NCBI GenBank assembly: GCA_030583805.1 | Contig: CP129476.1 | Coordinates: 117,453-181,452, forward strand | Direction: 5' to 3' | DNA from: Patescibacteria group bacterium | GTDB taxonomy: Bacteria > Patescibacteriota > Patescibacteriia > SG8-24 > DYFX01 | DNA length: 64,000 nt | Shown: positions 1-64,000 of the stretch, piece by piece | Numbering within the stretch: position 1 is the first letter of the stretch | How the letters are laid out: each line of letters opens with the position of its first letter | Notes under the pieces: model-generated | Told to the model about the DNA's origin: nothing | Database searches by the model: none | Seen by the model: the letters and a program-made list of their open reading frames with translations, nothing else | Position numbers and translations under genes: made by a program

Positions 1-936
1 GATTGCCTCGAGAACGGCGGCCGTCGGCTCGCGGTCCTCGCAGTGGCGGTACCAGATGCCGAGCGCGAGCGCGACCGAATGCAGCGCATCGGAATTGCCA
101 GCGCTGCCGAAGGCCCAAAGCGCTTCCGGTTCGACGGCGAGGCGGAAGGCTTCGGTCAGCGCCTGCGAGAAGCGGTCCTCGCCGTGATGTGCGAGCTGCA
201 ATGTCCGCTCGACGGCTTCGACGCGCGTACGTACGTTCAGCGAGGCGTACTCGGCGCTGATCCCGACGGCGCGGTCGCTTACAACGCTCGCGATGGCGTA
301 GGCGGCGATCGAGCTGATCGGGTCTTCGTGCGTCATGCGCCCGAGCTTGTAGACGAGATCGAAGGCACGCCCGGAATTGAAAGCGTTGCCTTCATGCCGA
401 GCGGCGAGGAACAGCGCGAGCGGCGCGATCTTCATCGCCACTCCGTTCCCACGGCTCATCGAAGCTCGTCTCGCGGGGTGGTTCGGGTGACGCGGTTCCG
501 CTTTTGCCCATCGTTCGGCGTCCGTCATCCTTCCGCCGAAGTTCGGGCTCCTGATAACGCTGCGGCTGGCCGCGCGGTACCACTTGTCGATCTCGTAGAG
601 CGATCGTTTGGTGGTACCGCCCCAGCCAGCCACGTCATGCCAGAGCGCGTGGAGATGATGAAGCACCATCAACTCGTGCTCGTAGTCGCCGGCCTGAATC
701 AGTGCGTCGGCGACGGCGTTCGCGAGCTGGCTGTCATCTGAGGTCGCGCCGGGAGGAAGACCGCGCGTGTCCAGGACTTTGCGCTCGATCGCGAGATCGA
801 ACATCGGTCCGGTCACGCCTCTGCCGTCCGTGGCGGCGAGGATCGCCTCGCGCGATTGGCACTCGGTTGGCACGCCGAGCGCGTCGCCCAGATGCACGCC
901 GAGCATGCTGTTTACGGCAATCATTTTCATCCGCAT
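1..936 (-). CDS. ADP-ribosylglycohydrolase family protein (partial; C-terminus runs off the window start)
   Basis: Hand translation of the minus strand from ATG at 936-934 (MRMKMIAVNSMLGVHLGDALGVP...) is open to position 1. It contains family motifs SDDSQLANAVADAL and GSAGNSDALHSVALALG. AAGGAGA RBS 4 nt upstream. Absent from the ORF track only because there is no in-window stop. Confidence 0.6.
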   Translation of the reverse strand, partial: MRMKMIAVNSMLGVHLGDALGVPTECQSREAILAATDGRGVTGPMFDLAIERKVLDTRGLPPGATSDDSQLANAVADALIQAGDYEHELMVLHHLHALWHDVAGWGGTTKRSLYEIDKWYRAASRSVIRSPNFGGRMTDAERWAKAEPRHPNHPARRASMSRGNGVAMKIAPLALFLAARHEGNAFNSGRAFDLVYKLGRMTHEDPISSIAAYAIASVVSDRAVGISAEYASLNVRTRVEAVERTLQLAHHGEDRFSQALTEAFRLAVEPEALWAFGSAGNSDALHSVALALGIWYRHCEDREPTAAVLEAI

Positions 937-1064
937 GGCGTCTCCTTCGGTGGAGTTGGGGAAAGAGCGAAGAAAGGAGCGTAGCACCGGCACTTGACCG
1001 CGTCAATCGTAAGATTTTCACGCGCGAGGCGTCTCTATGCTACAGTAGCTCTGATGAAAAACTG

Positions 1065-1304
1065 ATGCGACGAGTTATCCACTTCGCCCGCCGCAACAAA
1101 TTCCTGATCCTCGCCACGGCGCTTCTTATGATCGGCGCCGGCTGCGTTGGCGCTGCGCGCGAGGCCGGCGATCAGCTCACGGAAGACGCCATGAAGCCGA
1201 TCACCGTGCCGGTCGAAGTCTACCAGCGCGCCACGGAAGTCGCCTCAAGCACCGAGGCTCGCGCGCGCCTCATGATCGATCAAGCCGGAGGACTCAACCA
1301 ATAA
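1065..1304 (+). CDS. small hypothetical lipoprotein (signal peptide + GAGC lipobox)
   Basis: In-frame ATG at 1065 inside ORF 702..1304. N-terminal MRRVIHFARRNKFLILATALLMIGAGC is a signal peptide with lipobox. Followed directly by a hairpin terminator. Confidence 0.4.
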   Translation: MRRVIHFARRNKFLILATALLMIGAGCVGAAREAGDQLTEDAMKPITVPVEVYQRATEVASSTEARARLMIDQAGGLNQ

Positions 1305-1308
1305 AAAA

Positions 1309-1340
1309 GCCCCTCGCGACCGTAACGGTGCGAGGGGTTT
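1309..1340. terminator. bidirectional rho-independent terminator between convergent genes
   Basis: GCCCCTCGC...GCGAGGGG stem flanked by an A-run upstream and T-run downstream. Sits between the + stop at 1304 and the - stop at 1345. Confidence 0.5.
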
Positions 1341-1344
1341 GTCG

Positions 1345-2169
1345 TCAGGGCTGTTGGCTGCAGCTGCAGCTCGGATTGACGGGCGGGCTGCAACCGTCCT
1401 GCCGCGGCGAGAGGCGCGTGTACGACGCAGTCCAGTAGGCCTGGCCGCTCGTGGCTCCGAAGCGGAGGCGGTTGTAGGTGAGCAGGTAGCGGACGCCGCT
1501 TCCGTCGGAGGCAGGGACGCCATACTCGTTCAACGGCCACGGGTCGTCGACGCGATAGAGCGTCTCGCCGCCCGGTCCGGCGCCGCGCTGGTAGCCGGTC
1601 ACGAGCGCGACGTGTCCGCTCGACATGCTCTGCATCGCCATGATGATCGGCCGTCCGTTCGTGATCTCCGTCTGGATCTCGGCCTCGCTGAGCGGTCGCG
1701 CGAGCAGCTGTCCCGTGATGCCGAGCTGTCCCAGGAAGTAGTTCATCTCCTGGAACGACGCCGGCTGGTTGCAGGCCTGGTACTGGCAGGCGCCGTACTG
1801 GCAGCAAACCGTCAGGCTCTGATCGCCGATCTTGGCCGAGGCGAGGTTGCACTCGTTGACCGGATACGGCGTGCCGGGAATCGTGCGGTCGTAGTAGTTC
1901 GAAACGTTCGTGATCACCGCCGCCCAGCACCACTGCTCGCACCACTGCTGCATGAGCCACATGTCCAGCTCGGCGCCGTTCGGGTCGGCCGGAGCGTCGC
2001 AGTACGAACTCGGTCCGGGGCCGCCGCCGCAGTCGAGCGCGCAGGTGTTCTGGTTCTCCCCGTAGCCGTAATCGCAGGTGTTGTCGCCGCAGTAGGGCGG
2101 TTCGGGGAGCGGGCAGCCGCTCAGAATGACGAGCGAGACCAGCAGAAGCGAAAACATGAAAGAGCGCAT
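1345..2169 (-). CDS. secreted Cys-rich lipoprotein with papain-like (clan CA, C1/C39-like) cysteine peptidase domain
   Basis: Signal peptide + LSGC lipobox. Cys-rich N-terminal region. Q-x5-C-W-A-A (QQWCEQWCWAAV) matches the papain oxyanion Gln and nucleophile Cys. SGHVALVTGY matches the papain His motif (HAVAAVGY). An acidic residue follows (DDPW). Strong RBS AAGGAGGAT. Confidence 0.55.
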   Translation of the reverse strand: MRSFMFSLLLVSLVILSGCPLPEPPYCGDNTCDYGYGENQNTCALDCGGGPGPSSYCDAPADPNGAELDMWLMQQWCEQWCWAAVITNVSNYYDRTIPGTPYPVNECNLASAKIGDQSLTVCCQYGACQYQACNQPASFQEMNYFLGQLGITGQLLARPLSEAEIQTEITNGRPIIMAMQSMSSGHVALVTGYQRGAGPGGETLYRVDDPWPLNEYGVPASDGSGVRYLLTYNRLRFGATSGQAYWTASYTRLSPRQDGCSPPVNPSCSCSQQP

Positions 2170-2299
2170 CCCATCCTCCTTGGTGTCTGTGGGAATTCCG
2201 GGAGGATACGCGCTCGTTGGAAAAAAGTCAAGATAACAAAGAGCGCACCCGGACGGCGAGAGCGAGTGTGCTCAAGCCGCGCGGATGCGCGGGGGTCGA

Positions 2300-2791
2300 T
2301 CAGTTGCCGTCGTCGCTGCAGAAGGCGCCGTTGTAGGTGCACTCGACCATGCTCGGGCAATCTTCCTCGATGCTCATGGTCTCGTTGTCCCAGTACATCC
2401 ACTGCGCAATGGCAGGGCAGTACTTGTAGTGCCAGTTCGGGCCGACGCGGAAGACGTCTTCGCAGCAGCTCACGACAGGCCCCTCGCCGAGCGCGGCGCA
2501 GGTCCACATCTCGTTACCGCAGGCGTAGGAAGGCGTCACGCACGGCCTGCCGGCCGGATCGCAAGTGGCAGGATCCTCGGCGCATCGCATCTCGTAGTTG
2601 TACTCCGGGCAGTATGCGGCGTCCGAGATCGTGCCCTGCTGGGTCATGTTGCCGTCGGGGGTGGTGTTGCCACCGTCCACGTCAGGATCGATGCAGCCGC
2701 TGACCTCGGAGCAGTTGGGCTCTTCCGAGTTGACGCACGCGGCGACGAGCGAGACAAGGGTCACGACGATAAGGGTGTAAAAGGTGCGCAT
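2300..2791 (-). CDS. Cys-rich secreted lipoprotein (hypothetical)
   Basis: Internal ATG at 2791 preceded by GGAGG RBS (7-nt spacer). MRTFYTLIVVTLVSLVAAC signal peptide/lipobox. More than 20 Cys in the mature part. The ORF-track start at 2899 is an upstream extension. Confidence 0.5.
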   Translation of the reverse strand: MRTFYTLIVVTLVSLVAACVNSEEPNCSEVSGCIDPDVDGGNTTPDGNMTQQGTISDAAYCPEYNYEMRCAEDPATCDPAGRPCVTPSYACGNEMWTCAALGEGPVVSCCEDVFRVGPNWHYKYCPAIAQWMYWDNETMSIEEDCPSMVECTYNGAFCSDDGN

Positions 2792-2978
2792 CTCATATCC
2801 TCCGGTTGGATGTGCTTGTTCTCTTGTCGTGCCCCTCGCGGGGCGTTTTTGCCCCTCATGGGTTAGGGACAGTCTAGCATATATAAGGGCTTTTGTCAAG
2901 ATTCCGTGGTTCTGCCGCCAAAATAAAAAAAGCGCATTGGAGGGTCAGTCCAATGCGGAAGGGGGTTGGGTATTTGTG

Positions 2979-3587
2979 CTAGAGGCAGTCTCGGACGCGG
3001 CAAGCGTCTTCGACGTCAGCGGTCGTCCAGGTCACGCTCTCGTGCCTCGAGGCCAGATTCTGGCCGGAGCCATCAGGCGCGTGGTCCAGTCCGAAGGCGT
3101 GGCCAAGCTCGTGCTCGACGAGGCCCTGGATCATCCAGGTGCACGGCCAATCGGGAGGCGTGCCCGGAAGATGGCAGCTGCCGTCGGGAGTGTTGCTGAA
3201 GAGGACAATGTCGTCATCCTCGTCAAACAAACCGCCCTTCTGCTGCTCCACCCGATGGGTCTGCCAGAGCTCTCGCCCGTACGCGCTCGGGTAGCCGTCG
3301 TACACCATATAGATGCAGTGACGGCCGTCGCCGATGTCGCTCTCGTCATAGACGTTCTCGTCGGAGAGAACGCCCGCAAGACGGAACGGATCCGCGCCGG
3401 TCACGAGCGTGATCTTGGAGTTGATGTCCGCGATCCCGTCGTCGATCTGCTCGATCTGCTCCGGGAGCCAGGTGCCGCAGACGTAGACGTCGGCGGTCCG
3501 GCCCTCCCGAATCTCTTCGTAGCCCTTGTCGCAGCCGACCGAGAGCGCCATCATGCACAGGGACAGCATCACGATGTGTGCCTTCAT
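2979..3587 (-). CDS. metzincin-family zinc metalloprotease lipoprotein
   Basis: Signal peptide with LSVGC lipobox. Extended zinc-binding motif HELGHAFGLDH (HExxHxxGxxH), characteristic of metzincins. Confidence 0.7.
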   Translation of the reverse strand: MKAHIVMLSLCMMALSVGCDKGYEEIREGRTADVYVCGTWLPEQIEQIDDGIADINSKITLVTGADPFRLAGVLSDENVYDESDIGDGRHCIYMVYDGYPSAYGRELWQTHRVEQQKGGLFDEDDDIVLFSNTPDGSCHLPGTPPDWPCTWMIQGLVEHELGHAFGLDHAPDGSGQNLASRHESVTWTTADVEDACRVRDCL

Positions 3588-3780
3588 GGAAACCTCCCGG
3601 CCTTGCGGCCTGACTGGGGTGTAGGGGGAAAGAATCGCGGAAATGTGATGAGCGCATCCCCGCCAGGGGATGATAGACTATGATAGTCTGAAAAAGCGTT
3701 TTTGTCAACCTTTCCGCTCAGCGCGCCGAGGCCTTGCCAATCAGTAAAAAAGCCATTACAGTCTTCGACTGGAAACTTCC

Positions 3781-5625
3781 ATGACGACCAACGAAATCCG
3801 CTCGAAATTCCTTGATTTCTTCAAAGAGAAGGGGCACGCCGTGATCCCTTCGGCTTCTTTGATTCCGGAAAACGACCCGACGGTCCTCTTCACGACGGCC
3901 GGCATGCACCCGCTTGTGCCGTACCTTTTGGGGGAGAAGCACCCGGCCGGCAGCCGCTTGGCCGACGTGCAGAAATGCGTCCGCACGGGCGATATCGACG
4001 AAGTCGGCGACAACCGCCATCTCACCTTTTTCGAGATGCTCGGCAACTGGTCGCTCGGCGATTACTTCAAGCGCGAGGCGATCACCTGGTCGTTCGAATT
4101 CCTGACGTCGCCGCGCTGGCTGAATCTCGATCCGGGACGCATCTACGTGACCGTCTTCGAAGGCGACGCCGACGCGCCGCGCGATCTGGAATCCGTTTCC
4201 ATCTGGCAAGACGCCTATCAGTCGCGCGGCATCGAAGCGCGCTTCAACGAGCGCATTTTCGCGTATCCGAAAGAAAAGAACTGGTGGGGTCCGGCCGGCA
4301 TGACGGGCCCGTGCGGTCCTGACACGGAAATTTTCTGGGACACCGGCCGCACGCACGACATGCGCTTCGGCGCCGAGTGCCATCCGAATTGCGACTGCGG
4401 ACGCTTCATCGAGATCTGGAACAACGTCTTCATGGAGTACAACAAGACGCCGCAGGCGACGTTCGAGCCGCTCGCGCAAAAGAACGTCGACACCGGCATG
4501 GGTCTCGAGCGCGTCGTCGCCGTGCTCCAAGGCAAGTCGACCGTCTTCGAGACGGAAAATTTTGAAACGCTTTTGGGAACCGTCGGCACGATCGGCGGCA
4601 AGAAATACGGAGAGAACGAGGAGCACGACCGCGCCATGCGCATCGTCGTCGATCACGTCCGCACCGCCGCCTTCATGATCGGCGACCCGCGCGGCATTAC
4701 GCCGTCGAACGTCGACCAGGGCTACATCCTCCGCCGCCTGATCCGCCGCGCCGTACGCTACGGCCGCCAGCTCGGCATCGAGGGCTTTTTCACCTCGAAA
4801 ATCGCCGAGAAAGTCATCGAGCTCTTCCGCGACGCCTATCCGGAACTTGAGAAGAACCGCGACCGCATCATCGGCGAACTCGACGCCGAAGAAGACAAGT
4901 TCATGCGCACGCTGCAAAACGGCTTGCGCGAAGTCGAGAAAGTGAAAAAGGAATTCGAAGCCTCGCCGTTCATCCCCGGCGAGACGGCCTTCTATTTGTA
5001 CGAGTCGTTCGGCTTCCCGAAGGAACTCACCGAAGAAACCGTCGGCAAGAAGGTCGACGAGTCGGAATGGGAAAAAGCGATGAAGGCGCATCAAGACCTT
5101 TCGCGCCAAGGCGCCGAGAAGAAATTCAAAGGTGGCCTCGCCGACCACTCGTGGGAAACGACGCGCCTGCACACGGCGACGCATTTGCTGCACAAGGCGC
5201 TGCGCAACGTCCTCGGCGAACACGTCGAGCAGAAAGGCTCCAACATCACGGCCGAGCGCCTGCGCTTCGATTTCTCGCATCCGGCCAAGATGACGCCGGA
5301 AGAAATCAAGAAGACCGAAGAGATGGTGAACGAAGCGATCGCCCGCGATTTGCCGGTGCACTTCCAAGAAATGACCGTCGATGAAGCCAAGAGTGGGGGA
5401 GCGATCGGCTTGTTCGAAGACCGCTACGGCGACAAGGTCAAAGTCTACGTCGTGGGCGACTACTCCAAAGAAATCTGTGGCGGCCCGCACGTGCGTCACA
5501 CGGCGCAGGTCGGACGCTTCAAGATCCAGAAAGAGGAAGCCTCGTCTTCTGGCATCCGCCGCATCAAAGCGGTCGTCGAACCGAATGCTGCGCCGGAAAC
5601 CGAGCCTGCCGGTCCAAAGGAATGA
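3781..5625 (+). CDS. alaS: alanine--tRNA ligase (truncated form lacking the C-Ala domain)
   Basis: N-terminus [42 protein letters not shown] is a canonical AlaRS catalytic core. Editing-domain HxxxH/CGGPHV motifs near the C-terminus. Only 614 aa. Confidence 0.9.
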
Positions 5626-5626
5626 T

Positions 5627-6679
5627 ATGAAGACCTATCTCGTCACCGGCGCGGCCGGGTTCATCGGCATGCACGTCGCCAAGCGTTTGCTTGAGCGTGG
5701 CGATGTCGTGATCGGCCTCGACAACCTGAACGACTACTACGACGTTTCCCTGAAGGAAGCGCGTTTGGCGCAGCTCACTTCGCATCCGAATTTCCGCTTT
5801 GTGAAGCTCGACCTGGCCGACCGTGCGGGCATGAAAGCCGTGTTTGAAAACGAGGCCTTCGAAGTCGTCATCCATCTGGCGGCGCAAGCGGGCGTGCGCT
5901 ATTCGCTCATCAATCCGCAAGCCTACATCGATTCGAACCTGGTCGGTTTCGGCAACGTGATCGAGGGCTGCCGGCACAAGAAGGTCGCGCATCTCGTCTA
6001 TGCCTCCTCCAGCTCCGTGTACGGCGCCAACATCGAAACGCCGTTTTCCGTGAAGCACGGCGTTGATCATCAGGTGAGTCTGTACGCCGCGACGAAGAAG
6101 GCGAATGAACTCATGGCGCATACCTACAGCCATCTCTATGGGCTGCCGACCACTGGCCTGCGTTTCTTCACCGTCTACGGACCGTGGGGGCGTCCGGATA
6201 TGGCGATGTACAGCTTCACCAAGGCGATGTTGGAGGGAAAGCCGATCGACGTCTTCAATCACGGCAAGATGCAGCGCGACTTCACCTACATCGACGATAT
6301 CGTTGAAGGCGTGCTGCGCGTCGCCGACCATGTGCCGAAAGCCAGCGAGCTTTCCCCGAAGGACCGCCACCCGGGCGTGAGCCACGCGCCTTACCGCGTC
6401 TACAACATTGGAAACAACCAGCCAGTCGAGCTTGGACGTTTCATCGAAGAGCTCGAAAGAGCGCTTGGCGTGACGGCTGAAAAGCGGTACCTGCCCATGC
6501 AGCCGGGGGACGTCCCGGCTACCTATGCCGACGTGGACGATCTGATCCGTGACGTTGGGTTCCGTCCGTCAACCCCCATCGAGGAAGGCATCGCCAAATT
6601 CGTCGCTTGGTACCGTGAGTACCATAACCAGTCGTTTTCAGAAAAAACGGCTGAAATTAGCGAAATCCAGGCTGCCTGA
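5627..6679 (+). CDS. NAD-dependent epimerase/dehydratase (UDP-glucuronate 4-epimerase-like SDR)
   Basis: TGAAGFIG Rossmann motif, YAATK catalytic motif, GalE/WbpP-like architecture. AAAGGA RBS. Start is 1 nt after the alaS stop. Confidence 0.85.
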
Positions 6680-6709
6680 GCACGCTTTTTGAGCGCGCGC
6701 CGCCCGCTC

Positions 6710-6738
6710 TTGACGTGGATAAGCGGTTTTGTTAGACT
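6710..6738 (+). promoter_or_regulatory. putative sigma70-type promoter of infA-rpmJ-rpsM operon (TTGACG-17-TAGACT)
   Basis: Hexamers with 17-nt spacing, about 90 nt upstream of infA. Confidence 0.35.
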
Positions 6739-6829
6739 TTTCGCAAGCAAAGTCCCGCCTTGGCGACTTGCGTCATTTTTTGGTTCGGAGTAGACTTCTC
6801 CGACACTTCATTAATTCTTGGCGAGCAGA

Positions 6830-7066
6830 ATGCAGAATAACGGAACAGGGGGAGTGGGGAAGGATTTCATCGAGGCCGCAGGCGTCGTTGAAGAACTTCT
6901 TCCAGCGACGACCTTCAAGGTCAAACTCGAGAGCGGGCACAGTATCCTGGCTCATCTCTCGGGGAAAATGCGTATGAATCGTATCCGGCTCCTGCCGGGC
7001 GACCGCGTCAAAATCGAGATGACGCCGTACGACTTGACCAAAGGCCGCATCGTCTACCGTTTCTGA
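6830..7066 (+). CDS. infA: translation initiation factor IF-1
   Basis: [67 protein letters not shown] is an IF-1 S1-fold. Start uncertain (TTG 6818, ATG 6830 or GTG 6854). Confidence 0.85.
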
Positions 7067-7103
7067 ACTCACCCGCTCAACGAACTGCATAAAAACGAAA
7101 CGC

Positions 7104-7220
7104 ATGAAAGTTCGCTCGTCCGTCAAGAAAATCTGCCGCGACTGCACGGTCATCCGCCGCAAGCGCCGCGTGATGATCATCTGCCCGAAGAACCCTAAGC
7201 ATAAGCAGCGTCAGGGCTAA
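7104..7220 (+). CDS. rpmJ: 50S ribosomal protein L36
   Basis: [38 protein letters not shown] (38 aa), zinc-ribbon L36. Below the ORF-track length cut-off. Confidence 0.85.
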
Positions 7221-7231
7221 TTTATACATTT

Positions 7232-7621
7232 ATGGCACGTATCGCAGGCGTTACGCTCCCCAGCACCAAACGCGTCATCATCGCCCTGACCTACATCTAC
7301 GGTATCGGGCAGACGCAAGCCAAGGAGATCATCAAGAAGACCGGTGTGAATCCCGACACTCGCATCAAGGATCTCGCGGAAACGGAAGCCAACAAGCTCC
7401 GCGACCACATCGAGAAAACGATGAAAGTCGAAGGCGAACTCCGCCGCGACACGCTCGCGCAGATCAAGCGCTTGAAGGAAATCGGTTCCTACCGCGGCAC
7501 CCGCCACGCCAAGAACCTCCCCATGCGCGGACAGCGCACCAAAACCAACTCGCGCACCACGCGCGGCAACGTCCGCAAGACGATGGGCTCCGGCCGCGTC
7601 AAAGCGGGCATGAAGACCTAA
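7232..7621 (+). CDS. rpsM: 30S ribosomal protein S13
   Basis: [33 protein letters not shown]... canonical S13. Confidence 0.95.
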
Positions 7622-7641
7622 AACAAAGGATGTAAACCTTT

Positions 7642-8097
7642 ATGGAAGAAACCATGAACGCCGTCGCCACGGCTCCGGCCGAAGCGACGACTGAAGAAGG
7701 GAAGAAGTCCAAAGCGGCTCCGCGCAAGAAGACGAAGAAAGCGGTCCGCCAGGTCTCCCACGGTCGCTGCTACGTGCAAGCGACGTACAACAACACGATC
7801 GTCACGCTGACCGACGCGAACGGCAACGTTCTCGCCTGGTCCTCGGCCGGCAAAGTCGGCTTCAGCGGTCCGAAGAAGTCCACCCCGTACGCCGCGTCCA
7901 TGATCATCAAGGACGTGACGGAAAAGGTGAAAGACACCGGACTTAAGGACGTCAACGTTTTCGTCAAAGGCATCGGCTCCGGTCGCGAATCCGCGGTCCG
8001 CGCGCTGAACGCCAACGGCATCAACGTGCTGTCGATCAAAGACATCACTCCGATTCCTCATAACGGATGCCGGCCGCCGAAGCCGCGCCGCGTGTAA
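7642..8097 (+). CDS. rpsK: 30S ribosomal protein S11 (with about 35-aa Ala/Lys-rich N-terminal extension)
   Basis: GRCYVQATYNNTIVTLTDANGNVLAWSSAG...GIGSGRESAVRAL S11 core. Confidence 0.95.
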   Translation: MEETMNAVATAPAEATTEEGKKSKAAPRKKTKKAVRQVSHGRCYVQATYNNTIVTLTDANGNVLAWSSAGKVGFSGPKKSTPYAASMIIKDVTEKVKDTGLKDVNVFVKGIGSGRESAVRALNANGINVLSIKDITPIPHNGCRPPKPRRV

Positions 8098-8100
8098 CCT

Positions 8101-8730
8101 ATGGGACGCAATACCGAACCCAAATGCAAACAGTGCCGGCGCGAAGGCGAGAAGCTCTATCTCAAAGGTGAGAAGTGCCTCGGCCCGAAGTGCCCGGTCA
8201 CGCGCCGCGCGTTCCCTCCGGGTCAGCACGGCCCGACGTCTCGCGCCAAGATCACGCCGTTCGGCGTGCAGCTGCGCCAGAAGCAGAAGGCCAAGCGCAT
8301 CTACGGCCTCATGGAGAAGCAGTTTGAGAACTACTTCGTGAAAGCCGCGAGCCGCAAGGGCGATACGGGCGTTTTCCTCAAGCAGTTCCTGGAAATGCGC
8401 TTCGACAACATCGTCTTCCGCCTCGGCTTCGCCAAGAGCCGCGCCCAGGCCCGCCAGATGGTCGGCCACGGCCTCCTCACGGTGAACGGCAAGTCGGTCG
8501 ACATTCCGTCGTACCAGCTCCGCGCCGGCGACCAGATCGCGATCAAAGAAAACAAGATCAACAAAGGCGCGTTCAAAGAACTCAAAGACCGCCTTTCCAA
8601 GCACCAAGCACCGGGCTGGCTCACCGTCGACGCCGCCGCCGCCACGGGCAAGGTCATCAACCGTCCGACGGCCGAAGAGCTCGAACAGAGCTTCGACGCC
8701 AAACTGATCGTCGAATTCTACTCTCGCTAA
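8101..8730 (+). CDS. rpsD: 30S ribosomal protein S4
   Basis: N-terminal C4 zinc finger (CKQCRREGEKLYLKGEKCLGPKC) + S4 domain. Confidence 0.95.
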   Translation: MGRNTEPKCKQCRREGEKLYLKGEKCLGPKCPVTRRAFPPGQHGPTSRAKITPFGVQLRQKQKAKRIYGLMEKQFENYFVKAASRKGDTGVFLKQFLEMRFDNIVFRLGFAKSRAQARQMVGHGLLTVNGKSVDIPSYQLRAGDQIAIKENKINKGAFKELKDRLSKHQAPGWLTVDAAAATGKVINRPTAEELEQSFDAKLIVEFYSR

Positions 8731-8803
8731 TCCTTGGCCCGTCCCGTCGCCGCGCGGCGATTGCTGATCTGTCGCGCCGCGTGCCGCTGGACTCCAACTC
8801 CCT

Positions 8804-9619
8804 ATGGAAGACATCCTTCTTCCGTCGAAGATCGAAATCGTTCCGACCGGGCGCGACAATGAGTCGATGCTCGTGATGGAACCGTTCTTCCACGGTTACG
8901 GCCACACGGTCGGCAACGCCCTTCGCCGGGTGCTGCTCTCGTCCCTTCAGGGCGCCGCGGTCATCGCCGTGAAAATCAAAGGCGCCTCGCATGAATTCCA
9001 GGCGGTCCCGAACGTCAAAGAAGACGTCCTCGAGATCATCTTGAACCTCAAGCAGCTCCGCCTCAAAGTGTTCTCCGATGAACCGGTCAAACTGACCTTG
9101 CACGCCAAGGGCGACAAGAAGGTCACGGGCAAGGACATCCAAGCGAACTCCGACGTCGAGGTCGCCAACCCGAACCTCCACATCGCGACGATCACCGACA
9201 AGTCCGGCGAGCTCGAGATGGAGATCACCGTGGCCAAGGGCCGCGGCTACGTCCCGACTGAAGAGCGCGGCAAGGAGAAGGCGGAACTCGGCACGATTGC
9301 CGTCGACGCCCTCTACAGCCCGATCCGCTCGGTCGGCTACAAAGTGGACGACGTCCGCGTCGGCCAGGTCACCAACTACGACCGCTTGACCCTCACGATC
9401 GAAACGGACGGCACGGTGGACGCCGATGAGGCTGTCCGCTCGTCCGCCAAGATCCTGATCGACCACTTCGCCCTCCTGACCGGCGTCAATGCCGGCGAAG
9501 CCCCGGCCAAGGCCGAGGTTGCCGAAGAGGAAACCGAAGAAACTGAAGAAGAAACCGAGGAAGCCTCCGCCGACGGAGAAGAAAAGCCTAAGAAAAAGAA
9601 GGCTTCCAAAAAGAAATAA
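8804..9619 (+). CDS. rpoA: DNA-directed RNA polymerase alpha subunit, N-terminal domain only (no alpha-CTD; acidic/basic tail)
   Basis: Alpha-NTD motifs (MEPFFHGYGHTVGNALRRVLLSSL...). Protein ends about 45 aa after the NTD with EEETEETEEETEE...KPKKKKASKKK instead of an alpha-CTD. Confidence 0.9.
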   Translation: MEDILLPSKIEIVPTGRDNESMLVMEPFFHGYGHTVGNALRRVLLSSLQGAAVIAVKIKGASHEFQAVPNVKEDVLEIILNLKQLRLKVFSDEPVKLTLHAKGDKKVTGKDIQANSDVEVANPNLHIATITDKSGELEMEITVAKGRGYVPTEERGKEKAELGTIAVDALYSPIRSVGYKVDDVRVGQVTNYDRLTLTIETDGTVDADEAVRSSAKILIDHFALLTGVNAGEAPAKAEVAEEETEETEEETEEASADGEEKPKKKKASKKK

Positions 9620-9621
9620 GT

Positions 9622-9972
9622 ATGCGTCACCGAGTTAAAGGAGCCATCTTGAGCCGAACGAAGGGGCCGCGCACCGCGCTGCTTCGCAATTTGGCGACCT
9701 CCGTCGTCCTGTACGAGAAGGTCAAGACCACCAAGGCCAAGGCGAAATTCGTCCGCCCGCTGGTCGAGAAGGCGATCACGATCGGCCGCGCCGGAACGCT
9801 CGCGTCCCGCCGCCAGCTGCATACGATGTTCACTCTCGAAAACGCGATCAAGAAGATCGTCGAAGAGCTCGCCCCGAAATACAAGGGACGCGCCGGCGGT
9901 TATACGCGCATCGTCCCGCTCAAGCGCCGCGAAGGCGACGCTGCCGAGATGGTGCAGATCGAATTGGTGTAA
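9622..9972 (+). CDS. rplQ: 50S ribosomal protein L17
   Basis: MRHRVKGAILSRTKGPRTALLRNLATSVVLYEKVKTT... L17. Confidence 0.95.
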   Translation: MRHRVKGAILSRTKGPRTALLRNLATSVVLYEKVKTTKAKAKFVRPLVEKAITIGRAGTLASRRQLHTMFTLENAIKKIVEELAPKYKGRAGGYTRIVPLKRREGDAAEMVQIELV

Positions 9973-9976
9973 CCCT

Positions 9977-10342
9977 ATGCCGAGCACTCCCATCACCCGC
10001 AAAGCCGTTGAAATCGACGCCGCCGGCCAGTCCGTCGGACGTCTCGCGACTCAGATCGCCCGCATTTTGATCGGCAAGCACAAAGCGACCTACACGCCGA
10101 ACGTTGACGGCGGCGACACCGTCCGCGTCAAGAACGCGAGCAAGCTGGTTCTCACGGGCAACAAGACCGAGTCCAAGCTCTACTACCACTACTCGCAGTA
10201 TCCGGGCGGCATGAAGACGCGCTCGGCCAAGACCTTGATGGTCAAGGATCCGGGCAAGGTTCTCCGCTACGCGGTCGACCGCATGCTTCCGAAAAACACC
10301 CTGCGCGCTCGTCGCATCAAGCGCCTCACGATCATCAAATAA
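9977..10342 (+). CDS. rplM: 50S ribosomal protein L13
   Basis: RLATQIARILIGKHKATYTPNVDGGDTVRVKNASKLVLTG... L13. Confidence 0.95.
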   Translation: MPSTPITRKAVEIDAAGQSVGRLATQIARILIGKHKATYTPNVDGGDTVRVKNASKLVLTGNKTESKLYYHYSQYPGGMKTRSAKTLMVKDPGKVLRYAVDRMLPKNTLRARRIKRLTIIK

Positions 10343-10347
10343 GCGCT

Positions 10348-10833
10348 ATGACGACGAAGAAAGAAACCACCAAAAAGCCCGTCGCCAAGAAGGCCGCCAA
10401 GGCCGACGCGCCGAAGAAGCACCACACGAGCCACGAAGCTTCCGGCAAGTACGTTTACGCCCTCGGCCGCCGCAAGAGCGGCACCGCCATGGTGCGCGTG
10501 TACCTCGCCGGCAAAGGCGTCATCACCGTCAACTCCAAGCCGATGAAGGAATACTTCCCGGTTGAAGACTTGCAGGATGCCGTCATGGTGCCTCTCAAGG
10601 CCGTCGGTATGGACGCGAACACGGACGTGGTCGTCTCCGCCCACGGCGGCGGCATCCGCGGCCAGGCTGACGCCGTCAAACTCGGCATCGCCCGCGCCCT
10701 CTTGGTCCACAACCCCGATTTCCGCGCCACCCTGAAACCCCTCGGCGTCCTCACCCGCGACCCCCGCGAGAAGGAACGCAAGAAGTACGGTCTCAAGAAG
10801 GCTCGCAAGAGCCCGCAGTGGGCAAAGCGTTAA
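10348..10833 (+). CDS. rpsI: 30S ribosomal protein S9 (Lys-rich N-terminal extension)
   Basis: GRRKSGTAMVRVYLAGKGVITVN...KYGLKKARKSPQWAKR S9 with C-terminal R. Confidence 0.95.
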   Translation: MTTKKETTKKPVAKKAAKADAPKKHHTSHEASGKYVYALGRRKSGTAMVRVYLAGKGVITVNSKPMKEYFPVEDLQDAVMVPLKAVGMDANTDVVVSAHGGGIRGQADAVKLGIARALLVHNPDFRATLKPLGVLTRDPREKERKKYGLKKARKSPQWAKR

Positions 10834-10840
10834 ACGCACA

Positions 10841-10875
10841 AAAACTCCTCGGTATCTACCGAGGAGTTTTTGATT
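10841..10875 (+). terminator. rho-independent terminator after rpsI
   Basis: AAAACTCCTCGGTA-tc-TACCGAGGAGTTTT perfect hairpin followed by a T-run. Confidence 0.6.
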
Positions 10876-10948
10876 CGCATTCCGCCAGAAAAGAATTGAT
10901 GTTTCTCCTCGTTTCTGTCATTCTGTACCCGTCCAAAAGGAGGTACGC

Positions 10949-11242
10949 ATGGGTTCCAAGCTCAGGTTCAACCCGCCGAGGCCGGTCGAGGGGCATCCGG
11001 TCGAGCTCGTCGAGCTCAACTATGCCCGCGACAGCTATATCTGGCTCATCACGGTCCGCTTCACGGAGTACGATCCGCCGGTCGAGTCGCAGCTGCGCTA
11101 CGACGTGAGCAAGGGGATCACGATCGATCTTCCGGTCATGCCCCCGGGCGCGCGCCAGGCGCTGCTCGACATCCGCGGCGAGGCGCCGTGGGATGGGAAC
11201 CCTCTCTCCAAGCTCATCGATGCGTCGCTGCCCGACCTGTAA
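10949..11242 (+). CDS. hypothetical protein (97 aa)
   Basis: Strong RBS AAGGAGGT 5 nt upstream of ATG. No recognisable family. Confidence 0.5.
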   Translation: MGSKLRFNPPRPVEGHPVELVELNYARDSYIWLITVRFTEYDPPVESQLRYDVSKGITIDLPVMPPGARQALLDIRGEAPWDGNPLSKLIDASLPDL

Positions 11243-11250
11243 CCGCCGCC

Positions 11251-11272
11251 GTCCGCGCGCGGTTTTTTTGCG
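11251..11272. terminator. possible bidirectional terminator (GC palindrome + T7)
   Basis: CCGCGCGCGG followed by TTTTTTT, between convergent genes. Confidence 0.35.
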
Positions 11273-11285
11273 CGCCAAACGAAGG

Positions 11286-11585
11286 TCAGCGCGGCAGGTA
11301 GAACATGAGCGCGAGAATGGCGCCGGCCGCGGCACTGTTCATCGTGGAAGAAATCAGGAGCGCAAGCGTCCGGCGGTGGATGGCATAGACCATCCACGTC
11401 AAACTGCTCACCAAAATAATGACAAACGTCAAAAGCGACAGGCCTTGGACGTTCAGCGTCCAAAAGGCCTTTATGGCTTGCGGAAACAAAGCGATGCCTG
11501 AAAGAAGCCCGTTGGCATACGCGATACGGTCGACAAGGTGTTGGTGGTCTTCAAGACGCGTGAGTAGTTCCGATATTTTGCTCAT
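11286..11585 (-). CDS. small membrane protein (99 aa, about 3 TM), hypothetical
   Basis: ATG at 11585 (MSKISELLTRLEDHQH...) within ORF 11286..12836. Hydrophobic segments LSLLTFVIILVSSLTWMVYAI and AAAGAILALMFYL. No clear SD, so weaker. Confidence 0.4.
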   Translation of the reverse strand: MSKISELLTRLEDHQHLVDRIAYANGLLSGIALFPQAIKAFWTLNVQGLSLLTFVIILVSSLTWMVYAIHRRTLALLISSTMNSAAAGAILALMFYLPR

Positions 11586-11666
11586 GGAGGCGTACGTCTC
11601 TGCATCATAGCACATGAGCGACGCGCGTTTGATTTTTCCCCCTATTTCCGGCAAAATACGCATGAT

Positions 11667-13100
11667 ATGTCCGTGGCACGGAATACCGCTACGCTGCTCG
11701 TCGCCTCGGTCCTGCAGAAGGTCATCGCTTTCGTGTACTTCGCTTTGATCGCGCGCTGGGCGGGCGTTGAAAACACCGGCACGTACTTTTTCGCGCTTTC
11801 GTGGACCTTGATGTTTTCGGTCATCACCGATCTCGGACTGACTTCCGTCCTGATCCGCGAATCGGCGCGCGACCACGCACGGGCGGAGTCGGTCATGAAC
11901 CAGATCATGACGCTCAAGGTGCCGCTCATTTTTTTGGCGATGCTGGTCTCGGTGGCGGCGGCGTATGCGCTCGGTACGCGCGGCGAAGCGCTCGTGATGA
12001 TCGGCTTCGGCGCGCTGGTCCTGGCGCTCGACGGCATTTCGCTCATGTTCTACGGCGTGCTGCGCGGGCATCACATGCTGGCCTACGAGGGGATCGGCCT
12101 CGTCGTCGGACAGACGATGACGCTCGTGATCGGCGGCTATGTCCTGAAAACAGGCGCTCCGCTCCAATGGCTCATGCTGGCGCTCGTGGCCGGCAGCGCC
12201 TGGAATGCGTTCAACTCTTGGCGTGTCGTGCGGAAGAGGCTGAACATCAAACCGCGTTTCGTCTGGAACCGTGCGCTGGTCGGCACGATCGTCCGCGCGG
12301 CCGTGCCGTTCGCCTTGGCGGGCGCCTTCGTGAAGATCTACACCAACGCCGATGTCGTGCTGCTTACCAAGCTGGCAGGGGAGGAAGCTGCCGGCCTCTA
12401 CAGCGTGCCGTACAAGCTCACGTTCGCCTTCCAGTTCATCCCGATGGCCTTCACGGCGGCGCTGTATCCCGCCATGAGCCGCGCATACGCCCAGGACAAG
12501 GCTCAGCTCGGCGACCTGCTCCAGAAGGCGCTCTGGGCGCTTTCCGTCATCGTGGCGCCGATCGTGGCCGGCATCGTCGCGCTCGGTCCTGAGATCGTGC
12601 ATATGGTGTATGGCGCCGACTATGCGTCGTCGATTTTGCCGCTTCAAATTCTCGTCTTCACGCTGATTTTCGTCTTCCTCGATTTCCCGATCGGCTCGCT
12701 CCTGAACGGCTCCGACCGCCAGAGCACGCAGACGAAACTCATGGGGCTTGCGACGTGCATCTCGCTCGGATTGAACATCGCGCTGATTCCGGTCTACGGC
12801 GTGATGGGCGTCGCCATCGCTTCGCTCGTCAGCCATTTCGCGCTGTTCTTCGGAGGACTCTGGGCGATCGGGAAGTTTCTCGAGTGGCCGGCCGCGCAGT
12901 TTCTCTGGCGCGCCATCCGCATCGGGGCTTCGGCCGCGCTCATGGCCTTCGTCGTCATCTTCGCCAAGGGCTCCTTGCCGCTCGTGGCGTCGATCGCGCT
13001 CGGCGGCATCGCGTACGTCGCGTTTTCGCTTTCGCTGCGCACTGTCACGCCTTCCGACGTCCGCGACCTGTTCGGACGCGTGTTGAAACGCGCGTCATGA
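11667..13100 (+). CDS. wzx: polysaccharide/O-unit flippase (Wzx/MOP superfamily)
   Basis: Multi-TM membrane protein with Polysacc_synt-like N-terminus (LLVASVLQKVIAFVYFALIARWAGVENTGTYFFALS). Confidence 0.85.
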   Translation: MSVARNTATLLVASVLQKVIAFVYFALIARWAGVENTGTYFFALSWTLMFSVITDLGLTSVLIRESARDHARAESVMNQIMTLKVPLIFLAMLVSVAAAYALGTRGEALVMIGFGALVLALDGISLMFYGVLRGHHMLAYEGIGLVVGQTMTLVIGGYVLKTGAPLQWLMLALVAGSAWNAFNSWRVVRKRLNIKPRFVWNRALVGTIVRAAVPFALAGAFVKIYTNADVVLLTKLAGEEAAGLYSVPYKLTFAFQFIPMAFTAALYPAMSRAYAQDKAQLGDLLQKALWALSVIVAPIVAGIVALGPEIVHMVYGADYASSILPLQILVFTLIFVFLDFPIGSLLNGSDRQSTQTKLMGLATCISLGLNIALIPVYGVMGVAIASLVSHFALFFGGLWAIGKFLEWPAAQFLWRAIRIGASAALMAFVVIFAKGSLPLVASIALGGIAYVAFSLSLRTVTPSDVRDLFGRVLKRAS

Positions 13101-14104
13101 AACTCCTTCTTGTCACGTATGAATATCCGCCGGACCGCGGCGGTATCGCCAGCTACCTGGGCGGTCTTTTCGGCGCGATGGAGAACGTGACGGTCCTGAA
13201 ACTCAAGCAGCCGCGCGCGCCGCTTGCCTGGCTGAAGGATCTGCCCAAGATGGTTCGCGCCGCACGCAAGGCCGACGTTGTCGTGATCTCGCATCTTTTG
13301 CCGCTCGGGACGGCCGCGATGCTGCTCGGCAAGCCGTATGTCGTGATCGTGCACGGTCTCGACTTGCGCCTCGCCCGTCGAAAAAAAGCGCTGGCTTCCC
13401 TGGTGCTCAAAAAAGCCAAGCGCGTCGTGGCGAATAGCGCCTCGACGGCCGCCGCGCTGCCGGAATTCGGCATGAACGCCGAGCGTGCCGTGGTTCTCAC
13501 GCCCGCGATCGACGCTTCTTGGGATCGCTTCGCTTCAAAGTCGCGGACGCAAGGCCTGCAAAAAACGATCTTGTCGGTCGGGCGCTTCGTGCCGCGGAAG
13601 GGGTTTGATCGCCTGATCGGCATGCTGCCGAAACTGCGCGAAGCCTGTGGCGAAGTACTGTTGATTCTGGCCGGTGCGGGACCCGAGGAGGGGAGCCTTC
13701 GCAAAGAAGCGGAAAAACTCGGCGTGGCTTCGCACGTGAAGTTCGTGATCGCGCCCGATCAGGAAACGCTGGCCGCGCAGTATTGGGTGTGCGACGTCTT
13801 CGCGCTTCCGGCACGCGAGTCCAAAGACGACGTCGAAGGCTTCGGTATCGTCTTCCTCGAGGCGGCGCTCTTCGGCAAGCCAATCGTCGCCATGCGGACC
13901 GGCGGCACTCCGGAGGCTGTTCAGGATAGCGTGACGGGGCTCTTGGCTGATCCCTCGTCCGAGCAGGAGTTCTTGGAAAAGCTGATTCGCGTCTTGAACG
14001 AGCCGGAAACGGCCGAACGCCTCGGGGACGCCGGCCGCGAGCGCGTGCTGCGCGAGTTCCAATGGAAGGAACGGGCCGAGCTGCTGAAAAGGAAACTCGC
14101 ATGA
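13097..14104 (+). CDS. glycosyltransferase family 4 (GT-B, RfaG-like)
   Basis: C-terminal EGFGIVFLEAALFGKPIVAMRTGG GT4 motif. ATGA start/stop overlap with wzx. Confidence 0.85.
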   Translation: MKLLLVTYEYPPDRGGIASYLGGLFGAMENVTVLKLKQPRAPLAWLKDLPKMVRAARKADVVVISHLLPLGTAAMLLGKPYVVIVHGLDLRLARRKKALASLVLKKAKRVVANSASTAAALPEFGMNAERAVVLTPAIDASWDRFASKSRTQGLQKTILSVGRFVPRKGFDRLIGMLPKLREACGEVLLILAGAGPEEGSLRKEAEKLGVASHVKFVIAPDQETLAAQYWVCDVFALPARESKDDVEGFGIVFLEAALFGKPIVAMRTGGTPEAVQDSVTGLLADPSSEQEFLEKLIRVLNEPETAERLGDAGRERVLREFQWKERAELLKRKLA

Positions 14105-14808
14105 AAAGCATTTCCGTCATTATTCCGTGCTATAACCACGCGGCTACCGTCGGGCGCTGCTTGGAGAGCGTGTACGCGCAGACGCTTCCGGCTTTTGAAG
14201 TCGTCGTTGTCGACGACGGTTCGACCGACGCGCTCGACGCTGCGCTCAAGCCGTTTTTGGGGAAGATCAAGCTGGTGCGGCAGATCAACAGCGGCGGTCC
14301 GGCCGCGCGCAACCGCGGTTTCCGCGAGTCGAAAGGCGACCTCGTGCTGTTTTGCGACGCCGATATTATCCTTCGTCCGGACGCGCTCGAAAAACTGACG
14401 GCGGCGCTCGACGCGCATCCTGAAGCCGCTTACGCCTATGCTTCCTTCAAATTCGGTTGGAAAGCGTTTCCGCTCGGACCGTTCGATCCGGCGCGTCTCA
14501 AAAAACACAACTACATCCATACCGGCTCGCTCATTCGCCGCGAGAAATTCCCCGGTTTTGACGAGTCGCTCAAGCGCTTTCAGGACTGGGACCTTTGGCT
14601 TACGATGCTCGAGAGGGGAGACACCGGCGTCTGGGTGCCGGAATTCCTGGCGAACGTGCACGTTTCCTCGAAGCGCGGCGGCATCTCGAATTGGCTGCCG
14701 AAGCTCGCGTACCGGCTGCCGTGGAAATGGCTCGGCTGGAAACCGAAGCGCGTCGTCGAATACGAGGCCGCCGCCGCCGTCATCCGCAGAAAACATTCAC
14801 TTGCATGA
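14101..14808 (+). CDS. glycosyltransferase family 2
   Basis: VIIPCYNHAATVGRCLESVYAQT...VVVVDDGSTD GT2 DXD region. ATGA overlap with the upstream gene. Confidence 0.85.
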   Translation: MKSISVIIPCYNHAATVGRCLESVYAQTLPAFEVVVVDDGSTDALDAALKPFLGKIKLVRQINSGGPAARNRGFRESKGDLVLFCDADIILRPDALEKLTAALDAHPEAAYAYASFKFGWKAFPLGPFDPARLKKHNYIHTGSLIRREKFPGFDESLKRFQDWDLWLTMLERGDTGVWVPEFLANVHVSSKRGGISNWLPKLAYRLPWKWLGWKPKRVVEYEAAAAVIRRKHSLA

Positions 14809-15692
14809 GCCGCGCTCCCGACCTCTCGATCATCACCGTCAACTGGAAAGTCGCCGATTTGGTCGGCGAGCTTTTGGGCTCGATCGAAGCGAACAAGGAG
14901 CACTTGGCGATCGAAATGTTTGTCGTCGATAACGATTCGAAAGACGGCATCGACGCCGTCGTCGCGGCGTTTAAAAACCGTTCCGGAATCCCGATCACGC
15001 TCATCAAGAACGATCGAAATCTTGGATTTGCCGCCGCCAACAATATCGCGATCCGCCGCGCTTCCGGGCGGCACGTGGCGCTTTTGAATCCCGACGCGCG
15101 CGCCACGCACGGCGCGCTTGCAAAAATGGTCGCTTGGATGGACGCGCATCCGGACGTCGGCGTGGCCGGCACCAAGCTTTTGAACGTCGACGGCACGCTC
15201 CAGGAGTCCGTCCGCCGCTTCCCGGGTCTTCTCGATCAAGCGATGATTCTTCTGAAACTCCAGCATGTCTGGCCGGACGCGCCGCCGTTTAAGAAGTATC
15301 TGATGAAAGGTTTTGACGACGCGAAAGAGCAGGATGTCGATCAGGTCATGGGCGCGGCCTTCTTCGTGCGCCGCGAGACGTTCAAGAAGATCGGCTTGCT
15401 CGATGAAGCCTTCTTCATCTGGTTCGAAGAAGTCGATTTCTGCAAGCGCGTGAAGAACGCCGGGCTCCGCGTCGTCTATACGCCGGTCGCGTCGTTCATC
15501 CATCATCGCGGCGCCAGCTTCGCGCAAGCGATGACGTTCAAAAAACAAAGATACTTCACGAACAGCATGCGCATCTACTTTGCCAAGCACATGGGTCTCT
15601 GGACGACGCCGCTCCTGGCGCTGCCGATGTGTTTCGGCCTCGTTTCATCCGCCTTCTTTTCCCTATGGCATTCGCCCTCCCGCAAAGCCTGA
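14805..15692 (+). CDS. glycosyltransferase family 2 (rhamnosyltransferase/WbbL-like)
   Basis: LSIITVNWKVADLVGELLGSI...FVVDNDSKDG. ATGA overlap with the upstream gene. Confidence 0.85.
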   Translation: MSRAPDLSIITVNWKVADLVGELLGSIEANKEHLAIEMFVVDNDSKDGIDAVVAAFKNRSGIPITLIKNDRNLGFAAANNIAIRRASGRHVALLNPDARATHGALAKMVAWMDAHPDVGVAGTKLLNVDGTLQESVRRFPGLLDQAMILLKLQHVWPDAPPFKKYLMKGFDDAKEQDVDQVMGAAFFVRRETFKKIGLLDEAFFIWFEEVDFCKRVKNAGLRVVYTPVASFIHHRGASFAQAMTFKKQRYFTNSMRIYFAKHMGLWTTPLLALPMCFGLVSSAFFSLWHSPSRKA

Positions 15693-17158
15693 CCCGCCGG
15701 CTGCCCGTCGCGATCTTCGCGTTCTGCGCGCTGCTCGAGCTTTTATCGTATTGGGGCTGGCACGCGCCGGTGATCCGCACGTCCGCGCTCGCAGCCCTCG
15801 CGCTCGGCGCCGTCGTCCTGGCCTGCCTTGATCTGCGCTGGCTCTTCGCGCTCGTCCTGGTCGAGATGGTTATCGGGAGCCACGGCCGCCTGTTTTTCGC
15901 GGAACTGGGCGGGTTCTCGGTATCGCTCCGCATGGCGTTCTTCGCGGTGCTCACGCTCGGCTGGGTGCTGCACGCGGCACGCGGTTGCGCCCGTATTCTG
16001 CACTTCCGCCACGCGCACGTAACGGCTCCGCTCCTGCTCCTGATCACGGCAATCACGTTCTCCGTCCTACGCGGCTTGTCGACGGGCGCTTCGCTCGGCG
16101 AAATCTTCAACGACGCGAACGGCTACGCGTTCATGCTGCTCATCCCGATCGGCCTCGATCTCTTCGCCGATCGCCAAGCGTACGCCTGGCTTCTCAGGGC
16201 GCTGTCGGGCGCCGTCGCCTGGCTCTGCGCGAAAAGCCTGCTCCTCCTGTACCTGTTTTCACACAGCTTCGACGGCGCTTGGCTGCGCGACGTCTTTCTC
16301 TGGCAGCGCCGTTTCGGCCTGACCGAAATCACGCATTTGACGGGCGGAGCGGTGCGCGTCTTTGCGGCGTCCGACGTCCTGCTTCTGCCCGCGCTTTTTC
16401 TCGGCGCGCTGCTCGCCTGGGAGTTCCGCAAGCGCTCGGCACTGCTTTGGACCGCGCTCGTGACGGCCGCGTTCCTCCTCTCCATGTCCCGCAGCTTCTG
16501 GTTGGGCGCGCTCACGGCCGCGGCGTTCATGCTGCCCGTGTTCGTGCGTTTTGAAATCATCCCGCTCGCGAAGCTCGGACGCCTTCTTAAAGTGGCGCTC
16601 GCCGCCATCGGTCTGGCTGTCGGCCTGCTTGGCGCCACCGTGCTTTTCCCGCAGCCAAAACCGGTGCAAAACGCCGAGGCGTGGAGCGCCTACGGCGGCC
16701 GCGTGCTGAACGCCTCCGACGCGGCGGTCTCGAGCCGATGGAACATGATCGGGCCGATCCAAGAAGGGATCGCTGCCTCGCCGCTGATCGGCAGCGGCTT
16801 CGGCACGCAAATCACGTACCAATCCGACGATCCGCGCATGCACGACCTCTATCCCGGCGGCCGCGTCACGACGGGCGCGATCGAATGGCAGTATCTCGAA
16901 ATCTGGCTAAAGATGGGCGTGCTCGGATTGATCGCCGTCTTCTGGTTGTGGTGGCGCACCGGCCTACTCTTCTGGAAAACACTCGAGACGGCCCGTGGTG
17001 CGGACCGTCTCGTGGCGGCGGGCTTCATGTTGTCCTTCCTGGCGTTCATCGTGGCGAATATTTTCACGCCGTATCTCAATCATCCTCTCGGCTGGGGGTT
17101 CCTGGCGCTCGTGATCGTCGGTTTGCACGCCGCGCAGGAATCCGTCCATGACGCTTAG
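15665..17158 (+). CDS. O-antigen ligase/polymerase family membrane protein (Wzy_C-like)
   Basis: Polytopic membrane protein with a Wzy_C-like segment (LLSMSRSFWLGALTAAAFML). Start uncertain (15629 or 15665), overlaps the upstream GT2. Confidence 0.7.
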   Translation: MAFALPQSLTRRLPVAIFAFCALLELLSYWGWHAPVIRTSALAALALGAVVLACLDLRWLFALVLVEMVIGSHGRLFFAELGGFSVSLRMAFFAVLTLGWVLHAARGCARILHFRHAHVTAPLLLLITAITFSVLRGLSTGASLGEIFNDANGYAFMLLIPIGLDLFADRQAYAWLLRALSGAVAWLCAKSLLLLYLFSHSFDGAWLRDVFLWQRRFGLTEITHLTGGAVRVFAASDVLLLPALFLGALLAWEFRKRSALLWTALVTAAFLLSMSRSFWLGALTAAAFMLPVFVRFEIIPLAKLGRLLKVALAAIGLAVGLLGATVLFPQPKPVQNAEAWSAYGGRVLNASDAAVSSRWNMIGPIQEGIAASPLIGSGFGTQITYQSDDPRMHDLYPGGRVTTGAIEWQYLEIWLKMGVLGLIAVFWLWWRTGLLFWKTLETARGADRLVAAGFMLSFLAFIVANIFTPYLNHPLGWGFLALVIVGLHAAQESVHDA

Positions 17159-18012
17159 TGTGTTTCGCGCTTGGACGTCGGCTGCATGTCGCGAACATCG
17201 ACAATGTACGTAACCGTAGCCCACGGACCACCACCTTCACTGTGCGCTACTAGACTTTCGCGCATTTCTCCGACCACAATTGTTGCTTTTCCTTCGCTTC
17301 CGACCGGACCGAAGCGATTCATGTCGACGTTGGTCAACTCAAAACGGGAGTACGGCATCTTTTCTGCCTCCGCGCCTTTTAGCTCCATCTCAACGGTCCC
17401 GCCAAAACCGTCGGTATGCACAAATGTTCCTGTGACGACTGCGCTACCGAACCATTTGACATAACGGCTGTACATGTCCGATGCGCTTTCTACGACCACC
17501 CAGTTGCCGTGCTTCGTGCCCGGTTCCGGTACTGCGACATATCCGATCGGCTCGCTGTCGGCACTGTCTCTCTCGATTGTTTGGACGTGCCCGATCTCGA
17601 TCCATTCACCGCCGCTGTTTCCTTTGGGATCATGGTTCTTCGTGTAGCCGGTGAGTGTGAGAGATGCCTTTCCCGTCTTGCCGAGACCGAAGTCAAAACG
17701 CTTCAGAATCTCGTTATTGAGTGTGCAGATCTGTTTCGGCAGCATCGCAGCTGCGGCCGTTTCGTCGTCGAGTTCAAGGCAGAGGCCGTTCGCCGACGTG
17801 TTTTTCGGGGTGGACGCATATCGCCCCGAGACGGACACGTTCCCGCGATAGCGGAGCGTGTAGCTCCCGTCTTCTTTATATTCGGCTGACGTGACCGTCC
17901 ATGGACCCATGCTGGTGCCCGGCATTGCGACAAGTGTGGAAGTGCTGCTTGTGCAGCCCGCACCGAGCAAGAATACCGTCGCTGAAAAAAGAAGTATCTT
18001 TTGGAAACGCAT
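17155..18012 (-). CDS. hypothetical lipoprotein
   Basis: MRFQKILLFSATVFLLGAGC signal peptide + lipobox. No family recognised. Confidence 0.55.
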   Translation of the reverse strand: MRFQKILLFSATVFLLGAGCTSSTSTLVAMPGTSMGPWTVTSAEYKEDGSYTLRYRGNVSVSGRYASTPKNTSANGLCLELDDETAAAAMLPKQICTLNNEILKRFDFGLGKTGKASLTLTGYTKNHDPKGNSGGEWIEIGHVQTIERDSADSEPIGYVAVPEPGTKHGNWVVVESASDMYSRYVKWFGSAVVTGTFVHTDGFGGTVEMELKGAEAEKMPYSRFELTNVDMNRFGPVGSEGKATIVVGEMRESLVAHSEGGGPWATVTYIVDVRDMQPTSKRETH

Positions 18013-18016
18013 AGCC

Positions 18017-18997
18017 TTAAAGAGTGTATATAAGTTGTGAACCGATAAAATCCGGATGGCCGTTCAAAAAAGCTTTCGCGTCCGTTTCGTTTTTTCCCTC
18101 GAGCTGGATCGTTTTCAGTAGTAAGGATCCGGTACCGCAATTGACGGCGAGTGTGCCGTCCGCAAGCTTGCAGGCGACGGACGTGTTGCCAGCCGCGTCG
18201 CACGGAGCCGAGGGGTGCAGTACGGACGCTTTCTTGATCGTCAGTTTTTGCGCTTTGCCGCCGCGCGTCCAAAAGGTGAACGCTTCCGGCCACGGCTGCA
18301 TGGCGCGCACGAAGCGCTCGATCTCGACGGCCGACTTCGACCAGTCGATACGACCGTCCTCGCGCGTCAGGATGCCGCTGTAGCTCGCCTTGGCGTTGTC
18401 CTGCGCCTGGGGCGACAAGGCTCCGGCAAAATACGCCTTGAGCGTCGGCGCGATGATGTCGGCGCCGAGCTCCGAGAGCTTGTGCGTCAAGGTGGCCGTC
18501 GTGTCTTCTTCCGAAATCGGCATGCGCGCGTAGTCCAGAACCGGACCTTCGTCCATTTTTTCGTCCATGACCATGATCGTGACGCCCGTCTCCTTGTCTC
18601 CGGCGTTGATGGCGGCCGAAATCGGCGAGGCGCCTCGGTAGGCTGGCAACAGCGAAGCGTGCACGTTGATGCCGCCGTACTTCGGTAGTTCCAAAAGACG
18701 TTTGGGCAAGATTTTTCCGTAGGAGACGACGACGTACGCGTCGGCGTTCAAGTTTTTGAAATGGGATTCCGCTTCGTGTCCGCGCAGCGATTCCGGCTGC
18801 ACGATCGACAAGCCCAGTTCCAGCGCCGCGCGCTTCACGGGCGGAGCGGTCAGGACGTGCTTGCGGCCGACGGGGCGGTCGGGCTGCGTCACGACTTGGA
18901 GGATTGAAAAACTTCCGTCGGTTTGGAGATGCTGCAGAACCGGCACGGCGAAATCCGATGTGCCGAAGAAAACGATGTTGTAGGGTTCGCGCGGCAT
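18017..18997 (-). CDS. fmt: methionyl-tRNA formyltransferase
   Basis: IVFFGTSDFAVPVL, GINVHASLLPAYRGASPI motifs. Confidence 0.9.
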   Translation of the reverse strand: MPREPYNIVFFGTSDFAVPVLQHLQTDGSFSILQVVTQPDRPVGRKHVLTAPPVKRAALELGLSIVQPESLRGHEAESHFKNLNADAYVVVSYGKILPKRLLELPKYGGINVHASLLPAYRGASPISAAINAGDKETGVTIMVMDEKMDEGPVLDYARMPISEEDTTATLTHKLSELGADIIAPTLKAYFAGALSPQAQDNAKASYSGILTREDGRIDWSKSAVEIERFVRAMQPWPEAFTFWTRGGKAQKLTIKKASVLHPSAPCDAAGNTSVACKLADGTLAVNCGTGSLLLKTIQLEGKNETDAKAFLNGHPDFIGSQLIYTL

Positions 18998-19008
18998 CGG
19001 ATGGGGGA

Positions 19009-19479
19009 TTACGGCTGCGTTTCGTGCACTTCTTTGGCCCGATCAACGAACAGGATGCCGTCCAAGTGATCAAGCTCGTGCTGGAGGACGCGGGCGAAAA
19101 AGCCGTTCGCGTCGTGCGAGACGGGCTTGCCGTCGCGATCAAGTCCTTTAAGCGCGAATCCGCGATGGCGGCGAACGATGCCCCATTTGCCCGGTACCGA
19201 CAAACAGCCTTCCTCGCCGTCCTCCATGCGCCACGATTTCCGGACCATGACGGGGTTGATGACGATATACGGCTTCTTGCCGTCGACCGCCACGAAAACG
19301 CGAACCCACCGCCCGACTTGCGGGGCGGCGATTCCGACGCCGTCGGCCTTCCACATGGTTTCGACGAGATCGTCGAGCCATTTCTGGAATTCCGGGGTCT
19401 TGATGGTGGCGGGGTCGACCTCTTCCGAACGGGTCCGCAGTTGCGGGTTCGGCAGGGTCACGATCGGCAGATACGCCAT
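19009..19479 (-). CDS. def: peptide deformylase
   Basis: GIAAPQVG, EGCLSVPG, HELDHLDG motifs. Confidence 0.9.
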   Translation of the reverse strand: MAYLPIVTLPNPQLRTRSEEVDPATIKTPEFQKWLDDLVETMWKADGVGIAAPQVGRWVRVFVAVDGKKPYIVINPVMVRKSWRMEDGEEGCLSVPGKWGIVRRHRGFALKGLDRDGKPVSHDANGFFARVLQHELDHLDGILFVDRAKEVHETQP

Positions 19480-19509
19480 AGAATCCGATATTCTTGAAGG
19501 CTCAGGCTA

Positions 19510-19767
19510 TCACTTTTTCGGGTTTTTGGCAAGCCACATGAAGAGCTTGCGCGGCGTTTGCACGTTGGCCGCCTCCGACTTGATTTCCGCGAAAATCGAG
19601 CGGGCTTTGGCCACGCCCAGCCGCTTGATGACGCCGAGATACATGCCGAATTTTTTCCGCTCGTTGAAATAGGCGCTCATTTCGTCGGCCAGCACGTGCA
19701 TTTCCGAATGCAGCCGCTTGTTGGCCGGCGCGGCCCGTTTTTTCAGAATATCGCCGAGGCCTTCCAT
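19510..19767 (-). CDS. small hypothetical protein (85 aa, basic)
   Basis: ATG at 19767, 2 nt after the upstream stop. Co-oriented with def-fmt. Confidence 0.4.
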   Translation of the reverse strand: MEGLGDILKKRAAPANKRLHSEMHVLADEMSAYFNERKKFGMYLGVIKRLGVAKARSIFAEIKSEAANVQTPRKLFMWLAKNPKK

Positions 19768-19769
19768 GG

Positions 19770-20564
19770 TTATGACAGCAAGTAGTGGGCGGTGAGCGAA
19801 CCGATCCCGAACGGGCTTTCGTAGCTTAGGATTTCCGGCGCGGCGTCGAGCGAATCCAATATGCCCGCGAGAATCGTAAGCGAAGGCAGGGCGCACTGCG
19901 CGGCTTTTTCGGCGAGCTGCGGCTCGAACGTGACGAGAGCCGACGGTTTTTTCTCCTGCAGAATCGCCAAGACCTTCTCGTCGAATTTGCGGCCGTACGG
20001 CGAATACCCGGCGGGCGAGGAGCGCGTCAGGCGGTGCGACAGGTCGGCTGAACAGATGACGGCAACGCGCCTGTCGCTATGCATCAGCACGTCTTGCAGG
20101 GCTTGCCCGAACTCGAAATGAGCCTTCGGCGACAAAAGCGAGGGCGCGATCGGCACGATCGCGACGGGGTTCAGCTTCGTCGCCAGATAGGTGAGGGGCA
20201 CGACGGTGCCGTAGTCGAGATCCGAATCCGACCGCAGCATGAGCGGCACGCAGCAATCTTCAAGATGTTCCTTGATGGCGCTCGTGAGCCGCATGTCCGA
20301 ACGGAACTGCATCGGCATTTCGAGGATTCCGAACTCCTTCAAGTCGGGCACGTAGCGATCCCGCACTTCCAGCGTGAAGTGATCCGGATTGATCCGTCCG
20401 TGCGGAGAGATGACGAGCAGCACGTCCGGCTTCGAAGCGACGAGCTCCTGTTCCAGGCGGTGCAACGCGGTGATTGTTTTTTTCAGCTTCTTCAAGTGCT
20501 CTTTCCCCACCGACGGCAGCAAGACCGGCGAGTGCGGGACGATCGAAGCGAAGACGAGTGACAT
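19770..20564 (-). CDS. MEMO1/AmmeMemoRadiSam-B-like protein (class III extradiol dioxygenase B-subunit fold)
   Basis: N-terminal IVPHSP and HGRINPDHFT motifs. About 264 aa, typical of the MEMO1 family. Confidence 0.55.
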   Translation of the reverse strand: MSLVFASIVPHSPVLLPSVGKEHLKKLKKTITALHRLEQELVASKPDVLLVISPHGRINPDHFTLEVRDRYVPDLKEFGILEMPMQFRSDMRLTSAIKEHLEDCCVPLMLRSDSDLDYGTVVPLTYLATKLNPVAIVPIAPSLLSPKAHFEFGQALQDVLMHSDRRVAVICSADLSHRLTRSSPAGYSPYGRKFDEKVLAILQEKKPSALVTFEPQLAEKAAQCALPSLTILAGILDSLDAAPEILSYESPFGIGSLTAHYLLS

Positions 20565-20565
20565 A

Positions 20566-21972
20566 TTATCGGGCCAACGCGGTTTGCGAGGCTCCGGCGG
20601 TCGTCGGCAGTCCTGTGACCGGCTGTCCGACCGGGTGCAGCGCCATGACCGCTTCGGTGGTCCAGATGATGCGCTTCCAAGAATAGCCGAGCTGCTCGAA
20701 CGCCTCGCCCGAGACGATCGGGCGCCGCTGGCCGTTCGAAACGACGTAGACGGCCTTGTTCGATCCTGGGCTCGTGATCAGGTCGCCGTCCTTGAATTTC
20801 AGGGGCTCGGCGGTCTCGTATTTTTCAAGCGTCTCCGGCGAGACGACGGAAATCCGCTTCGTCGGATAGTCCGCCTTCATGATCGAGGCGTCGATAATCG
20901 GCATTTTCTTTCCGTCCTCCACGAAGTAGACGCCGCCGGTCTTGTTGTTCTGCAGCAAGGCGCCTGTCGGATAGGCGCTCTTCAGCGTGATCGGATCGCC
21001 GTCGGCGTACGGCTCGAGGTCGTCGATATCGACGTCGTCGATCTCTTCGGGGTTGAAACCGATCGCGCGGAAGACGCTCATGGATTCGATCGGGCGTTTT
21101 TTGTCGCCTGAGAGCAGATAGACCGTGCCCGTCGCGGGATCGCGTACGAGCGAATAGTCCGCGAACGCGATGTCGGCGCCGCTTTCAAGGCTCGCGAGGA
21201 CGGTGTCGGAAACGGGGATGATCTTATTCTTGTCGACGCGCGTCGCGAGCGCGCTCTTGCTTGCGAATTTCCGCTTCAAGCCGCCTTGAATCAGATAGAC
21301 CGTACCGTCCGAGGCGGCAAGCGCCGAACCGTCAGGATAGCCGACCGAGAACCAGCGATCCCAAATGCGGCGCAAGAGCGCGTTGCCGTGCAAGTGCGGA
21401 TTGTAGGTGTACATGGCGGCCGTCGCGATATTCGCGGGCGTGACCGGCTGATTGTCGATCGTGGTCGTGCGGCCAGGGAAATACCCGAATGCGCGGCGGC
21501 TGCCGCAGCGCTCCGTCGAATCGCGGTAGAAGCATTCTACGAACGCGGCGGCGTTGATGATTTGCGCGGTGAAGCCGCGTGCCGGGTGCACCGTGTTGCA
21601 TGTGGAGCCGTCGGGGCGTCCGTACCCGGCCGCCCAATCGATTTGGCAGGCGCTCGGATTCCTGTCGTCAACAAGGCTCTGTTCTTTTTGGATAAGCGCA
21701 AGAAGAAACTTCGGGTTCACGTTCATCGCCTTGCCGTAGTAATCGATGATGTCTCCCGGCTTCTTCATCGAGCCGTCGAGATCCATGAAGGTCATCTTGG
21801 CAAGCGCGCCGCCTCGCGACTCTAAGAACTGTTGCGAAAAACCCGGCGGCACGTTCGTGTCGGTCAGGTCGTCGTCCGAGAGGACGTAGGAAGGGTTGGT
21901 TTCAGCGGCGTTCGCGGGTACGGCGGGCATGAGCAGCGAAAACGCCAGGAAATACAGGAGAAATTTCTTCAT
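20566..21972 (-). CDS. secreted protein: N-terminal lysozyme/transglycosylase-like region + four ~55-aa repeats
   Basis: ATG at 21972 gives signal peptide MKKFLLYFLAFSLLMPAVPANA. The ORF-track start at 22470 is a spurious extension. KFLLALIQKEQSL segment. Repeats TVYLIQGGLKRKF / TVYLLSGDKKRPI / GVYFVEDGKKMPI / AVYVVSNGQRRPI. Confidence 0.65.
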   Translation of the reverse strand: MKKFLLYFLAFSLLMPAVPANAAETNPSYVLSDDDLTDTNVPPGFSQQFLESRGGALAKMTFMDLDGSMKKPGDIIDYYGKAMNVNPKFLLALIQKEQSLVDDRNPSACQIDWAAGYGRPDGSTCNTVHPARGFTAQIINAAAFVECFYRDSTERCGSRRAFGYFPGRTTTIDNQPVTPANIATAAMYTYNPHLHGNALLRRIWDRWFSVGYPDGSALAASDGTVYLIQGGLKRKFASKSALATRVDKNKIIPVSDTVLASLESGADIAFADYSLVRDPATGTVYLLSGDKKRPIESMSVFRAIGFNPEEIDDVDIDDLEPYADGDPITLKSAYPTGALLQNNKTGGVYFVEDGKKMPIIDASIMKADYPTKRISVVSPETLEKYETAEPLKFKDGDLITSPGSNKAVYVVSNGQRRPIVSGEAFEQLGYSWKRIIWTTEAVMALHPVGQPVTGLPTTAGASQTALAR

Positions 21973-22059
21973 ATGGCAGCCGCATTTTACCACGCTGGCC
22001 GCTCGTTGACAATCCGCAAAAGCCGCGTTAGCGTGCGCATGGAAAGCAAGGAGGTCGTG

Positions 22060-22524
22060 ATGCTGTGTCTCCCTTGGTATTTCGTTCTGGCGATGGCCAC
22101 GCTCGCGCTTTTGCGTCTCGTCTACCGACACCGCGCGCTTCGCCGCGAGCGGCGCATCGAGGAAAACCTCGTGCATGGCGTCTTCTACCATCGCGAGATG
22201 AAACGCGGACAGAAAATCTGGTGTCGCACGGTGCACGGGTACGTGTACGAGATCGCGTTTCTGGAAGTGCAGAAAGGCTGCAGGCTCTATCAGATCCGGA
22301 AAGTGTATTTGGACGACGAGGGGCGGCAGTGCTTCGAGCCGAAACCGCAGCCGTTTACCTTCCGCCAGGTCGATATCCGCGTCGGGGAACGCTTCGTCTG
22401 CGCTCCCGCCTTCCGTTCGGCAGTCATCGTCGAAATTTCGCTCAGGATCCTCTATCCCACGCGAGCGCACAGGGAGGAATCACCGTCGATTCCTCCAACG
22501 TTTCCTCCACTGCGGGTCGTCTAG
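22060..22524 (+). CDS. membrane-anchored hypothetical protein
   Basis: ATG at 22060 with textbook RBS AAGGAGGT (4-nt spacer). N-terminal TM MLCLPWYFVLAMATLALLRLV. Confidence 0.45.
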   Translation: MLCLPWYFVLAMATLALLRLVYRHRALRRERRIEENLVHGVFYHREMKRGQKIWCRTVHGYVYEIAFLEVQKGCRLYQIRKVYLDDEGRQCFEPKPQPFTFRQVDIRVGERFVCAPAFRSAVIVEISLRILYPTRAHREESPSIPPTFPPLRVV

Positions 22525-22578
22525 GCCCGTTTTTTTCTTCGTTGCCGTTCCGTCCCGTGGACGGTACACTGGCGGCAT

Positions 22579-23736
22579 ATGGAAACCCACGCCTCTTTTC
22601 GCGTTGCCCGAGCGGGCATGTTGATCGCTCTGAATCTCGCTGTCGCACTCACCGTGCATGTCGCCTGGTCGGCTTGGCTGCCTTCGGCCGGAGCCGCGCA
22701 AAAATCGATCGCGCCCGCGAGCGAGGAAGAGCGCATGATTCAAGTGATCGCCAAGGCTTCGCCCGCGGTCGTTTCGATTCTCGTGCAACAAGAGGGGCAG
22801 CAGACGCTCACGGTGACGCTCGGCAACGGCGTCGAAGTTGAACAAGAGAAGCGCCCGCTCGTCGAAGTCGGAAAGGGGACGGGGTTCATCATGAGCGCCG
22901 ACGGTTTGATCGCCACGAACCGGCACGTGGCCTTTTCGCGCTCCGCGATTTTGACGGTTTTTCTGACCGACGGACGTTCGTTCAAAGCCCGTATCGTCGA
23001 CATCGATCCGGTCAACGATCTTGCGCTCATCAAAATCGACGCCAAGAACCTCCCGACGCTGGCGCTTGAGGCCGACGATGCCTATCGTCTCGGACAAACG
23101 ACGATCGCGATCGGCAACGCGCTTGGAAAATACGCGAACACGGTCACGCGCGGCGTTCTTTCCGGCGTCGATCGATACGTCGAGGCGGAAAACAACGTCA
23201 CGGGCGGAACCGAACGCCTCGAAGAGCTGCTTCAGACCGACGCCGCCATCAATTCCGGAAATTCCGGCGGCCCGCTCTTGAATCTTGACGGCAAGGTGAT
23301 CGGCATGAACACGGCGGTCGAGCACAGCGGCCAGGGGCTCGGATTCGCCATTCCCGTTTCGGAAATCCGCAAAGTCGTCGATTCGTACCGTCTCTACGGC
23401 GCGATCGCGCGCCCGCGGCTCGGCGTCAGATATTTCTCGATCACGCCGGAATTCCAGCTTGAACGCAAATTAGCCTACGGCTACGGCGCCTTGGTCGGCA
23501 CGGACGAACCCGGCGAAGCCGTCGTGCTTTACAACAGCCCCGCAGCTTCGGTCGGCTTGCGCGCCGGCGATATCATTTTGGAAGTCAACGGGAAGAAGCT
23601 TGAAGGAAAAATGACGCTTGCCAAGGCGGTGCAGTCGTTGCGCGTCGGCGATACCGTGACGATGAAGGTTGCGCGCGGCGAAGCGTTGCTCGTTCTCACG
23701 ACGCGTCTGGACGCGCATCCTCCGTACCAGCCCTGA
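22579..23736 (+). CDS. htrA: HtrA/DegP-family serine protease with PDZ domain
   Basis: Catalytic triad context TNRHV (His), DLALIKI (Asp), GNSGGPLLN (Ser). C-terminal PDZ. N-terminal membrane anchor. Confidence 0.85.
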   Translation: METHASFRVARAGMLIALNLAVALTVHVAWSAWLPSAGAAQKSIAPASEEERMIQVIAKASPAVVSILVQQEGQQTLTVTLGNGVEVEQEKRPLVEVGKGTGFIMSADGLIATNRHVAFSRSAILTVFLTDGRSFKARIVDIDPVNDLALIKIDAKNLPTLALEADDAYRLGQTTIAIGNALGKYANTVTRGVLSGVDRYVEAENNVTGGTERLEELLQTDAAINSGNSGGPLLNLDGKVIGMNTAVEHSGQGLGFAIPVSEIRKVVDSYRLYGAIARPRLGVRYFSITPEFQLERKLAYGYGALVGTDEPGEAVVLYNSPAASVGLRAGDIILEVNGKKLEGKMTLAKAVQSLRVGDTVTMKVARGEALLVLTTRLDAHPPYQP

Positions 23737-23737
23737 C

Positions 23738-25009
23738 ATGGTTTTTTCCCGACGCGCCCTGCAAACGCCGGATCGCTGGCATGCGCCGATTCACGCGCTC
23801 TGCTGGTTCGTGTTCGCAGGTACGTCGCTCGTGCTCGGGCTCTACTTCACCGCGCCGTCGCCGGACTGGGCGCCGATGATGTTTGCCGGAGCGACGTCGA
23901 CCGCTCCTTTGGCGGCAGCGGCAAACGCCGCGTTTCACGTGCCCATGCCCGAGGAAGTGCGGGGGATATACATGACGGCGGCGAAGGCGGCCTCAAAGAC
24001 GCAGCGCGCGGACTTGTTCGCGTACGTGGAACGCAATCGCCTGAATGCGATCGTGATCGACGTGAAGGATGACAACGGCCGCTTGGCCTTCATGCCGCAG
24101 CGCGCCTCGTTGCAAAGCGCCGCGCCGGAAGAAGCGACGATCAAGGATCTCGATGCGGTGCTGCGAGAAGCGGGGGAGCGCGGATTGTACCGTATCGCCC
24201 GCGTTTTCGTGTTTCAGGACCCCTCTTTCGTCGCGCGTTTTCCGGCCGAAGCGGTGCAAAAAACCTCCGGCGGCGTTTGGTCCGATTACAAAGGCGTGAC
24301 GTGGGTAGACGCCGCCTCGAAAGCCGCCTGGCGCTACAACGCCGAAGTCGCGCGTGAAGCGTATGCACGCGGCTTTGACGAGATCCAGTTCGACTACATT
24401 CGTTTTCCGAGCGACGGCCACATGCAATCGATCGTCTACGCGCGGCACGATGAGAGCCGGCCCAAGCATGAAGTGCTCCGCGATTTTTTCCGCTTTATGC
24501 ACGAGCAGCTTGAAGAAAAAGAGGGGATTCCGGTCTCGTACGACCTGTTCGGCTACGTGACGTGGTATATCGACTACGACCTCGGCATCGGCCAGCTTTT
24601 AGCGGACGCGCTGCCTCACGGTACGGCAATCTCCGCGATGGTGTATCCTTCTCATTATGGGGCCGGCACGCTCGGGTACGAAAACCCGGCCGAGCACCCG
24701 TACGAAATCGTCGCCGACAGCCTGAGGAAGGCCAATCGTCTCTACGCCATGCGCGATCAAGAATGCGCAGCGCTCGCTTCCGGCGAGAAAAGCGCTACCT
24801 CCACCTTCCTCCTGCCCTGCGGCGTACCGCTCGCGCACCACCGGCCGTGGCTCCAAGCGTTCGACATCGGGGCGGTGTATGATGCAGAAAAGATTCGGGC
24901 GCAAATCAGCGCGACGCGCGACCAGGGCGGCAAAGGATATTTGCTCTGGAACGCCCGGAACGTGTACAGGGACTTTAACCTCGCAGCGACGTCTTCGCCT
25001 GCATTGTAA
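23738..25009 (+). CDS. membrane-anchored GH-like TIM-barrel protein (DUF4015/GHL10-like putative glycoside hydrolase)
   Basis: ATG 23738, 1 nt after the htrA stop. IVIDVKDDNG, GVTWVD, FDEIQFDYIRFPSDG motifs typical of DUF4015. Confidence 0.55.
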   Translation: MVFSRRALQTPDRWHAPIHALCWFVFAGTSLVLGLYFTAPSPDWAPMMFAGATSTAPLAAAANAAFHVPMPEEVRGIYMTAAKAASKTQRADLFAYVERNRLNAIVIDVKDDNGRLAFMPQRASLQSAAPEEATIKDLDAVLREAGERGLYRIARVFVFQDPSFVARFPAEAVQKTSGGVWSDYKGVTWVDAASKAAWRYNAEVAREAYARGFDEIQFDYIRFPSDGHMQSIVYARHDESRPKHEVLRDFFRFMHEQLEEKEGIPVSYDLFGYVTWYIDYDLGIGQLLADALPHGTAISAMVYPSHYGAGTLGYENPAEHPYEIVADSLRKANRLYAMRDQECAALASGEKSATSTFLLPCGVPLAHHRPWLQAFDIGAVYDAEKIRAQISATRDQGGKGYLLWNARNVYRDFNLAATSSPAL

Positions 25010-25045
25010 GAAACGTTCGCGCCTTACGTCTCCATAAAGGTATCT

Positions 25046-26428
25046 ATGCCTACACCCAAACATCTTCTTGCCGCAGCGGTCGTCAGCCTGTCGTTCTTCG
25101 GCGCCGTTGGAACGGCGCGCGCCGAAGGGCCATTGATGCTTGAAATGGCAGACGGCCTCTTTTATAACCCGGCCTCCGGCCTCCTCGCCGAATCGCGCGG
25201 CGCCCTCTTGAAGCTGATCGAAGCCCAAGCCCCGCACGTGGTTGCCGTCGAAACGCCGGCCGCTCCCGCAGTTCCGGAGCCCGCAGCGCCCGAAAGCGTC
25301 GACGGTCTCGCGCCGACGCTCCAAAACGCCGTGCTGCGCGCTCGCGCGGCGCTGCAGGAGCGGATCGACACCGCCGAAAAAACCAAGCCGGACGTCGTCA
25401 CGAGCTATGACGTGTGGGTTGACGTGACCTTGGCGGTTTGGAACGCGCAGACGAATGAAATTCAATACGTCGAAGCGAAGAAAAACGGCACGAAGATCCA
25501 GTTTGCTGACGCGCCGGACGCCTACGCGATCAGCGTGAAGCGGACGAACGGCGTGAACTCCACGTTCGTCGTCGATACGCCCGAGCGCGTCGTTGTGGCG
25601 GTGCGGTATCCTATTTTCAAGAACATCTCGACGTCCAAGACGAAACCGAAGTACGAACTCCATGACGTCGTCTATACGCCGTATTCCGACGGCTTGCACA
25701 CGGCTGAAATGGCCGCCTGGGGCAAGAACGTGCTGCGTCTCGAAATCCTCGCGGCATACGACGCGTTGCGTTCAACCGGCGTCCGTTCTCGCGCTTTCCC
25801 CGACCGTTTGGTCGCCGACGTGGTCGATCCGCATCTCGTCGAGGCGATCGCGATCATCGAGCACGTCGGTTTGGGGGCGCTTTCGGGCCCGAACGCCGAG
25901 GAGGCCATGGACGCTTTTTACGTCACGATGGGCGGAAACCAAGATAAGGCATACATTTACGCGCGTTCGTCGGCTGGCGCGCTCGGTCTCGTGCAGTTCA
26001 TTCCGAGCACGTACGCCATCATGGCCAAGCGCAAGGAGTTGAATCTGATCTCGGACTTTACGAAGGGAATGTCTGATCCTGTCAACGCCATCAAGGCGCA
26101 AATCGCGTATCTCGACGCCATTCTCGCGTCGATGCCCCTGGCCGTGAAGGACATGCACTACGTCGATCCGGCGCGCGTCGACGAGTATCTCGCCGCCGCC
26201 TACAACACGGGCGAAACGCGCGTGAAGCGGGCGATCAAGCAGTGGGGCGACACATGGTCCGAGCCGCACAATGAAGAGATCGCAGCGCTCGCAAAGCGGT
26301 ACGGTGCGCGGAGCGCGGCCGTCAACACGATGAAGAAAGCGACATTGCTTCCGGAAACCGTCACGTACGTAAAAAAACTCCGGCAGGCGCTGAAAGTACT
26401 CAGCCCGCCGGAGCTTCCAACGACGTAA
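25046..26428 (+). CDS. secreted protein with C-terminal lytic transglycosylase (SLT) domain
   Basis: Signal peptide. Ala/Pro-rich linker. SLT motif SSAGALGLVQFIPSTY. Confidence 0.65.
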   Translation: MPTPKHLLAAAVVSLSFFGAVGTARAEGPLMLEMADGLFYNPASGLLAESRGALLKLIEAQAPHVVAVETPAAPAVPEPAAPESVDGLAPTLQNAVLRARAALQERIDTAEKTKPDVVTSYDVWVDVTLAVWNAQTNEIQYVEAKKNGTKIQFADAPDAYAISVKRTNGVNSTFVVDTPERVVVAVRYPIFKNISTSKTKPKYELHDVVYTPYSDGLHTAEMAAWGKNVLRLEILAAYDALRSTGVRSRAFPDRLVADVVDPHLVEAIAIIEHVGLGALSGPNAEEAMDAFYVTMGGNQDKAYIYARSSAGALGLVQFIPSTYAIMAKRKELNLISDFTKGMSDPVNAIKAQIAYLDAILASMPLAVKDMHYVDPARVDEYLAAAYNTGETRVKRAIKQWGDTWSEPHNEEIAALAKRYGARSAAVNTMKKATLLPETVTYVKKLRQALKVLSPPELPTT

Positions 26429-27277
26429 TTACTGCGAGAGCGTGTTCAGGTTCTGGAGCTGAAGCTGGAAGGCGTTCTGCACTTCTGCCGGCGAGAGAAC
26501 TTTGAGCGCGGCGGAATCCACTTGCGACGCCTCGCAGTTCGCTTCGGCCAAGCACTTGTCGGCGCAGCCGACGATTTTGGCCAAGCACTCGTTCACGCAG
26601 GCCGTGTCCGGAACGTGGCATGTTTTGCCGGATTTCGGATCTTCGCACGTGACGACGCGCGGCGGACAGGCGACGAAGCAGGTTTTCGACGTGTCTTCAG
26701 TGCAGCCGTTCGTTTTGACGCAGGTGTCGAAGGTTGAGGTGCTGCAGCTGGCGGTCGTTGTCGTGGTCGTCGTGGTGGTAATGGCTTTCGGAGCTTCGGC
26801 CATTGCGGTGATGATCGGTTCGACCGAGGTCTGAAGCTCGACCGTCGTCGTCTCCGGAGCCGCGGCAAGACCTTCTTCAAGCAATGTCGTGGAAACCGTG
26901 GTTGATTCCGTGACCAGCGCCGTCCAGGCCGTCGACTCTTCGGTCGTATCGGCCGTCGAAGCCAGTTTGACGGCGGAGTCGATCAGCGCAAGCGAATCGT
27001 CGGCGGCCGCGACGGAGGCCTCAACGTTTCCTTCCGAGCTCATGACAGCCGATTCCGCGGCGCGCTCTTCGGAAACAGCGAGCGTGGTCTCGATTTTTGA
27101 TTCCGTCGTGAACGAGAAGAAGATCGAAAGCGAATCGAGCGTTTGGTCAAAGAAGCTGAGCGGACTGTCCGGGAGAATTCCGGCAGTATCATACGTGGCG
27201 TCGGAAAGCGTGGCGGCCGAGACGGGCAAAGCCAGCGCGATACCGAGCGAGGCGAACGCGACGGTGAGTTTGCGCAT
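26429..27277 (-). CDS. secreted Thr/Ser-rich protein with Cys-rich C-terminal module
   Basis: Signal peptide MRKLTVAFASLGIALALPVSA. T10 run. 14 Cys in the last about 90 aa. Confidence 0.5.
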   Translation of the reverse strand: MRKLTVAFASLGIALALPVSAATLSDATYDTAGILPDSPLSFFDQTLDSLSIFFSFTTESKIETTLAVSEERAAESAVMSSEGNVEASVAAADDSLALIDSAVKLASTADTTEESTAWTALVTESTTVSTTLLEEGLAAAPETTTVELQTSVEPIITAMAEAPKAITTTTTTTTTASCSTSTFDTCVKTNGCTEDTSKTCFVACPPRVVTCEDPKSGKTCHVPDTACVNECLAKIVGCADKCLAEANCEASQVDSAALKVLSPAEVQNAFQLQLQNLNTLSQ

Positions 27278-27340
27278 AAGAAAAGAATGAATAGTGATCC
27301 CAGATTACCACGCAGGACGGTTGTGCTACAATGCGCGCAT

Positions 27341-29953
27341 ATGCGGAAGTTCCGTTTTTTCGTTGTCGCGGCGTTTCTCGCGCTCGGCGCGCCGTTTGCG
27401 GCTTCGGCGGCGAGCCCGCTGATCAAAGGCTCGACGCCGGCGGTCTATTACGTCGATGAAGGCAAGCGCTACGTCTTTCCAAACGAGAAAGTGTACTTTT
27501 CCTGGTATGCGGGCTTTTCAGACGTGCGCACCGTTTCAGACGAAGAGCTCGCGTCGTACCTGATCGGCGGTCACGTGACCTACAAGCCGGGATCGAGACT
27601 CGTGAAGCTGCAAAGCGATCCGCGCGTGTTCGCAGTCGGCGCCGGAGGACGCTTGCGATGGATCGCGACGGAAACCGCCGCCCGCGACCTGTATGGCGAC
27701 AACTGGAATACGAAGGTGGACGACCTCTCCGACGCCTTCTTTTTTGCGTATAAAGAGGGGGAGCCTGTCGCTTCGGCGGCGGATTTCGACATGGAGGCCG
27801 AACAGGGCGTCGCCTCGATCGCCGACGACTTCGCCGCTCGGAACGGCGCCGTCTCGACAACGGATTTTACGGCAGTGCGAACCGGTCTTTGGAGCGATCC
27901 GGCCGTGTGGGGAGGCGCGAGACCGGGTGCCGGCGCGCGCGTGACGATCCCGAACGGACAAAAGGTTACGTATGATTTGGAAAATGGTCCGACGCTCAAG
28001 TCGCTCGACGTGCTCGGAACGCTTGAGTTCGCCCAAGACCGTTCGATGCGCTTGGCCGCCCGGCAGATCGTGGTGCGCGGCGCCATGACGGCCGGAACGC
28101 CGCTTGCGCCGTTTCGCGCCGACAAGCGTCTAGAAATCGCGCTCACGGGCGCGGCGACGGCGCCCATTGCCGACGACGGATTCATCGTTGACGGCGGAAC
28201 CTTGTCGCTCCACGGAGCGGACGTCGGTTTTTCTTGGACGCGGCTGGCGGCGCCAGCTGCCGTCGGCGCGACCGAAATCACGCTTGTCGCTCCGGTCGCG
28301 TGGGAGGCGGGATCCGAGATTGCCGTGCTCGGCGCGGGCAATGAAGAGCAGGAAGTGCGCGTCATCAAGGCGGTTGACGGAGCGACGATCACGCTCGACC
28401 GTCCGCTTGAAAAAACCCATCGCGCGGAAGCGGGGTTGCGTTCGGAGGTTGCGCTGCTTGATCGGAATATCGAGATTCACGGCGTCGGCAACGGCTACGG
28501 ATCGTATGTACGCGGCATCAATCGCGCTTCCATGACGCTCCGGAACGTGGAACTTTCCTCGCTCGGCCGCAAAGGCGTTTCCGGGCAGCACCCGCTTCTC
28601 TTCGACGGCATTTCGAAGCCGGTCTTCGCTTCGAGCGTCGTGAAAGACGCCGGCAATCGGTGCCTGACGCTGCGTCAGACGACGGGAGCGGAGATCAGCG
28701 ACAACGTCGCGCTCAACGCCTACGGTCATTGCTTCGCGACTGAAGACGGCGCCGAGACCGGCAACGTCTTTTCCGGAAACCTGGCCGCGCGCATACGGCC
28801 CGGCGCGCTTTTGGGCGATGAAACGCCGTCGGCGTTCCTGTTCAGGCATCCCGGAAACGAGGTTGAACGCAACGTCGCGGTCGGAGCCGCCGGTTTCGGC
28901 TATTGGTACTTGCTGGCCAATGAAGCGACGACGAACGGCGGCGTGAGGCTTCATCCGCGCGAAGCGCTGCTCGGTTCTTTTGCCGACAATCAAGCGCGCA
29001 GCAACGGGAAAGTCGGATTGTATATCGACGACGGCAAGGGCAGGGGAGATTATATTCCCGGAGCGAAAGCGACGTTTTCCGGTTTCACGAGCGTGTTAAA
29101 CGGCGAGCGCGGGTTTTGGATCCGCGGCGTGAACCTTGAAATGACGAACGCCTTCATCGCCGAGAATCCGATCGGCGGCACGTTTGCCGCCTTTGGCGCG
29201 CTGCTCAGGAATTCAACGATTGCCGGGCGTCTTCCCGGTTCCGCTTCGCCGGGACCCGCCAAGTACGGATTCACGTTCGATGACGGTCCGATCAGCGTGC
29301 AGGACGTCGCATTCGAGCGTTTCGAGGACGGCGCGTCGGCGCTCGGTTTCGAAGAGCGGAGCGAAGATCTTCCGGACGCCCGCAGCAGTTTCAGCGGCCT
29401 CACGTTTACCGACGCGACGCCCTGGTCAGCGGCTGATCCGGTCACCCCCGGCGATCACATGGCGATCGTCCGCGATCTTGACGCGGGCGACGTCGTGGGA
29501 GCGAACTCGCGCTTCTTCGGCGCAGAGTGCGTTCTCGAAGAGGGGAATGTGCGGCGCTGTCCCGGTCCGTACGCGCAGCTCGAGGTCGTGCTGCGAAACG
29601 GTGCCAGCAATAGGAACGTCGTGTTCACCGAACTTGGAACCGGCGCCGCCGTCACGCTTGCTCCGGGACCCGCGTTCGACGGCGAGTACGCATACGCCAC
29701 GGTGGCGGAGAACGGCGCCTATCGTGTGGAGTCGCCATCGGTACCCGTGATGGTCCTGAGTTACAGCGGTTCCATTTCGCCGCTCCTCGTGCGCGTGCCG
29801 GCCGGCCTTGGCGCTGCCGTCCGCGTTGACGGCGAGACTTTGCCGGGCGTCGATCTTGCGGCGCTCGCGGCAGGAAGTTGGGCGTACGACACCGCGACAT
29901 CCGAGGCCGTGCTCTGGCTCCGTCCGGGAGACGAATTTGAATTGACTCGCTGA
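27341..29953 (+). CDS. large secreted protein: two N-terminal ~55-aa repeats + G8 domain + right-handed beta-helix (PbH1) repeats
   Basis: ATG 27341 gives signal peptide MRKFRFFVVAAFLALGAPFAASA. AVYYVDEGKRYVFPNEKVYF repeat motif. G8-like segment WSDPAVWGG...VTIPNGQKVTYDL. Repetitive NVA/GN beta-helix turns. Confidence 0.6.
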   Translation: MRKFRFFVVAAFLALGAPFAASAASPLIKGSTPAVYYVDEGKRYVFPNEKVYFSWYAGFSDVRTVSDEELASYLIGGHVTYKPGSRLVKLQSDPRVFAVGAGGRLRWIATETAARDLYGDNWNTKVDDLSDAFFFAYKEGEPVASAADFDMEAEQGVASIADDFAARNGAVSTTDFTAVRTGLWSDPAVWGGARPGAGARVTIPNGQKVTYDLENGPTLKSLDVLGTLEFAQDRSMRLAARQIVVRGAMTAGTPLAPFRADKRLEIALTGAATAPIADDGFIVDGGTLSLHGADVGFSWTRLAAPAAVGATEITLVAPVAWEAGSEIAVLGAGNEEQEVRVIKAVDGATITLDRPLEKTHRAEAGLRSEVALLDRNIEIHGVGNGYGSYVRGINRASMTLRNVELSSLGRKGVSGQHPLLFDGISKPVFASSVVKDAGNRCLTLRQTTGAEISDNVALNAYGHCFATEDGAETGNVFSGNLAARIRPGALLGDETPSAFLFRHPGNEVERNVAVGAAGFGYWYLLANEATTNGGVRLHPREALLGSFADNQARSNGKVGLYIDDGKGRGDYIPGAKATFSGFTSVLNGERGFWIRGVNLEMTNAFIAENPIGGTFAAFGALLRNSTIAGRLPGSASPGPAKYGFTFDDGPISVQDVAFERFEDGASALGFEERSEDLPDARSSFSGLTFTDATPWSAADPVTPGDHMAIVRDLDAGDVVGANSRFFGAECVLEEGNVRRCPGPYAQLEVVLRNGASNRNVVFTELGTGAAVTLAPGPAFDGEYAYATVAENGAYRVESPSVPVMVLSYSGSISPLLVRVPAGLGAAVRVDGETLPGVDLAALAAGSWAYDTATSEAVLWLRPGDEFELTR

Positions 29954-29957
29954 ACCC

Positions 29958-30308
29958 ATGTTGCGCATCATCCTTCATCTCCTGATTCTTCCGGCCATGC
30001 TCTGGATCGAGCGCCGCAGCGATGCGCGTCTCGAACCGCGGACGGCGAGCGCGGTGTGGTACGCGATCGGCATACCGCTCATGCTTGTCGAGGCCTTGGC
30101 CGCCGGCGCGATCTGGAAGACGATCTTTCTTCAAAGTCTCGTGACCGCGCTCTTCTTCCTGCCGGGCGTCTACGCGGCCTTTCGCCTTGCCCGCCCGCGT
30201 GGAAAAATCCTGCTGCCGTTTCTCGTCTACTTGGCCTGTTCCGGCGTCGCCGGCGTGCTGTCCGGACTCGTTCTCGCGCATACGGCGTTCGCGTTCGGAA
30301 AGCTCTAA
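29958..30308 (+). CDS. small integral membrane protein (hypothetical)
   Basis: 116-aa ORF with 3-4 hydrophobic helices, immediately after the large secreted protein. Confidence 0.4.
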   Translation: MLRIILHLLILPAMLWIERRSDARLEPRTASAVWYAIGIPLMLVEALAAGAIWKTIFLQSLVTALFFLPGVYAAFRLARPRGKILLPFLVYLACSGVAGVLSGLVLAHTAFAFGKL

Positions 30309-30326
30309 GTGCTACACTTGACGTAT

Positions 30327-31658
30327 ATGGCCCTGCGCTACGATTTCCTCAACATGATGCGGAATCGCGTTGGCGCGGAAGGCGTCTCGCCGGAAGAATT
30401 ACAGGCGGTTGCAGGATGGTTGGAGGCCTCGCGTCGCGCGCTCGCGGATCGGAAAAAAGCCGGCGAACTCGGTTTTTTCGACGTACCCAAACGGCGTCCG
30501 AGCCGCGAGGCGATGGCCTCGGTGCTGCGCGCGCTTGATCCGGAAATCGACACCTTGGTCGTCGTCGGTATCGGCGGCTCCCTGCTCGGGACGCAAGCCG
30601 TCTACGAAGCGCTCCGGGGCGTGGACACGCTGAAGCGCGGCGCGCGCGCCATGAAGCTCGTTTTTGCCGGAGACGCAACGGACCCGCGCGCGGCGCGAGA
30701 TATTTTTGAACAGGTCGATTGGAACCGCGCGGCGATCAACATCGTTTCGAAAAGCGGCGACACCATCGAACCGATGGCGATCTTCACGCTCTTGCGGCAC
30801 GAACTCGTCCGCGCCGTCGGGCTTGAGAAAGCTTCGAAGCGTATCATCGCCACCACGGACGCGAAGAAGGGCACGCTGCACGAAATTGCCGCGCGCGAAA
30901 AATACGCGACGTTGCCCGTGCCGAATAATGTCGGCGGCCGTTTTTCCGTGTTCACCGAGGTCGGCGCTTTCCCGCTTCTCGCGGCCGGCATCGATATCGA
31001 CGCGCTGTGGAAAGGCGCGGCGGCCGAAGAGGCGGATTTTTGGAAAATGGCGCCGCTCAAAAGCGCGCCGATGGTGTACGCCGCGCTTCAGTGGCTTTTG
31101 TACCGCCGCGGCAAAACGATCTCCGTTTTCATGCCGTACGCCAAGCGCCTGACGCTCGTCGGGCAGTGGTACCGCCAGCTCTGGGCGGAGAGCCTCGGCA
31201 AGAAGACGGATCGCAAGAGAAAGCGGGTCGACGTCGGACCGACGCCGGTTGCGGCCGTCGGGCCGGCCGATCAGCATTCGCAGATCCAGCTGTACAACGA
31301 GGGGCCGTCCGACAAGATCGTAACCTTCGTCGAGGTTGATGATTTCGACATTGATGCGCGCTTGCCCGAACCGTGGTCGGATATCGAAGGTGTTTCCTAT
31401 TTTTCCGGACACACCCTTCGCAAGCTGGTGCATGCCGAGCGGCAGGCGACCGCCGAGGCGCTGACGGACAGTCGCCGCCCGAACGGCACGCTGCACATGC
31501 CCGATCTGACGGGACGTTCGCTCGGCGCGCTCTTGCAGTGCCTGATGATGGCGACGGCCATGGCCGGAGAACTCTTCGACGTCGACGCCTTCGACCAGCC
31601 CGGCGTCGAGGCCGGCAAAAAGCACATGTACCGCCTTTTGGGCCGCAAGGGTTTTTAA
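30327..31658 (+). CDS. pgi: glucose-6-phosphate isomerase (short archaeal/bacterial type)
   Basis: MALRYDFLNM start. VVVGIGGSLLGTQAV, NIVSKSGDTIEP motifs. Confidence 0.85.
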   Translation: MALRYDFLNMMRNRVGAEGVSPEELQAVAGWLEASRRALADRKKAGELGFFDVPKRRPSREAMASVLRALDPEIDTLVVVGIGGSLLGTQAVYEALRGVDTLKRGARAMKLVFAGDATDPRAARDIFEQVDWNRAAINIVSKSGDTIEPMAIFTLLRHELVRAVGLEKASKRIIATTDAKKGTLHEIAAREKYATLPVPNNVGGRFSVFTEVGAFPLLAAGIDIDALWKGAAAEEADFWKMAPLKSAPMVYAALQWLLYRRGKTISVFMPYAKRLTLVGQWYRQLWAESLGKKTDRKRKRVDVGPTPVAAVGPADQHSQIQLYNEGPSDKIVTFVEVDDFDIDARLPEPWSDIEGVSYFSGHTLRKLVHAERQATAEALTDSRRPNGTLHMPDLTGRSLGALLQCLMMATAMAGELFDVDAFDQPGVEAGKKHMYRLLGRKGF

Positions 31659-31666
31659 CAGCCGTC

Positions 31667-31852
31667 ATGCCGCATCTCTTCACGCTCATGGCAAAACTGA
31701 CCGCGGAAGAGCGGCAGAAGCTCGGCGAACGCCGCCGTGAATTAAAAGCGCGCGACGGCGTTCAAGAACGCCTCGTCGAAGCGCGAAAAGGGGAGTGGCA
31801 GCTCGAGTATTGGCGCGCGAAGGAAAAAATTGAAACAATCCCATTGCTATGA
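31667..31852 (+). CDS. small hypothetical protein (61 aa)
   Basis: ATG 31667 in frame within ORF 31373..31852. Charged/coiled sequence. Weak support. Confidence 0.3.
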   Translation: MPHLFTLMAKLTAEERQKLGERRRELKARDGVQERLVEARKGEWQLEYWRAKEKIETIPLL

Positions 31853-32493
31853 CTCGCAAAACCTTTATCGCCATGTGCGCGCTGCTTCTGGCAAGCGCGG
31901 CCGCTAGCGTCATCTTCTACCCGGCGTTTCCCGAAGAGTATGCTTCGCATTGGAACATGGCCGGCGAGGTTGACGACACGATGCCGAAGTCGACCGGCGC
32001 GCTGTTCATGCCGGGAATCATGCTGGTCCTTCTCGGCCTCTACGCGCTGATTCCGCGGATCGATCCGCTCAAGGAAAATCTCGAGAAATTCCGAAGGGCA
32101 TACGATCTCTTGTGGCTCGCGCTGTTCAGTTTTTTCGCGTATGTCCACGCCCTTACGCTGTTCTGGAATCTCGGTGGGAGATTCAGTTTCGTGCGCTTTC
32201 TCACGCCGGCATTCGCCGTCTTGTGGTACGTGATCGGCGTCGTGCTCGCTCGCTCGCGTCGGAATTGGTTCGTCGGCATCCGCACCCCGTGGACGCTGGC
32301 GAGCGACGACGTCTGGAACGACACGCACGCGTTCGGCGCGAAGCTGTTCAAAGCGACGGCGGTCGTTTCGCTGTTGGGCGTTTTCCTGCCCGCGCCGTAC
32401 GTCTTTTGGTTCATCGTGGCGCCGGTTCTGCTGACAAGCTTGGCGACCGTCCTGTACTCGTATCTCGCCTGGAGAAGGCGGGCAAAGCGTTAG
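31849..32493 (+). CDS. SdpI/YhfL-family (DUF1648-like) membrane protein
   Basis: Four-TM protein with RNWFVGIRTPWTLASDDVWNDTH motif typical of SdpI-like proteins. Confidence 0.55.
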   Translation: MTRKTFIAMCALLLASAAASVIFYPAFPEEYASHWNMAGEVDDTMPKSTGALFMPGIMLVLLGLYALIPRIDPLKENLEKFRRAYDLLWLALFSFFAYVHALTLFWNLGGRFSFVRFLTPAFAVLWYVIGVVLARSRRNWFVGIRTPWTLASDDVWNDTHAFGAKLFKATAVVSLLGVFLPAPYVFWFIVAPVLLTSLATVLYSYLAWRRRAKR

Positions 32494-32555
32494 CGCATGC
32501 GCCGACAGGCCGGGTACTGGAACGGAACGCCGTTCGGTGAGACCATGGAGCTCGT

Positions 32556-33272
32556 ATGGAACGCATAGGTTTTATTTTGATCCATGGCGCGGGTCTCGGC
32601 GCTTGGGCCTGGGAGCGGGTCATGCCGCTTTTGAAGGCGCCGTCGATCGCCGTCGATTTGCCGATGCGCGGCGATCCGAACAAAACGCTGCACGCGTTGA
32701 AGCTCGAAGACTACGTCCAGTCCGTCATCGATGACGCGGCTAAATTTTCCGTCGAAAAGTTCGTCCTGGTCGGGCATTCGATCGGCGGCGAAATTGCGCT
32801 GCGTGTCGCGACCCGCATGCCGGAGCGCGTCGCCGGCATCGTTTTCGTGAGCGCGGTGATTCCGCAGCCGGGCAAGGCTATGGTATCGATCCGTCCTTGG
32901 CTCGAACGCTGGCTCATGCGCATCAACGCGCGGTTCGGCGCGTTGAAACCGCCGCCGAAGGTGATTCATGCCAGAGCCGCCCACGATCTTGATCCGGAAA
33001 CGCTGGCGCTTGTTTTGAAAAAGTATTCGCCAGAAAGTCCTCGCATTTTCCTCGACAAGGCGGAGTGGTCGCTGCCCGAGCCGCTGCCGCGCTGGTACGT
33101 CAAAACGCTTGACGACCGGAGCGTGCCGCCGCCGCTGCAGGACCTCATGCTGGCGCGCGTCCTGCCGTCGCGGGCGCCGACGATCGTTTCGGGCCACTTC
33201 CCGATGCTTGCCAAACCGCGCGAGCTTGCTACGATTCTGAACGACTTCATTCATCATCATTCACTCGCATGA
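32556..33272 (+). CDS. alpha/beta hydrolase fold protein
   Basis: ILIHGAGLGAWAW and nucleophile elbow GHSIGG. Confidence 0.75.
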   Translation: MERIGFILIHGAGLGAWAWERVMPLLKAPSIAVDLPMRGDPNKTLHALKLEDYVQSVIDDAAKFSVEKFVLVGHSIGGEIALRVATRMPERVAGIVFVSAVIPQPGKAMVSIRPWLERWLMRINARFGALKPPPKVIHARAAHDLDPETLALVLKKYSPESPRIFLDKAEWSLPEPLPRWYVKTLDDRSVPPPLQDLMLARVLPSRAPTIVSGHFPMLAKPRELATILNDFIHHHSLA

Positions 33273-33664
33273 ACAGCGTCGTCCACTTCGAAATCCACGC
33301 AGCTGAGCCGGAAAAGCTCGGCGCGTTTTATAAAGCGCTTTTCGGCTGGGAAATCGTGAAATACGAAATGCCCGGCATGGACTATTGGGGCATCGTGACG
33401 GCCGAAAAAGGCGCGCCGAACGCTATCAACGGCGGTCTCGTGAAGCGCGGCGTGCCGACGCCGGCTTTGGGCGCGACGCCGAGTGCCTTTGTCTGCACCG
33501 TGCTGGTCGACGATATCGACGCGATGATGAAAAAAGCCGCCGAGCTCGGCGCCGTCGAAGCGATGGCGAAGTTCGCCATTCCGGGCATGGCCTGGCAGGG
33601 CTACATGATCGACCCCGACCATAATATTTTCGGCCTTCATCAGGCCGATGCGAACGCGAAATAA
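33269..33664 (+). CDS. VOC (glyoxalase/bleomycin-resistance) family protein
   Basis: HFEIHAAEPEKLGAFYKALFGWEI VOC N-terminal motif. ATGA overlap with the upstream gene. Confidence 0.7.
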   Translation: MNSVVHFEIHAAEPEKLGAFYKALFGWEIVKYEMPGMDYWGIVTAEKGAPNAINGGLVKRGVPTPALGATPSAFVCTVLVDDIDAMMKKAAELGAVEAMAKFAIPGMAWQGYMIDPDHNIFGLHQADANAK

Positions 33665-33673
33665 CCACTCTTT

Positions 33674-34042
33674 ATGGCAAACTACGTCGACGGCTACGTG
33701 CTCGTGGCTCCGAAGAAAAACATCAAAGCCTATCGCGCCATGGCTTCAACAGGCGCCAAGATTTGGAAAAAATACGGCGCGCTCGAATATTTCGAATGCG
33801 TCGGCGACGACTTGCACCCGAAAGGCGTGTCATTGCCGTTCCCGAAGATGATGCGTGCCAAGAAAAACGAGACGATCGTCTTTTCCTTTGTCGTCTACAA
33901 GTCTCGGGCGCATCGCGACGCGGTCAATAAAAAAGTTATGAAAGACCCGGCGATGAATTCGAAAAATTGGGAAGGGAAAGCGATGCCGTTCGACATGAAG
34001 CGCATGGCTTTCGGGGGCTTTAAAACGATCGTCCAGGCGTAA
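33674..34042 (+). CDS. DUF1428-family protein
   Basis: MANYVDGYVLVAPKKNIKAYRAMA N-terminus characteristic of DUF1428. Confidence 0.6.
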   Translation: MANYVDGYVLVAPKKNIKAYRAMASTGAKIWKKYGALEYFECVGDDLHPKGVSLPFPKMMRAKKNETIVFSFVVYKSRAHRDAVNKKVMKDPAMNSKNWEGKAMPFDMKRMAFGGFKTIVQA

Positions 34043-34099
34043 GAAGCGGACCCTTGCCAAAAACGGCGTTTTCGTGTAGGCTCCGCGCGGAGGTGATAC

Positions 34100-34639
34100 G
34101 TGAGGCTGATTCTTCCGAACGTCTTGGTTGAGATTGATCCGGCCTACGGCCCGCTGCTTTTCCTGGCGGGGCCGATCCGCGGCGGCGGCGATTGGCAGAA
34201 GAAGTGCTGCGAGTTCCTTCAGTGGCACTACGATCGGCCGTTCTACGCCATCGTTCCGTGCCGCTGGGGTGCAACGCATCCGCTGCACGGCTTTGCGGCC
34301 GAGGGGAAGTCCGACGCGTTCGAGCGGCAGCTGTCGTGGGAGCGCCACTACCTCAATCTCGCGGCGAAGAAGGGGTGTCTTCTGTTCTGGCTCCCGTGCG
34401 AGAGCGCGACGGAGCCGCACCCCGGCCCCGAGCCGTACGCCATGGACACGCGCGGCGAGCTCGGCGAGTGGCGTGGACGCATGATGCACGACCCCGCGTT
34501 GCGCGTCGTAGTCGGTGCCGAGTCGGGCTTCCACGGCCTGAGCCAGATCCAGCGGAATTTCAACGAAGCGTTGCGCTGCCAGTTTCCCATCCACGCTACC
34601 ATGCAGGAAACCGTCCGCGCCGCCCTGGCCAAGCTCTGA
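34100..34639 (+). CDS. nucleoside 2-deoxyribosyltransferase-like protein
   Basis: LFLAGPIRGGGDWQ motif of the NDT-like fold. Confidence 0.45.
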   Translation: MRLILPNVLVEIDPAYGPLLFLAGPIRGGGDWQKKCCEFLQWHYDRPFYAIVPCRWGATHPLHGFAAEGKSDAFERQLSWERHYLNLAAKKGCLLFWLPCESATEPHPGPEPYAMDTRGELGEWRGRMMHDPALRVVVGAESGFHGLSQIQRNFNEALRCQFPIHATMQETVRAALAKL

Positions 34640-34679
34640 TACGACTCCCTTCATGGGGAGTTTTTGTTATACTGCACCC

Positions 34680-35249
34680 ATGAAAACCGCCAAAAAACGC
34701 TGTACCTGGCCGGGCGAGGACCCGCTCATGATCCGGTACCACGACGAGCAGTGGGGCAAGCCCGAGCATGACGATAAAAAACATTTCGAGGCGTTCATTT
34801 TGGATGCCAACCAAGCCGGGCTTTCCTGGAGGACGATTCTCTACAAACGCGAGAATTTTCGGAAAGCCTTCGCGAATTTTGATTTCAACAAGGTCGCCAC
34901 ATTCACGAAAAAAGATTTCAACCGGCTGATGAAGGACAAGGGCATCATCCGCAACCGCATGAAGGTCGAAGCCGCGATCGTGAACGCGCGGAAGTTTTTG
35001 GAAATCCGAAAAGAGTTCGGCACGTTCGACAAATATATTTGGAGCTTTGTCGGCGGCAAGACGATCAGAAACGCGCACAAAAAGAACAGCGACATCGGCG
35101 CGACGTCGAAGGAATCGGACGCCATGAGCAAGGATCTCAAAAAGAGGGGATTCAAGTTCGTCGGTTCGACCATCTGCTACGCCTACATGCAGGGCGTCGG
35201 CATGGTGGATGACCATCTGACGAGCTGCTTTCGCCACAAAAAAAAATGA
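34680..35249 (+). CDS. tag: DNA-3-methyladenine glycosylase I
   Basis: CTWPGEDPLMIRYHDEQWGKPEHDD...EAFILDANQAGLSWRTIL Tag signature. ATG 34680. Confidence 0.85.
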   Translation: MKTAKKRCTWPGEDPLMIRYHDEQWGKPEHDDKKHFEAFILDANQAGLSWRTILYKRENFRKAFANFDFNKVATFTKKDFNRLMKDKGIIRNRMKVEAAIVNARKFLEIRKEFGTFDKYIWSFVGGKTIRNAHKKNSDIGATSKESDAMSKDLKKRGFKFVGSTICYAYMQGVGMVDDHLTSCFRHKKK

Positions 35250-35746
35250 AAACGATCGTCGTCAACGATACGATGCAGCGGGGATACCGCTACCACCTGA
35301 CGGCGCCCGCCGGCAAGAAGTTTGACCCTGAATTCAAGCCGGAACTGACGCCGAAGCAGATGCTGGAACTCGGCATTTTCGGCGGGCGGTATTTGAATGA
35401 CTGCCGAAAAGAATTTCCAAAAGCCTGGTTCGCCAAAGCACGCGTGAGCGACACGCACGACAAAAAAATGAATCATTTCGGTGTCGACGCCAGTCAGCCG
35501 CTTTCCGTCTGGCAGCGCAAGGGATGGATCTACAAGGACGATCCACGCGGCTGGTTCCAGTGGTATTGCCGCTATTACATGGGCAGGCGCCTGCCCGAGG
35601 AAGACGCAAGGCAGGTCAAGCGCTGGAAAGCGATCGCCCGCCATATCGCGCAAATCAGGAAAGCGTGCCGCATTGGCGACCTTCGCTGCCGCCCGCGCCA
35701 GCGCCAGGCCGTGCTGCACTGGGCCTATGATTCAAGAAAGATGTAA
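35246..35746 (+). CDS. conserved hypothetical protein co-transcribed with tag
   Basis: ATGA start/stop overlap with tag. 166 aa, Trp/Arg-rich. No family assigned. Confidence 0.45.
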   Translation: MKTIVVNDTMQRGYRYHLTAPAGKKFDPEFKPELTPKQMLELGIFGGRYLNDCRKEFPKAWFAKARVSDTHDKKMNHFGVDASQPLSVWQRKGWIYKDDPRGWFQWYCRYYMGRRLPEEDARQVKRWKAIARHIAQIRKACRIGDLRCRPRQRQAVLHWAYDSRKM

Positions 35747-36210
35747 TGCCTATGCCCACGATTCCTTTTGAAGCCTTCGCGCTGTTCCTGTTCCTCGCCG
35801 GTTTCGTCATCGGGCTTGGAGCCGTCACGGTGATTGACTTGCACGGCTTTCTTGGCAGGAAATCCGGTTATTGGACGGAGGCGACGACGCGGACGCACAA
35901 GGTCACGAAGCCGATGATTTGGGCCGGCATGCTTCTCGCGACGCTTGGCGGCGCGCTGTACTACCGAGAGGATCCGGGCGGCTGGATTCCGCGTGCTCAC
36001 GCGCTGATCGCCGCGGTACTCGTCGTGAACGGCCTCTTCCTTTCGTTTCGCGTGAGCCCCTTTTTGCTGAAACGCGAGCGTGAAGGCCGCTCTGCCGAAC
36101 TGTTGCCGTCCGCATGGCAAAAGAACATCATGGTAAGCCTGATCGTTTCCGATCTCGGCTGGTGGAGCGCCCTCTTCCTGCTCTCGTATCGCTTGGTAAC
36201 CCGCGCCTGA
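35746..36210 (+). CDS. integral membrane protein (hypothetical)
   Basis: Four predicted TM helices. Start overlaps the upstream stop. Confidence 0.45.
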   Translation: MPMPTIPFEAFALFLFLAGFVIGLGAVTVIDLHGFLGRKSGYWTEATTRTHKVTKPMIWAGMLLATLGGALYYREDPGGWIPRAHALIAAVLVVNGLFLSFRVSPFLLKREREGRSAELLPSAWQKNIMVSLIVSDLGWWSALFLLSYRLVTRA

Positions 36211-36216
36211 ACGCCT

Positions 36217-36684
36217 ATGAAACCCAACTACGCCATCATTCCTCTCGTGACCGTGCTGACGGCCGTGCTCGGCTCGCGCTTCACGTCATCCGGTCTCGGC
36301 AGCTGGTACAGCACCATCAATCTGCCGTCATGGACGCCTCCCGGCGGCGTTATCGGCCTCGTCTGGACGACGATCTTCACGCTCACGGCGATTTCGGCGC
36401 TCATCCTTTGGAATACGCCGAGCGCGAGATTGAAGCTTCCGACGTTCGCAGCGGTCTTCCTTCTTAATGCCGCCCTGAACGTTTTCTGGAGCTACCTGTT
36501 CTTCTCGCGGCATCAGATCGGCGCTGCCGTTTGGGAAGCGATCGTGCTCGATCTCACCGTGATCGTCCTGATCGTTCTCGCCTGGCCGATCTCGCGCCTG
36601 GCTGCGGCGCTCCTCGTGCCCTACGCCGCCTGGGTCGCGTTTGCGTCGTATCTCACGTATAGCGTTTGGAAGCTGAACCCGTAA
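36217..36684 (+). CDS. tspO: TspO/MBR (tryptophan-rich sensory protein) family
   Basis: Five-TM protein with conserved Trp pattern (SWYSTINLPSWTPPGGVIGLVWTTIF...LNVFWSYLFF). Confidence 0.8.
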   Translation: MKPNYAIIPLVTVLTAVLGSRFTSSGLGSWYSTINLPSWTPPGGVIGLVWTTIFTLTAISALILWNTPSARLKLPTFAAVFLLNAALNVFWSYLFFSRHQIGAAVWEAIVLDLTVIVLIVLAWPISRLAAALLVPYAAWVAFASYLTYSVWKLNP

Positions 36685-36691
36685 GCCTGCT

Positions 36692-37339
36692 ATGAAGAAA
36701 ATCGTTCTCGCGCTTTCCGCGCTCTTCCTTTCCCTTCCGTTGCTCGCGTTCGCGCATCAGCCGCGCTTGATCGAAACGGAAACGGTCGAGGTGGTCGACC
36801 CCGAGGTTTCCAAGGCTTACTACGCCAAGCTGACGGGCGAACCGCATCTGTACCGCATCCAGTCGGATGTCCCGTTCCGCTTGTACGCCAACGTGCTTAT
36901 CCCGGATCTTCCCGACGCGAAAAAAGACGTCACGGCAGCGGTCCTGAAAGCCGACGACGCCGAGCGCCCCATCGTGATTCTTGGCGGGCCGGACGCGGCG
37001 TGGAAGGCCTATCACGAGGAGTTCGGCGACGACGACTACTTGCAGTCGGACGAATTCCGCCAGGATCTTCCGGCCGGCAGCTACGAGGTACGCGTGTGGA
37101 GCTCGAACAACGACAGCGCGTACGTCCTCGCGATCGGCGACAAAGAAGAATTTCCGCCTGGCGAGATTTTGAACGCGCTTTCCGTCATGCCGCGCATTAA
37201 GGAGACGGTTTTCGGCAAGCCGTGGTACTCGGCCTATCTCACGCCGTTCGTGCTTCCGAAGCTCGCCATGACGGCGCTCGCGGTGCTCGCGGTCGTTGTC
37301 GTCGCGGCCGTGCTTATCCGTCGTCGGAAGCGCGTATGA
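36692..37339 (+). CDS. secreted protein with C-terminal membrane anchor (hypothetical)
   Basis: Signal peptide MKKIVLALSALFLSLPLLAFA. C-terminal TM + RRRKRV stop-transfer. Confidence 0.5.
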   Translation: MKKIVLALSALFLSLPLLAFAHQPRLIETETVEVVDPEVSKAYYAKLTGEPHLYRIQSDVPFRLYANVLIPDLPDAKKDVTAAVLKADDAERPIVILGGPDAAWKAYHEEFGDDDYLQSDEFRQDLPAGSYEVRVWSSNNDSAYVLAIGDKEEFPPGEILNALSVMPRIKETVFGKPWYSAYLTPFVLPKLAMTALAVLAVVVVAAVLIRRRKRV

Positions 37340-38028
37340 TCGTCATCCGCCGTGCGCACGAACGCGGAAGCTTCAAGAACCGCTGGCTGGACACCCGCTA
37401 TACCTTTTCGTTTGCCGATTATTTCGACGAAGCCTGGATGGGATTCAAGACGCTCCGCGTCATGAACGAAGACCGCGTCGCGCCGGGCAAGGGTTTCGAT
37501 CTGCACGGGCACCGCGACATGGAGATCCTGACCTACGTCATGCAAGGATCGCTCCGGCACACCGATACGATGGGAAACAACGAGGTGATCAACGCCGGAG
37601 AGTTCCAGCGCATGACGGCCGGAAGCGGCGTGCAGCACATGGAACTCAACGCTTCGCAAACGGAGGAGTGTCATCTCTATCAAATCTGGATTCTGCCGAA
37701 CGCGCACAACCTCACGCCGGGCTACGAACAAAAAAGTTTCGCTTCGAGCGACCGCTCCGGCGGAGGACGCGTCCTCGTCGCTTCGCCCGACGGCCGCGAA
37801 GGAAGCTTGACCATCCACCAAGACGCCGAAGTCTGGCTCCAGCGCCTGGCGAAAGGGGAGCAGGCAGAGGTTGCAGTACCCGAAGGAAAGGCGGTTTGGA
37901 TCCAGGTCGTCTCGGGCGAGGTTTCGATCGCCAAAGAAACGCTGGCGACCGGCGATGGTCTTGCGACGGACAGCGGCGCCACGCTCCAAGCGCATTCGGA
38001 CACGGAGTGCCTCGTGTTTTACCTGTAA
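37336..38028 (+). CDS. pirin-family protein (cupin)
   Basis: RYTFSFADYFD, HGHRDMEILTYV, MTAGSGVQHME pirin motifs. ATGA overlap with the upstream gene. Confidence 0.85.
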   Translation: MIVIRRAHERGSFKNRWLDTRYTFSFADYFDEAWMGFKTLRVMNEDRVAPGKGFDLHGHRDMEILTYVMQGSLRHTDTMGNNEVINAGEFQRMTAGSGVQHMELNASQTEECHLYQIWILPNAHNLTPGYEQKSFASSDRSGGGRVLVASPDGREGSLTIHQDAEVWLQRLAKGEQAEVAVPEGKAVWIQVVSGEVSIAKETLATGDGLATDSGATLQAHSDTECLVFYL

Positions 38029-38101
38029 TCCCGACCCTCTTGCGTGAAAAACAGGCCTTTTGCTAGGACCCCAGCATCGCTTTTATTCTTATCGCGATGC
38101 T

Positions 38102-38245
38102 ATGCAAGAGTCAGCTTCCGGTACGGCGGTTCAGGAAAAGGTCTGTCCGAAATGCGCGGGCAAGCTCGTCCAGCGCAAGAGCAAATTCGGCCCCTTCACC
38201 GGCTGTGGAAACTATCCGCAGTGCAAGCATATTGAGAGGAAATAG
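38102..38245 (+). CDS. stand-alone topoisomerase-type C4 zinc-ribbon protein
   Basis: CPKCAGKLVQRKSKFGPFTGCGNYPQCKH matches the zf-C4 Topoisom ribbon (CPxCG...G.F.GCSNYPxCK). Confidence 0.4.
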   Translation: MQESASGTAVQEKVCPKCAGKLVQRKSKFGPFTGCGNYPQCKHIERK

Positions 38246-38767
38246 AGCGGCAAAGACTCCCCGAAAGGGGAGTTTTGCGTTACCTGATGAAGTAGAAAGA
38301 TGCATCAGCGCAGCATCTCGGCATCCTGGCTGCAGTCGTACGGCAAGAGCGATGCGTGCGCCTCTTGTTCGTACGCCATTTCGGTCTCTTCGGACTGTTG
38401 CAGCGCATCGTCGAGCTCCGCCATGAGAGAGCGGTACCCGTCACCAAGCGCGTGCATGAGCTTGTGGAACATGTCTGCGTAGGTTACGAGGAGTGACGCC
38501 TCCTTGCCTTTCCGAAGACGCCCAGCCGCGCCGCTTCTTACAACCGCGGACCGTTTTGTTACCTTTCCCGCGGAAGCCCGTATACATCTGCATGAAACGC
38601 AACACCAAAATCCTCCTCCTCGCCGGCACGGCTGCCAAAAGCCTTGTGCTGGCGTTTACGATGCTGGTTTTTAAGTGAGCAAGAAGCCATTTAAAGCGCG
38701 TATGCTCACGGCTCTTGATTCGGCAGAGGATTGACTTTTAGCAAAATTTGTGCTAGCCTGGTCGGTT

Positions 38768-38983
38768 ATGTCCCGTTACCAGGCTTATCTTTTATCCCGT
38801 ATTTGGGGCGTCCGTCGCCACCATGTTTTGCGGCGCGCGAAATATCGCTGTGAGAAATGCGGAAGCGCGAATCCGCTGCACGTGCACCATAAGACGTACG
38901 AGAATATCGGAAACGAGCCGCTAAAAGACCTTATCGCTCTGTGTGTTGGGTGCCATTCACAGGCGCACGGTTTGCCCGTATAA
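38768..38983 (+). CDS. HNH endonuclease (small, stand-alone)
   Basis: CEKCGS...LHVHHKTYENIGNEPLKDLIALCVGCHSQAH HNH motif. Confidence 0.6.
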   Translation: MSRYQAYLLSRIWGVRRHHVLRRAKYRCEKCGSANPLHVHHKTYENIGNEPLKDLIALCVGCHSQAHGLPV

Positions 38984-39101
38984 TTGAAATACAACTGAAT
39001 AGTTATCCAGAGTACGGTGAGGGATATCGGCCCTACGACCCGTCGGCAACCAGGCTTCGGTCACGGTGCCTCCGACCCGAAAGGGGAAGATAATTCTTGA
39101 A

Positions 39102-39140
39102 TGGACTCTTCCTTGCAGGGGAGAGTTTTTCTCTTTATTA
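39102..39140 (+). terminator. possible rho-independent terminator downstream of HNH gene
   Basis: 8-bp stem ACTCTTCC/GGGGAGAGT (one G-U) followed by TTTTTCTCTTT. Confidence 0.3.
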
Positions 39141-39212
39141 GACGCACAAGAGTCGATATTTATTATGAAATTGACCGGTAAACACGTAATGCGAGTACCG
39201 TGGATAACTCTT

Positions 39213-39244
39213 GTTAAGTTTTGTTATGTCTACTGGTATAATCA
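39213..39244 (+). promoter_or_regulatory. putative promoter of R-M operon with extended -10 (TGgTATAAT)
   Basis: Perfect TATAAT preceded by TGG, 25 nt upstream of the MTase ATG. TTGTTA -35-like hexamers upstream. Confidence 0.35.
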
Positions 39245-39268
39245 GCCTAAAGATTAGGTAAATCTAGC

Positions 39269-40504
39269 ATGAGATTGATCACATTAAGAGAGGCCTCAGA
39301 AATTTTGGGCATGCATCCTAATACGCTTCGGAATTGGGAAAGATCCGGCAGGATTAAGTGCGTAAGGATCGGCGCTCGTGGCGACAGGCGCTTTGATTAC
39401 GACTCACTATTGGAAGTCGTGGGAAACGACCAAAGCTTTAAAAAAAAATATACATTGGTTGATCTTTTTTGCGGATGTGGTGGGCTCTCAAAGGGGTTTG
39501 AAATGACCGGATCGTTTAAAACCATTTTTGGTATTGATAACTGGAAGCCAGCATTGGAAACTTTTGAATTAAACCACCCTGAGGCGAGAGGGGTACAGTG
39601 GTCACTGGAGAAAAGAAATATAGATGCCCTAATTAAAGAGTTGGGTGAGTTTGATGTGGATGTCGTTGTGGGCGGACCACCATGCCAGGGATTCTCATTG
39701 GCAGGGCCTCGAAATTTCAACGACACAAGGAATTCTTTGTACCTCGGTTTCCTAAGGTTTGTTAAACAGACATCTCCCCGAGCTTTCGTTATTGAGAATG
39801 TTCCGGGCCTAGCCTCGCTTTACGGAGGCGTTGTAAAAGACCGGATCATTAAGGAATTCACAAAACTCGGGTACAACGTGATCTCTAAGGTTTTGCTAGC
39901 TTCGGACTATGGAGTCCCACAAAACCGCAGAAGGCTTGTATTCGTTGGAGTAAAGGGTGGAACTTTTAGTTTTCCCAAACCTACGCATGGTGAAAATTTA
40001 AAGCAGAAAATTACAGTGAATGACGCCGTTTCCGATTTGCCGTCATTAAGGAGTGAGTTGGGACAGGAGGTAATGCCTTACGGACAAAGAGTTAAGAATG
40101 AATTCCAAGAGTATTGCAGAAGAAATAGTGATCGGCTACATAATCATGTGGCCGCAAATCACGACGATGCTACCAGAAGAATAATCGCACTTGTTCCCGA
40201 AGGCAAAAATTATAAGTCTTTACCCGAAGTTCTAAGAGGCACGCGCAATTTTCATGTGGCGTGGACGAGGTTCGATGGTAGGTGCCCAGCTCCCACCATC
40301 GATACGGGCCACCGCCATCACTTCCACCACAAGGAAAACAGGGTGCCCACAGTCAGGGAATCAGCACGACTGCAGTCGTTTCCAGATGATTTCATCTTCC
40401 TTTCTTCCAAGACAAATCAATACAAACAGGTTGGAAATGCAGTTCCCCCGCTTTTAGCAAAGCAGATCGCGCTGTCTTTACTGGATTCATTTGATAAAAA
40501 ATGA
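39269..40504 (+). CDS. DNA (cytosine-5)-methyltransferase with N-terminal MerR/excisionase-type HTH domain
   Basis: HTH_17-like N-terminus (MRLITLREASEILGMHPNTLRNWERSGRIKCVRIG). m5C-MTase motifs I DLFCGCGG, IV GGPPCQGFS, ENV, QNRRR, RESARLQSFPDDF, GNAVPP. Confidence 0.9.
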   Translation: MRLITLREASEILGMHPNTLRNWERSGRIKCVRIGARGDRRFDYDSLLEVVGNDQSFKKKYTLVDLFCGCGGLSKGFEMTGSFKTIFGIDNWKPALETFELNHPEARGVQWSLEKRNIDALIKELGEFDVDVVVGGPPCQGFSLAGPRNFNDTRNSLYLGFLRFVKQTSPRAFVIENVPGLASLYGGVVKDRIIKEFTKLGYNVISKVLLASDYGVPQNRRRLVFVGVKGGTFSFPKPTHGENLKQKITVNDAVSDLPSLRSELGQEVMPYGQRVKNEFQEYCRRNSDRLHNHVAANHDDATRRIIALVPEGKNYKSLPEVLRGTRNFHVAWTRFDGRCPAPTIDTGHRHHFHHKENRVPTVRESARLQSFPDDFIFLSSKTNQYKQVGNAVPPLLAKQIALSLLDSFDKK

Positions 40505-40505
40505 C

Positions 40506-41936
40506 ATGAAAAAGATATACAGAGTTCCCGATGAGTATAATTTTCGACTGCACCACATCCGCCCCAGATTCAAAAATGACGTCGAGAACGTCTTGTTTTT
40601 CATGGCTTCTGAAATATCAAAAATTACTCCTGCGCCGGAGGAGGATTTTGCTAGAGAGTTGAACAAGGCTATCAGGCGCTACCCAGGCAATGCCTCCAAA
40701 GCCGAAAAAACAATTGATAATTGGCGGACCGAAATAACGGCTCTCTTTGGATTGATTGAATATGATGGTGAGATCGCAAGGCCCGGGCGAATGGCGAATT
40801 TACTGGCAGAATCTCAGGATTTGATCGAGTTTTTTCGCTATTTCCTATTTTACTTCCAATATCCTGGCGGCCATCTGAAACCCCACGAATCCTTGGAGTT
40901 TATCGAGGCTGGCGTACGTTTTAAACCGGCCAAGTATTTGTTGCAGGTGCTTTTAGATGGGAAAAAGATTTTGGGTGAAAACGCGAAGTTTGGCATAACA
41001 AAAGCCGAGGCTACTCACTGTATTTTTAACGACTTGCGAGTGACGCGTGATGGCCGTCCAGCAAACAAGACTGCCGAGTTGATTATTAGCAATAGAAACG
41101 ATAAGGCCGAATACCCTCAGGGAGGGGATATCGTTCGTTATGCCGGGGACATACTTGACTATATGGTGTTGGCGGATCTCGTTAGACTGAGACCGAACTA
41201 CAAATACTATTTGAATCCAGTGCATTTCGAGACCATACAGGCCTTTGTTGGAAATAATGACTATTTTGAACCATACGAGAGCTTGTATAAGCACGGACAT
41301 CCCTTGTTAGCCAATGTAACGGCATCCAAGGAAGATTGGTTTCATTATGTGAACAACAAACTTGATTCAAGTATATTTGAGGCGGACGCTTTTTCTATCA
41401 TTGAAGAGGCTGGTGAGACAGTTGACAGTGAAAAGGAAAGTTTCTTTATTGGCGAGGTCTTAAAAAAAATCCGGGATCTCAAAGAGTCGGAATCTATTAA
41501 CACCAAGGAGGTTGGAGATGTGGGCGAGGCCATCGTTATCGAACATGAAAAAAATAGAATGATGCGATTGGATCGCGAAAGCCTGCTGCACCTGATTAAA
41601 AAAATTCCAGAATCTTACGCGATGGGTTATGATATAAATTCATTTGAAGGCATCGGAGAAATACGAAGATACATTGAAGTCAAGACGAGTATAAGTCGAG
41701 GAAAACTTGCCGCGCAGTTTTTCCATATGACTCCCAGTGAATGGAGTTCTGCAGAGACGCTTAAGGATACCTACTTTGTGTACCGCTTAATGATCTCGGC
41801 GCAGGGCATCAGCCTTTTTCTAATACAGGATCCAGTTGGAAAATATAAGAGCGACCGCCTGAGCATGGCTCCTCGCGACGGTGCCGACATTCACTACACT
41901 GAGAGATCGGGCAACTGGGAAGAGCTTCTTGTATGA
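40506..41936 (+). CDS. candidate restriction endonuclease: novel N-terminal domain + C-terminal DUF3883 (PD-(D/E)xK-like) domain
   Basis: C-terminal about 150 aa fits the DUF3883 pattern (GDVGEAIVIEHEKNRM...GYDINSFEGIGEIRRYIEVKTS...FFHMTPSEWSSAE...TYFVYRL). Sandwiched between two m5C MTases with ATGA coupling to the downstream gene. Confidence 0.6.
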   Translation: MKKIYRVPDEYNFRLHHIRPRFKNDVENVLFFMASEISKITPAPEEDFARELNKAIRRYPGNASKAEKTIDNWRTEITALFGLIEYDGEIARPGRMANLLAESQDLIEFFRYFLFYFQYPGGHLKPHESLEFIEAGVRFKPAKYLLQVLLDGKKILGENAKFGITKAEATHCIFNDLRVTRDGRPANKTAELIISNRNDKAEYPQGGDIVRYAGDILDYMVLADLVRLRPNYKYYLNPVHFETIQAFVGNNDYFEPYESLYKHGHPLLANVTASKEDWFHYVNNKLDSSIFEADAFSIIEEAGETVDSEKESFFIGEVLKKIRDLKESESINTKEVGDVGEAIVIEHEKNRMMRLDRESLLHLIKKIPESYAMGYDINSFEGIGEIRRYIEVKTSISRGKLAAQFFHMTPSEWSSAETLKDTYFVYRLMISAQGISLFLIQDPVGKYKSDRLSMAPRDGADIHYTERSGNWEELLV

Positions 41937-42922
41937 GAGTGCGAAAAATTAAAATAGCTTCATTTTTTAGTGGATGCGGCGGTATGGATCTCGGTGTCGA
42001 GGGCGGCTTTTCTTTCCTGGAAAAAAAGTATCCTAGACATCCCACACAGACTGTTTTTGCGACTGATTATGATCAGAAAATTTCTGAAATATACAATCAG
42101 AATTTTCTCACCGATATTGTTGTGAAAGATATTAGAAATCTGGACGCTGAAGAAGTGCCAGACCACGATGTTCTTACAGGAGGGTTTCCATGCCAATCTT
42201 TTTCAGTTGTCGCGCAGAATCCGAAACGGCTCGGCTATAAGGATGTTAGAGGGCAACTGTTTTTCGAAATGTGCAGAATTCTGAGAGAGAAGAAGCCCTC
42301 GGTGTTCGTTGGAGAAAATGTAAAGGGCCTTTTGTCGGCGAATGGCGGAGAGGCGTTCCCTCTTGTGATCAAAGAGTTTGAGAATGCCGGTTACCATGTT
42401 AAGCACAAGGTTTTAAATGCGTCCCACTACGGGGTGCCCCAAAAGAGGGAAAGGGTATTTATTGTCGGTTTTCGAAGTAAAAAGGCTTTTGATTCTTTTA
42501 ACTTTCCTAAACCAACGACGGAGAACGGGCCCGTTCCGATTTCTTCCGTTGTCATCCCGGAAAACGAAGTAGAAAAAGTACACTACTTTAGCAAGAAAGC
42601 GATTCAAGGCCTGAGCCGTTCAAAAAATCATAAGCTGATGAATAAGGGCAGGGCCCAAAGATTGGACCAGCCTTGCAACACGGTTGGAGCACATCTGGCT
42701 AAAGTGAGTTTGAATAGCACGGATCCGGTACTCTGTTTAAAAGGAAAGTACCGGATGTTTACGCCACGCGAGGTTGCTCGAATCCAATCCTTTCCCGATA
42801 ATTTTGTGCTTTCCGGGTCGAGAACTGTTAACTATAAGGCGCTGGGTAACGCGGTTGCGCCGGTGGTGATGTGGCATGTGACAAGAGAAATCGTTAAGGC
42901 GCTCGGCGAGTACGGCAAGTAA
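41933..42922 (+). CDS. DNA (cytosine-5)-methyltransferase (second MTase of operon)
   Basis: Motifs FFSGCGG, GGFPCQSFS, ENV, QKRERVF, REVARIQSFPDNF, GNAVAPVV. Confidence 0.9.
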   Translation: MRVRKIKIASFFSGCGGMDLGVEGGFSFLEKKYPRHPTQTVFATDYDQKISEIYNQNFLTDIVVKDIRNLDAEEVPDHDVLTGGFPCQSFSVVAQNPKRLGYKDVRGQLFFEMCRILREKKPSVFVGENVKGLLSANGGEAFPLVIKEFENAGYHVKHKVLNASHYGVPQKRERVFIVGFRSKKAFDSFNFPKPTTENGPVPISSVVIPENEVEKVHYFSKKAIQGLSRSKNHKLMNKGRAQRLDQPCNTVGAHLAKVSLNSTDPVLCLKGKYRMFTPREVARIQSFPDNFVLSGSRTVNYKALGNAVAPVVMWHVTREIVKALGEYGK

Positions 42923-42923
42923 T

Positions 42924-43337
42924 ATGGCCGACATGTTCAGCAAGAAAAGACGGAGTGAAATAATGTCGAAAATTCGCTCAAAAAATACGGGCGCAGAACG
43001 TTTAGTGTTCAGGCATCTTCGTGCAAAAGGGTTGCACTTTCAAAAGCATTATAAAGGCGCTCCAGGCAGCCCTGATATCGCCTTGCCGAAGAAAAAGCTT
43101 GCGGTTTTTATCGACGGGGACTTTTGGCACGGAAGGCATCTGAACCGCCTCTTGGTAAAAGGTACAAAGAACTATTGGGTAATGAAAATCACGACCAACA
43201 TAAAACGGGATCGTCGCCAAAGAGCAGCATTAAAAAAAGGTGGTTGGAAGATCTTAAAGGTTTGGGAAAGCGACCTTAAACGTGTAAGTACAAGGTACGA
43301 CCAGCTATTAAAAGTTGAAAAGTTCATTAAAAACTAA
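42924..43337 (+). CDS. vsr: very-short-patch-repair endonuclease
   Basis: RSEIMSKIRSKNTGAE...PGSPDIALPKKKLAVFIDGDFWHG...GWKILKVWE Vsr signature. Starts 1 nt after the MTase stop. Confidence 0.85.
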   Translation: MADMFSKKRRSEIMSKIRSKNTGAERLVFRHLRAKGLHFQKHYKGAPGSPDIALPKKKLAVFIDGDFWHGRHLNRLLVKGTKNYWVMKITTNIKRDRRQRAALKKGGWKILKVWESDLKRVSTRYDQLLKVEKFIKN

Positions 43338-43339
43338 AA

Positions 43340-43362
43340 ACCCCTTGTGGGGTTTTTAAGTC
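43340..43362 (+). terminator. rho-independent terminator after vsr
   Basis: AAACCCCTTGTGGGGTTTTT: perfect 7-bp GC-rich stem + T-run. Confidence 0.6.
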
Positions 43363-43366
43363 ATCC

Positions 43367-43497
43367 GACGGTAATCTCCCCATCCTTCACCCCCACCTTC
43401 ACCGTCGACTCCTCTTTGACGGTACCTTCCAAGATTTGTAGCGCCAGCTTGTTGAGGATCACGTCCTGAATCAGCCTCTTGAGCGGGCGGTCGCTTT
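43367..43497. repeat. displaced copy of the clpB 3' end (direct repeat partner of 44881-45011)
   Basis: About 131 bp near-identical to the clpB 3' coding end. It contains an in-frame stop and synonymous substitutions (e.g. GTC/ACC vs GTG/ACG for the V and T of ...GEITVG*). Confidence 0.7.
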
Positions 43498-43568
43498 AAA
43501 TTCAGTCTCTTGACATCGAAACACTACTTCCTCCATTATGCGCAGGTCCTTAACACAAGGAGGGACAT

Positions 43569-44528
43569 GTGAAGAGCAAGTTCATGATGTTGGCTGTGTT
43601 GTGCGCGGTTTGCTCCTGTCGGGCTGATCTCGACTCCACCCCTCAAACCTCGGCGACGAAGATCGTCTTTGAGGATCCGCCGGCGTTGGAGGTGCTGATG
43701 GCCTTCATGGGAGATGCGGGGGTGAGACCGGCAGAGTTCACTTTCAGGGTCGGAGAGAGCATGCGGGGCGGGTTCCGGTTCAATGCGGACGAGTCGCTGG
43801 ATGCTGGCTTGCAGAGGTTCCGGCGGCTGCATGCTGAATTCCTCGCGGCGGCAATTGCCGATGCGGAGACTCACGCCGAGGATCGTTCCGACCGCTGGCG
43901 CAACTTCGTGGTGTTTCTCGAGGATTCCAACGCCTCTCCACAGGTGTGGATCGAGGAAACAGTCATGGGAACACGTGAGGACGCACTTGTTGTCCAGGAT
44001 CTCTTCGGAGGAATCGCGACGGAGAACCCGTCAGTCGACGAGGAAGTCGTGCCGGACAGGATTGTCTACTCGACCTCGCATGAATCCTGGGCTCCATATG
44101 GTGGAACCGCGAAGCTTACGCAGGGTGTTTCGTATCACACCTTCTACTTCAACAACCTGTCTGCCTACGGCAGCACGTCGACGTACGAGCACGAAGCGCA
44201 GGTTTACAATCGTGCCTACGCCGACTACGCGGGGTATTGGAGCAGTAACCTGCCCTACGCGTACTACGACACTCCGTTTTCGGACTCGATCGACGTCTTT
44301 ACGGTTGGTTCTGCCCAAGCTGCTTCCATGGCGACCTACACGCAGTACTATACGTACATGGCGCTGAGTCCTGGTCTGGCGACGAGCGCGACGGTTCGGG
44401 TCAAAGGCCAGCTTGGTCATCGCTCGCCGAGCTGGTGCTACTCGACCTGGTGCATCTTCGCTGACGCGACAACCGGCTCCATGACGACGTTCCTGGCACC
44501 AGTAGAAGGGATCAGTTGGTCTTACTAG
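43569..44528 (+). CDS. secreted Tyr/Ser/Thr-rich lipoprotein-like protein (hypothetical)
   Basis: GTG start with AAGGAGGG RBS (4-nt spacer). Signal peptide MKSKFMMLAVLCAVCSC. Tyr-rich C-terminal half. Confidence 0.5.
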   Translation: MKSKFMMLAVLCAVCSCRADLDSTPQTSATKIVFEDPPALEVLMAFMGDAGVRPAEFTFRVGESMRGGFRFNADESLDAGLQRFRRLHAEFLAAAIADAETHAEDRSDRWRNFVVFLEDSNASPQVWIEETVMGTREDALVVQDLFGGIATENPSVDEEVVPDRIVYSTSHESWAPYGGTAKLTQGVSYHTFYFNNLSAYGSTSTYEHEAQVYNRAYADYAGYWSSNLPYAYYDTPFSDSIDVFTVGSAQAASMATYTQYYTYMALSPGLATSATVRVKGQLGHRSPSWCYSTWCIFADATTGSMTTFLAPVEGISWSY

Positions 44529-44836
44529 ACCTTCGGCGCATTCTTCTTTGAGCGCGCCTCTTTTATTTTCGAAATCACAACCATGACTGCGCTCAGCAGG
44601 AGAGTATTCAACAGAAACGATACCCAGTTGAAACGAGTCGGGTGCTCGCGCACGTCCTCAAGCGGAACTGACTGCTGTTCTGAGTAATCGATGCTTTTTT
44701 CCTGCACTACAAAGGACAGAGGCAGGCCGTACTGATAAACGTTGCTCTTTTCTGAAGAAGCTCTTCGCGGCAAGAAGGCGGTTAGACCGGTAACAAGTAC
44801 CGCAGCAGCAATGATGTAGATGTAAGTTTTCTTCAT
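44525..44836 (-). CDS. small membrane protein (N- and C-terminal TM), hypothetical
   Basis: 103-aa ORF, AT-richer than the background. Overlaps the convergent gene's stop. Confidence 0.45.
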   Translation of the reverse strand: MKKTYIYIIAAAVLVTGLTAFLPRRASSEKSNVYQYGLPLSFVVQEKSIDYSEQQSVPLEDVREHPTRFNWVSFLLNTLLLSAVMVVISKIKEARSKKNAPKV

Positions 44837-44880
44837 ACCAATATCCTAACTCGAGAGGTTTCGTATTTCAAGATCGTGCA

Positions 44881-45011
44881 GGTTCATCCCACCGTAATCT
44901 CCCCATCCTTCACCCCCACCTTCACCGTCGACTCTTCTTTGACGGTACCTTCCAAGATTTGCAGCGCCAGTTTGTTGAGAATCACGTCCTGAATCAGCCT
45001 CTTGAGCGGGC
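44881..45011. repeat. clpB 3' end segment (direct repeat partner of 43367-43497)
   Basis: Forms the genuine C-terminal coding end of clpB. Similarity to the upstream copy ends at ...GAGCGGGCGG. Confidence 0.7.
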
Positions 45012-47499
45012 GGGCGCCGAAGCTGGGGTCGTAGCCTTTTTCGACAAGCAGCTTTTTGGCGGCGGCGGAAACGTCCAGCTTGATGTGCTTGTCCTTGAGA
45101 CGATCCTGCACGCGGGCGAGTTGGACGTCGGCGATCTTCGTCAGGTGTTCCATCTTCAGGGCGTGGAAGACGACGGTTTCGTCGACGCGGTTCAGGAACT
45201 CAGGCTTGAAGGATTGGCGCAGGAGGTTCATGACGCGGTCGTGGAGGGTTTCGTCGGCGCTCTTTTCCTCGTCGGCGTCTTCGAAGCCGATCGCGCCCTT
45301 CTTTTTGCCGAGCTCCAAGATCTCCTCGGAACCGACGTTCGAGGTCATGATGATGATCGTGTTCTTGAAATTCACGACGCGGCCTTTGCCGTCGGTCAGG
45401 CGGCCGTCGTCGAGGATTTGGAGAAGCGTATTGAAGACTTCCGGATGCGCCTTTTCGATTTCGTCGAAGAGGACCACCGAGTACGGGCGGCGGCGGATCT
45501 GTTCGGCGAGTTGGCCGCCTTCGTCGTGGCCGACGTAGCCGGGAGGGGAGCCGATCATGCGGGCGACGGAGTGGCGTTCGCCGTACTCCGACATGTCGAG
45601 GCGCACCATGGCGTTCTCGTCGTTGAACAGGAAGGCCGCCAGCGCTTTCGCCAGCTCGGTTTTACCGACGCCCGTCGGGCCCAGGAAGATGAAGGAACCC
45701 ATCGGACGGGTTTCTTCGCCCACGCCCGCGCGCGAGCGGCGCACGGCGTCGGAGACGGCTTTGATGGCCTCTTCCTGTCCGATCACGCGCTTTGAAAGTT
45801 CGGTTTCGAGCTGCACCAGTTTCTTCAGTTCGGACTCGAGCATTTTGGAAACGGGAATGCCCGTCCAGCGCGAAACGACGTTCGCCACGTCCTCCTCGTC
45901 GACTTCTTCTTTCAGGAAACGATGGCCCTTCTGGAGCTTCTTCAGCGTTTCCTCGGCGGCTTTGAGCGCCTTTTCAGTCTCCGGCACTTGGCCGTAGCGG
46001 ATCTTGGCGGCGAGCTCGAGGTCGCCCTTACGTTCGGCGATGTCGGCTTCCTGCTTCAGCTTGTCGATTTTCTTCTTGCCGTCGCGGATGGCGGAGATGG
46101 CGTCCTTTTCATTCTTCCAGCGGAGTTCCAAGCCGGACGCGCGCTCCTTGGCCTCGGCCAGGAGTTTCTCGACTTCCTTCAAGCGCACTTTGGCGTGCTT
46201 GTCTTCTTCTTTTTCAAGCGCGCGCTTTTCGATTTCAAGCTTGGTGATGCCGCGCTTCAGGGCGTCGAGCTCCTGCGGCTGCGAGTCGATCTGCATGCGG
46301 AGTGCGGAAGCGGCTTCGTCGATCAGGTCGACGGCCTTGTCCGGCAGGAAACGGTCGGTGATGTAGCGGTGCGACAAATTGACTGCCGCGACGATCGCGG
46401 AGTCGGTGATGCGCACGCCGTGGTGCAGGTCGTAGCGTTCTTTGATGCCACGGAGAATCGAGATGGCGTCTTCCGGCGACGGTTCATTGACCGTCACGGG
46501 TTGGAAGCGGCGAGCCAGAGCGCCGTCCTTCTCGATGTGCTTCTGGTATTCCTTGAGCGTGGTCGCGCCGATGCAGCGCAGTTCGCCGCGAGCGAGCGCG
46601 GGCTTCAAAAGGTTCGAAGCGTCCATGGCGCCTTCGGTGCCGCCGGCGCCGACGAGGGTGTGAAGTTCGTCGATAAACAAGATGACGCCGCCGGCCGATT
46701 TCTCGACTTCCTTCATGACGGCTTTGAGACGCTCTTCAAACTCGCCGCGGAACTTGGTGCCGGCGATGAGCGCGCCCAAGTCGAGCGCGACGACGTCTTT
46801 GCCTTTCAGCGATTCCGGCACGTCGCCCGAGACGATGCGCTGCGCCAAGCCTTCGACGATCGCGGTTTTACCGGTGCCGGGTTCGCCGATCAGGGCGGGA
46901 TTGTTTTTGGTGCGGCGCGAAAGGACCTGGATCACGCGGCGGATCTCCTCGTCGCGGCCGATGACCGGATCGAGCTTTTCGGCGCGCGCGAGGCGGGTGA
47001 GGTTGCGCGAATATTTTTCGAGCGCTTGGTAGGTGGCTTCCGGTTCGGTCGACGTCACGCGCTGCGAACCGCGGATGTCCATCAAGACTTTCAAAACGGC
47101 ATCGGTCGTGACGCCCATCTCGGCAAGCAGGGAAGCGGCCTCGTTTTTGGTCTCCATGAGGCCGAGCAAAAGGTGCTCGGTCGAAACGTATTCATCTTTG
47201 AAACGCTCGGCGATCTTGTGCGCTTGGCGGATGGCGCGGTCGAGGTTTTGCGAGACGAAAACCTGGGTCGTGTTGCCGCCCTCGGCCTTTTTCGGCGCCT
47301 CCAGCCTGGCGCGCTTCAAGACGGCCGCCGGATCGATCCCCAGTTTTTTAAAAACGGAAACAACCACGCCCTCTTCCTGGCGAAGGAGCGTGCTGAGCAG
47401 GTGGTTGGCCTCCAAGACCTGGGAACCGGCCTCAAAAGCCAGGTTTTGAGCCTCCTGGAGGGCTTCGAGGGCTTTGGTCGTAAAGCGGTTTTGTTGCAT
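44884..47499 (-). CDS. clpB: ATP-dependent chaperone ClpB
   Basis: 871 aa. N-domain [21 protein letters not shown]. Two AAA+ modules ([16 protein letters not shown]) and a coiled-coil middle domain. Confidence 0.95.
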
Positions 47500-47509
47500 G
47501 GAGGTGATA

Positions 47510-47536
47510 TTAGCACTCTCATAATAAGAGTGCTAA
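47510..47536. promoter_or_regulatory. CIRCE operator (HrcA-binding inverted repeat) upstream of clpB
   Basis: TTAGCACTC-N9-GAGTGCTAA is a perfect match to the CIRCE consensus. It ends 10 nt upstream of the clpB ATG. Confidence 0.8.
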
Positions 47537-47611
47537 TTTGGGTTGTCAAGACCGTCTTTTCAACGCAAGATGAAAAGAGCCCATCCACAACCACATGCAG
47601 GAGGTACGGGC

Positions 47612-48028
47612 ATGCTGGATTTGAAGGATTTTTTCAGCGAGCTTGGAAAGGCTCGCAAGGGCGTGTCGCAGGGCTGCAGTGCGACGTATCGCGCCGCCAT
47701 GACGCGCGTGCAGACGGCCATCATCGGTGCCATCAACAAGACGAACGGGCAGCTGCGCTCGCATGCCGATGCGGCCTTCGCCTACGTCGAAGGCCGCCGA
47801 CGGAATTGCCAGTCCGTGTCCGATCAGATCGAGCTCCTCTACGCCTTCTGGGAGGGCTTCAACCGCGGTTGGAGAGGCGCCCAGGCTTCCGGACCGGTCG
47901 ACGAGCACTACGACGCCGGATTCGACTTCGGCAAAGAGGGGAAGCTGCTGGTGCACGACTTCGGGGGCGAGATCACGCTCGATCTCGAACTCGATCTCGA
48001 CGACGATGATGATGACGATTCGGGATAG
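47612..48028 (+). CDS. hypothetical protein with poly-Asp C-terminal tail
   Basis: GGAGGT RBS 6 nt upstream of ATG. 138 aa ending in DLELDLDDDDDDDSG. Divergent from clpB. Confidence 0.5.
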   Translation: MLDLKDFFSELGKARKGVSQGCSATYRAAMTRVQTAIIGAINKTNGQLRSHADAAFAYVEGRRRNCQSVSDQIELLYAFWEGFNRGWRGAQASGPVDEHYDAGFDFGKEGKLLVHDFGGEITLDLELDLDDDDDDDSG

Positions 48029-48029
48029 C

Positions 48030-48057
48030 CCCCTCTCCGTGCGAGAGGGGATTTTTA
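48030..48057 (+). terminator. rho-independent terminator
   Basis: CCCCTCTC-cgtgc-GAGAGGGG hairpin + TTTTT. Confidence 0.5.
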
Positions 48058-48079
48058 TTCGATGTGCTAGTATACAAGC

Positions 48080-48832
48080 ATGCGCCAGACCATCGCGGGT
48101 GTTCCCATCGACGCTCTCACGTTTCAAGAAGCCGCCGCCCGCGCGCTCGAGTTGCTGTCCGATGATCGCCAGCACATGATCGTCACGCCCAATCCGGAGA
48201 TGGCCGTGCTGGCCGCGCGCGATCCTCAATTCAAAAAAATACTGTTCACGTCTTCCTTGGCGCTTGCCGACGGTTTTGGTCTTCGCTTGGCCGCTTGGTG
48301 GGAAGGAAAGCAGATTCCGGAGACGATTACGGGCGTCGATTTCGGGCTTGCGTTGGCGCAAATTGCGGAACAAAAAAAATGTTCGGTCTATTTTTTGGGG
48401 GCAGGGGAGGGGACGGCCGAAAAAGCAGCGCAGAACATTCAGCGCGTGTACCGCAAGCTGCGTTTTGCCGGCGCTTCGGCCGAACGCATTCGCTGGATCA
48501 ACGGCAAGTGGGAGGAAGAAGCGGATTTGATCGATCGGATCGCCGCGACGGAACCTGATATCCTCTTTGTCGCCCTGGGACACGGCAAACAGGAACGCTG
48601 GATCAAGGATCATTTGTCCCGCCTGCCCACCGTCCGGCTCGCGATCGGCGTCGGCGGTGCGCTCGACTACTATTCCGGAAAAAAGAAGCGCGCGCCGGGC
48701 TTTTTGCGCGCCCTGCACCTTGAATGGCTTTGGCGTCTTGGCGTGGAACCGTGGCGGGCATGGCGCATTTTTGAAGCGACTTTCGTCTTCCTGGGTTTGG
48801 TCTTGAAGAATCCCCGCAAAAAGGTACAATAA
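48080..48832 (+). CDS. WecB/TagA/CpsF-family glycosyltransferase (GT26)
   Basis: Length and conserved layout (GVPIDALTFQEA...HMIVTPNPEM...YFLGAGEGTAEKAA) typical of TagA/WecG. Confidence 0.8.
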   Translation: MRQTIAGVPIDALTFQEAAARALELLSDDRQHMIVTPNPEMAVLAARDPQFKKILFTSSLALADGFGLRLAAWWEGKQIPETITGVDFGLALAQIAEQKKCSVYFLGAGEGTAEKAAQNIQRVYRKLRFAGASAERIRWINGKWEEEADLIDRIAATEPDILFVALGHGKQERWIKDHLSRLPTVRLAIGVGGALDYYSGKKKRAPGFLRALHLEWLWRLGVEPWRAWRIFEATFVFLGLVLKNPRKKVQ

Positions 48833-48839
48833 GGCGGCT

Positions 48840-50327
48840 ATGGATGTACGCGTCCGCTTTGCCCCCAGCCCGACCGGAAGGATGCACGTCGGTAACTTCC
48901 GTTCGGCGCTCTACAACTACCTGTTCGCCCGCAAGCACGGGGGCGTCTTTTTCGTGCGCATCGAAGATACCGACAGGGCACGCCTGGTTGAGAACGGCAT
49001 TGAGGGCATCTTGCGGACCTTGGCGAACATGGGAATCACCTACGATGAAGGCCCGTTTTTGCGCGAAGACGGGACGGTCGAACAGCGCGGTTCCAAGGGT
49101 CCGTACACGCAGTCGGAGCGCCTTGAAATTTACCGTTCCCACTTGAACCAGCTGCTTGAGCACGGCGAAGCCTACCCGTGTTTTTGCACCCCGGAACGTC
49201 TTGAAGAGCTGCGCGCGACCCAAGAGGCGGCCAAGCTGCCGACGGGCTACGATCGTCATTGCCGCGACCTCGACCGCACCGAGGCGCAGCAACGCATCAA
49301 AGCAGGGGAGCGCGTGGTGTATCGCGCCAAAATGCCGAACGACGGCGAGACGCAATTTGAAGATGCGGTGCGCGGCAGCGTTTCTTTTAAGAACGCCTTG
49401 CTCGACGATTACGTACTGCTCAAGAGCGACGGATTCCCGACGTATCACCTCGCGAACGTCATCGACGACCACCTCATGGAAACGTCGCATGTCATTCGCG
49501 GCGAAGAATGGCTCTCGTCGACGCCGAAGCACGTGCTGCTCTACAAGGCGTTCGGCTGGAACCCCCCGCAGTTCGCCCACATGCCGCTGCTTCTGAACCC
49601 CGACCGCTCGAAACTCTCGAAGCGCCAGGGCGACGTGGCCGTCGAAGATTACCTCGATAACGGCTATCTGCCGGAAGCGCTCATCAATTTCGTAGCGCTG
49701 CTCGGTTGGAACCCCTCCGACGAAAAAGAGGTCTATACGCTCGACGAATTGACCGAAGCGTTTGAGTTGAAAGACGTCAATTCTGCCGGCGCCGTCTTTA
49801 ACCGCGAAAAACTCGACTGGCTGAACGGCAAATATTTGCGCGCCATGCCGCTTGAACGCCTCGCTGAGCGCGCACGGCCGTTCTTTGAGCGCGCTGGTAC
49901 CTCCACCTCGGCTTTTTCCGACGAGGAACTTGGGCGGCTGCTGTCACTTGAGCGCGAACGCGTGAAGACGCTCTCGGAGCTTCCTGAAGCCGTTTCCTTC
50001 CTTTTGGCCGACACGCTCGAGTATCCGACGTCGCGCTTGTGCTGGAAGACGCAGCCGGCAAACGAAGCGATCGAACGGCTGGCGGCGGTGCATGAACTGC
50101 TGCAGGAACTCGACGATGCCGACTTTACCGTTGAAAGCCTCGAAACCCGCCTGAAGGCGCTGATTTCCACGCACGGATGGGGGAACGGGGATACGCTTTG
50201 GCCGCTGCGCGTCTCGCTGTCAGGCCGTGAAAAGTCTCCAGGCCCCTTTGAAATCATGGCTGTTTTGGGTAAACTGAAGGTGATGCGCCGCCTGGAAACG
50301 GCGATCGATCGCCTCAAAAATGCCTGA
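48840..50327 (+). CDS. gltX: glutamate--tRNA ligase
   Basis: VRVRFAPSPTGRMHVGNFRSALYNYLFAR HIGH region. KLSKR (KMSKS) motif. Confidence 0.9.
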   Translation: MDVRVRFAPSPTGRMHVGNFRSALYNYLFARKHGGVFFVRIEDTDRARLVENGIEGILRTLANMGITYDEGPFLREDGTVEQRGSKGPYTQSERLEIYRSHLNQLLEHGEAYPCFCTPERLEELRATQEAAKLPTGYDRHCRDLDRTEAQQRIKAGERVVYRAKMPNDGETQFEDAVRGSVSFKNALLDDYVLLKSDGFPTYHLANVIDDHLMETSHVIRGEEWLSSTPKHVLLYKAFGWNPPQFAHMPLLLNPDRSKLSKRQGDVAVEDYLDNGYLPEALINFVALLGWNPSDEKEVYTLDELTEAFELKDVNSAGAVFNREKLDWLNGKYLRAMPLERLAERARPFFERAGTSTSAFSDEELGRLLSLERERVKTLSELPEAVSFLLADTLEYPTSRLCWKTQPANEAIERLAAVHELLQELDDADFTVESLETRLKALISTHGWGNGDTLWPLRVSLSGREKSPGPFEIMAVLGKLKVMRRLETAIDRLKNA

Positions 50328-51567
50328 GATGAATACAAGGAGGAAGTTTTACGTCACCCCGGCGCTCGCCGCTTCTTTTGTCGTTTTCTTGGCGTCCGCG
50401 GGCATGGCGTTGGGCGCGGTTTCCACGACGGACGGCTTCACCCAGGCGATCGAAGAGCTGAATGCCGAGATCGCCAAGAAAAAAGCGGACGCTGCCGCGC
50501 TCAAGAGCCAAATGGCGGCCTACCAAAGAGCGATCGAGGAGAAGCGCCAGGAGGCGGCTTCGGTGCGGAGCGAGCTGGAGATCGTGCAGAACAAGATCGC
50601 TTCGGTGGAGCTCGAGATCGAGTCCAACACGCTTCAGATCGAAGCAGTCACGCTCGAGCTGAAGCGCCTTGAGTCCGAAATCCAGGACAAGACGCTTCAG
50701 ACCATCCGCCAGCGCCAGATGATCGCCGAATTTTTGCGGCAAATCGACCGCACCGATCAGCGCACGGCAATCGACCTGTTGCTGACGCAGAAGACGATCT
50801 CGGAGTTTTTCAACGACGTGCAGTTTCTTGAGGAATCGCAACGCCAGCTCAAGCAGACGCTCGATACGGTCCAGGCCTTGAAAAAAGATCTCGAAAACCG
50901 CCAATCGGATCAATCCGCCAAGCGCGCGGAATTGGAAGGCATCCAGAAAGAATTGGTCGATGCGATCGCGACGCTCGACGAACAGAAGAGCGCCAAGATC
51001 GTGCTGGCCGTGCAGCTCCAAACGTCGGAATCGCGCTATCGGTACGAGCTGGCGCAGCTCCAGAAGCAGCAGGCGAATATCAATGCCGACATCGCCGCGA
51101 CTGAGAAAAAGCTCCGCAAGACGCTCGATGCCGAAAAGCTCCGCAAAGTGACGGGAGAGACGACGGGTTGGATGTGGCCCGTGCCCTCCATGATCGTCAC
51201 GGCCGGCTTCCACGATCCCGACTATCCCTTCCGCTACGTCTTCGAGCATCCCGGCGTCGACATCCGCGCTCCGCAAAGCACGCCGGTACGCGCGACCCGC
51301 GGCGGCTACGTGGCGCGCGCCAAGGATGCCGGCATGGGCTACAGCTACGTCCTGCTCGTGCATGAGAACGGCCTCTCGTCAGTCTACGGCCACATCTCGA
51401 GGATCGCCGTGAAGGAAGACACCTACGTGGAAAAAGGGGACATCATCGCCTATTCCGGCGGCGCTCCGGGCACGCCGGGAGCGGGCCCCATGACGACGGC
51501 GCCGCACTTGCACTTCGAGATCCGTCTGGACGGCATCCCGGTCAACCCGCTGAACTACCTCCAGTAA
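50320..51567 (+). CDS. coiled-coil M23 (LytM) peptidase, EnvC-like
   Basis: Signal/anchor. Long coiled coil. C-terminal M23 domain with HPGVDI and APHLHFEI metal-binding motifs. Confidence 0.8.
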   Translation: MPEMNTRRKFYVTPALAASFVVFLASAGMALGAVSTTDGFTQAIEELNAEIAKKKADAAALKSQMAAYQRAIEEKRQEAASVRSELEIVQNKIASVELEIESNTLQIEAVTLELKRLESEIQDKTLQTIRQRQMIAEFLRQIDRTDQRTAIDLLLTQKTISEFFNDVQFLEESQRQLKQTLDTVQALKKDLENRQSDQSAKRAELEGIQKELVDAIATLDEQKSAKIVLAVQLQTSESRYRYELAQLQKQQANINADIAATEKKLRKTLDAEKLRKVTGETTGWMWPVPSMIVTAGFHDPDYPFRYVFEHPGVDIRAPQSTPVRATRGGYVARAKDAGMGYSYVLLVHENGLSSVYGHISRIAVKEDTYVEKGDIIAYSGGAPGTPGAGPMTTAPHLHFEIRLDGIPVNPLNYLQ

Positions 51568-51615
51568 CCCGCGACAAACGTCGCGGGTTTTGGTATCGTC
51601 TGGCCGGGAGGCTGC

Positions 51616-51990
51616 ATGACGTCACGCAACCGGCTTCAGGACGACATGACCGACGAGGAAATCATCAGGCGGTTCGGCGAGAGCGCCAAGAAGATGCCCT
51701 GGCCGAAACGGATCGGCCGGCTCCAGCGCCGAGGCTACGTTAAGCCGATGGATATCTATCTGGTCTGGTGCCCTCGCTGCCGGCTTGCGCCGAACCGTGG
51801 CTTCACCGTGTCGAGCCTGCGCGGCTACGAGAAGCGCCTGCAGTGCGGCTACTGCCATGAGCGCTACGACCACCTTCTGCCGGAGCGGAAGGTAGGGGAT
51901 ATGCTCCTGAACCCGCACCGCTATCCGAGCCTCATCGCGCTCCTGCTCGCTGCGGCCGTCATCTTCTCACTGATCGTCTCGCGATGCTGA
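51616..51990 (+). CDS. hypothetical Cys4 zinc-ribbon protein with C-terminal TM anchor
   Basis: CPRC...CGYC pairs. C-terminal hydrophobic tail SLIALLLAAAVIFSLIV. GGGAGG RBS. Confidence 0.4.
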   Translation: MTSRNRLQDDMTDEEIIRRFGESAKKMPWPKRIGRLQRRGYVKPMDIYLVWCPRCRLAPNRGFTVSSLRGYEKRLQCGYCHERYDHLLPERKVGDMLLNPHRYPSLIALLLAAAVIFSLIVSRC

Positions 51991-52312
51991 GACGATTTTT
52001 CTTTTTCGCGCATCAAGGACCATGCCCGGATACCCCGCATAGACCCCGAGGGGAGCGGGTTCGGCACCCCGGGATTCCGCCTTAAGATGTGTCCGACAAT
52101 ATATCTTATGCGACACAAGAGCCTAAAGCGGTTTGGCCTGGGAATGCGTTTTTGGCCTTGATCCGCACGTGTCCGGTTCGACCACGCGCTTCGTTCCGTG
52201 TCGCCTCTCGTACGCTTCCTGCCCGGCGTCCCGATGCCTGGTATCTGACCCGGCCTCGTTTCATCCGTGAGCCGTCGTAGCTTGTGTCGTACATTGTACG
52301 ATCCGTTGCCTG

Positions 52313-53233
52313 CTAGGATTTCAGCTTGAAGAAGATCTTGTCGCCGAAGCGCACGTCGATGTAGTCCAGGTTCTTGCGATCAGGACCAACCTTGGTCTTC
52401 AGGATCGTCTGCGCGTTGTCGAGCTGCTCCGCGACCTCGCTGGACGCGTCCAGGTAGATCGCCCACCCTTCCGACGTCACGACCCGGAGCGTTTGGGCGT
52501 TGGCGCCGTCGATATGCGTCTCGGTGAGATATGGGGCGCGGTTGAAACGCGCGTCAAAAAGTTTCGGGAGGTCGATGACCGTCTGCACCGTCGCGGGGCG
52601 GACCGCCTGCTCTCGAAGCTTCAGCGTTTCATTCTTATCGTTAAAGAGGACGGGATACGGGGCGCGTACGCGTCCAAGCTGCTCGTCGAAGGTCGGACCG
52701 AGCCTGGGAACCACGTCGAGCGCCTCTCCGGCCTTGTAGAGCCTCGTGACGGTTCCTTGGAGATCAACCATGGCCTGGCTGCCATCAGGAAGCTGTACCA
52801 GGACCGCGGAGATGCGTTCCGTAAGGTCGATGACCAGCGTGTGCGGCGGACGTTTCGTGACGACCAGCGATTCGAGCACGAACCGTTCTTGGAGTGAGGC
52901 GACCAGGTCTTCTTCGGAAACGACCAAGATGCTCGCTTTCGGAAAAAGCAGCCATCGGCGACCGCTCAGCGTCTCTTTCACGGCGTCTTGAATCTCCCAC
53001 GACGGAATGCGGTCAGTGCCGTTGACTTGGATATCCGTCACGCGGAAGTTGGCCGAAAACGCGAGAAACCAGATCCAGCCGCCGGTCGCCAAGAGGCCGA
53101 TGGTGACGAGAAGGCGTCCGCGCCAGCGCCTGCGGTCCGCCTCGCCATGGCGCGCCGGCTCGAACAAGGGATTGGAAAAGGATTTGCGCGAGTAGTCGCG
53201 GCGGACGCTGCGCGTGCGAATCCAGCGGCTCAT
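52313..53233 (-). CDS. ftsQ: cell division protein FtsQ/DivIB (POTRA)
   Basis: Single N-terminal TM followed by POTRA-like region. Terminal gene of the ddl-containing cluster. Confidence 0.75.
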   Translation of the reverse strand: MSRWIRTRSVRRDYSRKSFSNPLFEPARHGEADRRRWRGRLLVTIGLLATGGWIWFLAFSANFRVTDIQVNGTDRIPSWEIQDAVKETLSGRRWLLFPKASILVVSEEDLVASLQERFVLESLVVTKRPPHTLVIDLTERISAVLVQLPDGSQAMVDLQGTVTRLYKAGEALDVVPRLGPTFDEQLGRVRAPYPVLFNDKNETLKLREQAVRPATVQTVIDLPKLFDARFNRAPYLTETHIDGANAQTLRVVTSEGWAIYLDASSEVAEQLDNAQTILKTKVGPDRKNLDYIDVRFGDKIFFKLKS

Positions 53234-54300
53234 ACGGAGGTTTTCAGCCGCTTGCGGCGCGCCTGGCGCTCAAGCGCCAACCGGACGAGACGGTCGATCA
53301 GTTTCGCATACGGCAGCCCGGAAGCCTCCCAGAGCTTCGGATACATGCTGATCTTGGTAAAACCGGGAATCGTGTTCACTTCGTTGACGACGAATGTGCC
53401 GTTCTTTTTCATGAAAAAATCAACGCGCGCCATGCCTTCAAGTCCGAGCGTCTTGAAGGTACGCACCGCCAGCGTTTGGGCTTTGCGCATGACGGAGCTC
53501 GAGAGCTTGGCGGGAATCATGAGGCCGGCGCCGTTCTCATCAAGATACTTCGCTTCGTACGAATAAAAATCGTGATGCGGGATGACTTCGCCGGCCACGG
53601 AGGCTTCCGGCGTTTCGTTGCCAAGGACGGCAACTTCAATCTCACGGCCGACGACGGCTTCCTCGATAAGAATCTTATCGTCGTACGAGAAAGCGTTTTC
53701 AATCGCGGCGCGCAGCTCCTTGTCGTTCCCGGCCTTGGCGACGCCGACGGACGAGCCTTGGTTGGCCGGCTTCACGAAGACGGGCTTGCCGAGGCGTTTC
53801 CAGACGATCGGAAGCTTCACCGTCTCTCCCCTGCTGAACGTCAAAAAATCAGCAACCGGAATTCCAGCATCGCGGAGCAATCGTTTGGCGACGTCTTTGT
53901 CCATGCCGACGGCGGAACCGAGAATATCCGGCCCAACGAACGGCAGGTCGAGCATGCGAAGCAGTCCCTGGATGCTGCCGTCTTCGCCGTAGGTGCCGTG
54001 GAGGACGGGGAAGATAACATCGATGGGTCCAATCCCCTCGCGCCCCGGCCTCAGCATCAGCTCTTTCGTTTTTGCGACGTTGATGGCGATCTTTTTGGGA
54101 TCAGCGGCGTGTAAGAGATACGACTCCCCTGCCGCGCCCAACCAGCGGCCGTCTTTGCCGATGCCGATCAGCGAAACGTCGTAGCGATTCTTGTCGATGG
54201 CATCGACGATGCTGCGCGCCGACAGCAAAGAGATTTCGTGTTCGGACGAGCGTCCGCCGAAAAGAATCCCGAGGCGGATTTTGCGCTTCGGCGTTTTCAT
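53230..54300 (-). CDS. ddl: D-alanine--D-alanine ligase
   Basis: IRLGILFGGRSSEHEISLLSA N-terminus. ATP-grasp core. Confidence 0.9.
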   Translation of the reverse strand: MKTPKRKIRLGILFGGRSSEHEISLLSARSIVDAIDKNRYDVSLIGIGKDGRWLGAAGESYLLHAADPKKIAINVAKTKELMLRPGREGIGPIDVIFPVLHGTYGEDGSIQGLLRMLDLPFVGPDILGSAVGMDKDVAKRLLRDAGIPVADFLTFSRGETVKLPIVWKRLGKPVFVKPANQGSSVGVAKAGNDKELRAAIENAFSYDDKILIEEAVVGREIEVAVLGNETPEASVAGEVIPHHDFYSYEAKYLDENGAGLMIPAKLSSSVMRKAQTLAVRTFKTLGLEGMARVDFFMKKNGTFVVNEVNTIPGFTKISMYPKLWEASGLPYAKLIDRLVRLALERQARRKRLKTSV

Positions 54301-55439
54301 ACGAGCTTGCGCGGCAAGAGCGGATTGATGCGCGTCACGATTTCGTAATTGATGGTATCGAGATGGTGGGCGAGATCGTCGGCCGTGACGGCAACGCGGC
54401 CGTCTTCGCCAAGCAAGATGACTTCATCCTCGGCGCGCACGTCCGGAATATCCGTCACGTCGATCATGCACATGTTCATGCAAACGCGGCCGAGTACTTT
54501 GGCTTTGCGTCCGCGCACCACGACTTCGCCGACGGACGAAAGCCCGCGGTCATAGCCGTCCCAGTAGCCGACGCCGAGCACGGCAACCTTGCCGGTGCGC
54601 GGCATCTTCTCGGTGAGGCCGTAGCTCACGGGCGTGCCGCGTTTTACGTCTTTCACCTGCGCGATCGTCGTTTTCCAGGCGAGCGCGGGCTGGAGTTCGA
54701 TCTCAAGTCCTTTTGCCTGCGCGCCCAGTCGCGTTTCCAACGACGGCCACAAGCCGTAGAGGCCGATCCCGACGCGTACCAGATTGAAATGGGTGTCAGG
54801 ATAAAGCACGGCCGCGGCCGTGCAGGCGGTGTGTTTCACGTCGGGGTGAAAACCGTGGGCCTCCAAAATTTCAAGCGCGTTTTGATAGGTCTCGAGCTGG
54901 CCGGCCGCGTAGTCGTGGTCCGTCGCGTCCTCGATATTGGCGTAATGCGTTGAAAGCCCTTCGAGCACGAGATGTTTCGCGCTCTTGATCATCTCGGCGA
55001 TGTCCGGAAGCTCGCGCAGTTCCGCGCCTTGGCGCGTCGTGCCTGTTTCCGCTTTGACGTGGAGATAGCCGCGCTTCGCAGCCTTCTTCGCGGCGCTTTT
55101 GGCGGCGTGTACCTGCTCGCGCGTCGAAACGGTCATGCGGAGCCCGGCGCGGATCGCGTCCTGCATGCGCCAGGAAGGCGTAAAACCAAGAATCAGGATC
55201 GGTTTCTTGATGCCGGCTTTGCGGAGCGCGAGACCTTCGTCGACGTTGTCGACGCCGAACCAGTCGAGATGCGGCTGCACGGTTTTCGCAACCTCTACGA
55301 GGCCGTGACCGTAGGCGTTCGATTTTACGACCGCCATGACGGCGACAGAGGCGCCCGCCCGACGCTTAAAAATCTTGGCGTTCGAAACCAAGGCGTTTTT
55401 CGAGATTTCCACCCAGGTTTTGGGGCCTCCTTTCCCCAT
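54297..55439 (-). CDS. alr: alanine racemase
   Basis: PLP-lysine motif AVVKSNAYGHG. Confidence 0.9.
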   Translation of the reverse strand: MGKGGPKTWVEISKNALVSNAKIFKRRAGASVAVMAVVKSNAYGHGLVEVAKTVQPHLDWFGVDNVDEGLALRKAGIKKPILILGFTPSWRMQDAIRAGLRMTVSTREQVHAAKSAAKKAAKRGYLHVKAETGTTRQGAELRELPDIAEMIKSAKHLVLEGLSTHYANIEDATDHDYAAGQLETYQNALEILEAHGFHPDVKHTACTAAAVLYPDTHFNLVRVGIGLYGLWPSLETRLGAQAKGLEIELQPALAWKTTIAQVKDVKRGTPVSYGLTEKMPRTGKVAVLGVGYWDGYDRGLSSVGEVVVRGRKAKVLGRVCMNMCMIDVTDIPDVRAEDEVILLGEDGRVAVTADDLAHHLDTINYEIVTRINPLLPRKLV

Positions 55440-55442
55440 ATG

Positions 55443-56708
55443 TTATTTGCCGATATGCGTTTTGCCGCCCATCCATGGACGCAGGACTTCCGGAATACGG
55501 ACCGTACCGTCGGCTTCCTGGCAGTTCTCGAGAATGGAAATAAGAATGCGGCCGATTGCGAAAGCCGTGCCGTTCAGCGTGTGCACGTATTCGCGCTTTT
55601 GCGTTTCAGGATTCTTCCAGCCGATGTTCAAACGGCGGGCTTGGAAGTCGGTGCAGTTCGAGGTGGAGTGCGTCTCCCGGTACGTCTGTTGCGACGGGAT
55701 CCACGTTTCAAGATCCCACTTCTTCGCGGCCGGCGTGCCGAGGTCGCCCGAGCAGATGTCGAGCACCTGATACGGCAAGCCGAGACCGCCGAGCAGCTCT
55801 TCTTCGCAGGCGAGCAAAAAGGCGTGCTCCGCTTCAGAATCAGAGGGCTTGGTGAACGAGAACATCTCGAGCTTGTCGAACTGATGGACGCGCAGGATAC
55901 CTTTCGTGTCCTTGCCGTACGAGCCAGCCTCGCGTCGGAAGCAGGTCGAGAAAGCGACGTAGCGGATGGGTTTCGACACGTCGAGTGTTTCATCCATATG
56001 CATCGGACCGACGGATTGTTCCGAGGTACCGACGAGGACGAGCGGATCTTGCTGGATCTGGTAGATCTCGTCGCCGTGCTTGTCCGAGTAACCCATCTTC
56101 TCCATGACGTCGGGCTTGATCATCACGGGCGGCACGACGGGGCTGAAACCTTTTGGTACGAGTGTTGAAAGCACGTACTGCACGAGCGCGAATTCCATCA
56201 TTGCGCCGTCGCCTTTCAAATATCCGAAACGCGAGCCGGAAACCTTGGCAGCGCGCTCCGTGTCGATAATGTCGAGCGATTCGCCGAGCGCCATATACTC
56301 CTTGGCCTCGAACGAAAACGCCGTCGGCTCCCCTACCGTGCGCGCCACGACGTTCTCCGTGTCGTCCTTGCCGACGCGCACGTCGGGAAGCGGCAGGTTC
56401 GGAATATCGCGAAGCAAAACATTCTGCGCCTCTTCAGCCGCCTTCAACTCCACATCGATTTCCTTCATCCGCTCTTTCAAGGCCTTCATCGCTTCAAGCG
56501 CCGAGGCTTTGGCGTCCTTGTCGGTTTCCTTGGCGATCTTTTCTCCCGCCTGGTTCTGCTCGGCGCGCATCGCCTCGATTTGGCCGATCAGCTTTCGGCG
56601 CTTTTCATCGGCCTCCAAGAGCGCGTCGACATTCACGTCAACGCCTTTGGCGGCAGCGCCTTTCTTCACGAGTTCCGGGTTTTCGCGGACAAAATTCAGG
56701 TCGAGCAT
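55443..56708 (-). CDS. serS: serine--tRNA ligase
   Basis: MLDLNFVRENPELVKK N-terminal coiled-coil arm. Class II core. Confidence 0.9.
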   Translation of the reverse strand: MLDLNFVRENPELVKKGAAAKGVDVNVDALLEADEKRRKLIGQIEAMRAEQNQAGEKIAKETDKDAKASALEAMKALKERMKEIDVELKAAEEAQNVLLRDIPNLPLPDVRVGKDDTENVVARTVGEPTAFSFEAKEYMALGESLDIIDTERAAKVSGSRFGYLKGDGAMMEFALVQYVLSTLVPKGFSPVVPPVMIKPDVMEKMGYSDKHGDEIYQIQQDPLVLVGTSEQSVGPMHMDETLDVSKPIRYVAFSTCFRREAGSYGKDTKGILRVHQFDKLEMFSFTKPSDSEAEHAFLLACEEELLGGLGLPYQVLDICSGDLGTPAAKKWDLETWIPSQQTYRETHSTSNCTDFQARRLNIGWKNPETQKREYVHTLNGTAFAIGRILISILENCQEADGTVRIPEVLRPWMGGKTHIGK

Positions 56709-56709
56709 A

Positions 56710-57102
56710 TCAGCGGTTCAGGAGCGAAGATTTGTAGGTTTCAGGTTGAAAGGCGGAAAGCCGGATGATTTCGGCCTTGAGGCCGCGTTCGGCAAGCACG
56801 ACTGGGAGCTTCTCCGTGAACGCTTCCTGGTCGTAGCCCAGGCAGATCACGTCGGGCTTCATTTCGCTAAGAATAGCGTATTTATCGCCGGTGCTCCCGA
56901 GAATGGCATTGTACCCGGCAGCGATGAGATCGGCCAGGCGCGCATCTTCGTTTCTGCGCGGGGCGCGCCCCTTCACCTTCTCGACCGTCGCGTCGCGGGC
57001 GACAACGACCGTGAGATCGCCGTGCGAGGCCGCAGCGTCGAGATAAAACTTGTGCCCGGGGTGAAAGCCGTCGAATGTGCCGAAGGCGATGGCTTTAGGC
57101 AT
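56710..57102 (-). CDS. cytidylyltransferase-fold nucleotidyltransferase (RibL/TagD-like, HxGH motif)
   Basis: FGTFDGFHPGH motif. 130 aa. Confidence 0.55.
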   Translation of the reverse strand: MPKAIAFGTFDGFHPGHKFYLDAAASHGDLTVVVARDATVEKVKGRAPRRNEDARLADLIAAGYNAILGSTGDKYAILSEMKPDVICLGYDQEAFTEKLPVVLAERGLKAEIIRLSAFQPETYKSSLLNR

Positions 57103-57931
57103 AGAGCTTTCGGATCAGCGCGGTTATGGTTTTCAGCGTGAACGCCGTCCGCACCGGCGTCGGCGCCACGAGGTCTCCGTGCAGGAGCATGCGCTTGGAA
57201 TGGTGAAGATACCACTCGCTCTCGGGTTCGGCGGCGCGGACGGTCTTTGCGAGACGGGAGAGATCGAACTTCGAGCTCGGTGCCGCCCGCACGTGCAGGT
57301 AGCGGCGCGACGGGTGTTCAAGGACGACAAGCGCGTACCCGAGCTCCGCCGAGATCGTGCTGGCCATGCCGGGCAGCATCGCCGAGCGCACGGCCACGCC
57401 CTTTCCGTGTTTCGTAGCGAACGCCGTGCCGCGGCGGATCGCGCGCAAAGCCTCTTCACGCTCGACGTACAGCGCGAACAAGGCATCCATCAAAACGAAT
57501 CCCCAGCCGGTCGCCATGAGCGAATCTCCGCCGGGAAGTCCCGCGATCGTCTGCAAAATTTTCGTATCGTTGCGGAAGTGGCCCGGCGTTCCGATGCCGC
57601 TTCCCATATCGCCGCGGCGCACGTCATCGACCAAGGCCGCGAGCGCCTTGCCCTCCGCGCCGCCCGGCAGCTTTCCTCGGCGTTTCAAATCTTTCCACAC
57701 CAAGCTCGCCGCGGAGTCCTTGAGGTCGCCCTTATGCTCGTCGTATTTCCCGCGGCCGATGCCGATGCCGATCTGTCCGGCAGGCAGCTTCACGCCGCCG
57801 GCGGATGTCGGGACGAATTCGATGTTGGCTTTTCGGAGCGACGGTTCAAAGCGCTTTAAAAGCCACAAACCGGCGACATCGTCGCGGTGCGGGAAGAGAT
57901 GCGTGACAAGCGTACTAGTCTTCTTTGCCAT
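57095..57931 (-). CDS. hypothetical protein, tentatively UPF0160/MYG1-like metal-dependent hydrolase
   Basis: THLFPHRDD and GRGKYDEHKGD resemble the MYG1 THDGTFHCDE / GGEYD..HRYDHHQ segments. Weak. Confidence 0.35.
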   Translation of the reverse strand: MAKKTSTLVTHLFPHRDDVAGLWLLKRFEPSLRKANIEFVPTSAGGVKLPAGQIGIGIGRGKYDEHKGDLKDSAASLVWKDLKRRGKLPGGAEGKALAALVDDVRRGDMGSGIGTPGHFRNDTKILQTIAGLPGGDSLMATGWGFVLMDALFALYVEREEALRAIRRGTAFATKHGKGVAVRSAMLPGMASTISAELGYALVVLEHPSRRYLHVRAAPSSKFDLSRLAKTVRAAEPESEWYLHHSKRMLLHGDLVAPTPVRTAFTLKTITALIRKLYA

Positions 57932-59414
57932 CGTCGTGCGAAGACGGCTGCTCCGGTCGGAGCGTCGGGAACAAAATAACTTCCTTGATCGAATGCGCGC
58001 CCGTGAGGAGCGCCGTCAAACGGTCGATGCCCATGCCGAAACCGGCCGTGGGCGGCATGCCGTATTTGAGCGCTTCGACGAAGTCGGCGTCGGCCGGCAT
58101 CGCTTCCTCCGAACCCGCTTCGGATTTGCGCGCCTCTTCCATGAAACGCGCTTCCTGCTCGAGCGGATCGTTCAGCTCGTTGTAGGCTTTGGTGACTTCG
58201 ATGCCTTGGACGAGCAGCTGGACCGAGGCGATGCGGTCCGGCTGGTCGGGCTTGCGCTTGGCGAGCGGGATCATCTCGGCCGGATAGTCGATGACGAACG
58301 TCGGCTGGACGATCTTCGGGCGCACGTACGTTTTGTAGAGCGCGTCGACGCATTCGCCGAAGCCGTGCAAGTTGTCGGCGTCGATCTTCAAATTTTTCTC
58401 GGCCAGCGCTTTTTTCAGCGACGCTTCGTCGCGCACGCTTTCTAGGTCGATGCCCGTCCCCTCTTTGATCAGATCGTAAAATTTCTTGCGCGGGTACGGG
58501 CCGGAAAAATCGAGCGTCACGCCGTCGCGCTCGACCGTCATTTTGCCGCCCTGCGTCGCCGAAACGATGCTGGAGACAAGGCGCTCGGTGAGGTTCATGA
58601 GATCCTCGTAGGTCGCATACGCCCAGTAGAATTCGACCTGGGTGAATTCGGGATTGTGCTGGAAGCTGATGCCTTCGTTGCGGAAGCAGCGCGCAACTTC
58701 AAAGACTTTCTCGAAGCCGCCGACAATGAGGCGCTTCAAGAAGAGCTCCGGAGCGATGCGCAGCTGGAGGTCGAGATCGAGCGCATTGTGGTGCGTAGTG
58801 AACGGACGCGCCGCCGCGCCGCCGGCTTGCGTTTGCAGAATCGGCGTCTCGACTTCCATGAAGCCTTCGCCATGCAGGAAATCGCGGATGGTGCGCACGA
58901 CCAGGCTGCGCGTGCGGAAAATGCCGCGCACGTCCTCGTTGGCGATCAGGTCGAGATGGCGCTTGCGGTAGCGGATTTCCACGTCCGACAGGCCGTGCCA
59001 CTTTTCCGGCATCGGCAAGAGCGCCTTCGAAAGCAGGCGCCAGGAACGGGCTTCGAGCGTTTTTTCGCCGCGCTTCGTGAGGAACAGCACGCCCTCGGCT
59101 TCGATGAAATCGCCTAGGTCGATCGCGGCGCCGAAGCGTTCGAACGATTCCGCGCCGATCGTGTCGAGTTTGAGGTGCAGCTGCAGTTTGCCGGATTCGT
59201 CGGCGAGGTCGGCGAAAGCCGCTCCGCCGTGGATACGGATCGCGCGGACGCGTCCGGAGAGCGTGATCGTTTTTTGCTCGCCGCTCCAGGCGTCAAAATG
59301 CGCCACGGCCTGGCTGCAGGTCGCGGTGCGGCGCGCGTCGGCCGGATAGGGGTCCGTACCCGCCTTGCGCAGCTGTTCGGCTTTGTCGCGCCGGACGATT
59401 TCCTCTTCGAGCAT
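57915..59414 (-). CDS. lysS: lysine--tRNA ligase (class II)
   Basis: OB-fold anticodon-binding domain + class II motifs (FRNEG). Confidence 0.9.
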   Translation of the reverse strand: MLEEEIVRRDKAEQLRKAGTDPYPADARRTATCSQAVAHFDAWSGEQKTITLSGRVRAIRIHGGAAFADLADESGKLQLHLKLDTIGAESFERFGAAIDLGDFIEAEGVLFLTKRGEKTLEARSWRLLSKALLPMPEKWHGLSDVEIRYRKRHLDLIANEDVRGIFRTRSLVVRTIRDFLHGEGFMEVETPILQTQAGGAAARPFTTHHNALDLDLQLRIAPELFLKRLIVGGFEKVFEVARCFRNEGISFQHNPEFTQVEFYWAYATYEDLMNLTERLVSSIVSATQGGKMTVERDGVTLDFSGPYPRKKFYDLIKEGTGIDLESVRDEASLKKALAEKNLKIDADNLHGFGECVDALYKTYVRPKIVQPTFVIDYPAEMIPLAKRKPDQPDRIASVQLLVQGIEVTKAYNELNDPLEQEARFMEEARKSEAGSEEAMPADADFVEALKYGMPPTAGFGMGIDRLTALLTGAHSIKEVILFPTLRPEQPSSHDDGKED

Positions 59415-59415
59415 A

Positions 59416-59877
59416 TCAGCAGGTGATGTCCAAAATTTCGTAGGTCGTCACGGAACCGTTCGGCATGACGTTCTCGAAGCGCTCCCCTTTCTTGCGGCCC
59501 AGGAGGGCGATGCCGATCGGCGATTCGTTCGAGATTTTTCCGGCGGAGGGATCGGACTCCTTCGGGCCGACGATGTGGTACTCCTTTTCTTTCTCCCCCG
59601 CCTTGCAGCGCACGCGGCAACCGACGTTTACGACTTCAGTGGACGTCGGGGCGGATACGACGGCGCGGGCGATAAAGCTCTCGAGCTCTTGGATGCGGCC
59701 CTCCATGAAGGCGAGCGCGTCCTTCGCGTCGTGGTACTCCGCGTTTTCGGAAAGGTCGCCCAAGTCCTTGGCTTTGGCGATACGGTCGGCGATCTCAAAA
59801 CGGCGGACGTTTTTGAGCTCATCGAGCTCCGCCCGCATCTTTTCGAGACCCTCTTTGGTGGTGAGATACGACTTCAT
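59416..59877 (-). CDS. greA: transcription elongation factor GreA
   Basis: MKSYLTTKEGLEKMRAELDEL...DLSENAEYHDAKD GreA coiled-coil. ATG 59877 preferred over TTG 59892. Confidence 0.9.
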   Translation of the reverse strand: MKSYLTTKEGLEKMRAELDELKNVRRFEIADRIAKAKDLGDLSENAEYHDAKDALAFMEGRIQELESFIARAVVSAPTSTEVVNVGCRVRCKAGEKEKEYHIVGPKESDPSAGKISNESPIGIALLGRKKGERFENVMPNGSVTTYEILDITC

Positions 59878-59912
59878 AAAATCCGGTCGCAAAGCGATCG
59901 TTTACCACCGCA

Positions 59913-61934
59913 TTATAGGCTGCTGGAAGTCGCCGCGTCAATCGGCTTCGGAGCGGTCTCCGGAGCAGGAAGAGCCGGTGTTTCCGGCCGCATCCAGGCC
60001 TCGATAATATCCCGGGCGACCGGCGCCGAAGCGCGCGAGCCTTCCCCTCCCGCCTCAACGAGCACAACAACGACGATTTCCGGGTTTTGATAGGGGGCGA
60101 AACCGGCAAACCAGGCATGCGTCGGCTTCGTCGAGTTCCACTGAGCCGTTCCCGTTTTTCCGGCGATTTCGACGAATGAGGTTTTCAGGCCTTGTGCGGA
60201 ACCTGCCAGGACGGTCTGCCGCATGCCGTGACGAACGACGTCCACGACGTCGCGCGACACGACCTGTTCCACGACGGTCTCCGATACGGGCTTCGTGATC
60301 GTCTTATCGGATCGGATTTGCTTCACGACGCGCGGCTGCATGATCGTCCCGCCGTTCGCGAATGCCGCCGTCCAAGCGGCGACTTGGAGCGGCGTCGCGG
60401 TCATGTCGCCTTGTCCGATTGCGACGTGGTAGGTGTCGCCGATGTACCAAACTTCGTCTTTGACGCGTTCTTTCCAGGCGGGATCCGGCACGAAACCGGC
60501 CGCCTCGCTCGGCAGGTCGATGCCGAGGCGCGTGCCGAGGTTGAACTTGCGGTACCACGACGCGAGGCGGTCGATGCCGAGGCCTTCGATACGATCCCAG
60601 CCGCCGCCGACGGCATAGAAGAACGTGTTGACCGACTCGGCGATTGCCTTGGTGACGTTCGTGATGCCGTGTCCGCCGCCTTTCCAATCCGGGAAGAACC
60701 AGGCGCCGAAATTAATGCCGCCGTTCGAGAGAACGGTCGTTGACGGCGAAACGACGCCTTCCGCCAGCGCGGCGGCGGCAACGATCGTCTTCACGGTTGA
60801 CCCCGGCGGGAAGGCACCCGCGACGGCGCGCGGGAAAAGGGGCTGGTTTTCGTCCTGCAAGAGTCCCTGGTATTCCTTGTTCGAAATGCCGCGCGCAAAA
60901 AGGTTCGCGTCGTATGACGGCCAGCTGACGAGCGCGAGTATTTCGCCGTTTCTGGGATCCATGGCGACGACGGAGCCGCGGCCGAAGCCGTTGCGCGCCG
61001 CCGAGTTCTTCAGCGCCGTTTCCGCCGCAGCTTGGAGCTTGGCATCGATCGTGAGCGTGATGTCCATGCCTTGGACGGGCTCGTCGGCGGCGAGCACCTT
61101 CTGTTCCCGACCGAAGGCGTCAACTTCGATCTGTTTTTTGCCGTAGACGCCGCGCAGCTCTTCTTCGTAGAAAGCCTCGATGCCTGTTTTGCCGATCGTG
61201 TCCGTCGGCAGATAGCCGGATGTTTTGAGGCGCGCATATTCGCCTTCGTTCACGCGGCCTTCATAACCGATCACGTGCGAGAGACTGAGGATCGGCTCCT
61301 TGGCGCCTTCAGGCTTCAAGATGATTTCTCGCTTCGTGCCGGCGTCGAGCGCGACGCCGGGCAGCCTGCCGCTCTGGATATCGAGCTTGAGCGCCTGTTC
61401 GTAGTCGAGGTGTTCTTTGATCGGTACGGGCGACGCGAGATTCGCCGGATAGTTGCGAAGGCTTTTTTCGATATCGACCGGGGTGAGCCCAACGGCTTCC
61501 GCCAGCTGCACGATCATCTGTTCGCGCGCTTCGGCTTCGCGCGGCACGTCCGCGGGCGTGACGGTCAGGGTGAAATCGGGGACGTTGCGCACGAGCAGTG
61601 TGCCGTTTCGGTCGTAGATGACGCCGCGTTCGGACGGGACGGCCGCGATACGCAGGCGGTTGCCTTCGGCTTGCTGGCGATAGATCTCGCCCTTGCCGAT
61701 CTCAAGATATCCCGCGCGTGCGCCGAGCGCTCCGAGCATGAGGAAAAAAACGACAAAACAAATCTGCAGCTTGCGGGAAGTCAGCGACGGCCCGATATAG
61801 CCGTGATGGCCGAGAGGCTGCTCTTCGAACGGCTGGCCGACCGGCCCGCCCGACGTCTCGTCGATCGTCGGGATCGCCTGCTCGATCGCGCCGTGCCCGA
61901 GCCCTTCAATGTCGGGAAAAAGCGTGCGGGGCAT
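59913..61934 (-). CDS. mrdA: penicillin-binding protein 2 (elongasome transpeptidase)
   Basis: PBP dimerisation + transpeptidase domains. SxxK (PGSTVKT) motif. Sits immediately downstream of mreBCD. Confidence 0.85.
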   Translation of the reverse strand: MPRTLFPDIEGLGHGAIEQAIPTIDETSGGPVGQPFEEQPLGHHGYIGPSLTSRKLQICFVVFFLMLGALGARAGYLEIGKGEIYRQQAEGNRLRIAAVPSERGVIYDRNGTLLVRNVPDFTLTVTPADVPREAEAREQMIVQLAEAVGLTPVDIEKSLRNYPANLASPVPIKEHLDYEQALKLDIQSGRLPGVALDAGTKREIILKPEGAKEPILSLSHVIGYEGRVNEGEYARLKTSGYLPTDTIGKTGIEAFYEEELRGVYGKKQIEVDAFGREQKVLAADEPVQGMDITLTIDAKLQAAAETALKNSAARNGFGRGSVVAMDPRNGEILALVSWPSYDANLFARGISNKEYQGLLQDENQPLFPRAVAGAFPPGSTVKTIVAAAALAEGVVSPSTTVLSNGGINFGAWFFPDWKGGGHGITNVTKAIAESVNTFFYAVGGGWDRIEGLGIDRLASWYRKFNLGTRLGIDLPSEAAGFVPDPAWKERVKDEVWYIGDTYHVAIGQGDMTATPLQVAAWTAAFANGGTIMQPRVVKQIRSDKTITKPVSETVVEQVVSRDVVDVVRHGMRQTVLAGSAQGLKTSFVEIAGKTGTAQWNSTKPTHAWFAGFAPYQNPEIVVVVLVEAGGEGSRASAPVARDIIEAWMRPETPALPAPETAPKPIDAATSSSL

Positions 61935-62454
61935 GTGAGAGGAATGTTTTTTGGAAACGACGGCTTAGCAGGCTCCCGACGCCGATGTATGCCAAGAGCG
62001 CGCCGCCCGCCACGAGGCTTTGGCGGACCGGTGCCAGAAGCGCCGTGGCGGACAGGTCGATAAGCACGGGCACCCCGCCGAAAAGAACGTTGACGCCATC
62101 GAGCGCGGCAAGCGTGAACCATCGGATGGTCGCCGCTGCGGCGGCGATCAGAAACAAGGCGGGCGTACCGGTATTCGTAACGACGCGCTGAAAAAGAAAG
62201 CGCGTTGCGAAAAACGCAACGAAAAGGGCGAGCATTTCGGAGCCGAAGCCGAGGAGGCCGTGCAGGTCGAGCAATAGGCCTCCCAGAAGCGCCCAGCCGG
62301 CCGAAATGACGGGGCGGTCGCGTACGATGCCGTACGCGATCGCGACGATCGGCAACGAAATGGCGGAAAACGGAAACGGCAGCTGTGAGAGAAAGCTGAT
62401 CTGCACGATCGTGCCGACGACCGCCAGCGCCGCATGAAGCAAGAACTTCCACAT
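61906..62454 (-). CDS. mreD: rod shape-determining protein MreD
   Basis: 182-aa polytopic membrane protein between mreC and mrdA. Confidence 0.7.
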   Translation of the reverse strand: MWKFLLHAALAVVGTIVQISFLSQLPFPFSAISLPIVAIAYGIVRDRPVISAGWALLGGLLLDLHGLLGFGSEMLALFVAFFATRFLFQRVVTNTGTPALFLIAAAAATIRWFTLAALDGVNVLFGGVPVLIDLSATALLAPVRQSLVAGGALLAYIGVGSLLSRRFQKTFLSHAPHAFSRH

Positions 62455-62455
62455 A

Positions 62456-63256
62456 CTACGGGAACGGGATCGCGACGACGTCGAGGCGGTCGAGCGCGAT
62501 CGGCGTGGTAATCGTGGCCGTCTTGAACGGGCTCTTTTCCTGGGTTTCCACGGCCGTGATGCGACCGATTAAGAGTCCTCGCGGCGTCATCGGTTCGATG
62601 CCCGAGGTGATGATCATGTCCCCCGTCGTGATCTCCTCGTTCTGCGGGATGAGGCGCATCTCGAGGCTGAGACCGCGCTTGCCTTGGATGACGCCTTGCG
62701 TGCGAGCGGAATTTTGGACGGAAGCTCCGACGCGGCTGCGCGTATCGGTGAGCAGGAGTGCGATCGATGTCGTGCGCTCGGCCTTAAAAATCTTGCCGAT
62801 CAACACGCCGTCCGAAGCCACGACGGGCATGTCCGGGGCGATGCCGTCGTCGGTTCCGCGATCAAGCAGGATTGTATGCGTTCCCGCTTCCGGCGTACGC
62901 GCGAGCACGCGCGCGATGACCGGGGTTTTTTTAAGCTTTTTCGTGTAACCGAGCAGCTTTTCCAGCTCCGCATTTTCTTCCTGGACGGTCGTAAGACGCG
63001 CGACTTCGACTGAAAGCGCGGCGTTTTCGGAACGCAACGCGTCGTTCTCCTGCAAGACGGCGTTGATGCGGAACGGCGCGCTCATGGTCGCGCGAAGCGA
63101 GCGCCCGGCTTCGGCAAGCTTTGCCTCCTGGCCGGCGATTTTTTTAAGCATCCAGGCTTCGGCGTTCGTCGTGACGCCAAGGAGGTGCAGGAAAAAAAGC
63201 AAACCGCCCGCGGCGGCGATCAGGATGATCAGGCGGGATCGGGCGACAGGCGTCAT
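62456..63256 (-). CDS. mreC: rod shape-determining protein MreC
   Basis: N-terminal TM. Coiled coil. Beta-rich C-terminus. Confidence 0.8.
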   Translation of the reverse strand: MTPVARSRLIILIAAAGGLLFFLHLLGVTTNAEAWMLKKIAGQEAKLAEAGRSLRATMSAPFRINAVLQENDALRSENAALSVEVARLTTVQEENAELEKLLGYTKKLKKTPVIARVLARTPEAGTHTILLDRGTDDGIAPDMPVVASDGVLIGKIFKAERTTSIALLLTDTRSRVGASVQNSARTQGVIQGKRGLSLEMRLIPQNEEITTGDMIITSGIEPMTPRGLLIGRITAVETQEKSPFKTATITTPIALDRLDVVAIPFP

Positions 63257-63258
63257 GA

Positions 63259-64000
63259 TTAGGCTCTCGTCGTTTCGGAAGCCGAAGGCAGGGCGATGGT
63301 CTTGAGAAGCTCGGGGCTCTCGAGCAGCATGCCGGTGCCGCGCACGACGCAGGTAAGCGGGTCGTCGGCGATACGGACGGGAATCTCAGCAGCTTTGGAA
63401 ATGACCTTGTCGAGTTCTTTGAGCAAGGCGCCTCCACCCGTCAGCACGATGCCGCGTTCGTAGATGTCGGCAACGAGCTCCGGCGGGGTCTGTTCGAGCG
63501 TGGCCTTGATGTTCTCGACAACGGAACGCACGGAACGGTGGATCGCTTCGCGGATCTGCGCGTCCGTGACGATGATTTCTTTCGGCAGGCCGGTCAGCAA
63601 GTCGCGGCCGCGCATCTCAATTTCCAGCGGTGTTTCAAGTTCCGTGGCCGAACCGATCGCGCACTTGATCGTTTCCGCCGCGTGTTCGCCCAGCAGGAGG
63701 TTGAAGGTGTCGCGCGCGTACTGGACAATATTTTTGTTCATTTCGTCGCCGGCGATCGGAAGCGACTTCCACGTGACGACGCCGCGCAGCGAGATGACGG
63801 CGATCTCCGTTTTGCCGCCGCCGATGTCGACCACCATATTGCCGATCGCTTCTTCGATAGGCAGGCGCGCGCCGATCGCCGCTGCCATCGGGCTTTCAAT
63901 CAAAAAGACTTCGCGCGCGCCGGCGGAAAGCGCTGCGTCCTCGACGGCTTTGCGTTCGACTTCCGTAATTTCGAGCGGCACGCCGATCACGATGCGCGGG
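63259..64000 (-). CDS. mreB: rod shape-determining protein MreB (partial; N-terminus beyond window end)
   Basis: Actin-fold motifs (VVDIGGGKTEIAVISL, GGGALLKELDKV). ORF continues past 64000. Confidence 0.9.
   Translation of the reverse strand, partial: PRIVIGVPLEITEVERKAVEDAALSAGAREVFLIESPMAAAIGARLPIEEAIGNMVVDIGGGKTEIAVISLRGVVTWKSLPIAGDEMNKNIVQYARDTFNLLLGEHAAETIKCAIGSATELETPLEIEMRGRDLLTGLPKEIIVTDAQIREAIHRSVRSVVENIKATLEQTPPELVADIYERGIVLTGGGALLKELDKVISKAAEIPVRIADDPLTCVVRGTGMLLESPELLKTIALPSASETTRA

What the first reader, a model, noticed from the sequence alone, without database searches (positions are those of the whole stretch)
39269..43337. Undescribed R-M operon: HTH-fused m5C MTase, DUF3883 nuclease, second m5C MTase, Vsr
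Four genes are translationally coupled. The stop of the first MTase (40504) lies 2 nt before the nuclease start. ATGA overlaps occur at 41933-41936, and vsr starts 1 nt after the second MTase stop. The block sits inside a visibly AT-richer stretch. Two different C5-cytosine methyltransferases bracketing one nuclease is the arrangement used by type IIS systems with asymmetric sites such as HgaI, where each MTase modifies one strand. The nuclease has no similarity I can recognise to characterised REases apart from a C-terminal DUF3883 fold. The vsr gene fits m5C-dependent T:G mismatch repair that normally accompanies Dcm-like methylation. The combination HTH-MTase / DUF3883-REase / MTase / Vsr appears uncharacterised.
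Basis: partly seen in the sequence, partly recalled or inferred. Interest (0 to 1): 0.78.

Follow-up and report, generated by a model that had tools for sequence, protein, structure and literature searches.

The report
BpuJI-type restriction-modification cassette
This is a horizontally acquired four-gene restriction-modification cassette whose nuclease belongs to the already characterised BpuJI family of type IIS restriction enzymes, so it is a new member of a known kind and not an undescribed system.

Summary
Four tightly packed genes (39269-43337, + strand) lie in a 44-46% GC block inside a ~60% GC Patescibacteria genome.

The claim that the system is undescribed does not hold. The middle protein matches Pfam BpuJI_N over the full model (E = 1.2e-95). 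It keeps the catalytic YD...EVK motif of R.BpuJI and models onto the BpuJI recognition-domain crystal structures. The published BpuJI system has the same layout: one R gene flanked by two m5C methyltransferase genes. All 32 related loci I fetched, from many phyla, keep the M1-R-M2 order. The HTH fusion on M1 (5 of 27 loci) and Vsr (5 of 32 loci) are optional add-ons, each with precedent in other R-M systems.

The recognition site is unknown. One BpuJI recognition helix is conserved (N67). The other differs (Q208 becomes Arg).

New context: the cassette (~39139-43360) sits in a clpB-pirin interval that carries other restriction systems in sister genomes. It landed directly downstream of a host-native SAM-I riboswitch (39000-39096). 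A 97%-ClpB relative has the same riboswitch without the cassette, and no related cassette has one, so the pairing looks accidental.

Verdict: new member of a known kind, low interest.

The parts
39139..43360 (+). Extent of the acquired R-M cassette (about 4.2 kb, no mobility gene)
   Evidence: Homology to the empty-site relative L034 stops at window 39138 and resumes at 43371. GC drops to 0.38-0.48 inside.
39234..39242 (+). Candidate extended -10 promoter element (TGGTATAAT) of the cassette. Short palindromes such as CCTAAAGATTAGG (39246-39258) follow it.
   Evidence: Read by eye; palindromes listed. Not picked up by the consensus scan and not conserved in other HTH-M1 loci. Inference only.
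39269..40504 (+). M1: N-terminal HTH (about residues 1-50) fused to a C5-cytosine DNA methyltransferase
   Evidence: PF12728 HTH_17 E = 3.8e-8 and PF00145 E = 1.9e-70. Motifs FCGCGG, PPCQ, ENV, QNRRR and GNAV are intact.
40506..41936 (+). R: BpuJI-family type IIS restriction endonuclease (N-terminal recognition domain, C-terminal PD-(D/E)XK nuclease)
   Evidence: PF11564 BpuJI_N 1-278/278 E = 1.2e-95; PF13020 NOV_C E = 4.5e-12. PDB 2VLA/5HLT E about 7e-22. Foldseek top four hits are BpuJI. YD376...E392VK394.
41933..42922 (+). M2: second, different C5-cytosine DNA methyltransferase
   Evidence: PF00145 E = 7.7e-76; TIGR00675 282 bits. Motifs FSGCGG, PCQ, ENV, QKRER and GNAV are intact. 52-74% identical to the M2 of all related loci.
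42924..43337 (+). Vsr-type T:G mismatch nicking endonuclease (zinc-site-less subtype)
   Evidence: TIGR00632 112.8 bits, above the 97.85 cut-off. PDB 1CW0 E = 4.9e-19. The D51, H69 and D97 equivalents are kept; the four Zn ligands are replaced.
43334..43359 (.). Hairpin terminator directly after the vsr stop codon
   Evidence: Terminator scan, 11-bp stem; reported on the - strand, and the palindromic stem has T-runs on both sides.
38956..39138 (+). Host-native S-box leader abutting the cassette: promoter-like site (38956-38984), SAM-I aptamer (39000-39096), intrinsic terminator (39103-39138)
   Evidence: Rfam RF00162 49.6 bits against a gathering score of 44.4. Promoter 11 of 12 matches and terminator with an 11-bp stem. 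The same leader is in L034, which has no cassette.
43361..43494 (-). Duplicated 3' end of clpB (134 nt, 95% identical to 44884-45017), marking the original clpB end next to the cassette
   Evidence: Direct repeat D1. blastn to the clpB 3' ends of relatives. The independent Logan contig breaks inside it.

Best explanation
The block is a self-contained type IIS restriction-modification cassette of the BpuJI family, acquired horizontally by a Patescibacteria genome.

Inferred mechanism, by homology to R.BpuJI: the nuclease binds a short asymmetric DNA site through its N-terminal two-winged-helix recognition domain. This relieves autoinhibition of its C-terminal PD-(D/E)XK nuclease, which is related to archaeal Holliday-junction resolvases, and that domain then cuts unmodified DNA near the site in a Mg2+-dependent reaction. 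M1 and M2 are two different C5-cytosine methyltransferases, and each is expected to methylate one strand of the asymmetric site to protect host DNA. Vsr nicks the T:G mismatches left by deamination of the resulting 5-methylcytosines, which limits the mutagenic cost. The HTH fused to M1 probably lets M1 repress the operon's own promoter, as M.SsoII and M.Ecl18kI do.

Tight or overlapping gene junctions suggest that all four genes are co-transcribed and translationally coupled.

The cassette sits in a variable clpB-pirin interval that holds other restriction systems in sister genomes. It landed immediately downstream of a host SAM-I riboswitch leader, whose terminator most likely just insulates it from upstream transcription.

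Shown here: domain identities, intact motifs, gene order and its conservation, insertion boundaries, and the host origin of the riboswitch. Inferred: enzymatic activities, strand assignment of the two MTases, autoregulation, and the recognition sequence, which may or may not be CCCGT.
For: Nuclease identity: BpuJI_N over the full model at E = 1.2e-95, plus NOV_C; PADLOC REase_II E = 5e-34; sequence hits to BpuJI structures; Foldseek top four hits are BpuJI recognition domains, target-normalised TM 0.78-0.82; catalytic YD376...E392VK394 matches BpuJI YD348...E367VK369, whose alanine mutants lose catalysis.

Architecture: BpuJI has one R gene flanked by two m5C MTase genes (PMC1874659). M1-R-M2 is kept in all 32 related loci that are not truncated, across Patescibacteria, Chloroflexi, cyanobacteria, Bacteroidota, Campylobacterales and an archaeal MAG, and on an Acinetobacter plasmid. 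All MTase motifs are intact. Vsr is above the TIGR00632 cut-off.

Acquisition: GC is 0.44-0.46 against 0.60. The empty site is seen in L034 (ClpB 97%), with homology breaking at 39138 and 43371. The same interval holds a type I R-M system plus Fic in L036, and MrcB_N-HNH plus a DpnI-like gene in L037.

Riboswitch is host-native: it is present in L034 without the cassette and absent from all 32 related cassettes.

Precedent for HTH-MTase autoregulation: PMC3978073 and PMC2760811.
Against: No activity has been measured for any of the four proteins. The N-terminal domain is only 29% identical to BpuJI, and the residue aligned with BpuJI Q208, which is essential for DNA binding, is Arg, so the site cannot be assumed to be CCCGT. 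The C-terminal nuclease domain was modelled with low confidence (pLDDT below 50 in parts), so its fold rests on Pfam and the motif alone. No operator shared between HTH-M1 loci was found. There are no clear Shine-Dalgarno sequences before R, M2 or vsr. Six ACGGG and one CCCGT occur inside the cassette, and CCCGT is not avoided in host DNA; both facts are neutral.
Confidence: 0.85

Rival explanations
1. The host SAM-I riboswitch has been co-opted, so that read-through from the S-box leader makes expression of the R-M operon respond to SAM, the methyl donor of both MTases.
For: A full leader (promoter, aptamer above the Rfam gathering score, terminator) ends about 130 nt before the M1 start, on the same strand, with no ORF supported by homology or a gene call in between (a 63-aa ORF at 39066-39257, overlaps the leader and has no support). 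The aptamer is about 97% identical to that of L034, while neighbouring DNA is about 75% identical, so it is still under constraint or only recently separated. No paper in the library links SAM riboswitches to R-M systems.
Against: The riboswitch is present at the same place in L034 without any R-M genes, where it precedes a small ORF. None of the 32 related cassettes has a SAM riboswitch. The cassette seems to carry its own promoter element. An OFF switch that raises nuclease and MTase expression when SAM is scarce has no obvious benefit.
Confidence: 0.1
2. The middle protein is not a classical restriction enzyme but a DUF3883/NOV_C nuclease of another defence type (as in PD-T4-1, TmtA or PDC-S36), and the two MTases are unrelated neighbours.
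For: The C-terminal domain alone hits PADLOC PD-T4-1, TmtA and PDC-S36 models at E = 1e-7 to 1e-17. The BpuJI paper notes that this nuclease domain occurs in many contexts.
Against: The full-length best PADLOC hit is REase_II. The N-terminal 279 residues are a complete BpuJI recognition domain. The nuclease is flanked by the same two MTase orthologues in every related locus.
Confidence: 0.03
3. The cassette is a decaying or partly inactive remnant, for example MTases kept as orphans with a dead nuclease.
For: No experimental data. The cassette is a singleton, with its closest relative only 71% identical.
Against: All four ORFs are full length relative to their homologues, and every catalytic motif checked is intact.
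Confidence: 0.05

Closest known systems
BpuJI restriction-modification system of Bacillus pumilus RFL1458 (type IIS, site 5'-CCCGT; PMC1874659; PDB 2VLA)
   Same: Same two-domain nuclease: a BpuJI_N recognition domain plus an AHJR-like PD-(D/E)XK domain with the YD...EVK motif. Same gene order, M1-R-M2, with two m5C methyltransferases. The N67-containing recognition helix is conserved (TLDNHRTEI against TIDNWRTEI).
   Different: Only 29% identity in the recognition domain. The residue equivalent to Q208 is Arg and the surrounding helix differs (SMQHIREQLNY against DIVRYAGDILDY), so the site may differ. This cassette adds an HTH on M1 and a vsr gene, neither of which is reported for BpuJI in the paper I read.
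HgaI-type type IIS systems
   Same: One nuclease plus two separate m5C MTases for an asymmetric site. The BpuJI paper states this is the typical type IIS layout.
   Different: No sequence relationship between the nuclease and HgaI was tested or found. The family assignment is BpuJI, not HgaI.
M.SsoII / M.Ecl18kI (m5C MTases with an N-terminal DNA-binding region that regulates their own R-M operon; PMC3978073, PMC2760811)
   Same: An N-terminal HTH region of about 55-70 residues fused to an m5C MTase inside an R-M system.
   Different: Here the genes are co-directional, not divergent. No operator was identified. The fusion is present in only 5 of 27 related cassettes.
E. coli Vsr (very-short-patch repair endonuclease; PDB 1CW0/1VSR)
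   Same: Scores above the TIGR00632 cut-off. The D51, H69 and D97 equivalents are conserved. Genetic linkage to m5C MTases, as with dcm-vsr.
   Different: All four zinc ligands (C66, H71, C73, C117) are replaced and H64 is Asp, both here and in the other cassette-linked Vsr proteins.

Membership tests
BpuJI-family type IIS restriction endonuclease | N-terminal BpuJI-type DNA recognition domain (two winged-helix subdomains) | tested here: met
   PF11564 positions 1-278 of 278, E = 1.2e-95. phmmer to 2VLA/5HLT E about 7e-22. Foldseek top four PDB hits are BpuJI, target-normalised TM 0.78-0.82.
BpuJI-family type IIS restriction endonuclease | C-terminal PD-(D/E)XK nuclease with the catalytic YD...EVK triad (BpuJI D348, E367, K369) | tested here: met
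   YD376, E392, V393, K394 are present and invariant in 26 homologues (D376, E391, V392, K393 listed, which numbers these one lower). PF13020 NOV_C E = 4.5e-12. The fold itself was not confirmed: pLDDT is below 50 there, and Hjc hits reach only E about 0.4.
BpuJI-family type IIS restriction endonuclease | R gene flanked by two m5C methyltransferase genes (M1-R-M2) | tested here: met
   Window layout. The same order holds in all 32 related loci that are not truncated. Published layout of BpuJI.
BpuJI-family type IIS restriction endonuclease | Recognises 5'-CCCGT | tested here: inconclusive
   The N67 equivalent is conserved (N72), but the Q208 equivalent is R211 and that helix differs. Both helices are invariant within the clade. 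No depletion of CCCGT in host DNA. Needs biochemistry or methylome data.
BpuJI-family type IIS restriction endonuclease | Mg2+-dependent cleavage near the site; dimer activated by binding cognate DNA | not testable with these tools
   Biochemical property described in PMC1874659.
Type IIS R-M with strand-specific MTase pair | Two distinct MTases, each modifying one strand of an asymmetric site | tested here: inconclusive
   Two distinct, intact m5C MTases are shown (29-31% mutual identity). Strand specificity is not testable here.
Vsr mismatch endonuclease | Family HMM above the curated cut-off and catalytic Asp/His/Asp present | tested here: met
   TIGR00632 112.8 bits against 97.85. D51, H69 and D97 equivalents are conserved.
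Vsr mismatch endonuclease | Structural zinc site (E. coli C66, H71, C73, C117) | tested here: not met
   Replaced by D, R, L and S. The site is also absent in five cassette-linked homologues. This is a feature of the E. coli enzyme; whether it defines the family is not established here.
SsoII-like self-regulating HTH-MTase | N-terminal DNA-binding domain fused to the m5C MTase | tested here: met
   HTH_17 E = 3.8e-8 and MerR E = 6.3e-7 at residues 4-49. Homologous fusions occur in L005-L008 and L012.
SsoII-like self-regulating HTH-MTase | Operator in the promoter region of the R-M genes | tested here: inconclusive
   Only short 5-bp-arm palindromes in the window, and no palindrome shared with other HTH-M1 loci.
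SAM-I riboswitch-controlled gene | Aptamer above the Rfam gathering score followed by an expression platform | tested here: met
   RF00162 49.6 bits against 44.4, full model. A terminator at 39103-39138 follows.
SAM-I riboswitch-controlled gene | Conserved association between the riboswitch and the downstream gene family | tested here: not met
   0 of 32 related cassettes have it. The same riboswitch is present in L034 without the cassette.

The most novel reading that the evidence does not exclude
By landing directly behind a host S-box leader, the cassette has become the first restriction-modification operon whose transcription is partly gated by a SAM riboswitch, tying nuclease and methyltransferase dosage to the availability of the methyl donor.
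Probability: 0.1. Interest if true: 0.6.

Novelty: new member of a known kind. Interest (0 to 1): 0.22.

Why it matters
It matters mainly as a correction and for annotation. A widespread clade of BpuJI-like type IIS systems is labelled only 'DUF3883 domain-containing protein' in public records and could be renamed. The family comprises 863 clusters at 50% identity, common in Patescibacteria and also found in other phyla and on a plasmid.

The clade's invariant recognition helices differ from BpuJI in one of the two DNA-reading elements. A cloned member could therefore yield a new type IIS specificity of some use as a reagent.

The clpB-pirin interval is a clear example of a defence hotspot in candidate-phyla-radiation bacteria. 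The accidental placement behind a SAM riboswitch is a small natural experiment in regulatory capture. None of this challenges current understanding.

Tried and rejected
1. SAM riboswitch as a conserved part of the cassette: rejected. Rfam scans of all 32 related loci found none, and the relative L034 has it without the cassette.

2. tRNA or integrase as the integration signature: no tRNA in the window and no mobility gene in the cassette.

3. Shared operator for the HTH: no common palindrome upstream of the six HTH-M1 genes. A recurring TATTATGAA-like word in the window and L012 was seen by eye only and not tested.

4. Inferring the recognition site from k-mer avoidance: CCCGT/ACGGG has observed/expected 0.95, rank 190 of 512. 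Uninformative.

5. Exact-sequence look-ups of the small HNH protein, to find other strains: not on record.

6. Phage collection: no homologue of the nuclease.

7. Fold confirmation of the nuclease domain: the model is too uncertain there.

8. The base-contact list of BpuJI from the 2008 structure paper is not in the library. Only the N67 and Q208 mutant data were available, second-hand.

9. I ran no further search on retrieving the original BpuJI operon, because it would not change the verdict.


Full report
**Observation**

- 39269-40504, 411 aa
- 40506-41936, 476 aa
- 41933-42922, 329 aa
- 42924-43337, 137 aa

The junctions are as described. A single base separates the M1 stop (TGA 40502-40504) from the ATG at 40506. 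An ATGA overlap sits at 41933-41936. A single base separates the M2 stop (TAA 42920-42922) from the vsr ATG at 42924. GC content is 0.44-0.46 across 39-43 kb, against about 0.60 on both sides.

**What the genes are**

- **M1.** It carries an N-terminal HTH (PF12728 HTH_17, E = 3.8e-8; MerR, E = 6.3e-7; residues 4-49) fused to a C5-cytosine methyltransferase (PF00145, E = 1.9e-70).
- **M2.** It is a second PF00145 enzyme (E = 7.7e-76). It is only 29-31% identical to M1.
- **Motifs.** Both MTases keep motifs I, IV (PCQ), VI (ENV), VIII and X.
- **Vsr.** The last gene scores 112.8 bits on TIGR00632, above the 97.85 cut-off, and aligns with E. coli Vsr structures.

The middle protein is the key point. 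Its residues 5-279 match Pfam BpuJI_N over the whole model (1-278 of 278, E = 1.2e-95), and residues 340-431 match NOV_C/DUF3883 (E = 4.5e-12). PADLOC's best full-length hit is a type II restriction enzyme model (E = 5e-34). It hits the BpuJI recognition-domain crystal structures by sequence (2VLA and 5HLT, E about 7e-22). An AlphaFold model has mean pLDDT 67.5, with an acceptable N-terminal domain and a poor C-terminal domain. That model finds the four BpuJI entries as its best PDB matches (target-normalised TM 0.78-0.82), followed by the type IIS enzymes Nt.BspD6I and FokI.

**Comparison with the characterised system**

The paper on R.BpuJI (PMC1874659) reports the following:

- The enzyme recognises the asymmetric site 5'-CCCGT.
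- It has an N-terminal DNA-binding domain.
- It has an autoinhibited C-terminal PD-(D/E)XK nuclease related to archaeal Holliday-junction resolvases.
- The catalytic motif is YD348...E367VK369, confirmed by alanine mutants.
- A single bpuJIR gene is flanked by bpuJIM1 and bpuJIM2, both 5-methylcytosine MTases.

The window protein has YD376...E392VK394, and these residues are invariant in 26 homologues. The gene order M1-R-M2 is identical. The nuclease therefore belongs to a structurally and biochemically characterised restriction-enzyme family. The type IIS reading is right, but the 'undescribed' claim is not.

**Distribution**

- The nuclease has more than 2,000 relatives in the word-indexed search. 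The closest non-self hit is 71% identical. Records are either unnamed or called 'DUF3883 domain-containing protein'.
- An exhaustive search of 50%-identity representatives gives 863 clusters at E <= 1e-3 and 93 at E <= 1e-30.
- Thirty-two loci from species-representative genomes were fetched. They come from Patescibacteria/Saccharibacteria, Chloroflexi, cyanobacteria, Bacteroidota, Campylobacterales and a Bathyarchaeota MAG.
- Every locus that is not truncated has M1-R-M2 in the same order. Identities are 46-71% for R, 50-56% for M1 and 52-74% for M2.
- The HTH fusion occurs in 5 of 27 loci (L005-L008, L012). Vsr occurs in 5 loci: downstream in L010, L011, L027 and L030, and upstream in L017.
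- A small Acinetobacter plasmid carries the same triad.

So the core is a mobile three-gene module, and the HTH and Vsr are optional accessories. Each accessory has precedent:

- M.SsoII and M.Ecl18kI regulate their own operons through an N-terminal DNA-binding region (PMC3978073, PMC2760811).
- Linkage of vsr to dcm-type MTases is textbook knowledge.

**Specificity**

BpuJI N67A and Q208A lose DNA binding (cited in PMC9240713). In a family alignment, N67 lies in TLDNHRTEI, which is TIDNWRTEI here (N72). Q208 aligns with R211, in a helix that differs from BpuJI. Both helices are essentially invariant across the clade despite 46-71% overall identity. The clade therefore probably shares one recognition sequence, but it need not be CCCGT. 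K-mer statistics on the host DNA are uninformative (observed/expected 0.95).

**Insertion site**

ClpB homologues identified sister genomes, and the clpB-pirin interval differs in each:

| Genome | ClpB identity | Content of the clpB-pirin interval |
|---|---|---|
| L034 | 97% | Only small genes |
| L036 | 96% | Type I R-M system plus Fic |
| L037 | 86% | MrcB_N-HNH plus a DpnI-like gene |
| Window | - | BpuJI-like cassette |

The interval is therefore a defence hotspot. blastn places the homology break at window 39138 on the left and at 43371 on the right, which bounds a 4.2-kb cassette with no mobility gene.

Right of the cassette lies a hairpin terminator. After it comes a 134-nt copy of the clpB 3' end (43361-43494, 95% identical to 44884-45017). 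A strain-specific 1.39-kb segment with two unannotated ORFs separates this copy from the intact clpB. An independent Logan assembly of the locus breaks inside this repeat.

**The riboswitch**

Rfam finds a SAM-I riboswitch at 39000-39096 (49.6 bits against a gathering score of 44.4). A strong promoter-like site (38956-38984) precedes it and an intrinsic terminator (39103-39138) follows it. The terminator ends exactly where the cassette begins.

This could have meant SAM-gated restriction-modification, so I tested the idea in two ways:

- None of the 32 related cassettes has a SAM riboswitch.
- L034 has the same leader at the same position with no R-M genes. There it precedes a 63-65-aa ORF of unknown function.

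The riboswitch and the small HNH gene upstream of it are therefore host features, and the cassette replaced whatever followed them. Functional capture cannot be excluded, but nothing points to it. I give it about 10%.

**Verdict**

This is an intact, horizontally acquired BpuJI-family type IIS R-M cassette with two common accessories, sitting in a defence hotspot. It is a new member of a known kind. The residual interest lies in a possibly new specificity and in the accidental riboswitch juxtaposition.

Noticed in passing
window 38956-39138; L034 12860-13000 (- strand): A host-native SAM-I riboswitch leader (promoter, aptamer, terminator) lies convergent with clpB. In relative L034 it precedes only a 63-65-aa ORF with no Pfam match. 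The aptamer is about 97% identical between the two genomes, while flanking DNA is about 75% identical. What this riboswitch controls in this lineage is unknown.
   Followed up: partly
window 43361-43494 and 44884-45017; segment 43495-44883: The clpB 3' end is duplicated as a 134-nt direct repeat (95% identical). The copies bracket a 1.39-kb strain-specific segment with a 319-aa ORF (43569-44528, +, no Pfam hit) and a 103-aa ORF (44525-44836, -, no Pfam hit). It looks like a second insertion that regenerated the clpB end; no integrase is present.
   Followed up: partly
L034 12617-15060; L036 12617-22450; L037 2809-5392: The interval between clpB and the pirin/Zn-ribbon genes is a variable defence hotspot in sister Patescibacteria genomes. 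One has type I HsdRSM plus Fic, another has MrcB_N-HNH plus a DpnI-like gene, and a third has only small genes.
   Followed up: partly
window 42924-43337; L010 8419-8832, L011 3717-4112, L027 5214-5612, L030 1455-1862, L017 4514-4870: All Vsr proteins linked to this cassette family lack the four zinc ligands of E. coli Vsr (C66, H71, C73, C117) and have Asp in place of H64. They keep D51, H69 and D97, which suggests a zinc-less Vsr subtype.
   Followed up: partly
window 38750-38983; L034 13015-13272: A small HNH-domain ORF (77-85 aa, PF01844 just above its cut-off) is conserved upstream of the riboswitch in both genomes but was not called as a gene in either public annotation.
   Followed up: partly
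L033 10811-11749 (window 41984-42922): The public gene call for M2 on the Logan contig (312 aa) starts 17 codons too late and removes methyltransferase motif I. The 41933 start is supported by homologue alignments.
   Followed up: yes
proteins P0244 (751 aa) and P0257 (667 aa): Some family representatives are much longer than about 476 aa. One has roughly 275 extra N-terminal residues before a full BpuJI-like region, which hints at fusion variants.
   Followed up: no
window about 39153-39170; L012 upstream of 3143: A TATTATGAA-like word recurs upstream of the HTH-M1 genes in the window (once) and in L012 (twice). It may be a binding site for the HTH. Seen by eye only.
   Followed up: no
L002 2167-2389; L014 2537-2673: A group I intron (50.1 bits, right at its gathering score) and a LOOT RNA (53.8 bits) lie a few kb upstream of related cassettes. 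They are probably unrelated neighbours.
   Followed up: no

Follow-up and report, generated by a model that had tools for sequence, protein, structure and literature searches.

The window, a 64,000-nucleotide stretch of Patescibacteria DNA, carries genes for a DNA methyltransferase (M1), a protein annotated "DUF3883 domain-containing protein" (R), a second methyltransferase (M2) and the very-short-patch repair endonuclease Vsr, which together lie within a low-GC island (Table 1). The R gene is intact and encodes 476 aa, in exact agreement with a protein of an NCBI metagenome-assembled genome (MAG); an alternative upstream start (TTG 40491) would give 481 aa, and the 476-aa form is that of NCBI and of all close homologues. 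Its start codon lies 1 nt past the M1 stop codon, and its stop codon overlaps the M2 start (ATGA). The stretch preceding M1 has sequence features that suggest a promoter and operator for the operon; a terminator-like hairpin (39103-39128) lies upstream of it, and its TTGTTA[AT]G word also occurs upstream of HTH-M1 fusions in the related loci L013-L015 and L022. The GC-rich hairpin at the other end of the operon is likely a bidirectional terminator. The low-GC island carrying this restriction-modification (R-M) cassette is horizontally acquired. A search for an island boundary or att site found no tRNA genes in the window, no integrase adjoining the island was seen among the ORFs examined, and no direct repeats were found bracketing 38.6-43.4 kb. 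The only long repeat (134 nt, from the clpB 3' end) brackets a neighboring 1.39 kb and not the cassette.

Table 1 Features of the R-M cassette and its island, with positions numbered within the window
Feature	Position	Strand	Basis or detail
Low-GC island holding the entire cassette	38600..43400	.	GC 0.41-0.49 vs ~0.60 in flanks
Putative promoter/operator of the operon	39129..39268	+	-10-like TATAAT 39237-39242; direct TTGTTA(A/T)G words 39211-39218, 39221-39228
M1, m5C DNA methyltransferase, 411 aa, orthologue of M1.BpuJI	39269..40504	+	Pfam DNA_methylase E 1.9e-70; TIGR00675 dcm
HTH_17/MerR-type DNA-binding domain of M1 (aa 4-49)	39278-39415	+	Pfam HTH_17 E 3.8e-8
R, BpuJI-family Type IIS restriction endonuclease	40506..41936	+	ATG 40506, stop 41936; Pfam BpuJI_N + NOV_C, PADLOC, BLASTP to R.BpuJI
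Recognition domain of R (aa 5-279), two winged-helix subdomains	40518..41342	+	PF11564, 2VLA/5HLT matches, AF2 model
N72 codon (D1 helix of R)	40719-40721	+	
R211 codon (D2 helix of R)	41136-41138	+	
Catalytic and dimerisation domain of R (aa 336-476), archaeal-Holliday-junction-resolvase-like PD-(D/E)xK fold	41511..41933	+	NOV_C, BpuJI alignment, CTD model
E341 codon (catalytic residue of R)	41526-41528	+	
D376 codon (catalytic residue of R)	41631-41633	+	
E391 codon (catalytic residue of R)	41676-41678	+	
K393 codon (catalytic residue of R)	41682-41684	+	
M2, second m5C DNA methyltransferase, 329 aa, orthologue of M2.BpuJI	41933..42922	+	Pfam DNA_methylase E 7.7e-76
Vsr very-short-patch repair endonuclease, 137 aa	42924..43337	+	Pfam Vsr E 2.2e-24; TIGR00632 E 1.1e-32, above cutoff
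GC-rich hairpin with flanking A/T runs (CTAAAAACCCCTTGTGGGGTTTTTAA)	43334..43359	.	Sequence/hairpin search

Each methyltransferase pairs with its counterpart in the BpuJI R-M system: M1 shares 50% identity with M1 of the BpuJI locus and only ∼30% with M2, and M2 shares 46% with M2 of that locus and ∼31% with M1. The motifs PPCQGFS and ENVPGL are present in M1, whose methyltransferase domain spans aa 62-404, as are FPCQSFS and ENVKGL in M2, which presumably methylates the other strand of an asymmetric site. Vsr is found at the same position in loci L002, L007, L020, L023, L046 and others. In close relatives, the helix-turn-helix (HTH) domain found here at the start of M1 is encoded ahead of M1 by a gene of its own (58-64 aa), and no separate C protein was found in the window. 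In m5C methyltransferases of the SsoII/EcoRII/MspI type, an N-terminal HTH autoregulates the R-M operon; M1 likewise has an N-terminal HTH before a complete C5-methyltransferase, but its HTH is of the HTH_17/MerR-excisionase type and its regulatory role is putative.

The original prediction placed a DUF3883 pattern in the C-terminal part of R, and its motifs lie as claimed (EVGDVGEAIV, aa 335-344; YDI, 375-377; IEVKT, 390-394; YFVYR, 423-427). Pfam NOV_C (=DUF3883, PF13020) covers aa 340-431 with an E-value of 4.5e-12, and as the score of 46.3 bits exceeds the gathering cutoff of 22.1, the match is not a chance one. Residues D376, E391 and K393 align with D348, E367 and K369 of BpuJI, and E341 with BpuJI E314; all four residues of R are invariant in 90 family sequences. 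Alanine mutants of BpuJI D348, E367 and K369 lose catalysis and keep DNA binding (PMC1874659). The lysine of the IEVK motif, which had been proposed as the catalytic one, is so by its alignment with one of these mutationally proven residues. When the C-terminal domain (CTD) was modeled alone with AlphaFold (pLDDT 84), its best PDB matches were archaeal Hjc (2wiw/2wcw), DpnI, NhoI, D212 and RecU, with weak Foldseek E-values (2.6e-3 or worse). Both the alignment with the BpuJI CTD and this resemblance to Hjc and other PD-(D/E)xK nucleases bear out the proposal that the C-terminal module is a PD-(D/E)xK nuclease.

The ∼320 N-terminal residues, thought at first to belong to no recognizable family, proved to be well accounted for. 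Pfam PF11564 (BpuJI_N) covers aa 5-279 (E 1.2e-95, profile positions 1-278 of 278), and the domain matches the sequence of the crystallized R.BpuJI recognition domain (PDB 2VLA, 5HLT) with E ∼7e-22. In the AF2 model of full-length R (pLDDT 86.8), the N-domain superimposes on the BpuJI crystal structures 2VLA/5HNF with a TM score of 0.84-0.85 and an rmsd of ∼3 Å. The architecture is not new, the N-domain family being named and its structure already solved; the complex of the BpuJI recognition domain with DNA was determined at 1.3 Å. The suggestion that the N-terminal part carries target recognition holds, as the homologous BpuJI domain recognizes CCCGT in monomeric form. What is left without a family assignment ahead of the CTD is only a linker, helical and some 55 residues long (aa 280-335, pLDDT 65-76). 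The PADLOC model REase_II (PDLC03432) matches R over its full length (E 5e-34), the TmtA, PD-T4-1 and PDC-S36 models match the CTD alone, and a search of NCBIfam found no model for the R protein.

R.BpuJI (P0121) aligns collinearly with R over aa 10-456 by BLASTP, at 27% identity (E 9e-40). It is a Type IIS enzyme of Bacillus pumilus RFL1458 that recognizes CCCGT, and its gene lies between two methyltransferase genes in the order M1-R-M2 (Sukackaite et al. 2007 NAR, PMC1874659). The two systems share the BpuJI_N domain, the AHJR-like PD-(D/E)xK/NOV_C domain with its catalytic E/D/E-x-K residues, the D1 helix with the equivalent of N67, the gene order and the pairwise orthologous m5C methyltransferases. 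They differ in the D2 helix, the N-terminal arm and the low overall identity of R, in the Vsr and the M1-fused HTH that the window operon adds, and in host, a Patescibacteria MAG as opposed to Bacillus. To place this arrangement among relatives, 160 loci were fetched, comprising 80 genome loci and 80 metagenome contigs (the latter clade B, which with the BpuJI reference locus came to 81); clade A is hereafter the window clade and clade B the BpuJI clade. Homologues consistently lacking methyltransferases, which the original prediction had taken as evidence against itself, are not what was found, since a methyltransferase gene adjoins R in all 160. The M1-R-M2 order is kept in 77 of the 80 genome loci, the contigs of the other three starting at R with M2 still present, and in nearly all of the 81 BpuJI-clade loci. 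The window clade has hosts among Patescibacteria, Bacteroidota, Firmicutes, Spirochaetes and Omnitrophota and in one Bathyarchaeota MAG, and it includes Flavobacterium, Flavobacteriaceae and Chitinophagaceae genomes. Searching phage collections with R gave no match, and plasmid collections gave only two distant ones (37%), annotated as DUF3883 or hypothetical.

On the observed domain identity, catalytic residues, three-gene orthology with the BpuJI system and conserved synteny, the ORF very probably encodes the endonuclease of a Type IIS R-M system of the BpuJI family, borne on a horizontally acquired low-GC island as an HTH-M1, R, M2, Vsr operon; its enzymology would follow that of BpuJI. Cleavage geometry, oligomeric state and two-site dependence of the window protein would be expected by extrapolation from BpuJI at 27% identity. 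The functional reading in the original prediction, a modular Type IIS-like enzyme with methyltransferases alongside, is correct by homology to the characterized BpuJI, but was already known. Its claim of offset cleavage stands as a Type IIS reading, while a single fixed offset should not be assumed, as cleavage by BpuJI falls at several places around the site and is accompanied by an end-directed activity.

The clades diverge in parts of the recognition domain. Both N67 and Q208 of BpuJI are required for DNA binding (PMC9240713). N67 is retained as N72 in the conserved D1 helix of R (K68-T-I-D-N72-W-R74-T-E76), and both clades keep the D1 pattern KT.[DN]N.RTEI and the arm residues R14/R19 without variation. 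The D2 helix (G207-D-I-V-R211-Y-A-G-D215 in R) is clade-specific, reading GD..RYAGD in the window clade vs SY..QHI.EQ in BpuJI, and the position of Q208, which would read base pair 5, holds Arg (R211) in every window-clade sequence examined and Gln in every BpuJI-clade one. The N-terminal arm also differs between the clades (HH.RPRF vs TIIRGKA).

Avoidance of short words was then used to assign a site, with observed/expected counts for 512 5-mer pairs calculated in the cassettes and host flanks of each clade. CCCGC/GCGGG was the most depleted of the 512 in the cassettes of the window clade (59 observed against 166 expected, ratio 0.36), where counts are not independent because the cassettes are homologous sequences, and the fifth most depleted (0.79) in 647 kb of window-clade host flanks. 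The BpuJI-clade loci served as a positive control, and here CCCGT ranked first for depletion in cassettes (0.41) and fourth in flanks (0.74). When cassettes were contrasted clade against clade, CCCGC and CCCGT were the two extremes, CCCGC being the top word for the window clade vs the BpuJI clade. The difference in host flanks was modest for CCCGC (0.79 in the window clade vs 0.91 in the BpuJI clade), and CCCGC did not rank with the words that differed most there. In the 59 kb of host DNA within the window, neither word is avoided (CCCGC 1.03, CCCGT 0.95), consistent with recent acquisition of the island. From the clade-specific avoidance, which is indirect and statistical evidence, and the change of Q208 to R211, the site of the window enzyme is most likely 5'-CCCGC-3'/5'-GCGGG-3' and not the CCCGT of BpuJI.

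Two other specificities were weighed within the same family and mechanism. The enzyme might recognize neither CCCGT nor exactly CCCGC, for instance a longer or degenerate site containing CCGC, with the CCCGC depletion as a by-product; the flank signal for CCCGC is moderate, and the differing N-arm residues mean that more than one base could have changed. We consider this unlikely, because 6-mers extending CCCGC on either side showed no consistent depletion beyond the 5-mer, no other CCCGN or related word was depleted in the window clade, and the same test returned the exact known site for the BpuJI clade. Quite unlikely as well is a true isoschizomer of BpuJI (5'-CCCGT), for which the divergent D2 helix and N-arm would be an alternative solution. 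The three genes' orthology to those of the BpuJI system, the shared D1 helix and arm arginines, and the variable (TRD) regions of the methyltransferases, which align with those of the BpuJI methyltransferases without large gaps at 48% (M1) and 44% (M2) identity, would all suit a common site. The avoidance data argue otherwise, as CCCGT goes unavoided in the window clade (1.18 in cassettes, 1.01 in flanks) while being the word most avoided in BpuJI-clade cassettes, and the whole island contains 11 CCCGT but 1 CCCGC, the cassette having a single CCCGC; the DNA-binding residue Q208 is moreover replaced by an invariant Arg.

That R is a decayed or inactive remnant retained beside functional methyltransferases is very improbable: R genes in MAGs are often inactivated, and the split of M2 into two ORFs in one BpuJI reference locus (L005) indicates that such cassettes decay, but R has the length of its closest homologues with no frameshift, retains the full set of 25 family-invariant residues, the catalytic ones among them, and is accompanied by M1, M2 and Vsr that are intact with their catalytic motifs. 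That R is methylation-dependent (Type IV-like), or a DUF3883 nuclease standing alone and unpartnered with the flanking methyltransferases, is scarcely credible. Nucleases of the DUF3883/NOV_C kind are found in Type IV-like and other defence settings, with fusions to McrB-N-like or other domains described and the Type IV-like ones designated Family III (Sukackaite 2007, PMC1874659). The N-domain of R, however, is BpuJI_N and not McrB-N, and the gene is packed translationally between two intact m5C methyltransferase genes. Essentially all 160 relatives, from many phyla, keep this arrangement, and with such neighbors a methyl-dependent enzyme would be self-destructive. The Type IV, orphan-nuclease and decayed-gene readings were rejected on the BpuJI_N domain, the flanking methyltransferases, and the intact ORF with its invariant residues.

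As a BpuJI-family Type IIS enzyme, R would act by the scheme worked out for BpuJI, which is Mg2+-dependent, dimerizes via its CTD, is activated by cognate binding and works optimally with two sites. As a monomer, the N-terminal double winged-helix domain would bind in the major groove of a short, asymmetric 5-bp site, and the C-terminal archaeal-resolvase-like PD-(D/E)xK domain (E341, D376, E391, K393) would dimerize. The nuclease domain may be repressed until the N-domains bind cognate DNA, after which an Mg2+-dependent cut would be made near the site, optimally with two sites. Host DNA would be protected by M1 and M2, each predicted to methylate one strand of the site, while Vsr may mend the T:G mismatches that arise from deamination of m5C made by M1 and M2, and autoregulation of the operon is the probable role of the HTH on M1.

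The predicted site and the domain plan each have precedents. FauI of Flavobacterium aquatile and SmuI of Sphingobacterium multivorum are Type IIS enzymes cutting at CCCGC(4/6), and the FauI system also has two m5C methyltransferases. Their CCCGC specificity (PMC4309577) is that predicted for the window enzyme, a comparison made by site, and FauI makes a fixed 4/6 cut whereas BpuJI, the only characterized relative of the window protein, cuts at variable positions. A literature search for sequence-family information linking the window clade to FauI or SmuI yielded only usage papers. Like FokI and N.BspD6I, Type IIS enzymes in which an N-terminal domain of multiple winged helices precedes a C-terminal PD-(D/E)xK cleavage domain, R joins a monomeric winged-helix-based recognition module to a separate non-specific nuclease that needs dimerization, and the D1 and D2 subdomains of BpuJI resemble FokI (PMC9240713). 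The full-length R model matched N.BspD6I with a Foldseek probability of 1.0, but global superposition was poor (TM ∼0.4, rmsd ∼13 Å), sequence similarity of R to FokI or N.BspD6I was not detectable, and the window nuclease domain belongs to the Hjc-like/NOV_C PD-(D/E)xK subfamily, not the FokI type.

A history that we regard as possible, if somewhat short of probable, is that a large sister clade of BpuJI switched its fifth base from T to C (CCCGT to CCCGC), largely via the Gln to Arg change in the D2 helix, with the HTH_17 domain as a non-canonical controller replacing a C protein. If true, BpuJI and the window clade would be naturally paired starting points for rationally re-programming how a Type IIS enzyme recognizes its site. 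The understanding of restriction enzymes is unchanged, and the finding is essentially an ordinary one. What it adds is an identity for the "DUF3883 domain-containing protein": it is the nuclease in a Type IIS R-M system of the BpuJI family, for which catalytic residues can be named and a CCCGC site is predicted. In a control run blind, 5-mer avoidance over cassettes plus flanks found the site already established for BpuJI, which suggests a cheap means of assigning specificity in the m5C-based Type IIS families missed by PacBio methylomes. The locus also illustrates that candidate-phyla-radiation bacteria with tiny genomes acquire whole R-M/Vsr cassettes horizontally, and for Patescibacteria genetics, incoming DNA would need to be methylated at CCCGC or to contain no such site.

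The reading frame of R, the protein under study, is uninterrupted and encodes 476 aa counted from the ATG, and its exact sequence is present in NCBI on a 1.17-Mb contig. All of the C-terminal DUF3883 motifs claimed in the original prediction were found, and NOV_C (PF13020), the current Pfam name for DUF3883, matches aa 340-431 well over its gathering score (E 4.5e-12). The N-terminal ~320 aa, however, had been described as belonging to no recognisable family, and this part did not stand: aa 5-279 match PF11564, "Restriction endonuclease BpuJI - N terminal", over the whole profile (E 1.2e-95), as well as the crystallised R.BpuJI recognition domain (PDB 2VLA, 5HLT/5HNF/5HNH; E ~7e-22). The only stretch left unassigned is a helical linker of ~55 residues (aa 280-335), and the PADLOC Type II REase model PDLC03432 covers R over its full length (E 5e-34).

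Full-length R.BpuJI was recovered (P0121, 462 aa; its numbering fits the published N67, Q208, D348, E367 and K369), and aa 10-456 of R align end to end with its residues 6-438 at 27% identity (E 9e-40). BpuJI, a Type IIS enzyme that has been characterised, recognises 5'-CCCGT. Its N-terminal domain binds this sequence in monomeric form, and its nuclease is repressed until the N-domains occupy cognate DNA; the enzyme works optimally with two sites, cuts at several positions close to the target, and loses catalysis while keeping binding when D348, E367 or K369 is changed to alanine (PMC1874659). By alignment, the R counterparts of these three residues are D376, E391 and K393, that of E314 is E341, and all four are kept without exception in an alignment of 90 family sequences. 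This collinear homology supports the proposed reading of R as an IIS-like enzyme with separate recognition and PD-(D/E)xK modules.

An AlphaFold2 model of whole R (pLDDT 86.8, pTM 0.82) superimposes on BpuJI crystal structures with a TM of 0.84-0.85 and an rmsd of ~3 Å, and the Type IIS nickase N.BspD6I is also among the structural matches. Modelled alone (pLDDT 84), the C-terminal domain has its elements in the α-β-β-β-α-β order that marks a PD-(D/E)xK core. The closest PDB matches are Archaeoglobus Hjc (2wiw, 2wcw; probability ~0.94), DpnI, NhoI, the SPARDA nuclease, D212 and RecU/PrfA. While the E-values of these matches are weak (2.6e-3 or worse), nearly all are PD-(D/E)xK nucleases, which argues against the absence of such a core, an outcome that would have counted against the proposal. 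On sequence and predicted structure, we assign R to the known, structurally and biochemically characterised BpuJI family as an additional member.

Judged from its sequence, the system is a textbook case of a Type IIS M-R-M(+Vsr) operon, and it sits on an island gained by horizontal transfer. The tightly packed genes lie inside a low-GC region at ~38.6-43.4 kb (GC 0.41-0.49 vs ~0.60 outside). In the published BpuJI system bpuJIR lies between two m5C MTase genes (PMC1874659), and the window operon has the same layout. Its MTases M1 and M2 are 50% and 46% identical to their namesakes in the BpuJI reference locus (L006), as compared to ~30% for the cross pairs, making them pairwise orthologous.

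Features of the restriction-modification operon and sequence motifs of R
Feature	Position	Strand	Description
M1	39269-40504		m5C MTase with N-terminal HTH_17/MerR-type domain
R	40506-41936	+	start 1 nt past M1 stop
M2	41933-42922		second m5C MTase; start overlaps R stop (ATGA)
Vsr	42924-43337		downstream of M2
Terminator-like hairpin	43334-43359		end of operon
EVGDVGEAIV	aa 335-344 of R		read in sequence
YDI	aa 375-377 of R		read in sequence
IEVKT	aa 390-394 of R		read in sequence
YFVYR	aa 423-427 of R		read in sequence

Several features were seen around the operon. At the left edge of the island, a 77-aa HNH-endonuclease-like ORF (38750-38983, +; Pfam HNH E 2e-4, NCBIfam IscB HNH region E 1e-7, PADLOC ZorE HNH E 6e-6) may be part of the R-M island or a separate selfish element, and just upstream of the island an orphan 61-aa ORF (38060-38245, +) consists solely of a topoisomerase-type C4 zinc ribbon (Zn_ribbon_Top1, E 3.5e-13). 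On the other side, a 134-nt direct repeat of 95% identity (43361-43494 and 44884-45017) has as its right copy the true clpB 3' end including the stop (ClpB 871 aa, 44884..47499, - strand) and as its left copy an orphan clpB 3' fragment 2 nt past the terminator hairpin. The 1.39 kb between the copies holds two ORFs (43569..44528, +, 319 aa; 44525..44836, -, 103 aa), neither with a Pfam match. In L001, a Logan short-read contig from the same organism, the break falls precisely at the repeat. From this arrangement, the 3' end of clpB seems to have been the site of an insertion or a duplication.

Scanning GTDB with a single genome for each species gave 358 relatives, in Patescibacteria, Bacteroidota, Firmicutes, Spirochaetes, Cyanobacteria, Omnitrophota, Planctomycetota and one Bathyarchaeota MAG. 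The family is rare on plasmids (two distant matches in the collection) and had no match in the phage collection. When the 80 best loci were scored with HMMs from window-type proteins, 77 had the order M1-R-M2, and the remaining three contigs start at R with M2 still seen; Vsr was inside the fetched flanks in ~15, mostly directly downstream of M2. The BpuJI clade is alike: among 81 loci (80 metagenome contigs plus L006), 63 have M1-R-M2 and another 11 M1-R-M2-Vsr, the others being variants of that order. As this order is kept across related loci, the homologues are not consistently without MTases, a second outcome that had been named as unfavourable.

In the closest relative having long flanks (L007/L008:146-1753 and neighbours), genes for a large serine recombinase, RadC, HigB toxin and a phage-P4-cII-like protein adjoin the cassette, which by this gene content sits inside an integrative mobile element; none of these genes was seen beside the window island. 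A Bacillus safensis assembly (GCA_040720855; L005:7386-8437) has an intact R gene identical to BpuJI and an M2 broken into two ORFs of 153 and 125 aa, whereas its sister assembly L006 has a whole M2 of 350 aa; a sequencing error could account for the split, as could decay or phase variation of M2. Some M1 homologues (P0242-P0267, ~700-720 aa) outscore the single-domain ones and look like two C5-MTase modules fused in tandem, possibly a single-chain form of the two-MTase arrangement. At L061:1442-2896, L083:7380-8810, L021:175-2640 and L081:4762-7413, a single uninterrupted stop-to-stop frame spans either M2 plus Vsr or M1 plus R; these may be gene fusions or mere in-frame overlaps.

Among the closest relatives, HTH_17 is fused to M1 in L013-L016 and L022, as in the window, and stands ahead of M1 as a gene of its own (58-64 aa) in L007, L009, L011, L012, L017, L018 and L020. 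Of the 120 best M1 homologues, ~17 have the fusion. Two copies of the word TTGTTA(A/T)G, 10 bp apart, stand just upstream of a -10-like TATAAT (39237-39242; whole region 39211-39242). The word is also present ahead of the fused genes of L013-L015 and L022, making it a possible operator for the HTH_17 domain. MTases of the SsoII/EcoRII/MspI type are a model for autoregulation; together with the repeated words, this analogy suggests that the HTH-fused M1 may autoregulate the operon.

Two cleanly separated clades make up the family, one with BpuJI (the BpuJI clade) and one with R (the window clade). Both have a near-identical D1 recognition helix (K-T-x-[DN]-N-[HW]-R-T-E-I) and the arm arginines R14 and R19. 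The D2 helix (S-Y-x-x-Q-H-I-x-E-Q in the BpuJI clade vs G-D-x-x-R-Y-A-G-D in the window clade) and the N-terminal arm (R-C-T-I-I-R-G-K vs R-x-H-H-x-R-P-R-F-K) are invariant within each clade. BpuJI loses DNA binding upon mutation of N67 or Q208 to alanine (PMC9240713). N67 is retained in R as N72, and the Q208 position is Arg211 in all window-clade sequences examined, down to 45% identity. Because Gln usually reads adenine and Arg guanine, our guess is that base pair 5 changes from T:A to C:G, turning CCCGT into CCCGC.

Site avoidance was calculated as observed/expected under a maximal-order Markov model, on both strands and summed per locus, with ranks among 512 strand-symmetric 5-mer pairs (rank 1 = most depleted). 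In the window clade (84 cassettes, 647 kb of host flanks), CCCGC/GCGGG stood at 0.36 in cassettes (59 observed, 166 expected; rank 1) and 0.79 in flanks (rank 5), and CCCGT/ACGGG at 1.18 and 1.01. The same pipeline, run blind on the 81 BpuJI-clade loci, returned the known site as a positive control: CCCGT/ACGGG stood at 0.41 in cassettes (rank 1) and 0.74 in flanks (rank 4), and CCCGC/GCGGG at 0.86 and 0.91. Between clades, the two words are the extremes of the cassette contrast (z -5.6 and +6.6), although the cassettes are homologous to one another and their counts not independent. In flanks CCCGT is the top word depleted in the BpuJI clade, while CCCGC is absent from the top window-clade words, its contrast being modest (0.79 vs 0.91). 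As 6-mers extending CCCGC add no further consistent bias, the signal is at 5 bp. The window cassette has a single CCCGC (40447, in the conserved GNAVPP motif of M1), and the island has 11 CCCGT in total. Neither site was found to be avoided in window host DNA, as expected for a recent acquisition. The site of R is probably CCCGC, with the caveat that the MTase variable regions of the window and BpuJI systems are still 44-48% identical.

Besides the cassettes' own sites, the most avoided 5-mers in the flanks of the 165 related loci and in window host DNA were GGACC/GGTCC, CCAGG/CCTGG, GGCCC/GGGCC, GCGCC/GGCGC, GACGC and GAGTC. Other common R-M systems have these as their sites (GGWCC, CCWGG, GGNCC, HgaI-like, PleI/MlyI-like); GCGCC/GGCGC (0.81, z -6.9) and GGCCC/GGGCC (0.56) stand out in the window.

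The commercial Type IIS enzymes FauI and SmuI also have CCCGC as their site (PMC4309577). If these enzymes belong to the window clade, the CCCGC specificity would also already be known. The sole additions to the known family are the testable CCCGC prediction, tied to the replacement of Q208 by Arg211, and the successful control of the avoidance method.

Follow-up and report, generated by a model that had tools for sequence, protein, structure and literature searches.

The 134-nt direct repeat described here, which brackets a small cassette at the 3' end of clpB in a Patescibacteria genome, is a variant of insertion scars already known from other bacteria. The 3'-end integrative islands and CIMEs of Streptococcus (PMC5704250) share with it the direct repeats, the restored target gene, and the displaced gene tail at the far end of the insert, and the arrays of att-like copies that islands and CIMEs build by accretion find a likeness in two of the metagenome loci surveyed below, L149 and L117. 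In contrast to islands and CIMEs, however, no integrase or integrase-bearing relative was found here, the cassette is only 1.4 kb long, and the repeat, at 134 nt, is 5% diverged. The comparable cassettes that we have collected, moreover, are spread over many genes, and their repeats differ in length.

Campbell-type integration of a non-replicating circle (PMC3240628) is alike in that a homologous segment is exactly duplicated without any element-encoded recombinase. Upon single crossover in E. coli, a recircularized fragment leaves a homologous segment of 109–950 bp duplicated around the insert (PMC3240628), and, as in the geometry of suicide vectors, a copy can combine parts of the donor allele with parts of the recipient one. 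The present insert is likewise flanked by a duplicated homologous segment, the two copies of which stem from two alleles. Whereas Campbell-type integration is known as a laboratory outcome, here it would be natural and recurrent, with a gene-tail arm of 40–130 nt and a circle that we postulate. Homology-facilitated illegitimate recombination (HFIR) of naturally transformable bacteria (PMC3240628) also bears comparison, as it combines a homologous anchor with an illegitimate junction and requires no mobility genes; a 14-nt microhomology in one of our loci, L122, is of this kind. HFIR is typically an insertion accompanied by a deletion in the recipient, whereas here the end of the anchor is present twice, without any visible deletion.

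A fourth comparison is with the minimal mobile elements (MMEs) of Neisseria. PMC1797815 describes, citing Saunders and Snyder (2002), small cassettes between fixed conserved genes, and places strain-specific restriction-modification (R-M) genes in MMEpheST and MMErfaDclpA, for example between rfaD and clpA. The likeness lies in varied cassettes occupying one site without mobility genes, for at the site described here three genomes carry three R-M systems, the assignments in two of them (L001 and L003) being putative. MMEs are exchanged by double crossover in both flanks, which leaves no duplication behind. A tail remnant was left at the present locus, so that at least one event here was not a clean double crossover.

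What distinguishes this scar is its clean allelic signature, its position in an R-M hotspot of a Patescibacteria genome, and its recurrence around other small cassettes. How the ultra-small, streamlined Patescibacteria acquire defense and surface genes is poorly understood, and the locus preserves one such event as a physical scar, in which the donor and the recipient allele of clpB can still be read next to each other. Our survey suggests, too, that the scar is not unique, with about one-fifth of related AbiE cassettes carrying allelic gene-tail remnants, at many genes and without recombinases.

The features of the locus are given below, in the coordinates of the window, by which we mean the whole 64-kb stretch of DNA that was analyzed.

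38592–38678, plus strand: 28-codon hydrophobic small ORF at the left edge of the variable region, 92% identical in nucleotides to L001 21444–21534
38683–39268, plus strand: left portion of the variable region, adjoining the sequence conserved with L001, which begins again at 38682
38750–38983, plus strand: HNH gene (Pfam)
38956–38984, plus strand: promoter in the left variable region (promoter scan)
39000–39096, plus strand: SAM-I riboswitch in the left variable region
39103–39128, plus strand: terminator in the left variable region (terminator scan)
39269–43337, plus strand: low-GC Type II R-M module (Pfam and PADLOC matches; GC 42–48%)
39269–40504, plus strand: HTH-fused C5 methyltransferase (Pfam)
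40491–41936, plus strand: BpuJI-like endonuclease (BpuJI_N, 1.2e-95)
41933–42922, plus strand: second C5 methyltransferase (Pfam DNA_methylase)
42924–43337, plus strand: Vsr (Pfam/PADLOC)
43334–43359, both strands: bidirectional intrinsic terminator hairpin, AAAAACCCCACAAGGGGTTTTT, between the stop codon of the remnant and that of vsr
43361–43494, minus strand: R1, displaced clpB tail remnant, with frame and stop kept; six synonymous differences from R2 and one mismatch at the 5' edge
43495–44883, no strand assigned: segment between the repeats, 1389 bp, a two-gene cassette with its own promoters (ORF and promoter scans)
43510–43539, plus strand: promoter-like site of the lipoprotein gene, TTGACA-18-CATTAT, the -35 hexamer starting 15 nt from the junction
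43569–44528, plus strand: secreted lipoprotein, 319 aa (92 homologs, 29–69% identity)
44525–44836, minus strand: gene for a small membrane protein of 103 aa; it converges on the lipoprotein gene, with a 4-nt overlap
44871–44843, minus strand: promoter-like site of the 103-aa gene (promoter scan)
44884–45017, minus strand: R2, functional clpB tail, the last 44 codons and the stop (sequence comparison)
44884–47499, minus strand: intact clpB, 871 aa, ending in VKDGEITVG-stop (ORF); 96% amino acid identity to the ClpB of Patescibacteria MAG L001 and 84% to that of MAG L003, with Uhrbacteria more distant
47549–47521, minus strand: sigma-70-like promoter of clpB (promoter scan)

Base-by-base alignment bears out the near-identical repeat of the clpB 3' end that a preliminary description had reported, with seven mismatches over 134 nt (43361–43494 against 44884–45017; BLAST aligns 130 nt at 95.4%, 43361–43490 against 44884–45013), although the ends given there, 43367–43497 and 44881–45011, were 3–6 nt off. 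The downstream copy is indeed the true C-terminal end of clpB, and the upstream copy does keep its frame and stop while changing synonymously at third positions: R1 translates into 42 residues in the clpB frame with the stop codon present, has no indels and no internal stops, and differs from R2 internally at six sites, all six of which are synonymous third codon positions. The seventh mismatch is non-synonymous, lies at the extreme 5' edge of the repeat, and probably belongs to the junction. The boundary of the R1/R2 homology is exactly the clpB stop codon, and the R1 junction shows a possible microhomology of at most 3 nt (GCG, 43492–43494). The whole 64-kb window contains no other direct repeat longer than 33 nt, nor a third copy that might mark the far end of the R-M island. 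Since two Logan contigs from different runs (SRR24881069 and DRR859401), and hence from two independent read-set assemblies, match both junctions of the window at 100% identity, an assembly artifact is excluded as the source of the repeat. Break points in the Logan contigs were also considered as population variants and dismissed, assembler bubble-popping being their expected cause.

With L001 as the outgroup, R2 has the L001 state at four of the six internal sites, so that four changes are derived in the remnant. Because all six differences are synonymous and four of them fall on the remnant lineage, the two copies evolved in two different functional clpB alleles, the remnant having gathered its changes within a clpB that still worked. 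The origin of the upstream copy in a different allele, already proposed in the preliminary description, is thus supported by the synonymous-only divergence. In L001 and L003 a hairpin terminator stands directly 3' of clpB. The terminator scan finds none after the stop codon of the intact clpB in the window, where the gene runs straight into the cassette and the hairpin adjoins the R1 remnant instead. The hairpin of the window may belong to clpB or to vsr, since the vsr gene of L092 carries a different hairpin of its own.

The lipoprotein of the cassette (NCBI protein QY323_00915, Patescibacteria) belongs to a Patescibacteria-wide family of 92 detected members, 0/92 of them with a Pfam domain, in which the C-terminal domain is strongly conserved. 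An AlphaFold2 model (pLDDT 87.8) predicts an N-terminal alpha/beta domain and a C-terminal beta-sandwich, the latter resembling cohesin, CBM or pilin folds no more than weakly. In L084, too, lipoprotein homologs are accompanied by small convergent ORFs, to which the 103-aa protein is homologous (E=3e-14); the gene pair is thus a conserved module. PADLOC returned no match for the cassette genes and no sign of a known defense system. Both genes had been called AT-richer; this is true of the 103-aa gene, the GC3 of which (0.59) deviates from the host, but not of the lipoprotein gene, which at ~58% GC and a GC3 of 0.72 is host-like (host genes, GC3 0.72–0.84), so that the argument from AT-richness to foreignness fails for the latter. 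Lipoprotein homologs in L084, L086, and L088 were examined as possible clpB neighbors or repeat-flanked units and proved to be neither, an observation that weighs against a cassette insertion at clpB. In L086, the lipoprotein module lies beside a large serine recombinase.

The R-M island does lie directly outside the repeat, as previously described, vsr adjoining the remnant via the terminator hairpin. Its content is that of a Type II system, endonuclease and methyltransferase both being present (BpuJI_N, two DNA_methylase domains, and Vsr), and its GC3 is 0.45–0.48, as against 0.72 and above in host genes. The module is colinear with, and ~70% identical in amino acids to, modules inside serine-recombinase elements of other Patescibacteria, and the 3' end of the recombinase gene overlaps a tRNA gene both in L089 and in the lipoprotein-bearing element of L086. 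Because relatives of both the R-M and the lipoprotein genes are found in or beside serine-recombinase elements, both parts of the island in the window are typical mobile cargo, here without a recombinase.

In L001, clpB and its terminator are followed by 8.8 kb with three large ORFs and a Fic-domain gene, and then by the flank seen in the window; the three ORFs are putatively a Type I R-M system, as read from their translations rather than by Pfam. In L003, C5 methyltransferase- and Vsr-like ORFs, so named by resemblance, and an unannotated 343-aa ORF come after the clpB terminator. Since the window, L001, and L003 each have different R-M genes directly after clpB, the site 3' of clpB is, judging from these arrangements, a hotspot, much as had been surmised, at which alternative cassettes occupy a syntenic position without mobility genes. 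The clpB-tail duplication is absent from both L001 and L003. In many Uhrbacteria a conserved 508-aa gene begins ~150–250 nt after clpB, which represents the empty site, and other Uhrbacteria have 1–3 kb of varied inserts there. Exact-protein look-ups with the ClpB and Vsr of the window returned no records, and with them no alternative strain arrangement.

A second duplication of a clpB tail is found in L018, an Uhrbacteria genome whose ClpB is 60% identical to that of the window. Here, too, the end of the gene (its last 41 nt) recurs downstream, at a distance of 1.46 kb, with only AbiEi and AbiEii between; the remnant carries two synonymous substitutions, an exchange of one stop codon for another, and a deletion of 1 nt; a terminator follows it. 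We surveyed 80 metagenome loci encoding relatives of the L018 AbiEii, 52 of which were testable, for direct repeats with a score of at least 20 bracketing the AbiE pair. Such repeats, 23–71 nt in length, occur in 11 of the 52 testable loci (~20%), compared to 0/52 in reversed sequence, 5/206 in shifted geometry at the same loci, and 0/365 at random positions in clpB loci. L122/L123 and L143/L144 are duplicate pairs and the L115 repeat lies in tandem paralogs, which leaves about eight independent cases. The repeated segments are as follows.

L165: tail of a UPF0102 gene
L122: tail of a gene with a LamG domain; a microhomology of 14 nt marks the joint between the remnant and the end of AbiEii
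L113: tail of a gene for a PEP-utilizing enzyme
L154, L117, L149, and L143: tail of an RNaseH-like gene
L133: 5' end (head) of a gene for UDP-glucose dehydrogenase
L132: intergenic segment that precedes a terminator

Differences between intact tail and remnant were classed for the window, L122, the core of L113, L018, L165, and L154, with L149 left out.

Window: 6 synonymous, 0 stop-to-stop, 0 non-synonymous, 0 indels
L122: 4 synonymous, 0 stop-to-stop, 0 non-synonymous, 0 indels
L113 core: 5 synonymous, 0 stop-to-stop, 0 non-synonymous, 0 indels
L018: 2 synonymous, 1 stop-to-stop, 0 non-synonymous, 1 indel
L165: 0 synonymous, 1 stop-to-stop, 0 non-synonymous, 0 indels
L154: 2 synonymous, 0 stop-to-stop, 2 non-synonymous, 0 indels

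Most of the differences between copies are synonymous, with 19 synonymous or stop-preserving ones versus 2 non-synonymous. L149 and L117 each contain three copies of the RNaseH-like tail, which separate the AbiE pair from a DUF4143 ATPase gene; the arrays are most simply seen as the product of successive insertion of tail-bearing cassettes.

The two-allele origin of the repeat requires recombination between genomes, and on this ground we reject a tandem duplication at the locus, and likewise a target-site duplication of the transposon type, followed by divergence. Such a duplication would account for a direct repeat around a short segment, but six synonymous-only changes have a chance of about 0.4^6 = 0.004 under neutral decay (our own estimate), the changes are concentrated on the remnant lineage, the remnant is free of indels and stops, the same signature is seen in L018, L122, L113, and L165, and 134 nt is far above known target-site duplications, with variable lengths elsewhere. 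The substitution pattern effectively refutes this reading, which we regard as extremely improbable. Nor do relatives all share the duplication with no empty site among them, which would have pointed to tandem duplication: L001 and L003 are unduplicated, and many Uhrbacteria are empty. The structure is an insertion or recombination scar, and the three readings that remain have in common that two versions of the locus downstream of clpB were joined. Integrase-mediated insertion was the original proposal; in its fuller form, a tyrosine-type integrase would have recognized an attB site within the tail of clpB, attL and attR would be the two repeats, and the integrase would have been lost or would act in trans, as in CIMEs, which by definition keep attL and attR without integration genes (PMC5704250). 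The direct repeats, one copy of which completes the 3' end of the target gene, the end of identity at the stop codon, the second clpB-tail case in L018, and the three-copy arrays of L149 and L117, which resemble accretion at an att site, are all in keeping with this proposal, which nevertheless seems to us unlikely. What survives of it is the insertion scar itself, with L018 as its second instance; the integrase and a conserved attB core are not supported. No recombinase or transposase Pfam domain occurs among the ~56 ORFs of the window that were scanned, a few short or unannotated ORFs lying outside the scan, and tblastn with two large serine recombinases gave no match to the window, in agreement with the earlier statement that no integrase is present. 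None was found in L018 or beside the comparable AbiE cassettes either, and the related integrase-bearing element that was to be sought next to clpB did not appear in the loci examined. Among about 55 other clpB loci, one (L018) has a tail duplication, and this of 41 rather than 134 nt; degenerate-pattern scans for the clpB-tail peptide gave 0 matches in metagenome and viral contigs; and no unusually conserved core is detectable in the clpB tail, its 45-nt run identical to L001 being not unusual in clpB (permutation p=0.34). Further evidence against an integrase is that the related AbiE cassettes lie at many different genes, with repeats of 23–71 nt, and that the integrative elements of Patescibacteria met in this work rely on large serine recombinases and lie next to tRNA genes.

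The polarity of the event might instead be reversed, a reading that we consider distinctly unlikely. The lipoprotein cassette would then be resident, and a donor segment consisting of clpB tail, terminator, R-M island, and left flank would have come in by HFIR, joined homologously in the left flank and illegitimately just upstream of the lipoprotein promoter. The lipoprotein gene is host-like in GC3 (0.72) and the R-M island foreign (0.45–0.48), the remnant is physically fused to the island via the shared terminator, the left flank is 90–92% conserved with L001, and the possible GCG microhomology fits the 3–10 bp typical of HFIR (PMC3240628). On the other hand, reversed polarity leaves unexplained why the resident clpB had no terminator and ran into the cassette, it makes arrays of three tail copies hard to build, and HFIR usually yields an insertion with a deletion, not a duplication (PMC3240628); it is, furthermore, the bracketed cassette that forms the common element in L018 and the AbiE set. 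We tentatively prefer, with somewhat less than even confidence, to regard the repeat as the scar of a cassette inserted in the clpB 3' end by crossover inside the tail. Incoming DNA composed of the lipoprotein gene, the 103-aa gene, and the clpB tail of an ~95% identical allele would have recombined within the resident clpB tail; the incoming tail would now complete clpB, and the resident tail, together with the clpB terminator, would have been displaced 1.5 kb downstream, against an R-M island already in the hotspot. The route might have been the single (Campbell-type) crossover of a circularized or looped-out tail-bearing fragment, or the entry of a linear fragment with one homologous and one illegitimate join. 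Cassette insertion explains why the terminator stands on the remnant and not on the intact gene, why the cassette is the common element, and how the arrays could arise. We favor a homology-driven single crossover without an integrase, inferring the enzyme, because no recombinase is found near the cassettes, which have diverse targets and repeats of varying length, because one junction shows microhomology, and because single crossovers of fragments have been published (PMC3240628) and genes for homologous recombination and DNA uptake are reported from Patescibacteria (PMC12455944). Both the polarity, in which the cassette would have arrived last, and the mechanism of insertion are argued by analogy.

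Several observations run counter to these preferences. Homology that ends at the stop codon, and tandem tail arrays, would also be expected from site-specific integrases, and for recombination of the RecA type the repeats at some AbiE loci, of 23–41 nt, are short. With respect to the order of arrival, an unameliorated R-M island beside an undecayed remnant would equally fit the joint arrival of both.

It is conceivable, though we think it somewhat unlikely, that Patescibacteria harbor integrase-free "tail-carrying cassettes" in which a copy of the conserved 3' tail of a neighboring housekeeping gene travels along as the homology arm. Such cassettes, compact and made up of a promoter and genes (AbiE defense pairs, surface modules, single ATPases), would loop out, spread by DNA uptake among related genomes, and reinsert by single crossover, each insertion leaving an allelic remnant and repeated insertion building arrays. 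If such a homology-driven shuttle exists, gene flow would be traceable and datable from the remnants, and transformable Saccharibacteria would offer a test of the mechanism; were an unseen integrase at work instead, its att sites would be marked by the remnants.

The 3' part of clpB is itself a mosaic, in that codons about 761–855 match L001 at 25–40% of third positions, as opposed to ~75% elsewhere. An attempt to polarize the event by means of this block failed, the remnant being of the same type as the intact tail. The mosaicism of the clpB 3' region is nonetheless counted in favor of recombination.

A small hydrophobic ORF of 28 codons (window 38592-38678, MKRNTKILLLAGTAAKSLVLAFTMLVFK) marks where the variable region beyond clpB stops on its left side. 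It shares 92% nucleotide identity with L001, the relative with a 96% identical ClpB, whereas the adjacent aligned segments fall to 75-83%. Within clpB itself, a mosaic block (window 44930-45220, codons ~761-855) looks like a recombination tract that ends beside the hotspot. Third-position identity to L001 is only 0.25-0.4 in this block, as opposed to about 0.75 across the remaining gene, while L001 and L003 (84% identical ClpB) remain alike there.

Immediately 5' of the R-M operon lies a complete SAM-I riboswitch unit (window 38956-39166), with the following parts:

window 38956-38984, promoter
window 39000-39096, SAM-I aptamer (RF00162, 49.6 bits; gathering threshold 44.4)
window 39103-39128, terminator

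The first gene of the operon downstream encodes a SAM-dependent methyltransferase. No SAM-I riboswitch like this one is present in L001, L003, the Uhrbacteria genome L018, or two loci with relatives of the R-M module, L089 and L092. Two possible readings of the unit are an orphan leader and a control element for the R-M system. That first methyltransferase (window 39269-40504), compared with L092 6099-8004, carries an N-terminal MerR/HTH_17 fusion; in related elements the HTH is a stand-alone 64-aa gene followed by RadC, which is absent from the window.

Cargo related to that of the window is found with large serine recombinases in other Patescibacteria loci. In L089 (2224-3886), which has the window's R-M module among its cargo, the recombinase gene and a tRNA-Asn gene overlap at their 3' ends; in L086 (5720-7267), with a homolog of the window lipoprotein as cargo, the recombinase gene overlaps a tRNA-Val gene in the same way. 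L092 also carries the same R-M module, without a tRNA gene, in an element bracketed by an imperfect 24-nt direct repeat (2141-2164 and 15012-15035) at a spacing of 12.9 kb. The L086 recombinase gene has at each end a near-identical 29-nt palindromic hairpin (5829-5857, 7608-7636; GCATGGGCGGCAC...GTGCCGCCCATGC). L084, another locus with lipoprotein homologs, contains a 106-nt intergenic repeat (9493-9598 and 11452-11557, 81% identity), and this repeat and a related 24-nt motif recur 5' of several genes near the locus's two lipoprotein modules, possibly as regulatory elements common to those genes.

Gene-tail copies also accompany AbiE cassettes in metagenome loci:

L149, 753-795, 2222-2255 and 3522-3562, RNaseH-like (PF04308) gene 3' tail
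L117, 220-259, 1696-1735 and 3093-3133, RNaseH-like (PF04308) gene 3' tail
L122, 4844-4876 and 6718-6750, LamG-domain gene tail

The three copies in each of L149 and L117 set an AbiE pair apart from a DUF4143/AAA_14 ATPase gene, an arrangement that is a cassette array with units bounded by gene-tail copies. In L122, the AbiEii frame runs out in a tail remnant of the adjacent LamG-domain gene (…DEIQRLYNLGR*). The join sits at EIQRL, common to both proteins (14 nt identical), and is therefore a microhomology junction.

Follow-up and report, generated by a model that had tools for sequence, protein, structure and literature searches.

A perfect CIRCE element overlapping the predicted clpB promoter in a Patescibacteria genome related to Uhrbacteria

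The clpB locus and its genomic setting

The 64-kb stretch of DNA analyzed here (hereafter the window) belongs to a reduced genome of the candidate phyla radiation (CPR, Patescibacteria), which is related to Uhrbacteria and has a G+C content of 60%. The minus strand of the window carries a clpB gene, and a small gene of the opposite orientation starts on the far side of the intergenic region preceding it. The features of this region and of the two genes are as follows.

44884-47499, minus strand: clpB coding sequence, 871 aa, assigned by the ClpB equivalog, Pfam domains and N-terminus alignment
47500-47516, minus strand: predicted clpB 5' leader of about 15 nt, lacking a Shine-Dalgarno (SD) sequence and pyrimidine-rich (UAUCACCUCC before the AUG), placed from the position of the -10
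47510-47536, no strand: CIRCE operator, perfect match with none by chance, kept upstream of clpB in relatives; in clpB orientation, upstream arm 47536-47528, spacer 47527-47519, downstream arm 47518-47510
47521-47526, minus strand: predicted clpB -10, TATTAT, inside the 9-nt CIRCE spacer (consensus scan)
47544-47549, minus strand: predicted clpB -35, TTGACA, 7 bp upstream of CIRCE (consensus scan)
47543-47571, plus strand: candidate weak promoter of the divergent gene, TTGTCA-17-CAAGAT, read from the sequence
47599-47604, plus strand: SD of the divergent gene, AGGAGG, 7 nt before its ATG, kept in the window and at the related loci L001, L002 and L004
47612-48028, plus strand: divergent ORF, 138 aa, with a poly-Asp tail and of no known family
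48030-48050, plus strand: terminator-like hairpin and T-run, with an 8-bp stem containing 6 GC pairs, then ATTTTTATTC

The clpB product scores 1277.3 bits against the NCBIfam equivalog TIGR03346, above the cut-off of 1232.1, and contains the Pfam domains Clp_N, AAA, AAA_lid_9, AAA_2 and ClpB_D2-small. It is a full-length ClpB disaggregase with the N-domain, the middle domain and both AAA+ modules. In an alignment with Escherichia coli ClpB (1KHY), the two proteins correspond from residue 2 of each, and a longer N-terminus is excluded because an in-frame TAG is present at 47535-47533, within the upstream arm of the CIRCE element; the ATG at 47499 is thus the true start of clpB. An NCBI protein named Patescibacteria group bacterium is identical to this ClpB. 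Copies of this ClpB with 96% identity are found in Patescibacteria MAGs, including that of L001, and an exact-protein look-up placed the strain of the window also in the sequencing run SRR24881069. The next relatives share 60-67% identity, and most of them bear the names Candidatus Uhrbacteria, Magasanikbacteria or Parcubacteria in their titles. Several contigs (L002, L004, L007, L010, L013 and others) encode a ClpB with 89-96% identity to the one in the window and are deposited as "uncultured Gammaproteobacteria bacterium", and L005, whose ClpB is 67% identical, bears the title "Acutalibacteraceae". The titles of the MAG records among the clpB relatives are clearly unreliable as taxonomy.

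Two other regions of the window were recorded. In the region 38769-43337, a restriction-modification cassette of low GC content (0.45-0.49) encodes an HTH-C5 methylase, a BpuJI-like endonuclease, a second C5 methylase and Vsr. A SAM-I riboswitch aptamer (RF00162; 39000-39096, plus strand), which scores 49.6 bits where the gathering score is 44.4, separates this cassette from a small HNH-like ORF and has a terminator-like hairpin and T-run behind it. It is unusual to find an S-box ahead of DNA methylases, which consume SAM. A TATAAT of its own immediately precedes the first methylase, and the riboswitch may therefore be an orphan. On the other side of clpB, a run of co-directional ORFs occupies the minus strand from 52313 to 63990; the ATG-start genes of this run lack an SD core, and its first ORF (52313-53233) shows a weak match to the FtsQ-type POTRA domain (PF08478, E = 7.5e-05).

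A perfect CIRCE element abuts the clpB start codon

On the plus strand, positions 47510-47536 read TTAGCACTC-TCATAATAA-GAGTGCTAA, an inverted repeat with a 9-nt spacer that agrees with the CIRCE consensus TTAGCACTC-N9-GAGTGCTAA at all 18 arm positions. A pattern search permitting up to three mismatches recovered this single match in the whole 64-kb window, and none of 100 dinucleotide-preserving shuffles of the window contained any match at the same tolerance. A preliminary description of this DNA had called the repeat a perfect CIRCE, and the call is borne out by these counts. It had also placed the end of the repeat 10 nt from the clpB ATG. This distance is correct, the gap being UAUCACCUCC (47509-47500), and the 11-nt string that was quoted for it had taken in the last A of the arm. 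Thus, on the mRNA strand of clpB, the elements follow each other in the order TTGACA-ACCCAAA-TTAGCACTC-TTATTATGA-GAGTGCTAA-TATCACCTCC-ATG.

The operator is merged with the predicted clpB promoter

A scan with the sigma-70 consensus, which is not validated for CPR bacteria, returned TTGACA-17-TATTAT on the clpB strand as the sole promoter-like site between 47300 and 47800. This site matches 11 of the 12 consensus positions, against 0.1 such matches expected in a 500-nt region, and is one of only two sites of that quality in 20 kb; the scan of 47300-47800 yielded no second promoter upstream of clpB. The -35 hexamer precedes the repeat, and the -10 hexamer falls within its spacer. The distance from a -10 element to the transcription start is usually 6-8 nt, and the start of clpB is predicted at about 47514-47517, inside the downstream arm of CIRCE. 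CIRCE overlaps both the -10 and the predicted start of clpB, a chaperone/protease-type heat-shock gene. The leader would accordingly be short rather than absent, with a predicted start 14-18 nt upstream of the AUG. Since the -10 lies inside the spacer, transcription initiating in the repeat or immediately beyond it would be expected under promoter occlusion and would not refute control by the operator.

The usual regulators of clpB in Actinobacteria and Firmicutes are HspR, which acts via the HAIR element, and CtsR. Both the HAIR element (CTTGAGT-N7-ACTCAAG) and the CtsR direct repeat are absent from the vicinity of the clpB promoter. All matches to either in the window have 3 mismatches and a position remote from clpB, and they are no more frequent than expected by chance. 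Control of clpB by HspR/HAIR or CtsR was rejected, as neither has an operator near the gene.

Conservation of the arrangement in relatives

We compared 80 clpB loci from species-representative genomes, each with up to 10 kb of flanking sequence on either side. CIRCE elements with up to three mismatches are present in 24 of these, always as one copy per locus and always 3-173 nt upstream of clpB, with 11 being perfect; none was found elsewhere in the 80 loci, flanks included. In the 28 closest loci, the element is directly upstream of clpB in 22, while in the more distant Patescibacteria it is mostly missing from clpB. As a control, 300-nt windows were drawn at random from the clpB loci, and in 364 of 365 of these the best CIRCE match had at least 5 mismatches. 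The arms carry 1.8-1.9 bits per position as opposed to 0.2-0.3 bits in the flanks; these loci were picked for having CIRCE, which makes the value for the arms circular, and the comparison shows only the divergence of the flanks.

The closest relatives also share the layout of the window, namely TTGAC[AT], a gap of 7-8 nt, CIRCE, and a -10-like hexamer in the spacer, which takes the form TATCAT, TATGAT, TATAAT, TATACT or TACAAT. TTGAC[AT] stands at the spacing seen in the window in L001-L004, L007, L008, L011, L013, L016 and L020. A second group (L010, L018, L019, L022, L028) displays a different arrangement, in which a full promoter lies just upstream and CIRCE begins at about +1. The preliminary description had tied the operator to clpB. 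This link is strengthened by the recurrence of the element upstream of clpB in the closest genomes and by the presence of the same layout before hrcA-grpE-dnaK and groESL (see below).

The divergent gene

The preliminary description had also noted a poly-Asp tail on the product of the gene at 47612 and had suggested that CIRCE could gate it. The 138-aa ORF does end in such a tail, its C-terminus being DLELDLDDDDDDDSG, and has no match in Pfam or NCBIfam. Homologues in the same position are confined to the closest clade (L001, 54%; L002, 41%; L004, 35%). In all four genomes, AGGAGG is found 6-8 nt before the ATG, and in the window this is one of only two SD cores among the 35 genes considered below. 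The hexamers of the candidate promoter, TTGTCA (47543-47548) and CAAGAT (47566-47571), are kept with their 17-nt spacing in the window, L001 and L002, and L004 has CAAGCT at the second position; the consensus scan did not call this promoter, the -10 of which matches the consensus at three of six positions. Together with the hairpin and T-run that follow it, the ORF looks like a fast-evolving, monocistronic unit with its own terminator.

The strongest rival to control of clpB is that CIRCE mainly controls this poly-Asp-tail gene, or that it controls both genes equally via a shared bidirectional region. Apart from the persistence of the candidate promoter in the window, L001 and L002, this reading draws on the position of its -35, which overlaps the clpB -35 by 5 bp at a distance of 7 bp from CIRCE, such that the two promoters cannot be occupied together. 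Moreover, with its footprint of 30-40 bp (PMC7464140), bound HrcA could extend to the divergent promoter. However, CIRCE is located before the divergent -35, where an operator is poorly placed to repress, and the divergent -10 has the weak consensus match described above. Further, the divergent gene is restricted to the window, L001, L002 and L004, whereas CIRCE accompanies clpB in 22 of the 28 closest genomes. We therefore regard this alternative as unlikely. The conserved target of CIRCE is clpB, because the CIRCE-clpB link extends far beyond the genomes with the divergent gene and because CIRCE is upstream of the divergent -35. Some coupling of the divergent gene and clpB is nevertheless possible, either via promoter competition or via the edge of the repressor footprint.

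The leader and a possible role of CIRCE in RNA

In Bacillus subtilis, CIRCE-containing leaders contribute at the RNA level, through mRNA stability or masking of the start. By analogy, CIRCE in the window could act mainly in RNA, if it formed a 9-bp hairpin in a longer leader that lowers mRNA stability or masks the start codon. Such a hairpin would end 10 nt from the AUG, and in the second group of relatives, where the promoter is fully upstream and CIRCE extends from about +1, the whole repeat would be transcribed. But in the window and its closest relatives, the sole promoter-like site has its -10 in the spacer, and only the downstream arm would enter the transcript; no second upstream promoter was found to supply the longer leader. 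The predicted leader itself does not fold significantly (z = -0.54), an equal or better fold being reached by 58 of 200 shuffles, and it has no Rfam match with E < 3. A mainly RNA-level role of the element is thus quite improbable in this genome.

The wider regulon

Beyond clpB, a scan of metagenome contigs with the pattern TTGACW-N7/8-CIRCE yielded at least 120 loci, which were picked by the pattern itself and are mostly without a taxon. Among the 120 matches listed, the nearest downstream gene is hrcA in 26 (usually as hrcA-grpE-dnaK), clpB in 22, dnaK in 14, groES(-groEL) in 12, and a Clp ATPase without the middle domain in seven; in 36 the gene after CIRCE is unknown or the contig ends. 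The CIRCE spacer holds a -10 match of at least five of six positions in 85 of the 120 matches listed. The hrcA genes among these matches start at a median of 10 nt after CIRCE, and none has an SD core. A long contig provides a clear instance of this layout: in the 842-kb Patescibacteria contig SCUM01000001.1, an hrcA-grpE-dnaK-dnaJ operon is preceded by TTGACC-N8-TTAGCACTC-TACAATAGG-GAGTGCTAA, with TACAAT in the CIRCE spacer and 11 nt from CIRCE to the ATG of hrcA. At the level of the lineage, CIRCE is thus found before the other regulon members, the hrcA/dnaK operon and groESL.

Several variations on the clpB theme were encountered in these contigs. SCUM01000001.1 also encodes, 7 kb downstream of the hrcA operon, an 869-aa Clp-like ATPase with an atypical N-terminus (L203:17954-20563); we rejected it as a ClpB orthologue, given that its 43% identity is limited to the second AAA+ (D2) module, and it lacks a CIRCE. 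A ClpC-like ATPase, which aligns to ClpB residues 33-430 and 543-867 and lacks the middle domain, is likewise behind a promoter-embedded CIRCE at L084, L091, L095, L103, L131, L175 and L184. At L104:1052-1277, CIRCE and clpB are separated by a 226-nt leader with about five tandem copies of the 21-nt unit gggaatgacaaaaagagggac.

A short form of HrcA in the lineage

The HrcA proteins from the metagenome loci are mostly 223-251 aa long, compared with 343 aa in B. subtilis, and those of the Uhrbacteria-like CPR are about 225-245 aa (L139:359-1051, L203:10001-10708, P0121-P0240). The short form aligns to residues 1-124 and 233-329 of the B. subtilis protein, and the stretch matching residues 125-232 is missing; we take this stretch to be the inserted dimerizing domain of the Thermotoga maritima HrcA structure (1STZ). 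PF01628 was recovered in both short proteins tested and PF03444 in one of the two. The AlphaFold model of a short HrcA has a pLDDT of 90 and superimposes on 1STZ with a TM-score of 0.82 normalized by the query and 0.60 by the target. In a profile search with the short HrcA, the best 150 representatives at 50% identity were all 213-298 aa in length. The nearest database relatives of the GC-rich HrcA of L139 are labeled Candidatus Uhrbacteria or Patescibacteria group bacterium. On this comparative evidence, the Uhrbacteria-like lineage possesses HrcA and, at the classical targets, the same predicted operator embedded in the promoter.

In the window and in the CPR flanks of the 80 clpB loci, tblastn found no hrcA, groEL, dnaK or grpE; the queries were the B. 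subtilis proteins and, in a second round, 20 complete HrcA ORFs taken from metagenome loci, mainly of the short CPR type. hrcA was also not found in 6 kb of sequence adjoining the window on its left side. No contig with both a short hrcA and a CIRCE-clpB was found among the HrcA and ClpB matches compared, and none of the ten most GC-rich-looking matches to the short-HrcA profile (1.84 billion representatives searched) was on a recognized contig. These negative results would fit a loss of hrcA from the genome, with CIRCE persisting as a relic or being read by another factor. Yet the arms remain perfect at 18 of 18 positions here and in ten other genomes with fully diverged flanks, which indicates ongoing selection on CIRCE, and short HrcA homologues are abundant in the lineage. 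Furthermore, the absence of hrcA from an annotation would mean little: several copies of the short form are deposited as "hypothetical protein", and its score of 174.5 is below the cut-off of 197.2 of the NCBIfam family TIGR00331, so that a keyword search for hrcA would give a false negative. We accordingly judge the loss of hrcA to be very improbable and predict that the gene is present elsewhere in this genome.

Translation of clpB without a Shine-Dalgarno sequence

The preliminary description was right that clpB has no SD sequence: the 10-nt gap (47509-47500) contains no GGAG, GAGG or AGGA, and no GGAGG-type core lies 4-15 nt upstream of the start codon. It had presented this absence as noteworthy and the string CACCUCC in the gap as anti-SD-like, and neither point gains support. 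An SD core at -18 to -4 is present in just two of the 35 ATG-start genes of the window, as against 10% of random windows, and in five of 58 genes of a cruder gene set. The absence at clpB is not special because SD cores are rare genome-wide. The G content at -10 to -1 of the window genes is 20% compared with 30% overall. Few genes have a strong SD, namely those at 47612, 51616 and 43569, the last of these being at the edge of the low-GC island. In Parcubacteria, just 48% of the 16S genes have been reported to contain the anti-SD motif (PMC9297842). The clpB leaders of the relatives are also devoid of an SD and are U- or C-rich, and CACCUCC is not kept even in sister genomes, with L001 having CCACUCC, L002 CACUUUCCC and L004 CCCCUUUUCC. 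The missing SD is accordingly the norm of the genome, and CACCUCC is best read as part of a G-poor leader.

It is hardly credible that clpB has a special mode of translation in which the leader with CACCUCC acts as a functional mimic of the anti-SD or as an RNA thermometer: the string does equal the 3' end of 16S rRNA and can pair with a GGAGG at codons 16-18 in the minimum-free-energy fold, but this pairing is missing from the centroid structure, the fold is matched or bettered by the shuffles noted above, the string is not conserved in L001, L002 and L004, and the leaders of this genome are as a rule G-poor and devoid of an SD. A structured leader or RNA thermometer at clpB was likewise rejected, there being no significant fold, no Rfam match and no conservation of the leader sequence.

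Discussion

Taken together, the CIRCE element upstream of clpB very probably serves as the operator for a heat-shock repressor of the HrcA type and is fused to the clpB promoter, which HrcA would occlude and from which it would be released under protein-folding stress. Binding of an HrcA dimer to both arms would block access to the -10 region and the start site, thereby keeping RNA polymerase off the promoter. As unfolded proteins accumulate, for instance upon heat shock, HrcA would lose its activity and the clpB promoter would fire. In B. subtilis, GroEL keeps HrcA active and is titrated away by unfolded proteins, and release of HrcA here may proceed via GroEL titration on the same model. The resulting transcript, with a leader of about 15 nt and no SD, would be translated by the initiation mode that is normal for the genome. 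In this scheme, clpB would be a core member of a compact HrcA regulon in the Uhrbacteria-like CPR, next to hrcA-grpE-dnaK and groESL. The mechanism, as proposed, is an ordinary HrcA-CIRCE switch, and what is new is the lineage in which a known arrangement is found.

Comparison with characterized systems brings out both shared and distinct features. With the B. subtilis regulon, the locus has in common the identical 9-N9-9 repeat, and the hrcA-grpE-dnaK and groESL operons of the CPR lineage also carry CIRCE. In B. subtilis, CIRCE follows the start site and precedes a start codon with an SD, and clpB is not known from the genome; in the present locus, by contrast, CIRCE falls within the promoter, clpB is the target and an SD is missing. 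A closer parallel in terms of the target is offered by Mollicutes such as Mycoplasma gallisepticum and Spiroplasma melliferum, in which clpB carries CIRCE and belongs to the HrcA regulon along with dnaK (PMC4245973, PMC5138195). As stated in the preliminary description, clpB under CIRCE control has been known mainly from such mollicute-type reduced genomes; the published cases are from Mollicutes, and the window adds a probable one from Patescibacteria. The two share the operator consensus before clpB, a reduced genome and few transcription factors. They differ in that the present genome is from Patescibacteria and GC-rich (60%), the -10 is nested in the operator spacer, the predicted leader is about 15 nt long, lon was not seen among the targets, and the HrcA of the lineage is truncated to about 230 aa. 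With respect to operator placement, the nearest counterparts are the footprinted HrcA operators of Campylobacter jejuni and Helicobacter pylori, which overlap the core promoter and start and repress by occlusion (PMC7464140), much as the operator described here extends over the core promoter and predicted start site. Those operators are CIRCE-like but degenerate and act along with HspR, and clpB in these organisms is under HspR alone (PMC7464140). Here, unlike in C. jejuni and H. pylori, CIRCE is perfect and no HAIR site is present.

Several of these peculiarities could be facets of a single, stripped-down circuit in the Uhrbacteria-like CPR, a proposal to which we give about even chances. It would combine an operator that doubles as the promoter, with the -10 in the CIRCE spacer and the -35 located 7-8 bp upstream of CIRCE, near-leaderless mRNAs without an SD (hrcA, clpB and often dnaK), and a minimal HrcA of about 230 aa that does without the inserted dimerizing domain of about 110 aa and is missed by current annotation rules. 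clpB would be a core member of this circuit. If true, the circuit would amount to a form of the HrcA system not yet described and to the first reconstruction of a transcription-factor regulon in this part of the CPR. In the literature searched, we found no discussion of HrcA in Patescibacteria, the two terms co-occurring only in an oral-microbiota survey.

More generally, the CPR/Patescibacteria make up a large share of bacterial diversity, and to our knowledge almost nothing is known of gene regulation in them. At a practical level, the scarcity of SD cores means that SD-based calling of start codons will mislead in the genome of the window. The CIRCE site and its counterparts in relatives furnish a concrete regulon hypothesis (hrcA-grpE-dnaK, groESL, clpB), as well as a promoter model, TTGACA-17-TATNAT, for a lineage with no known cultured members.
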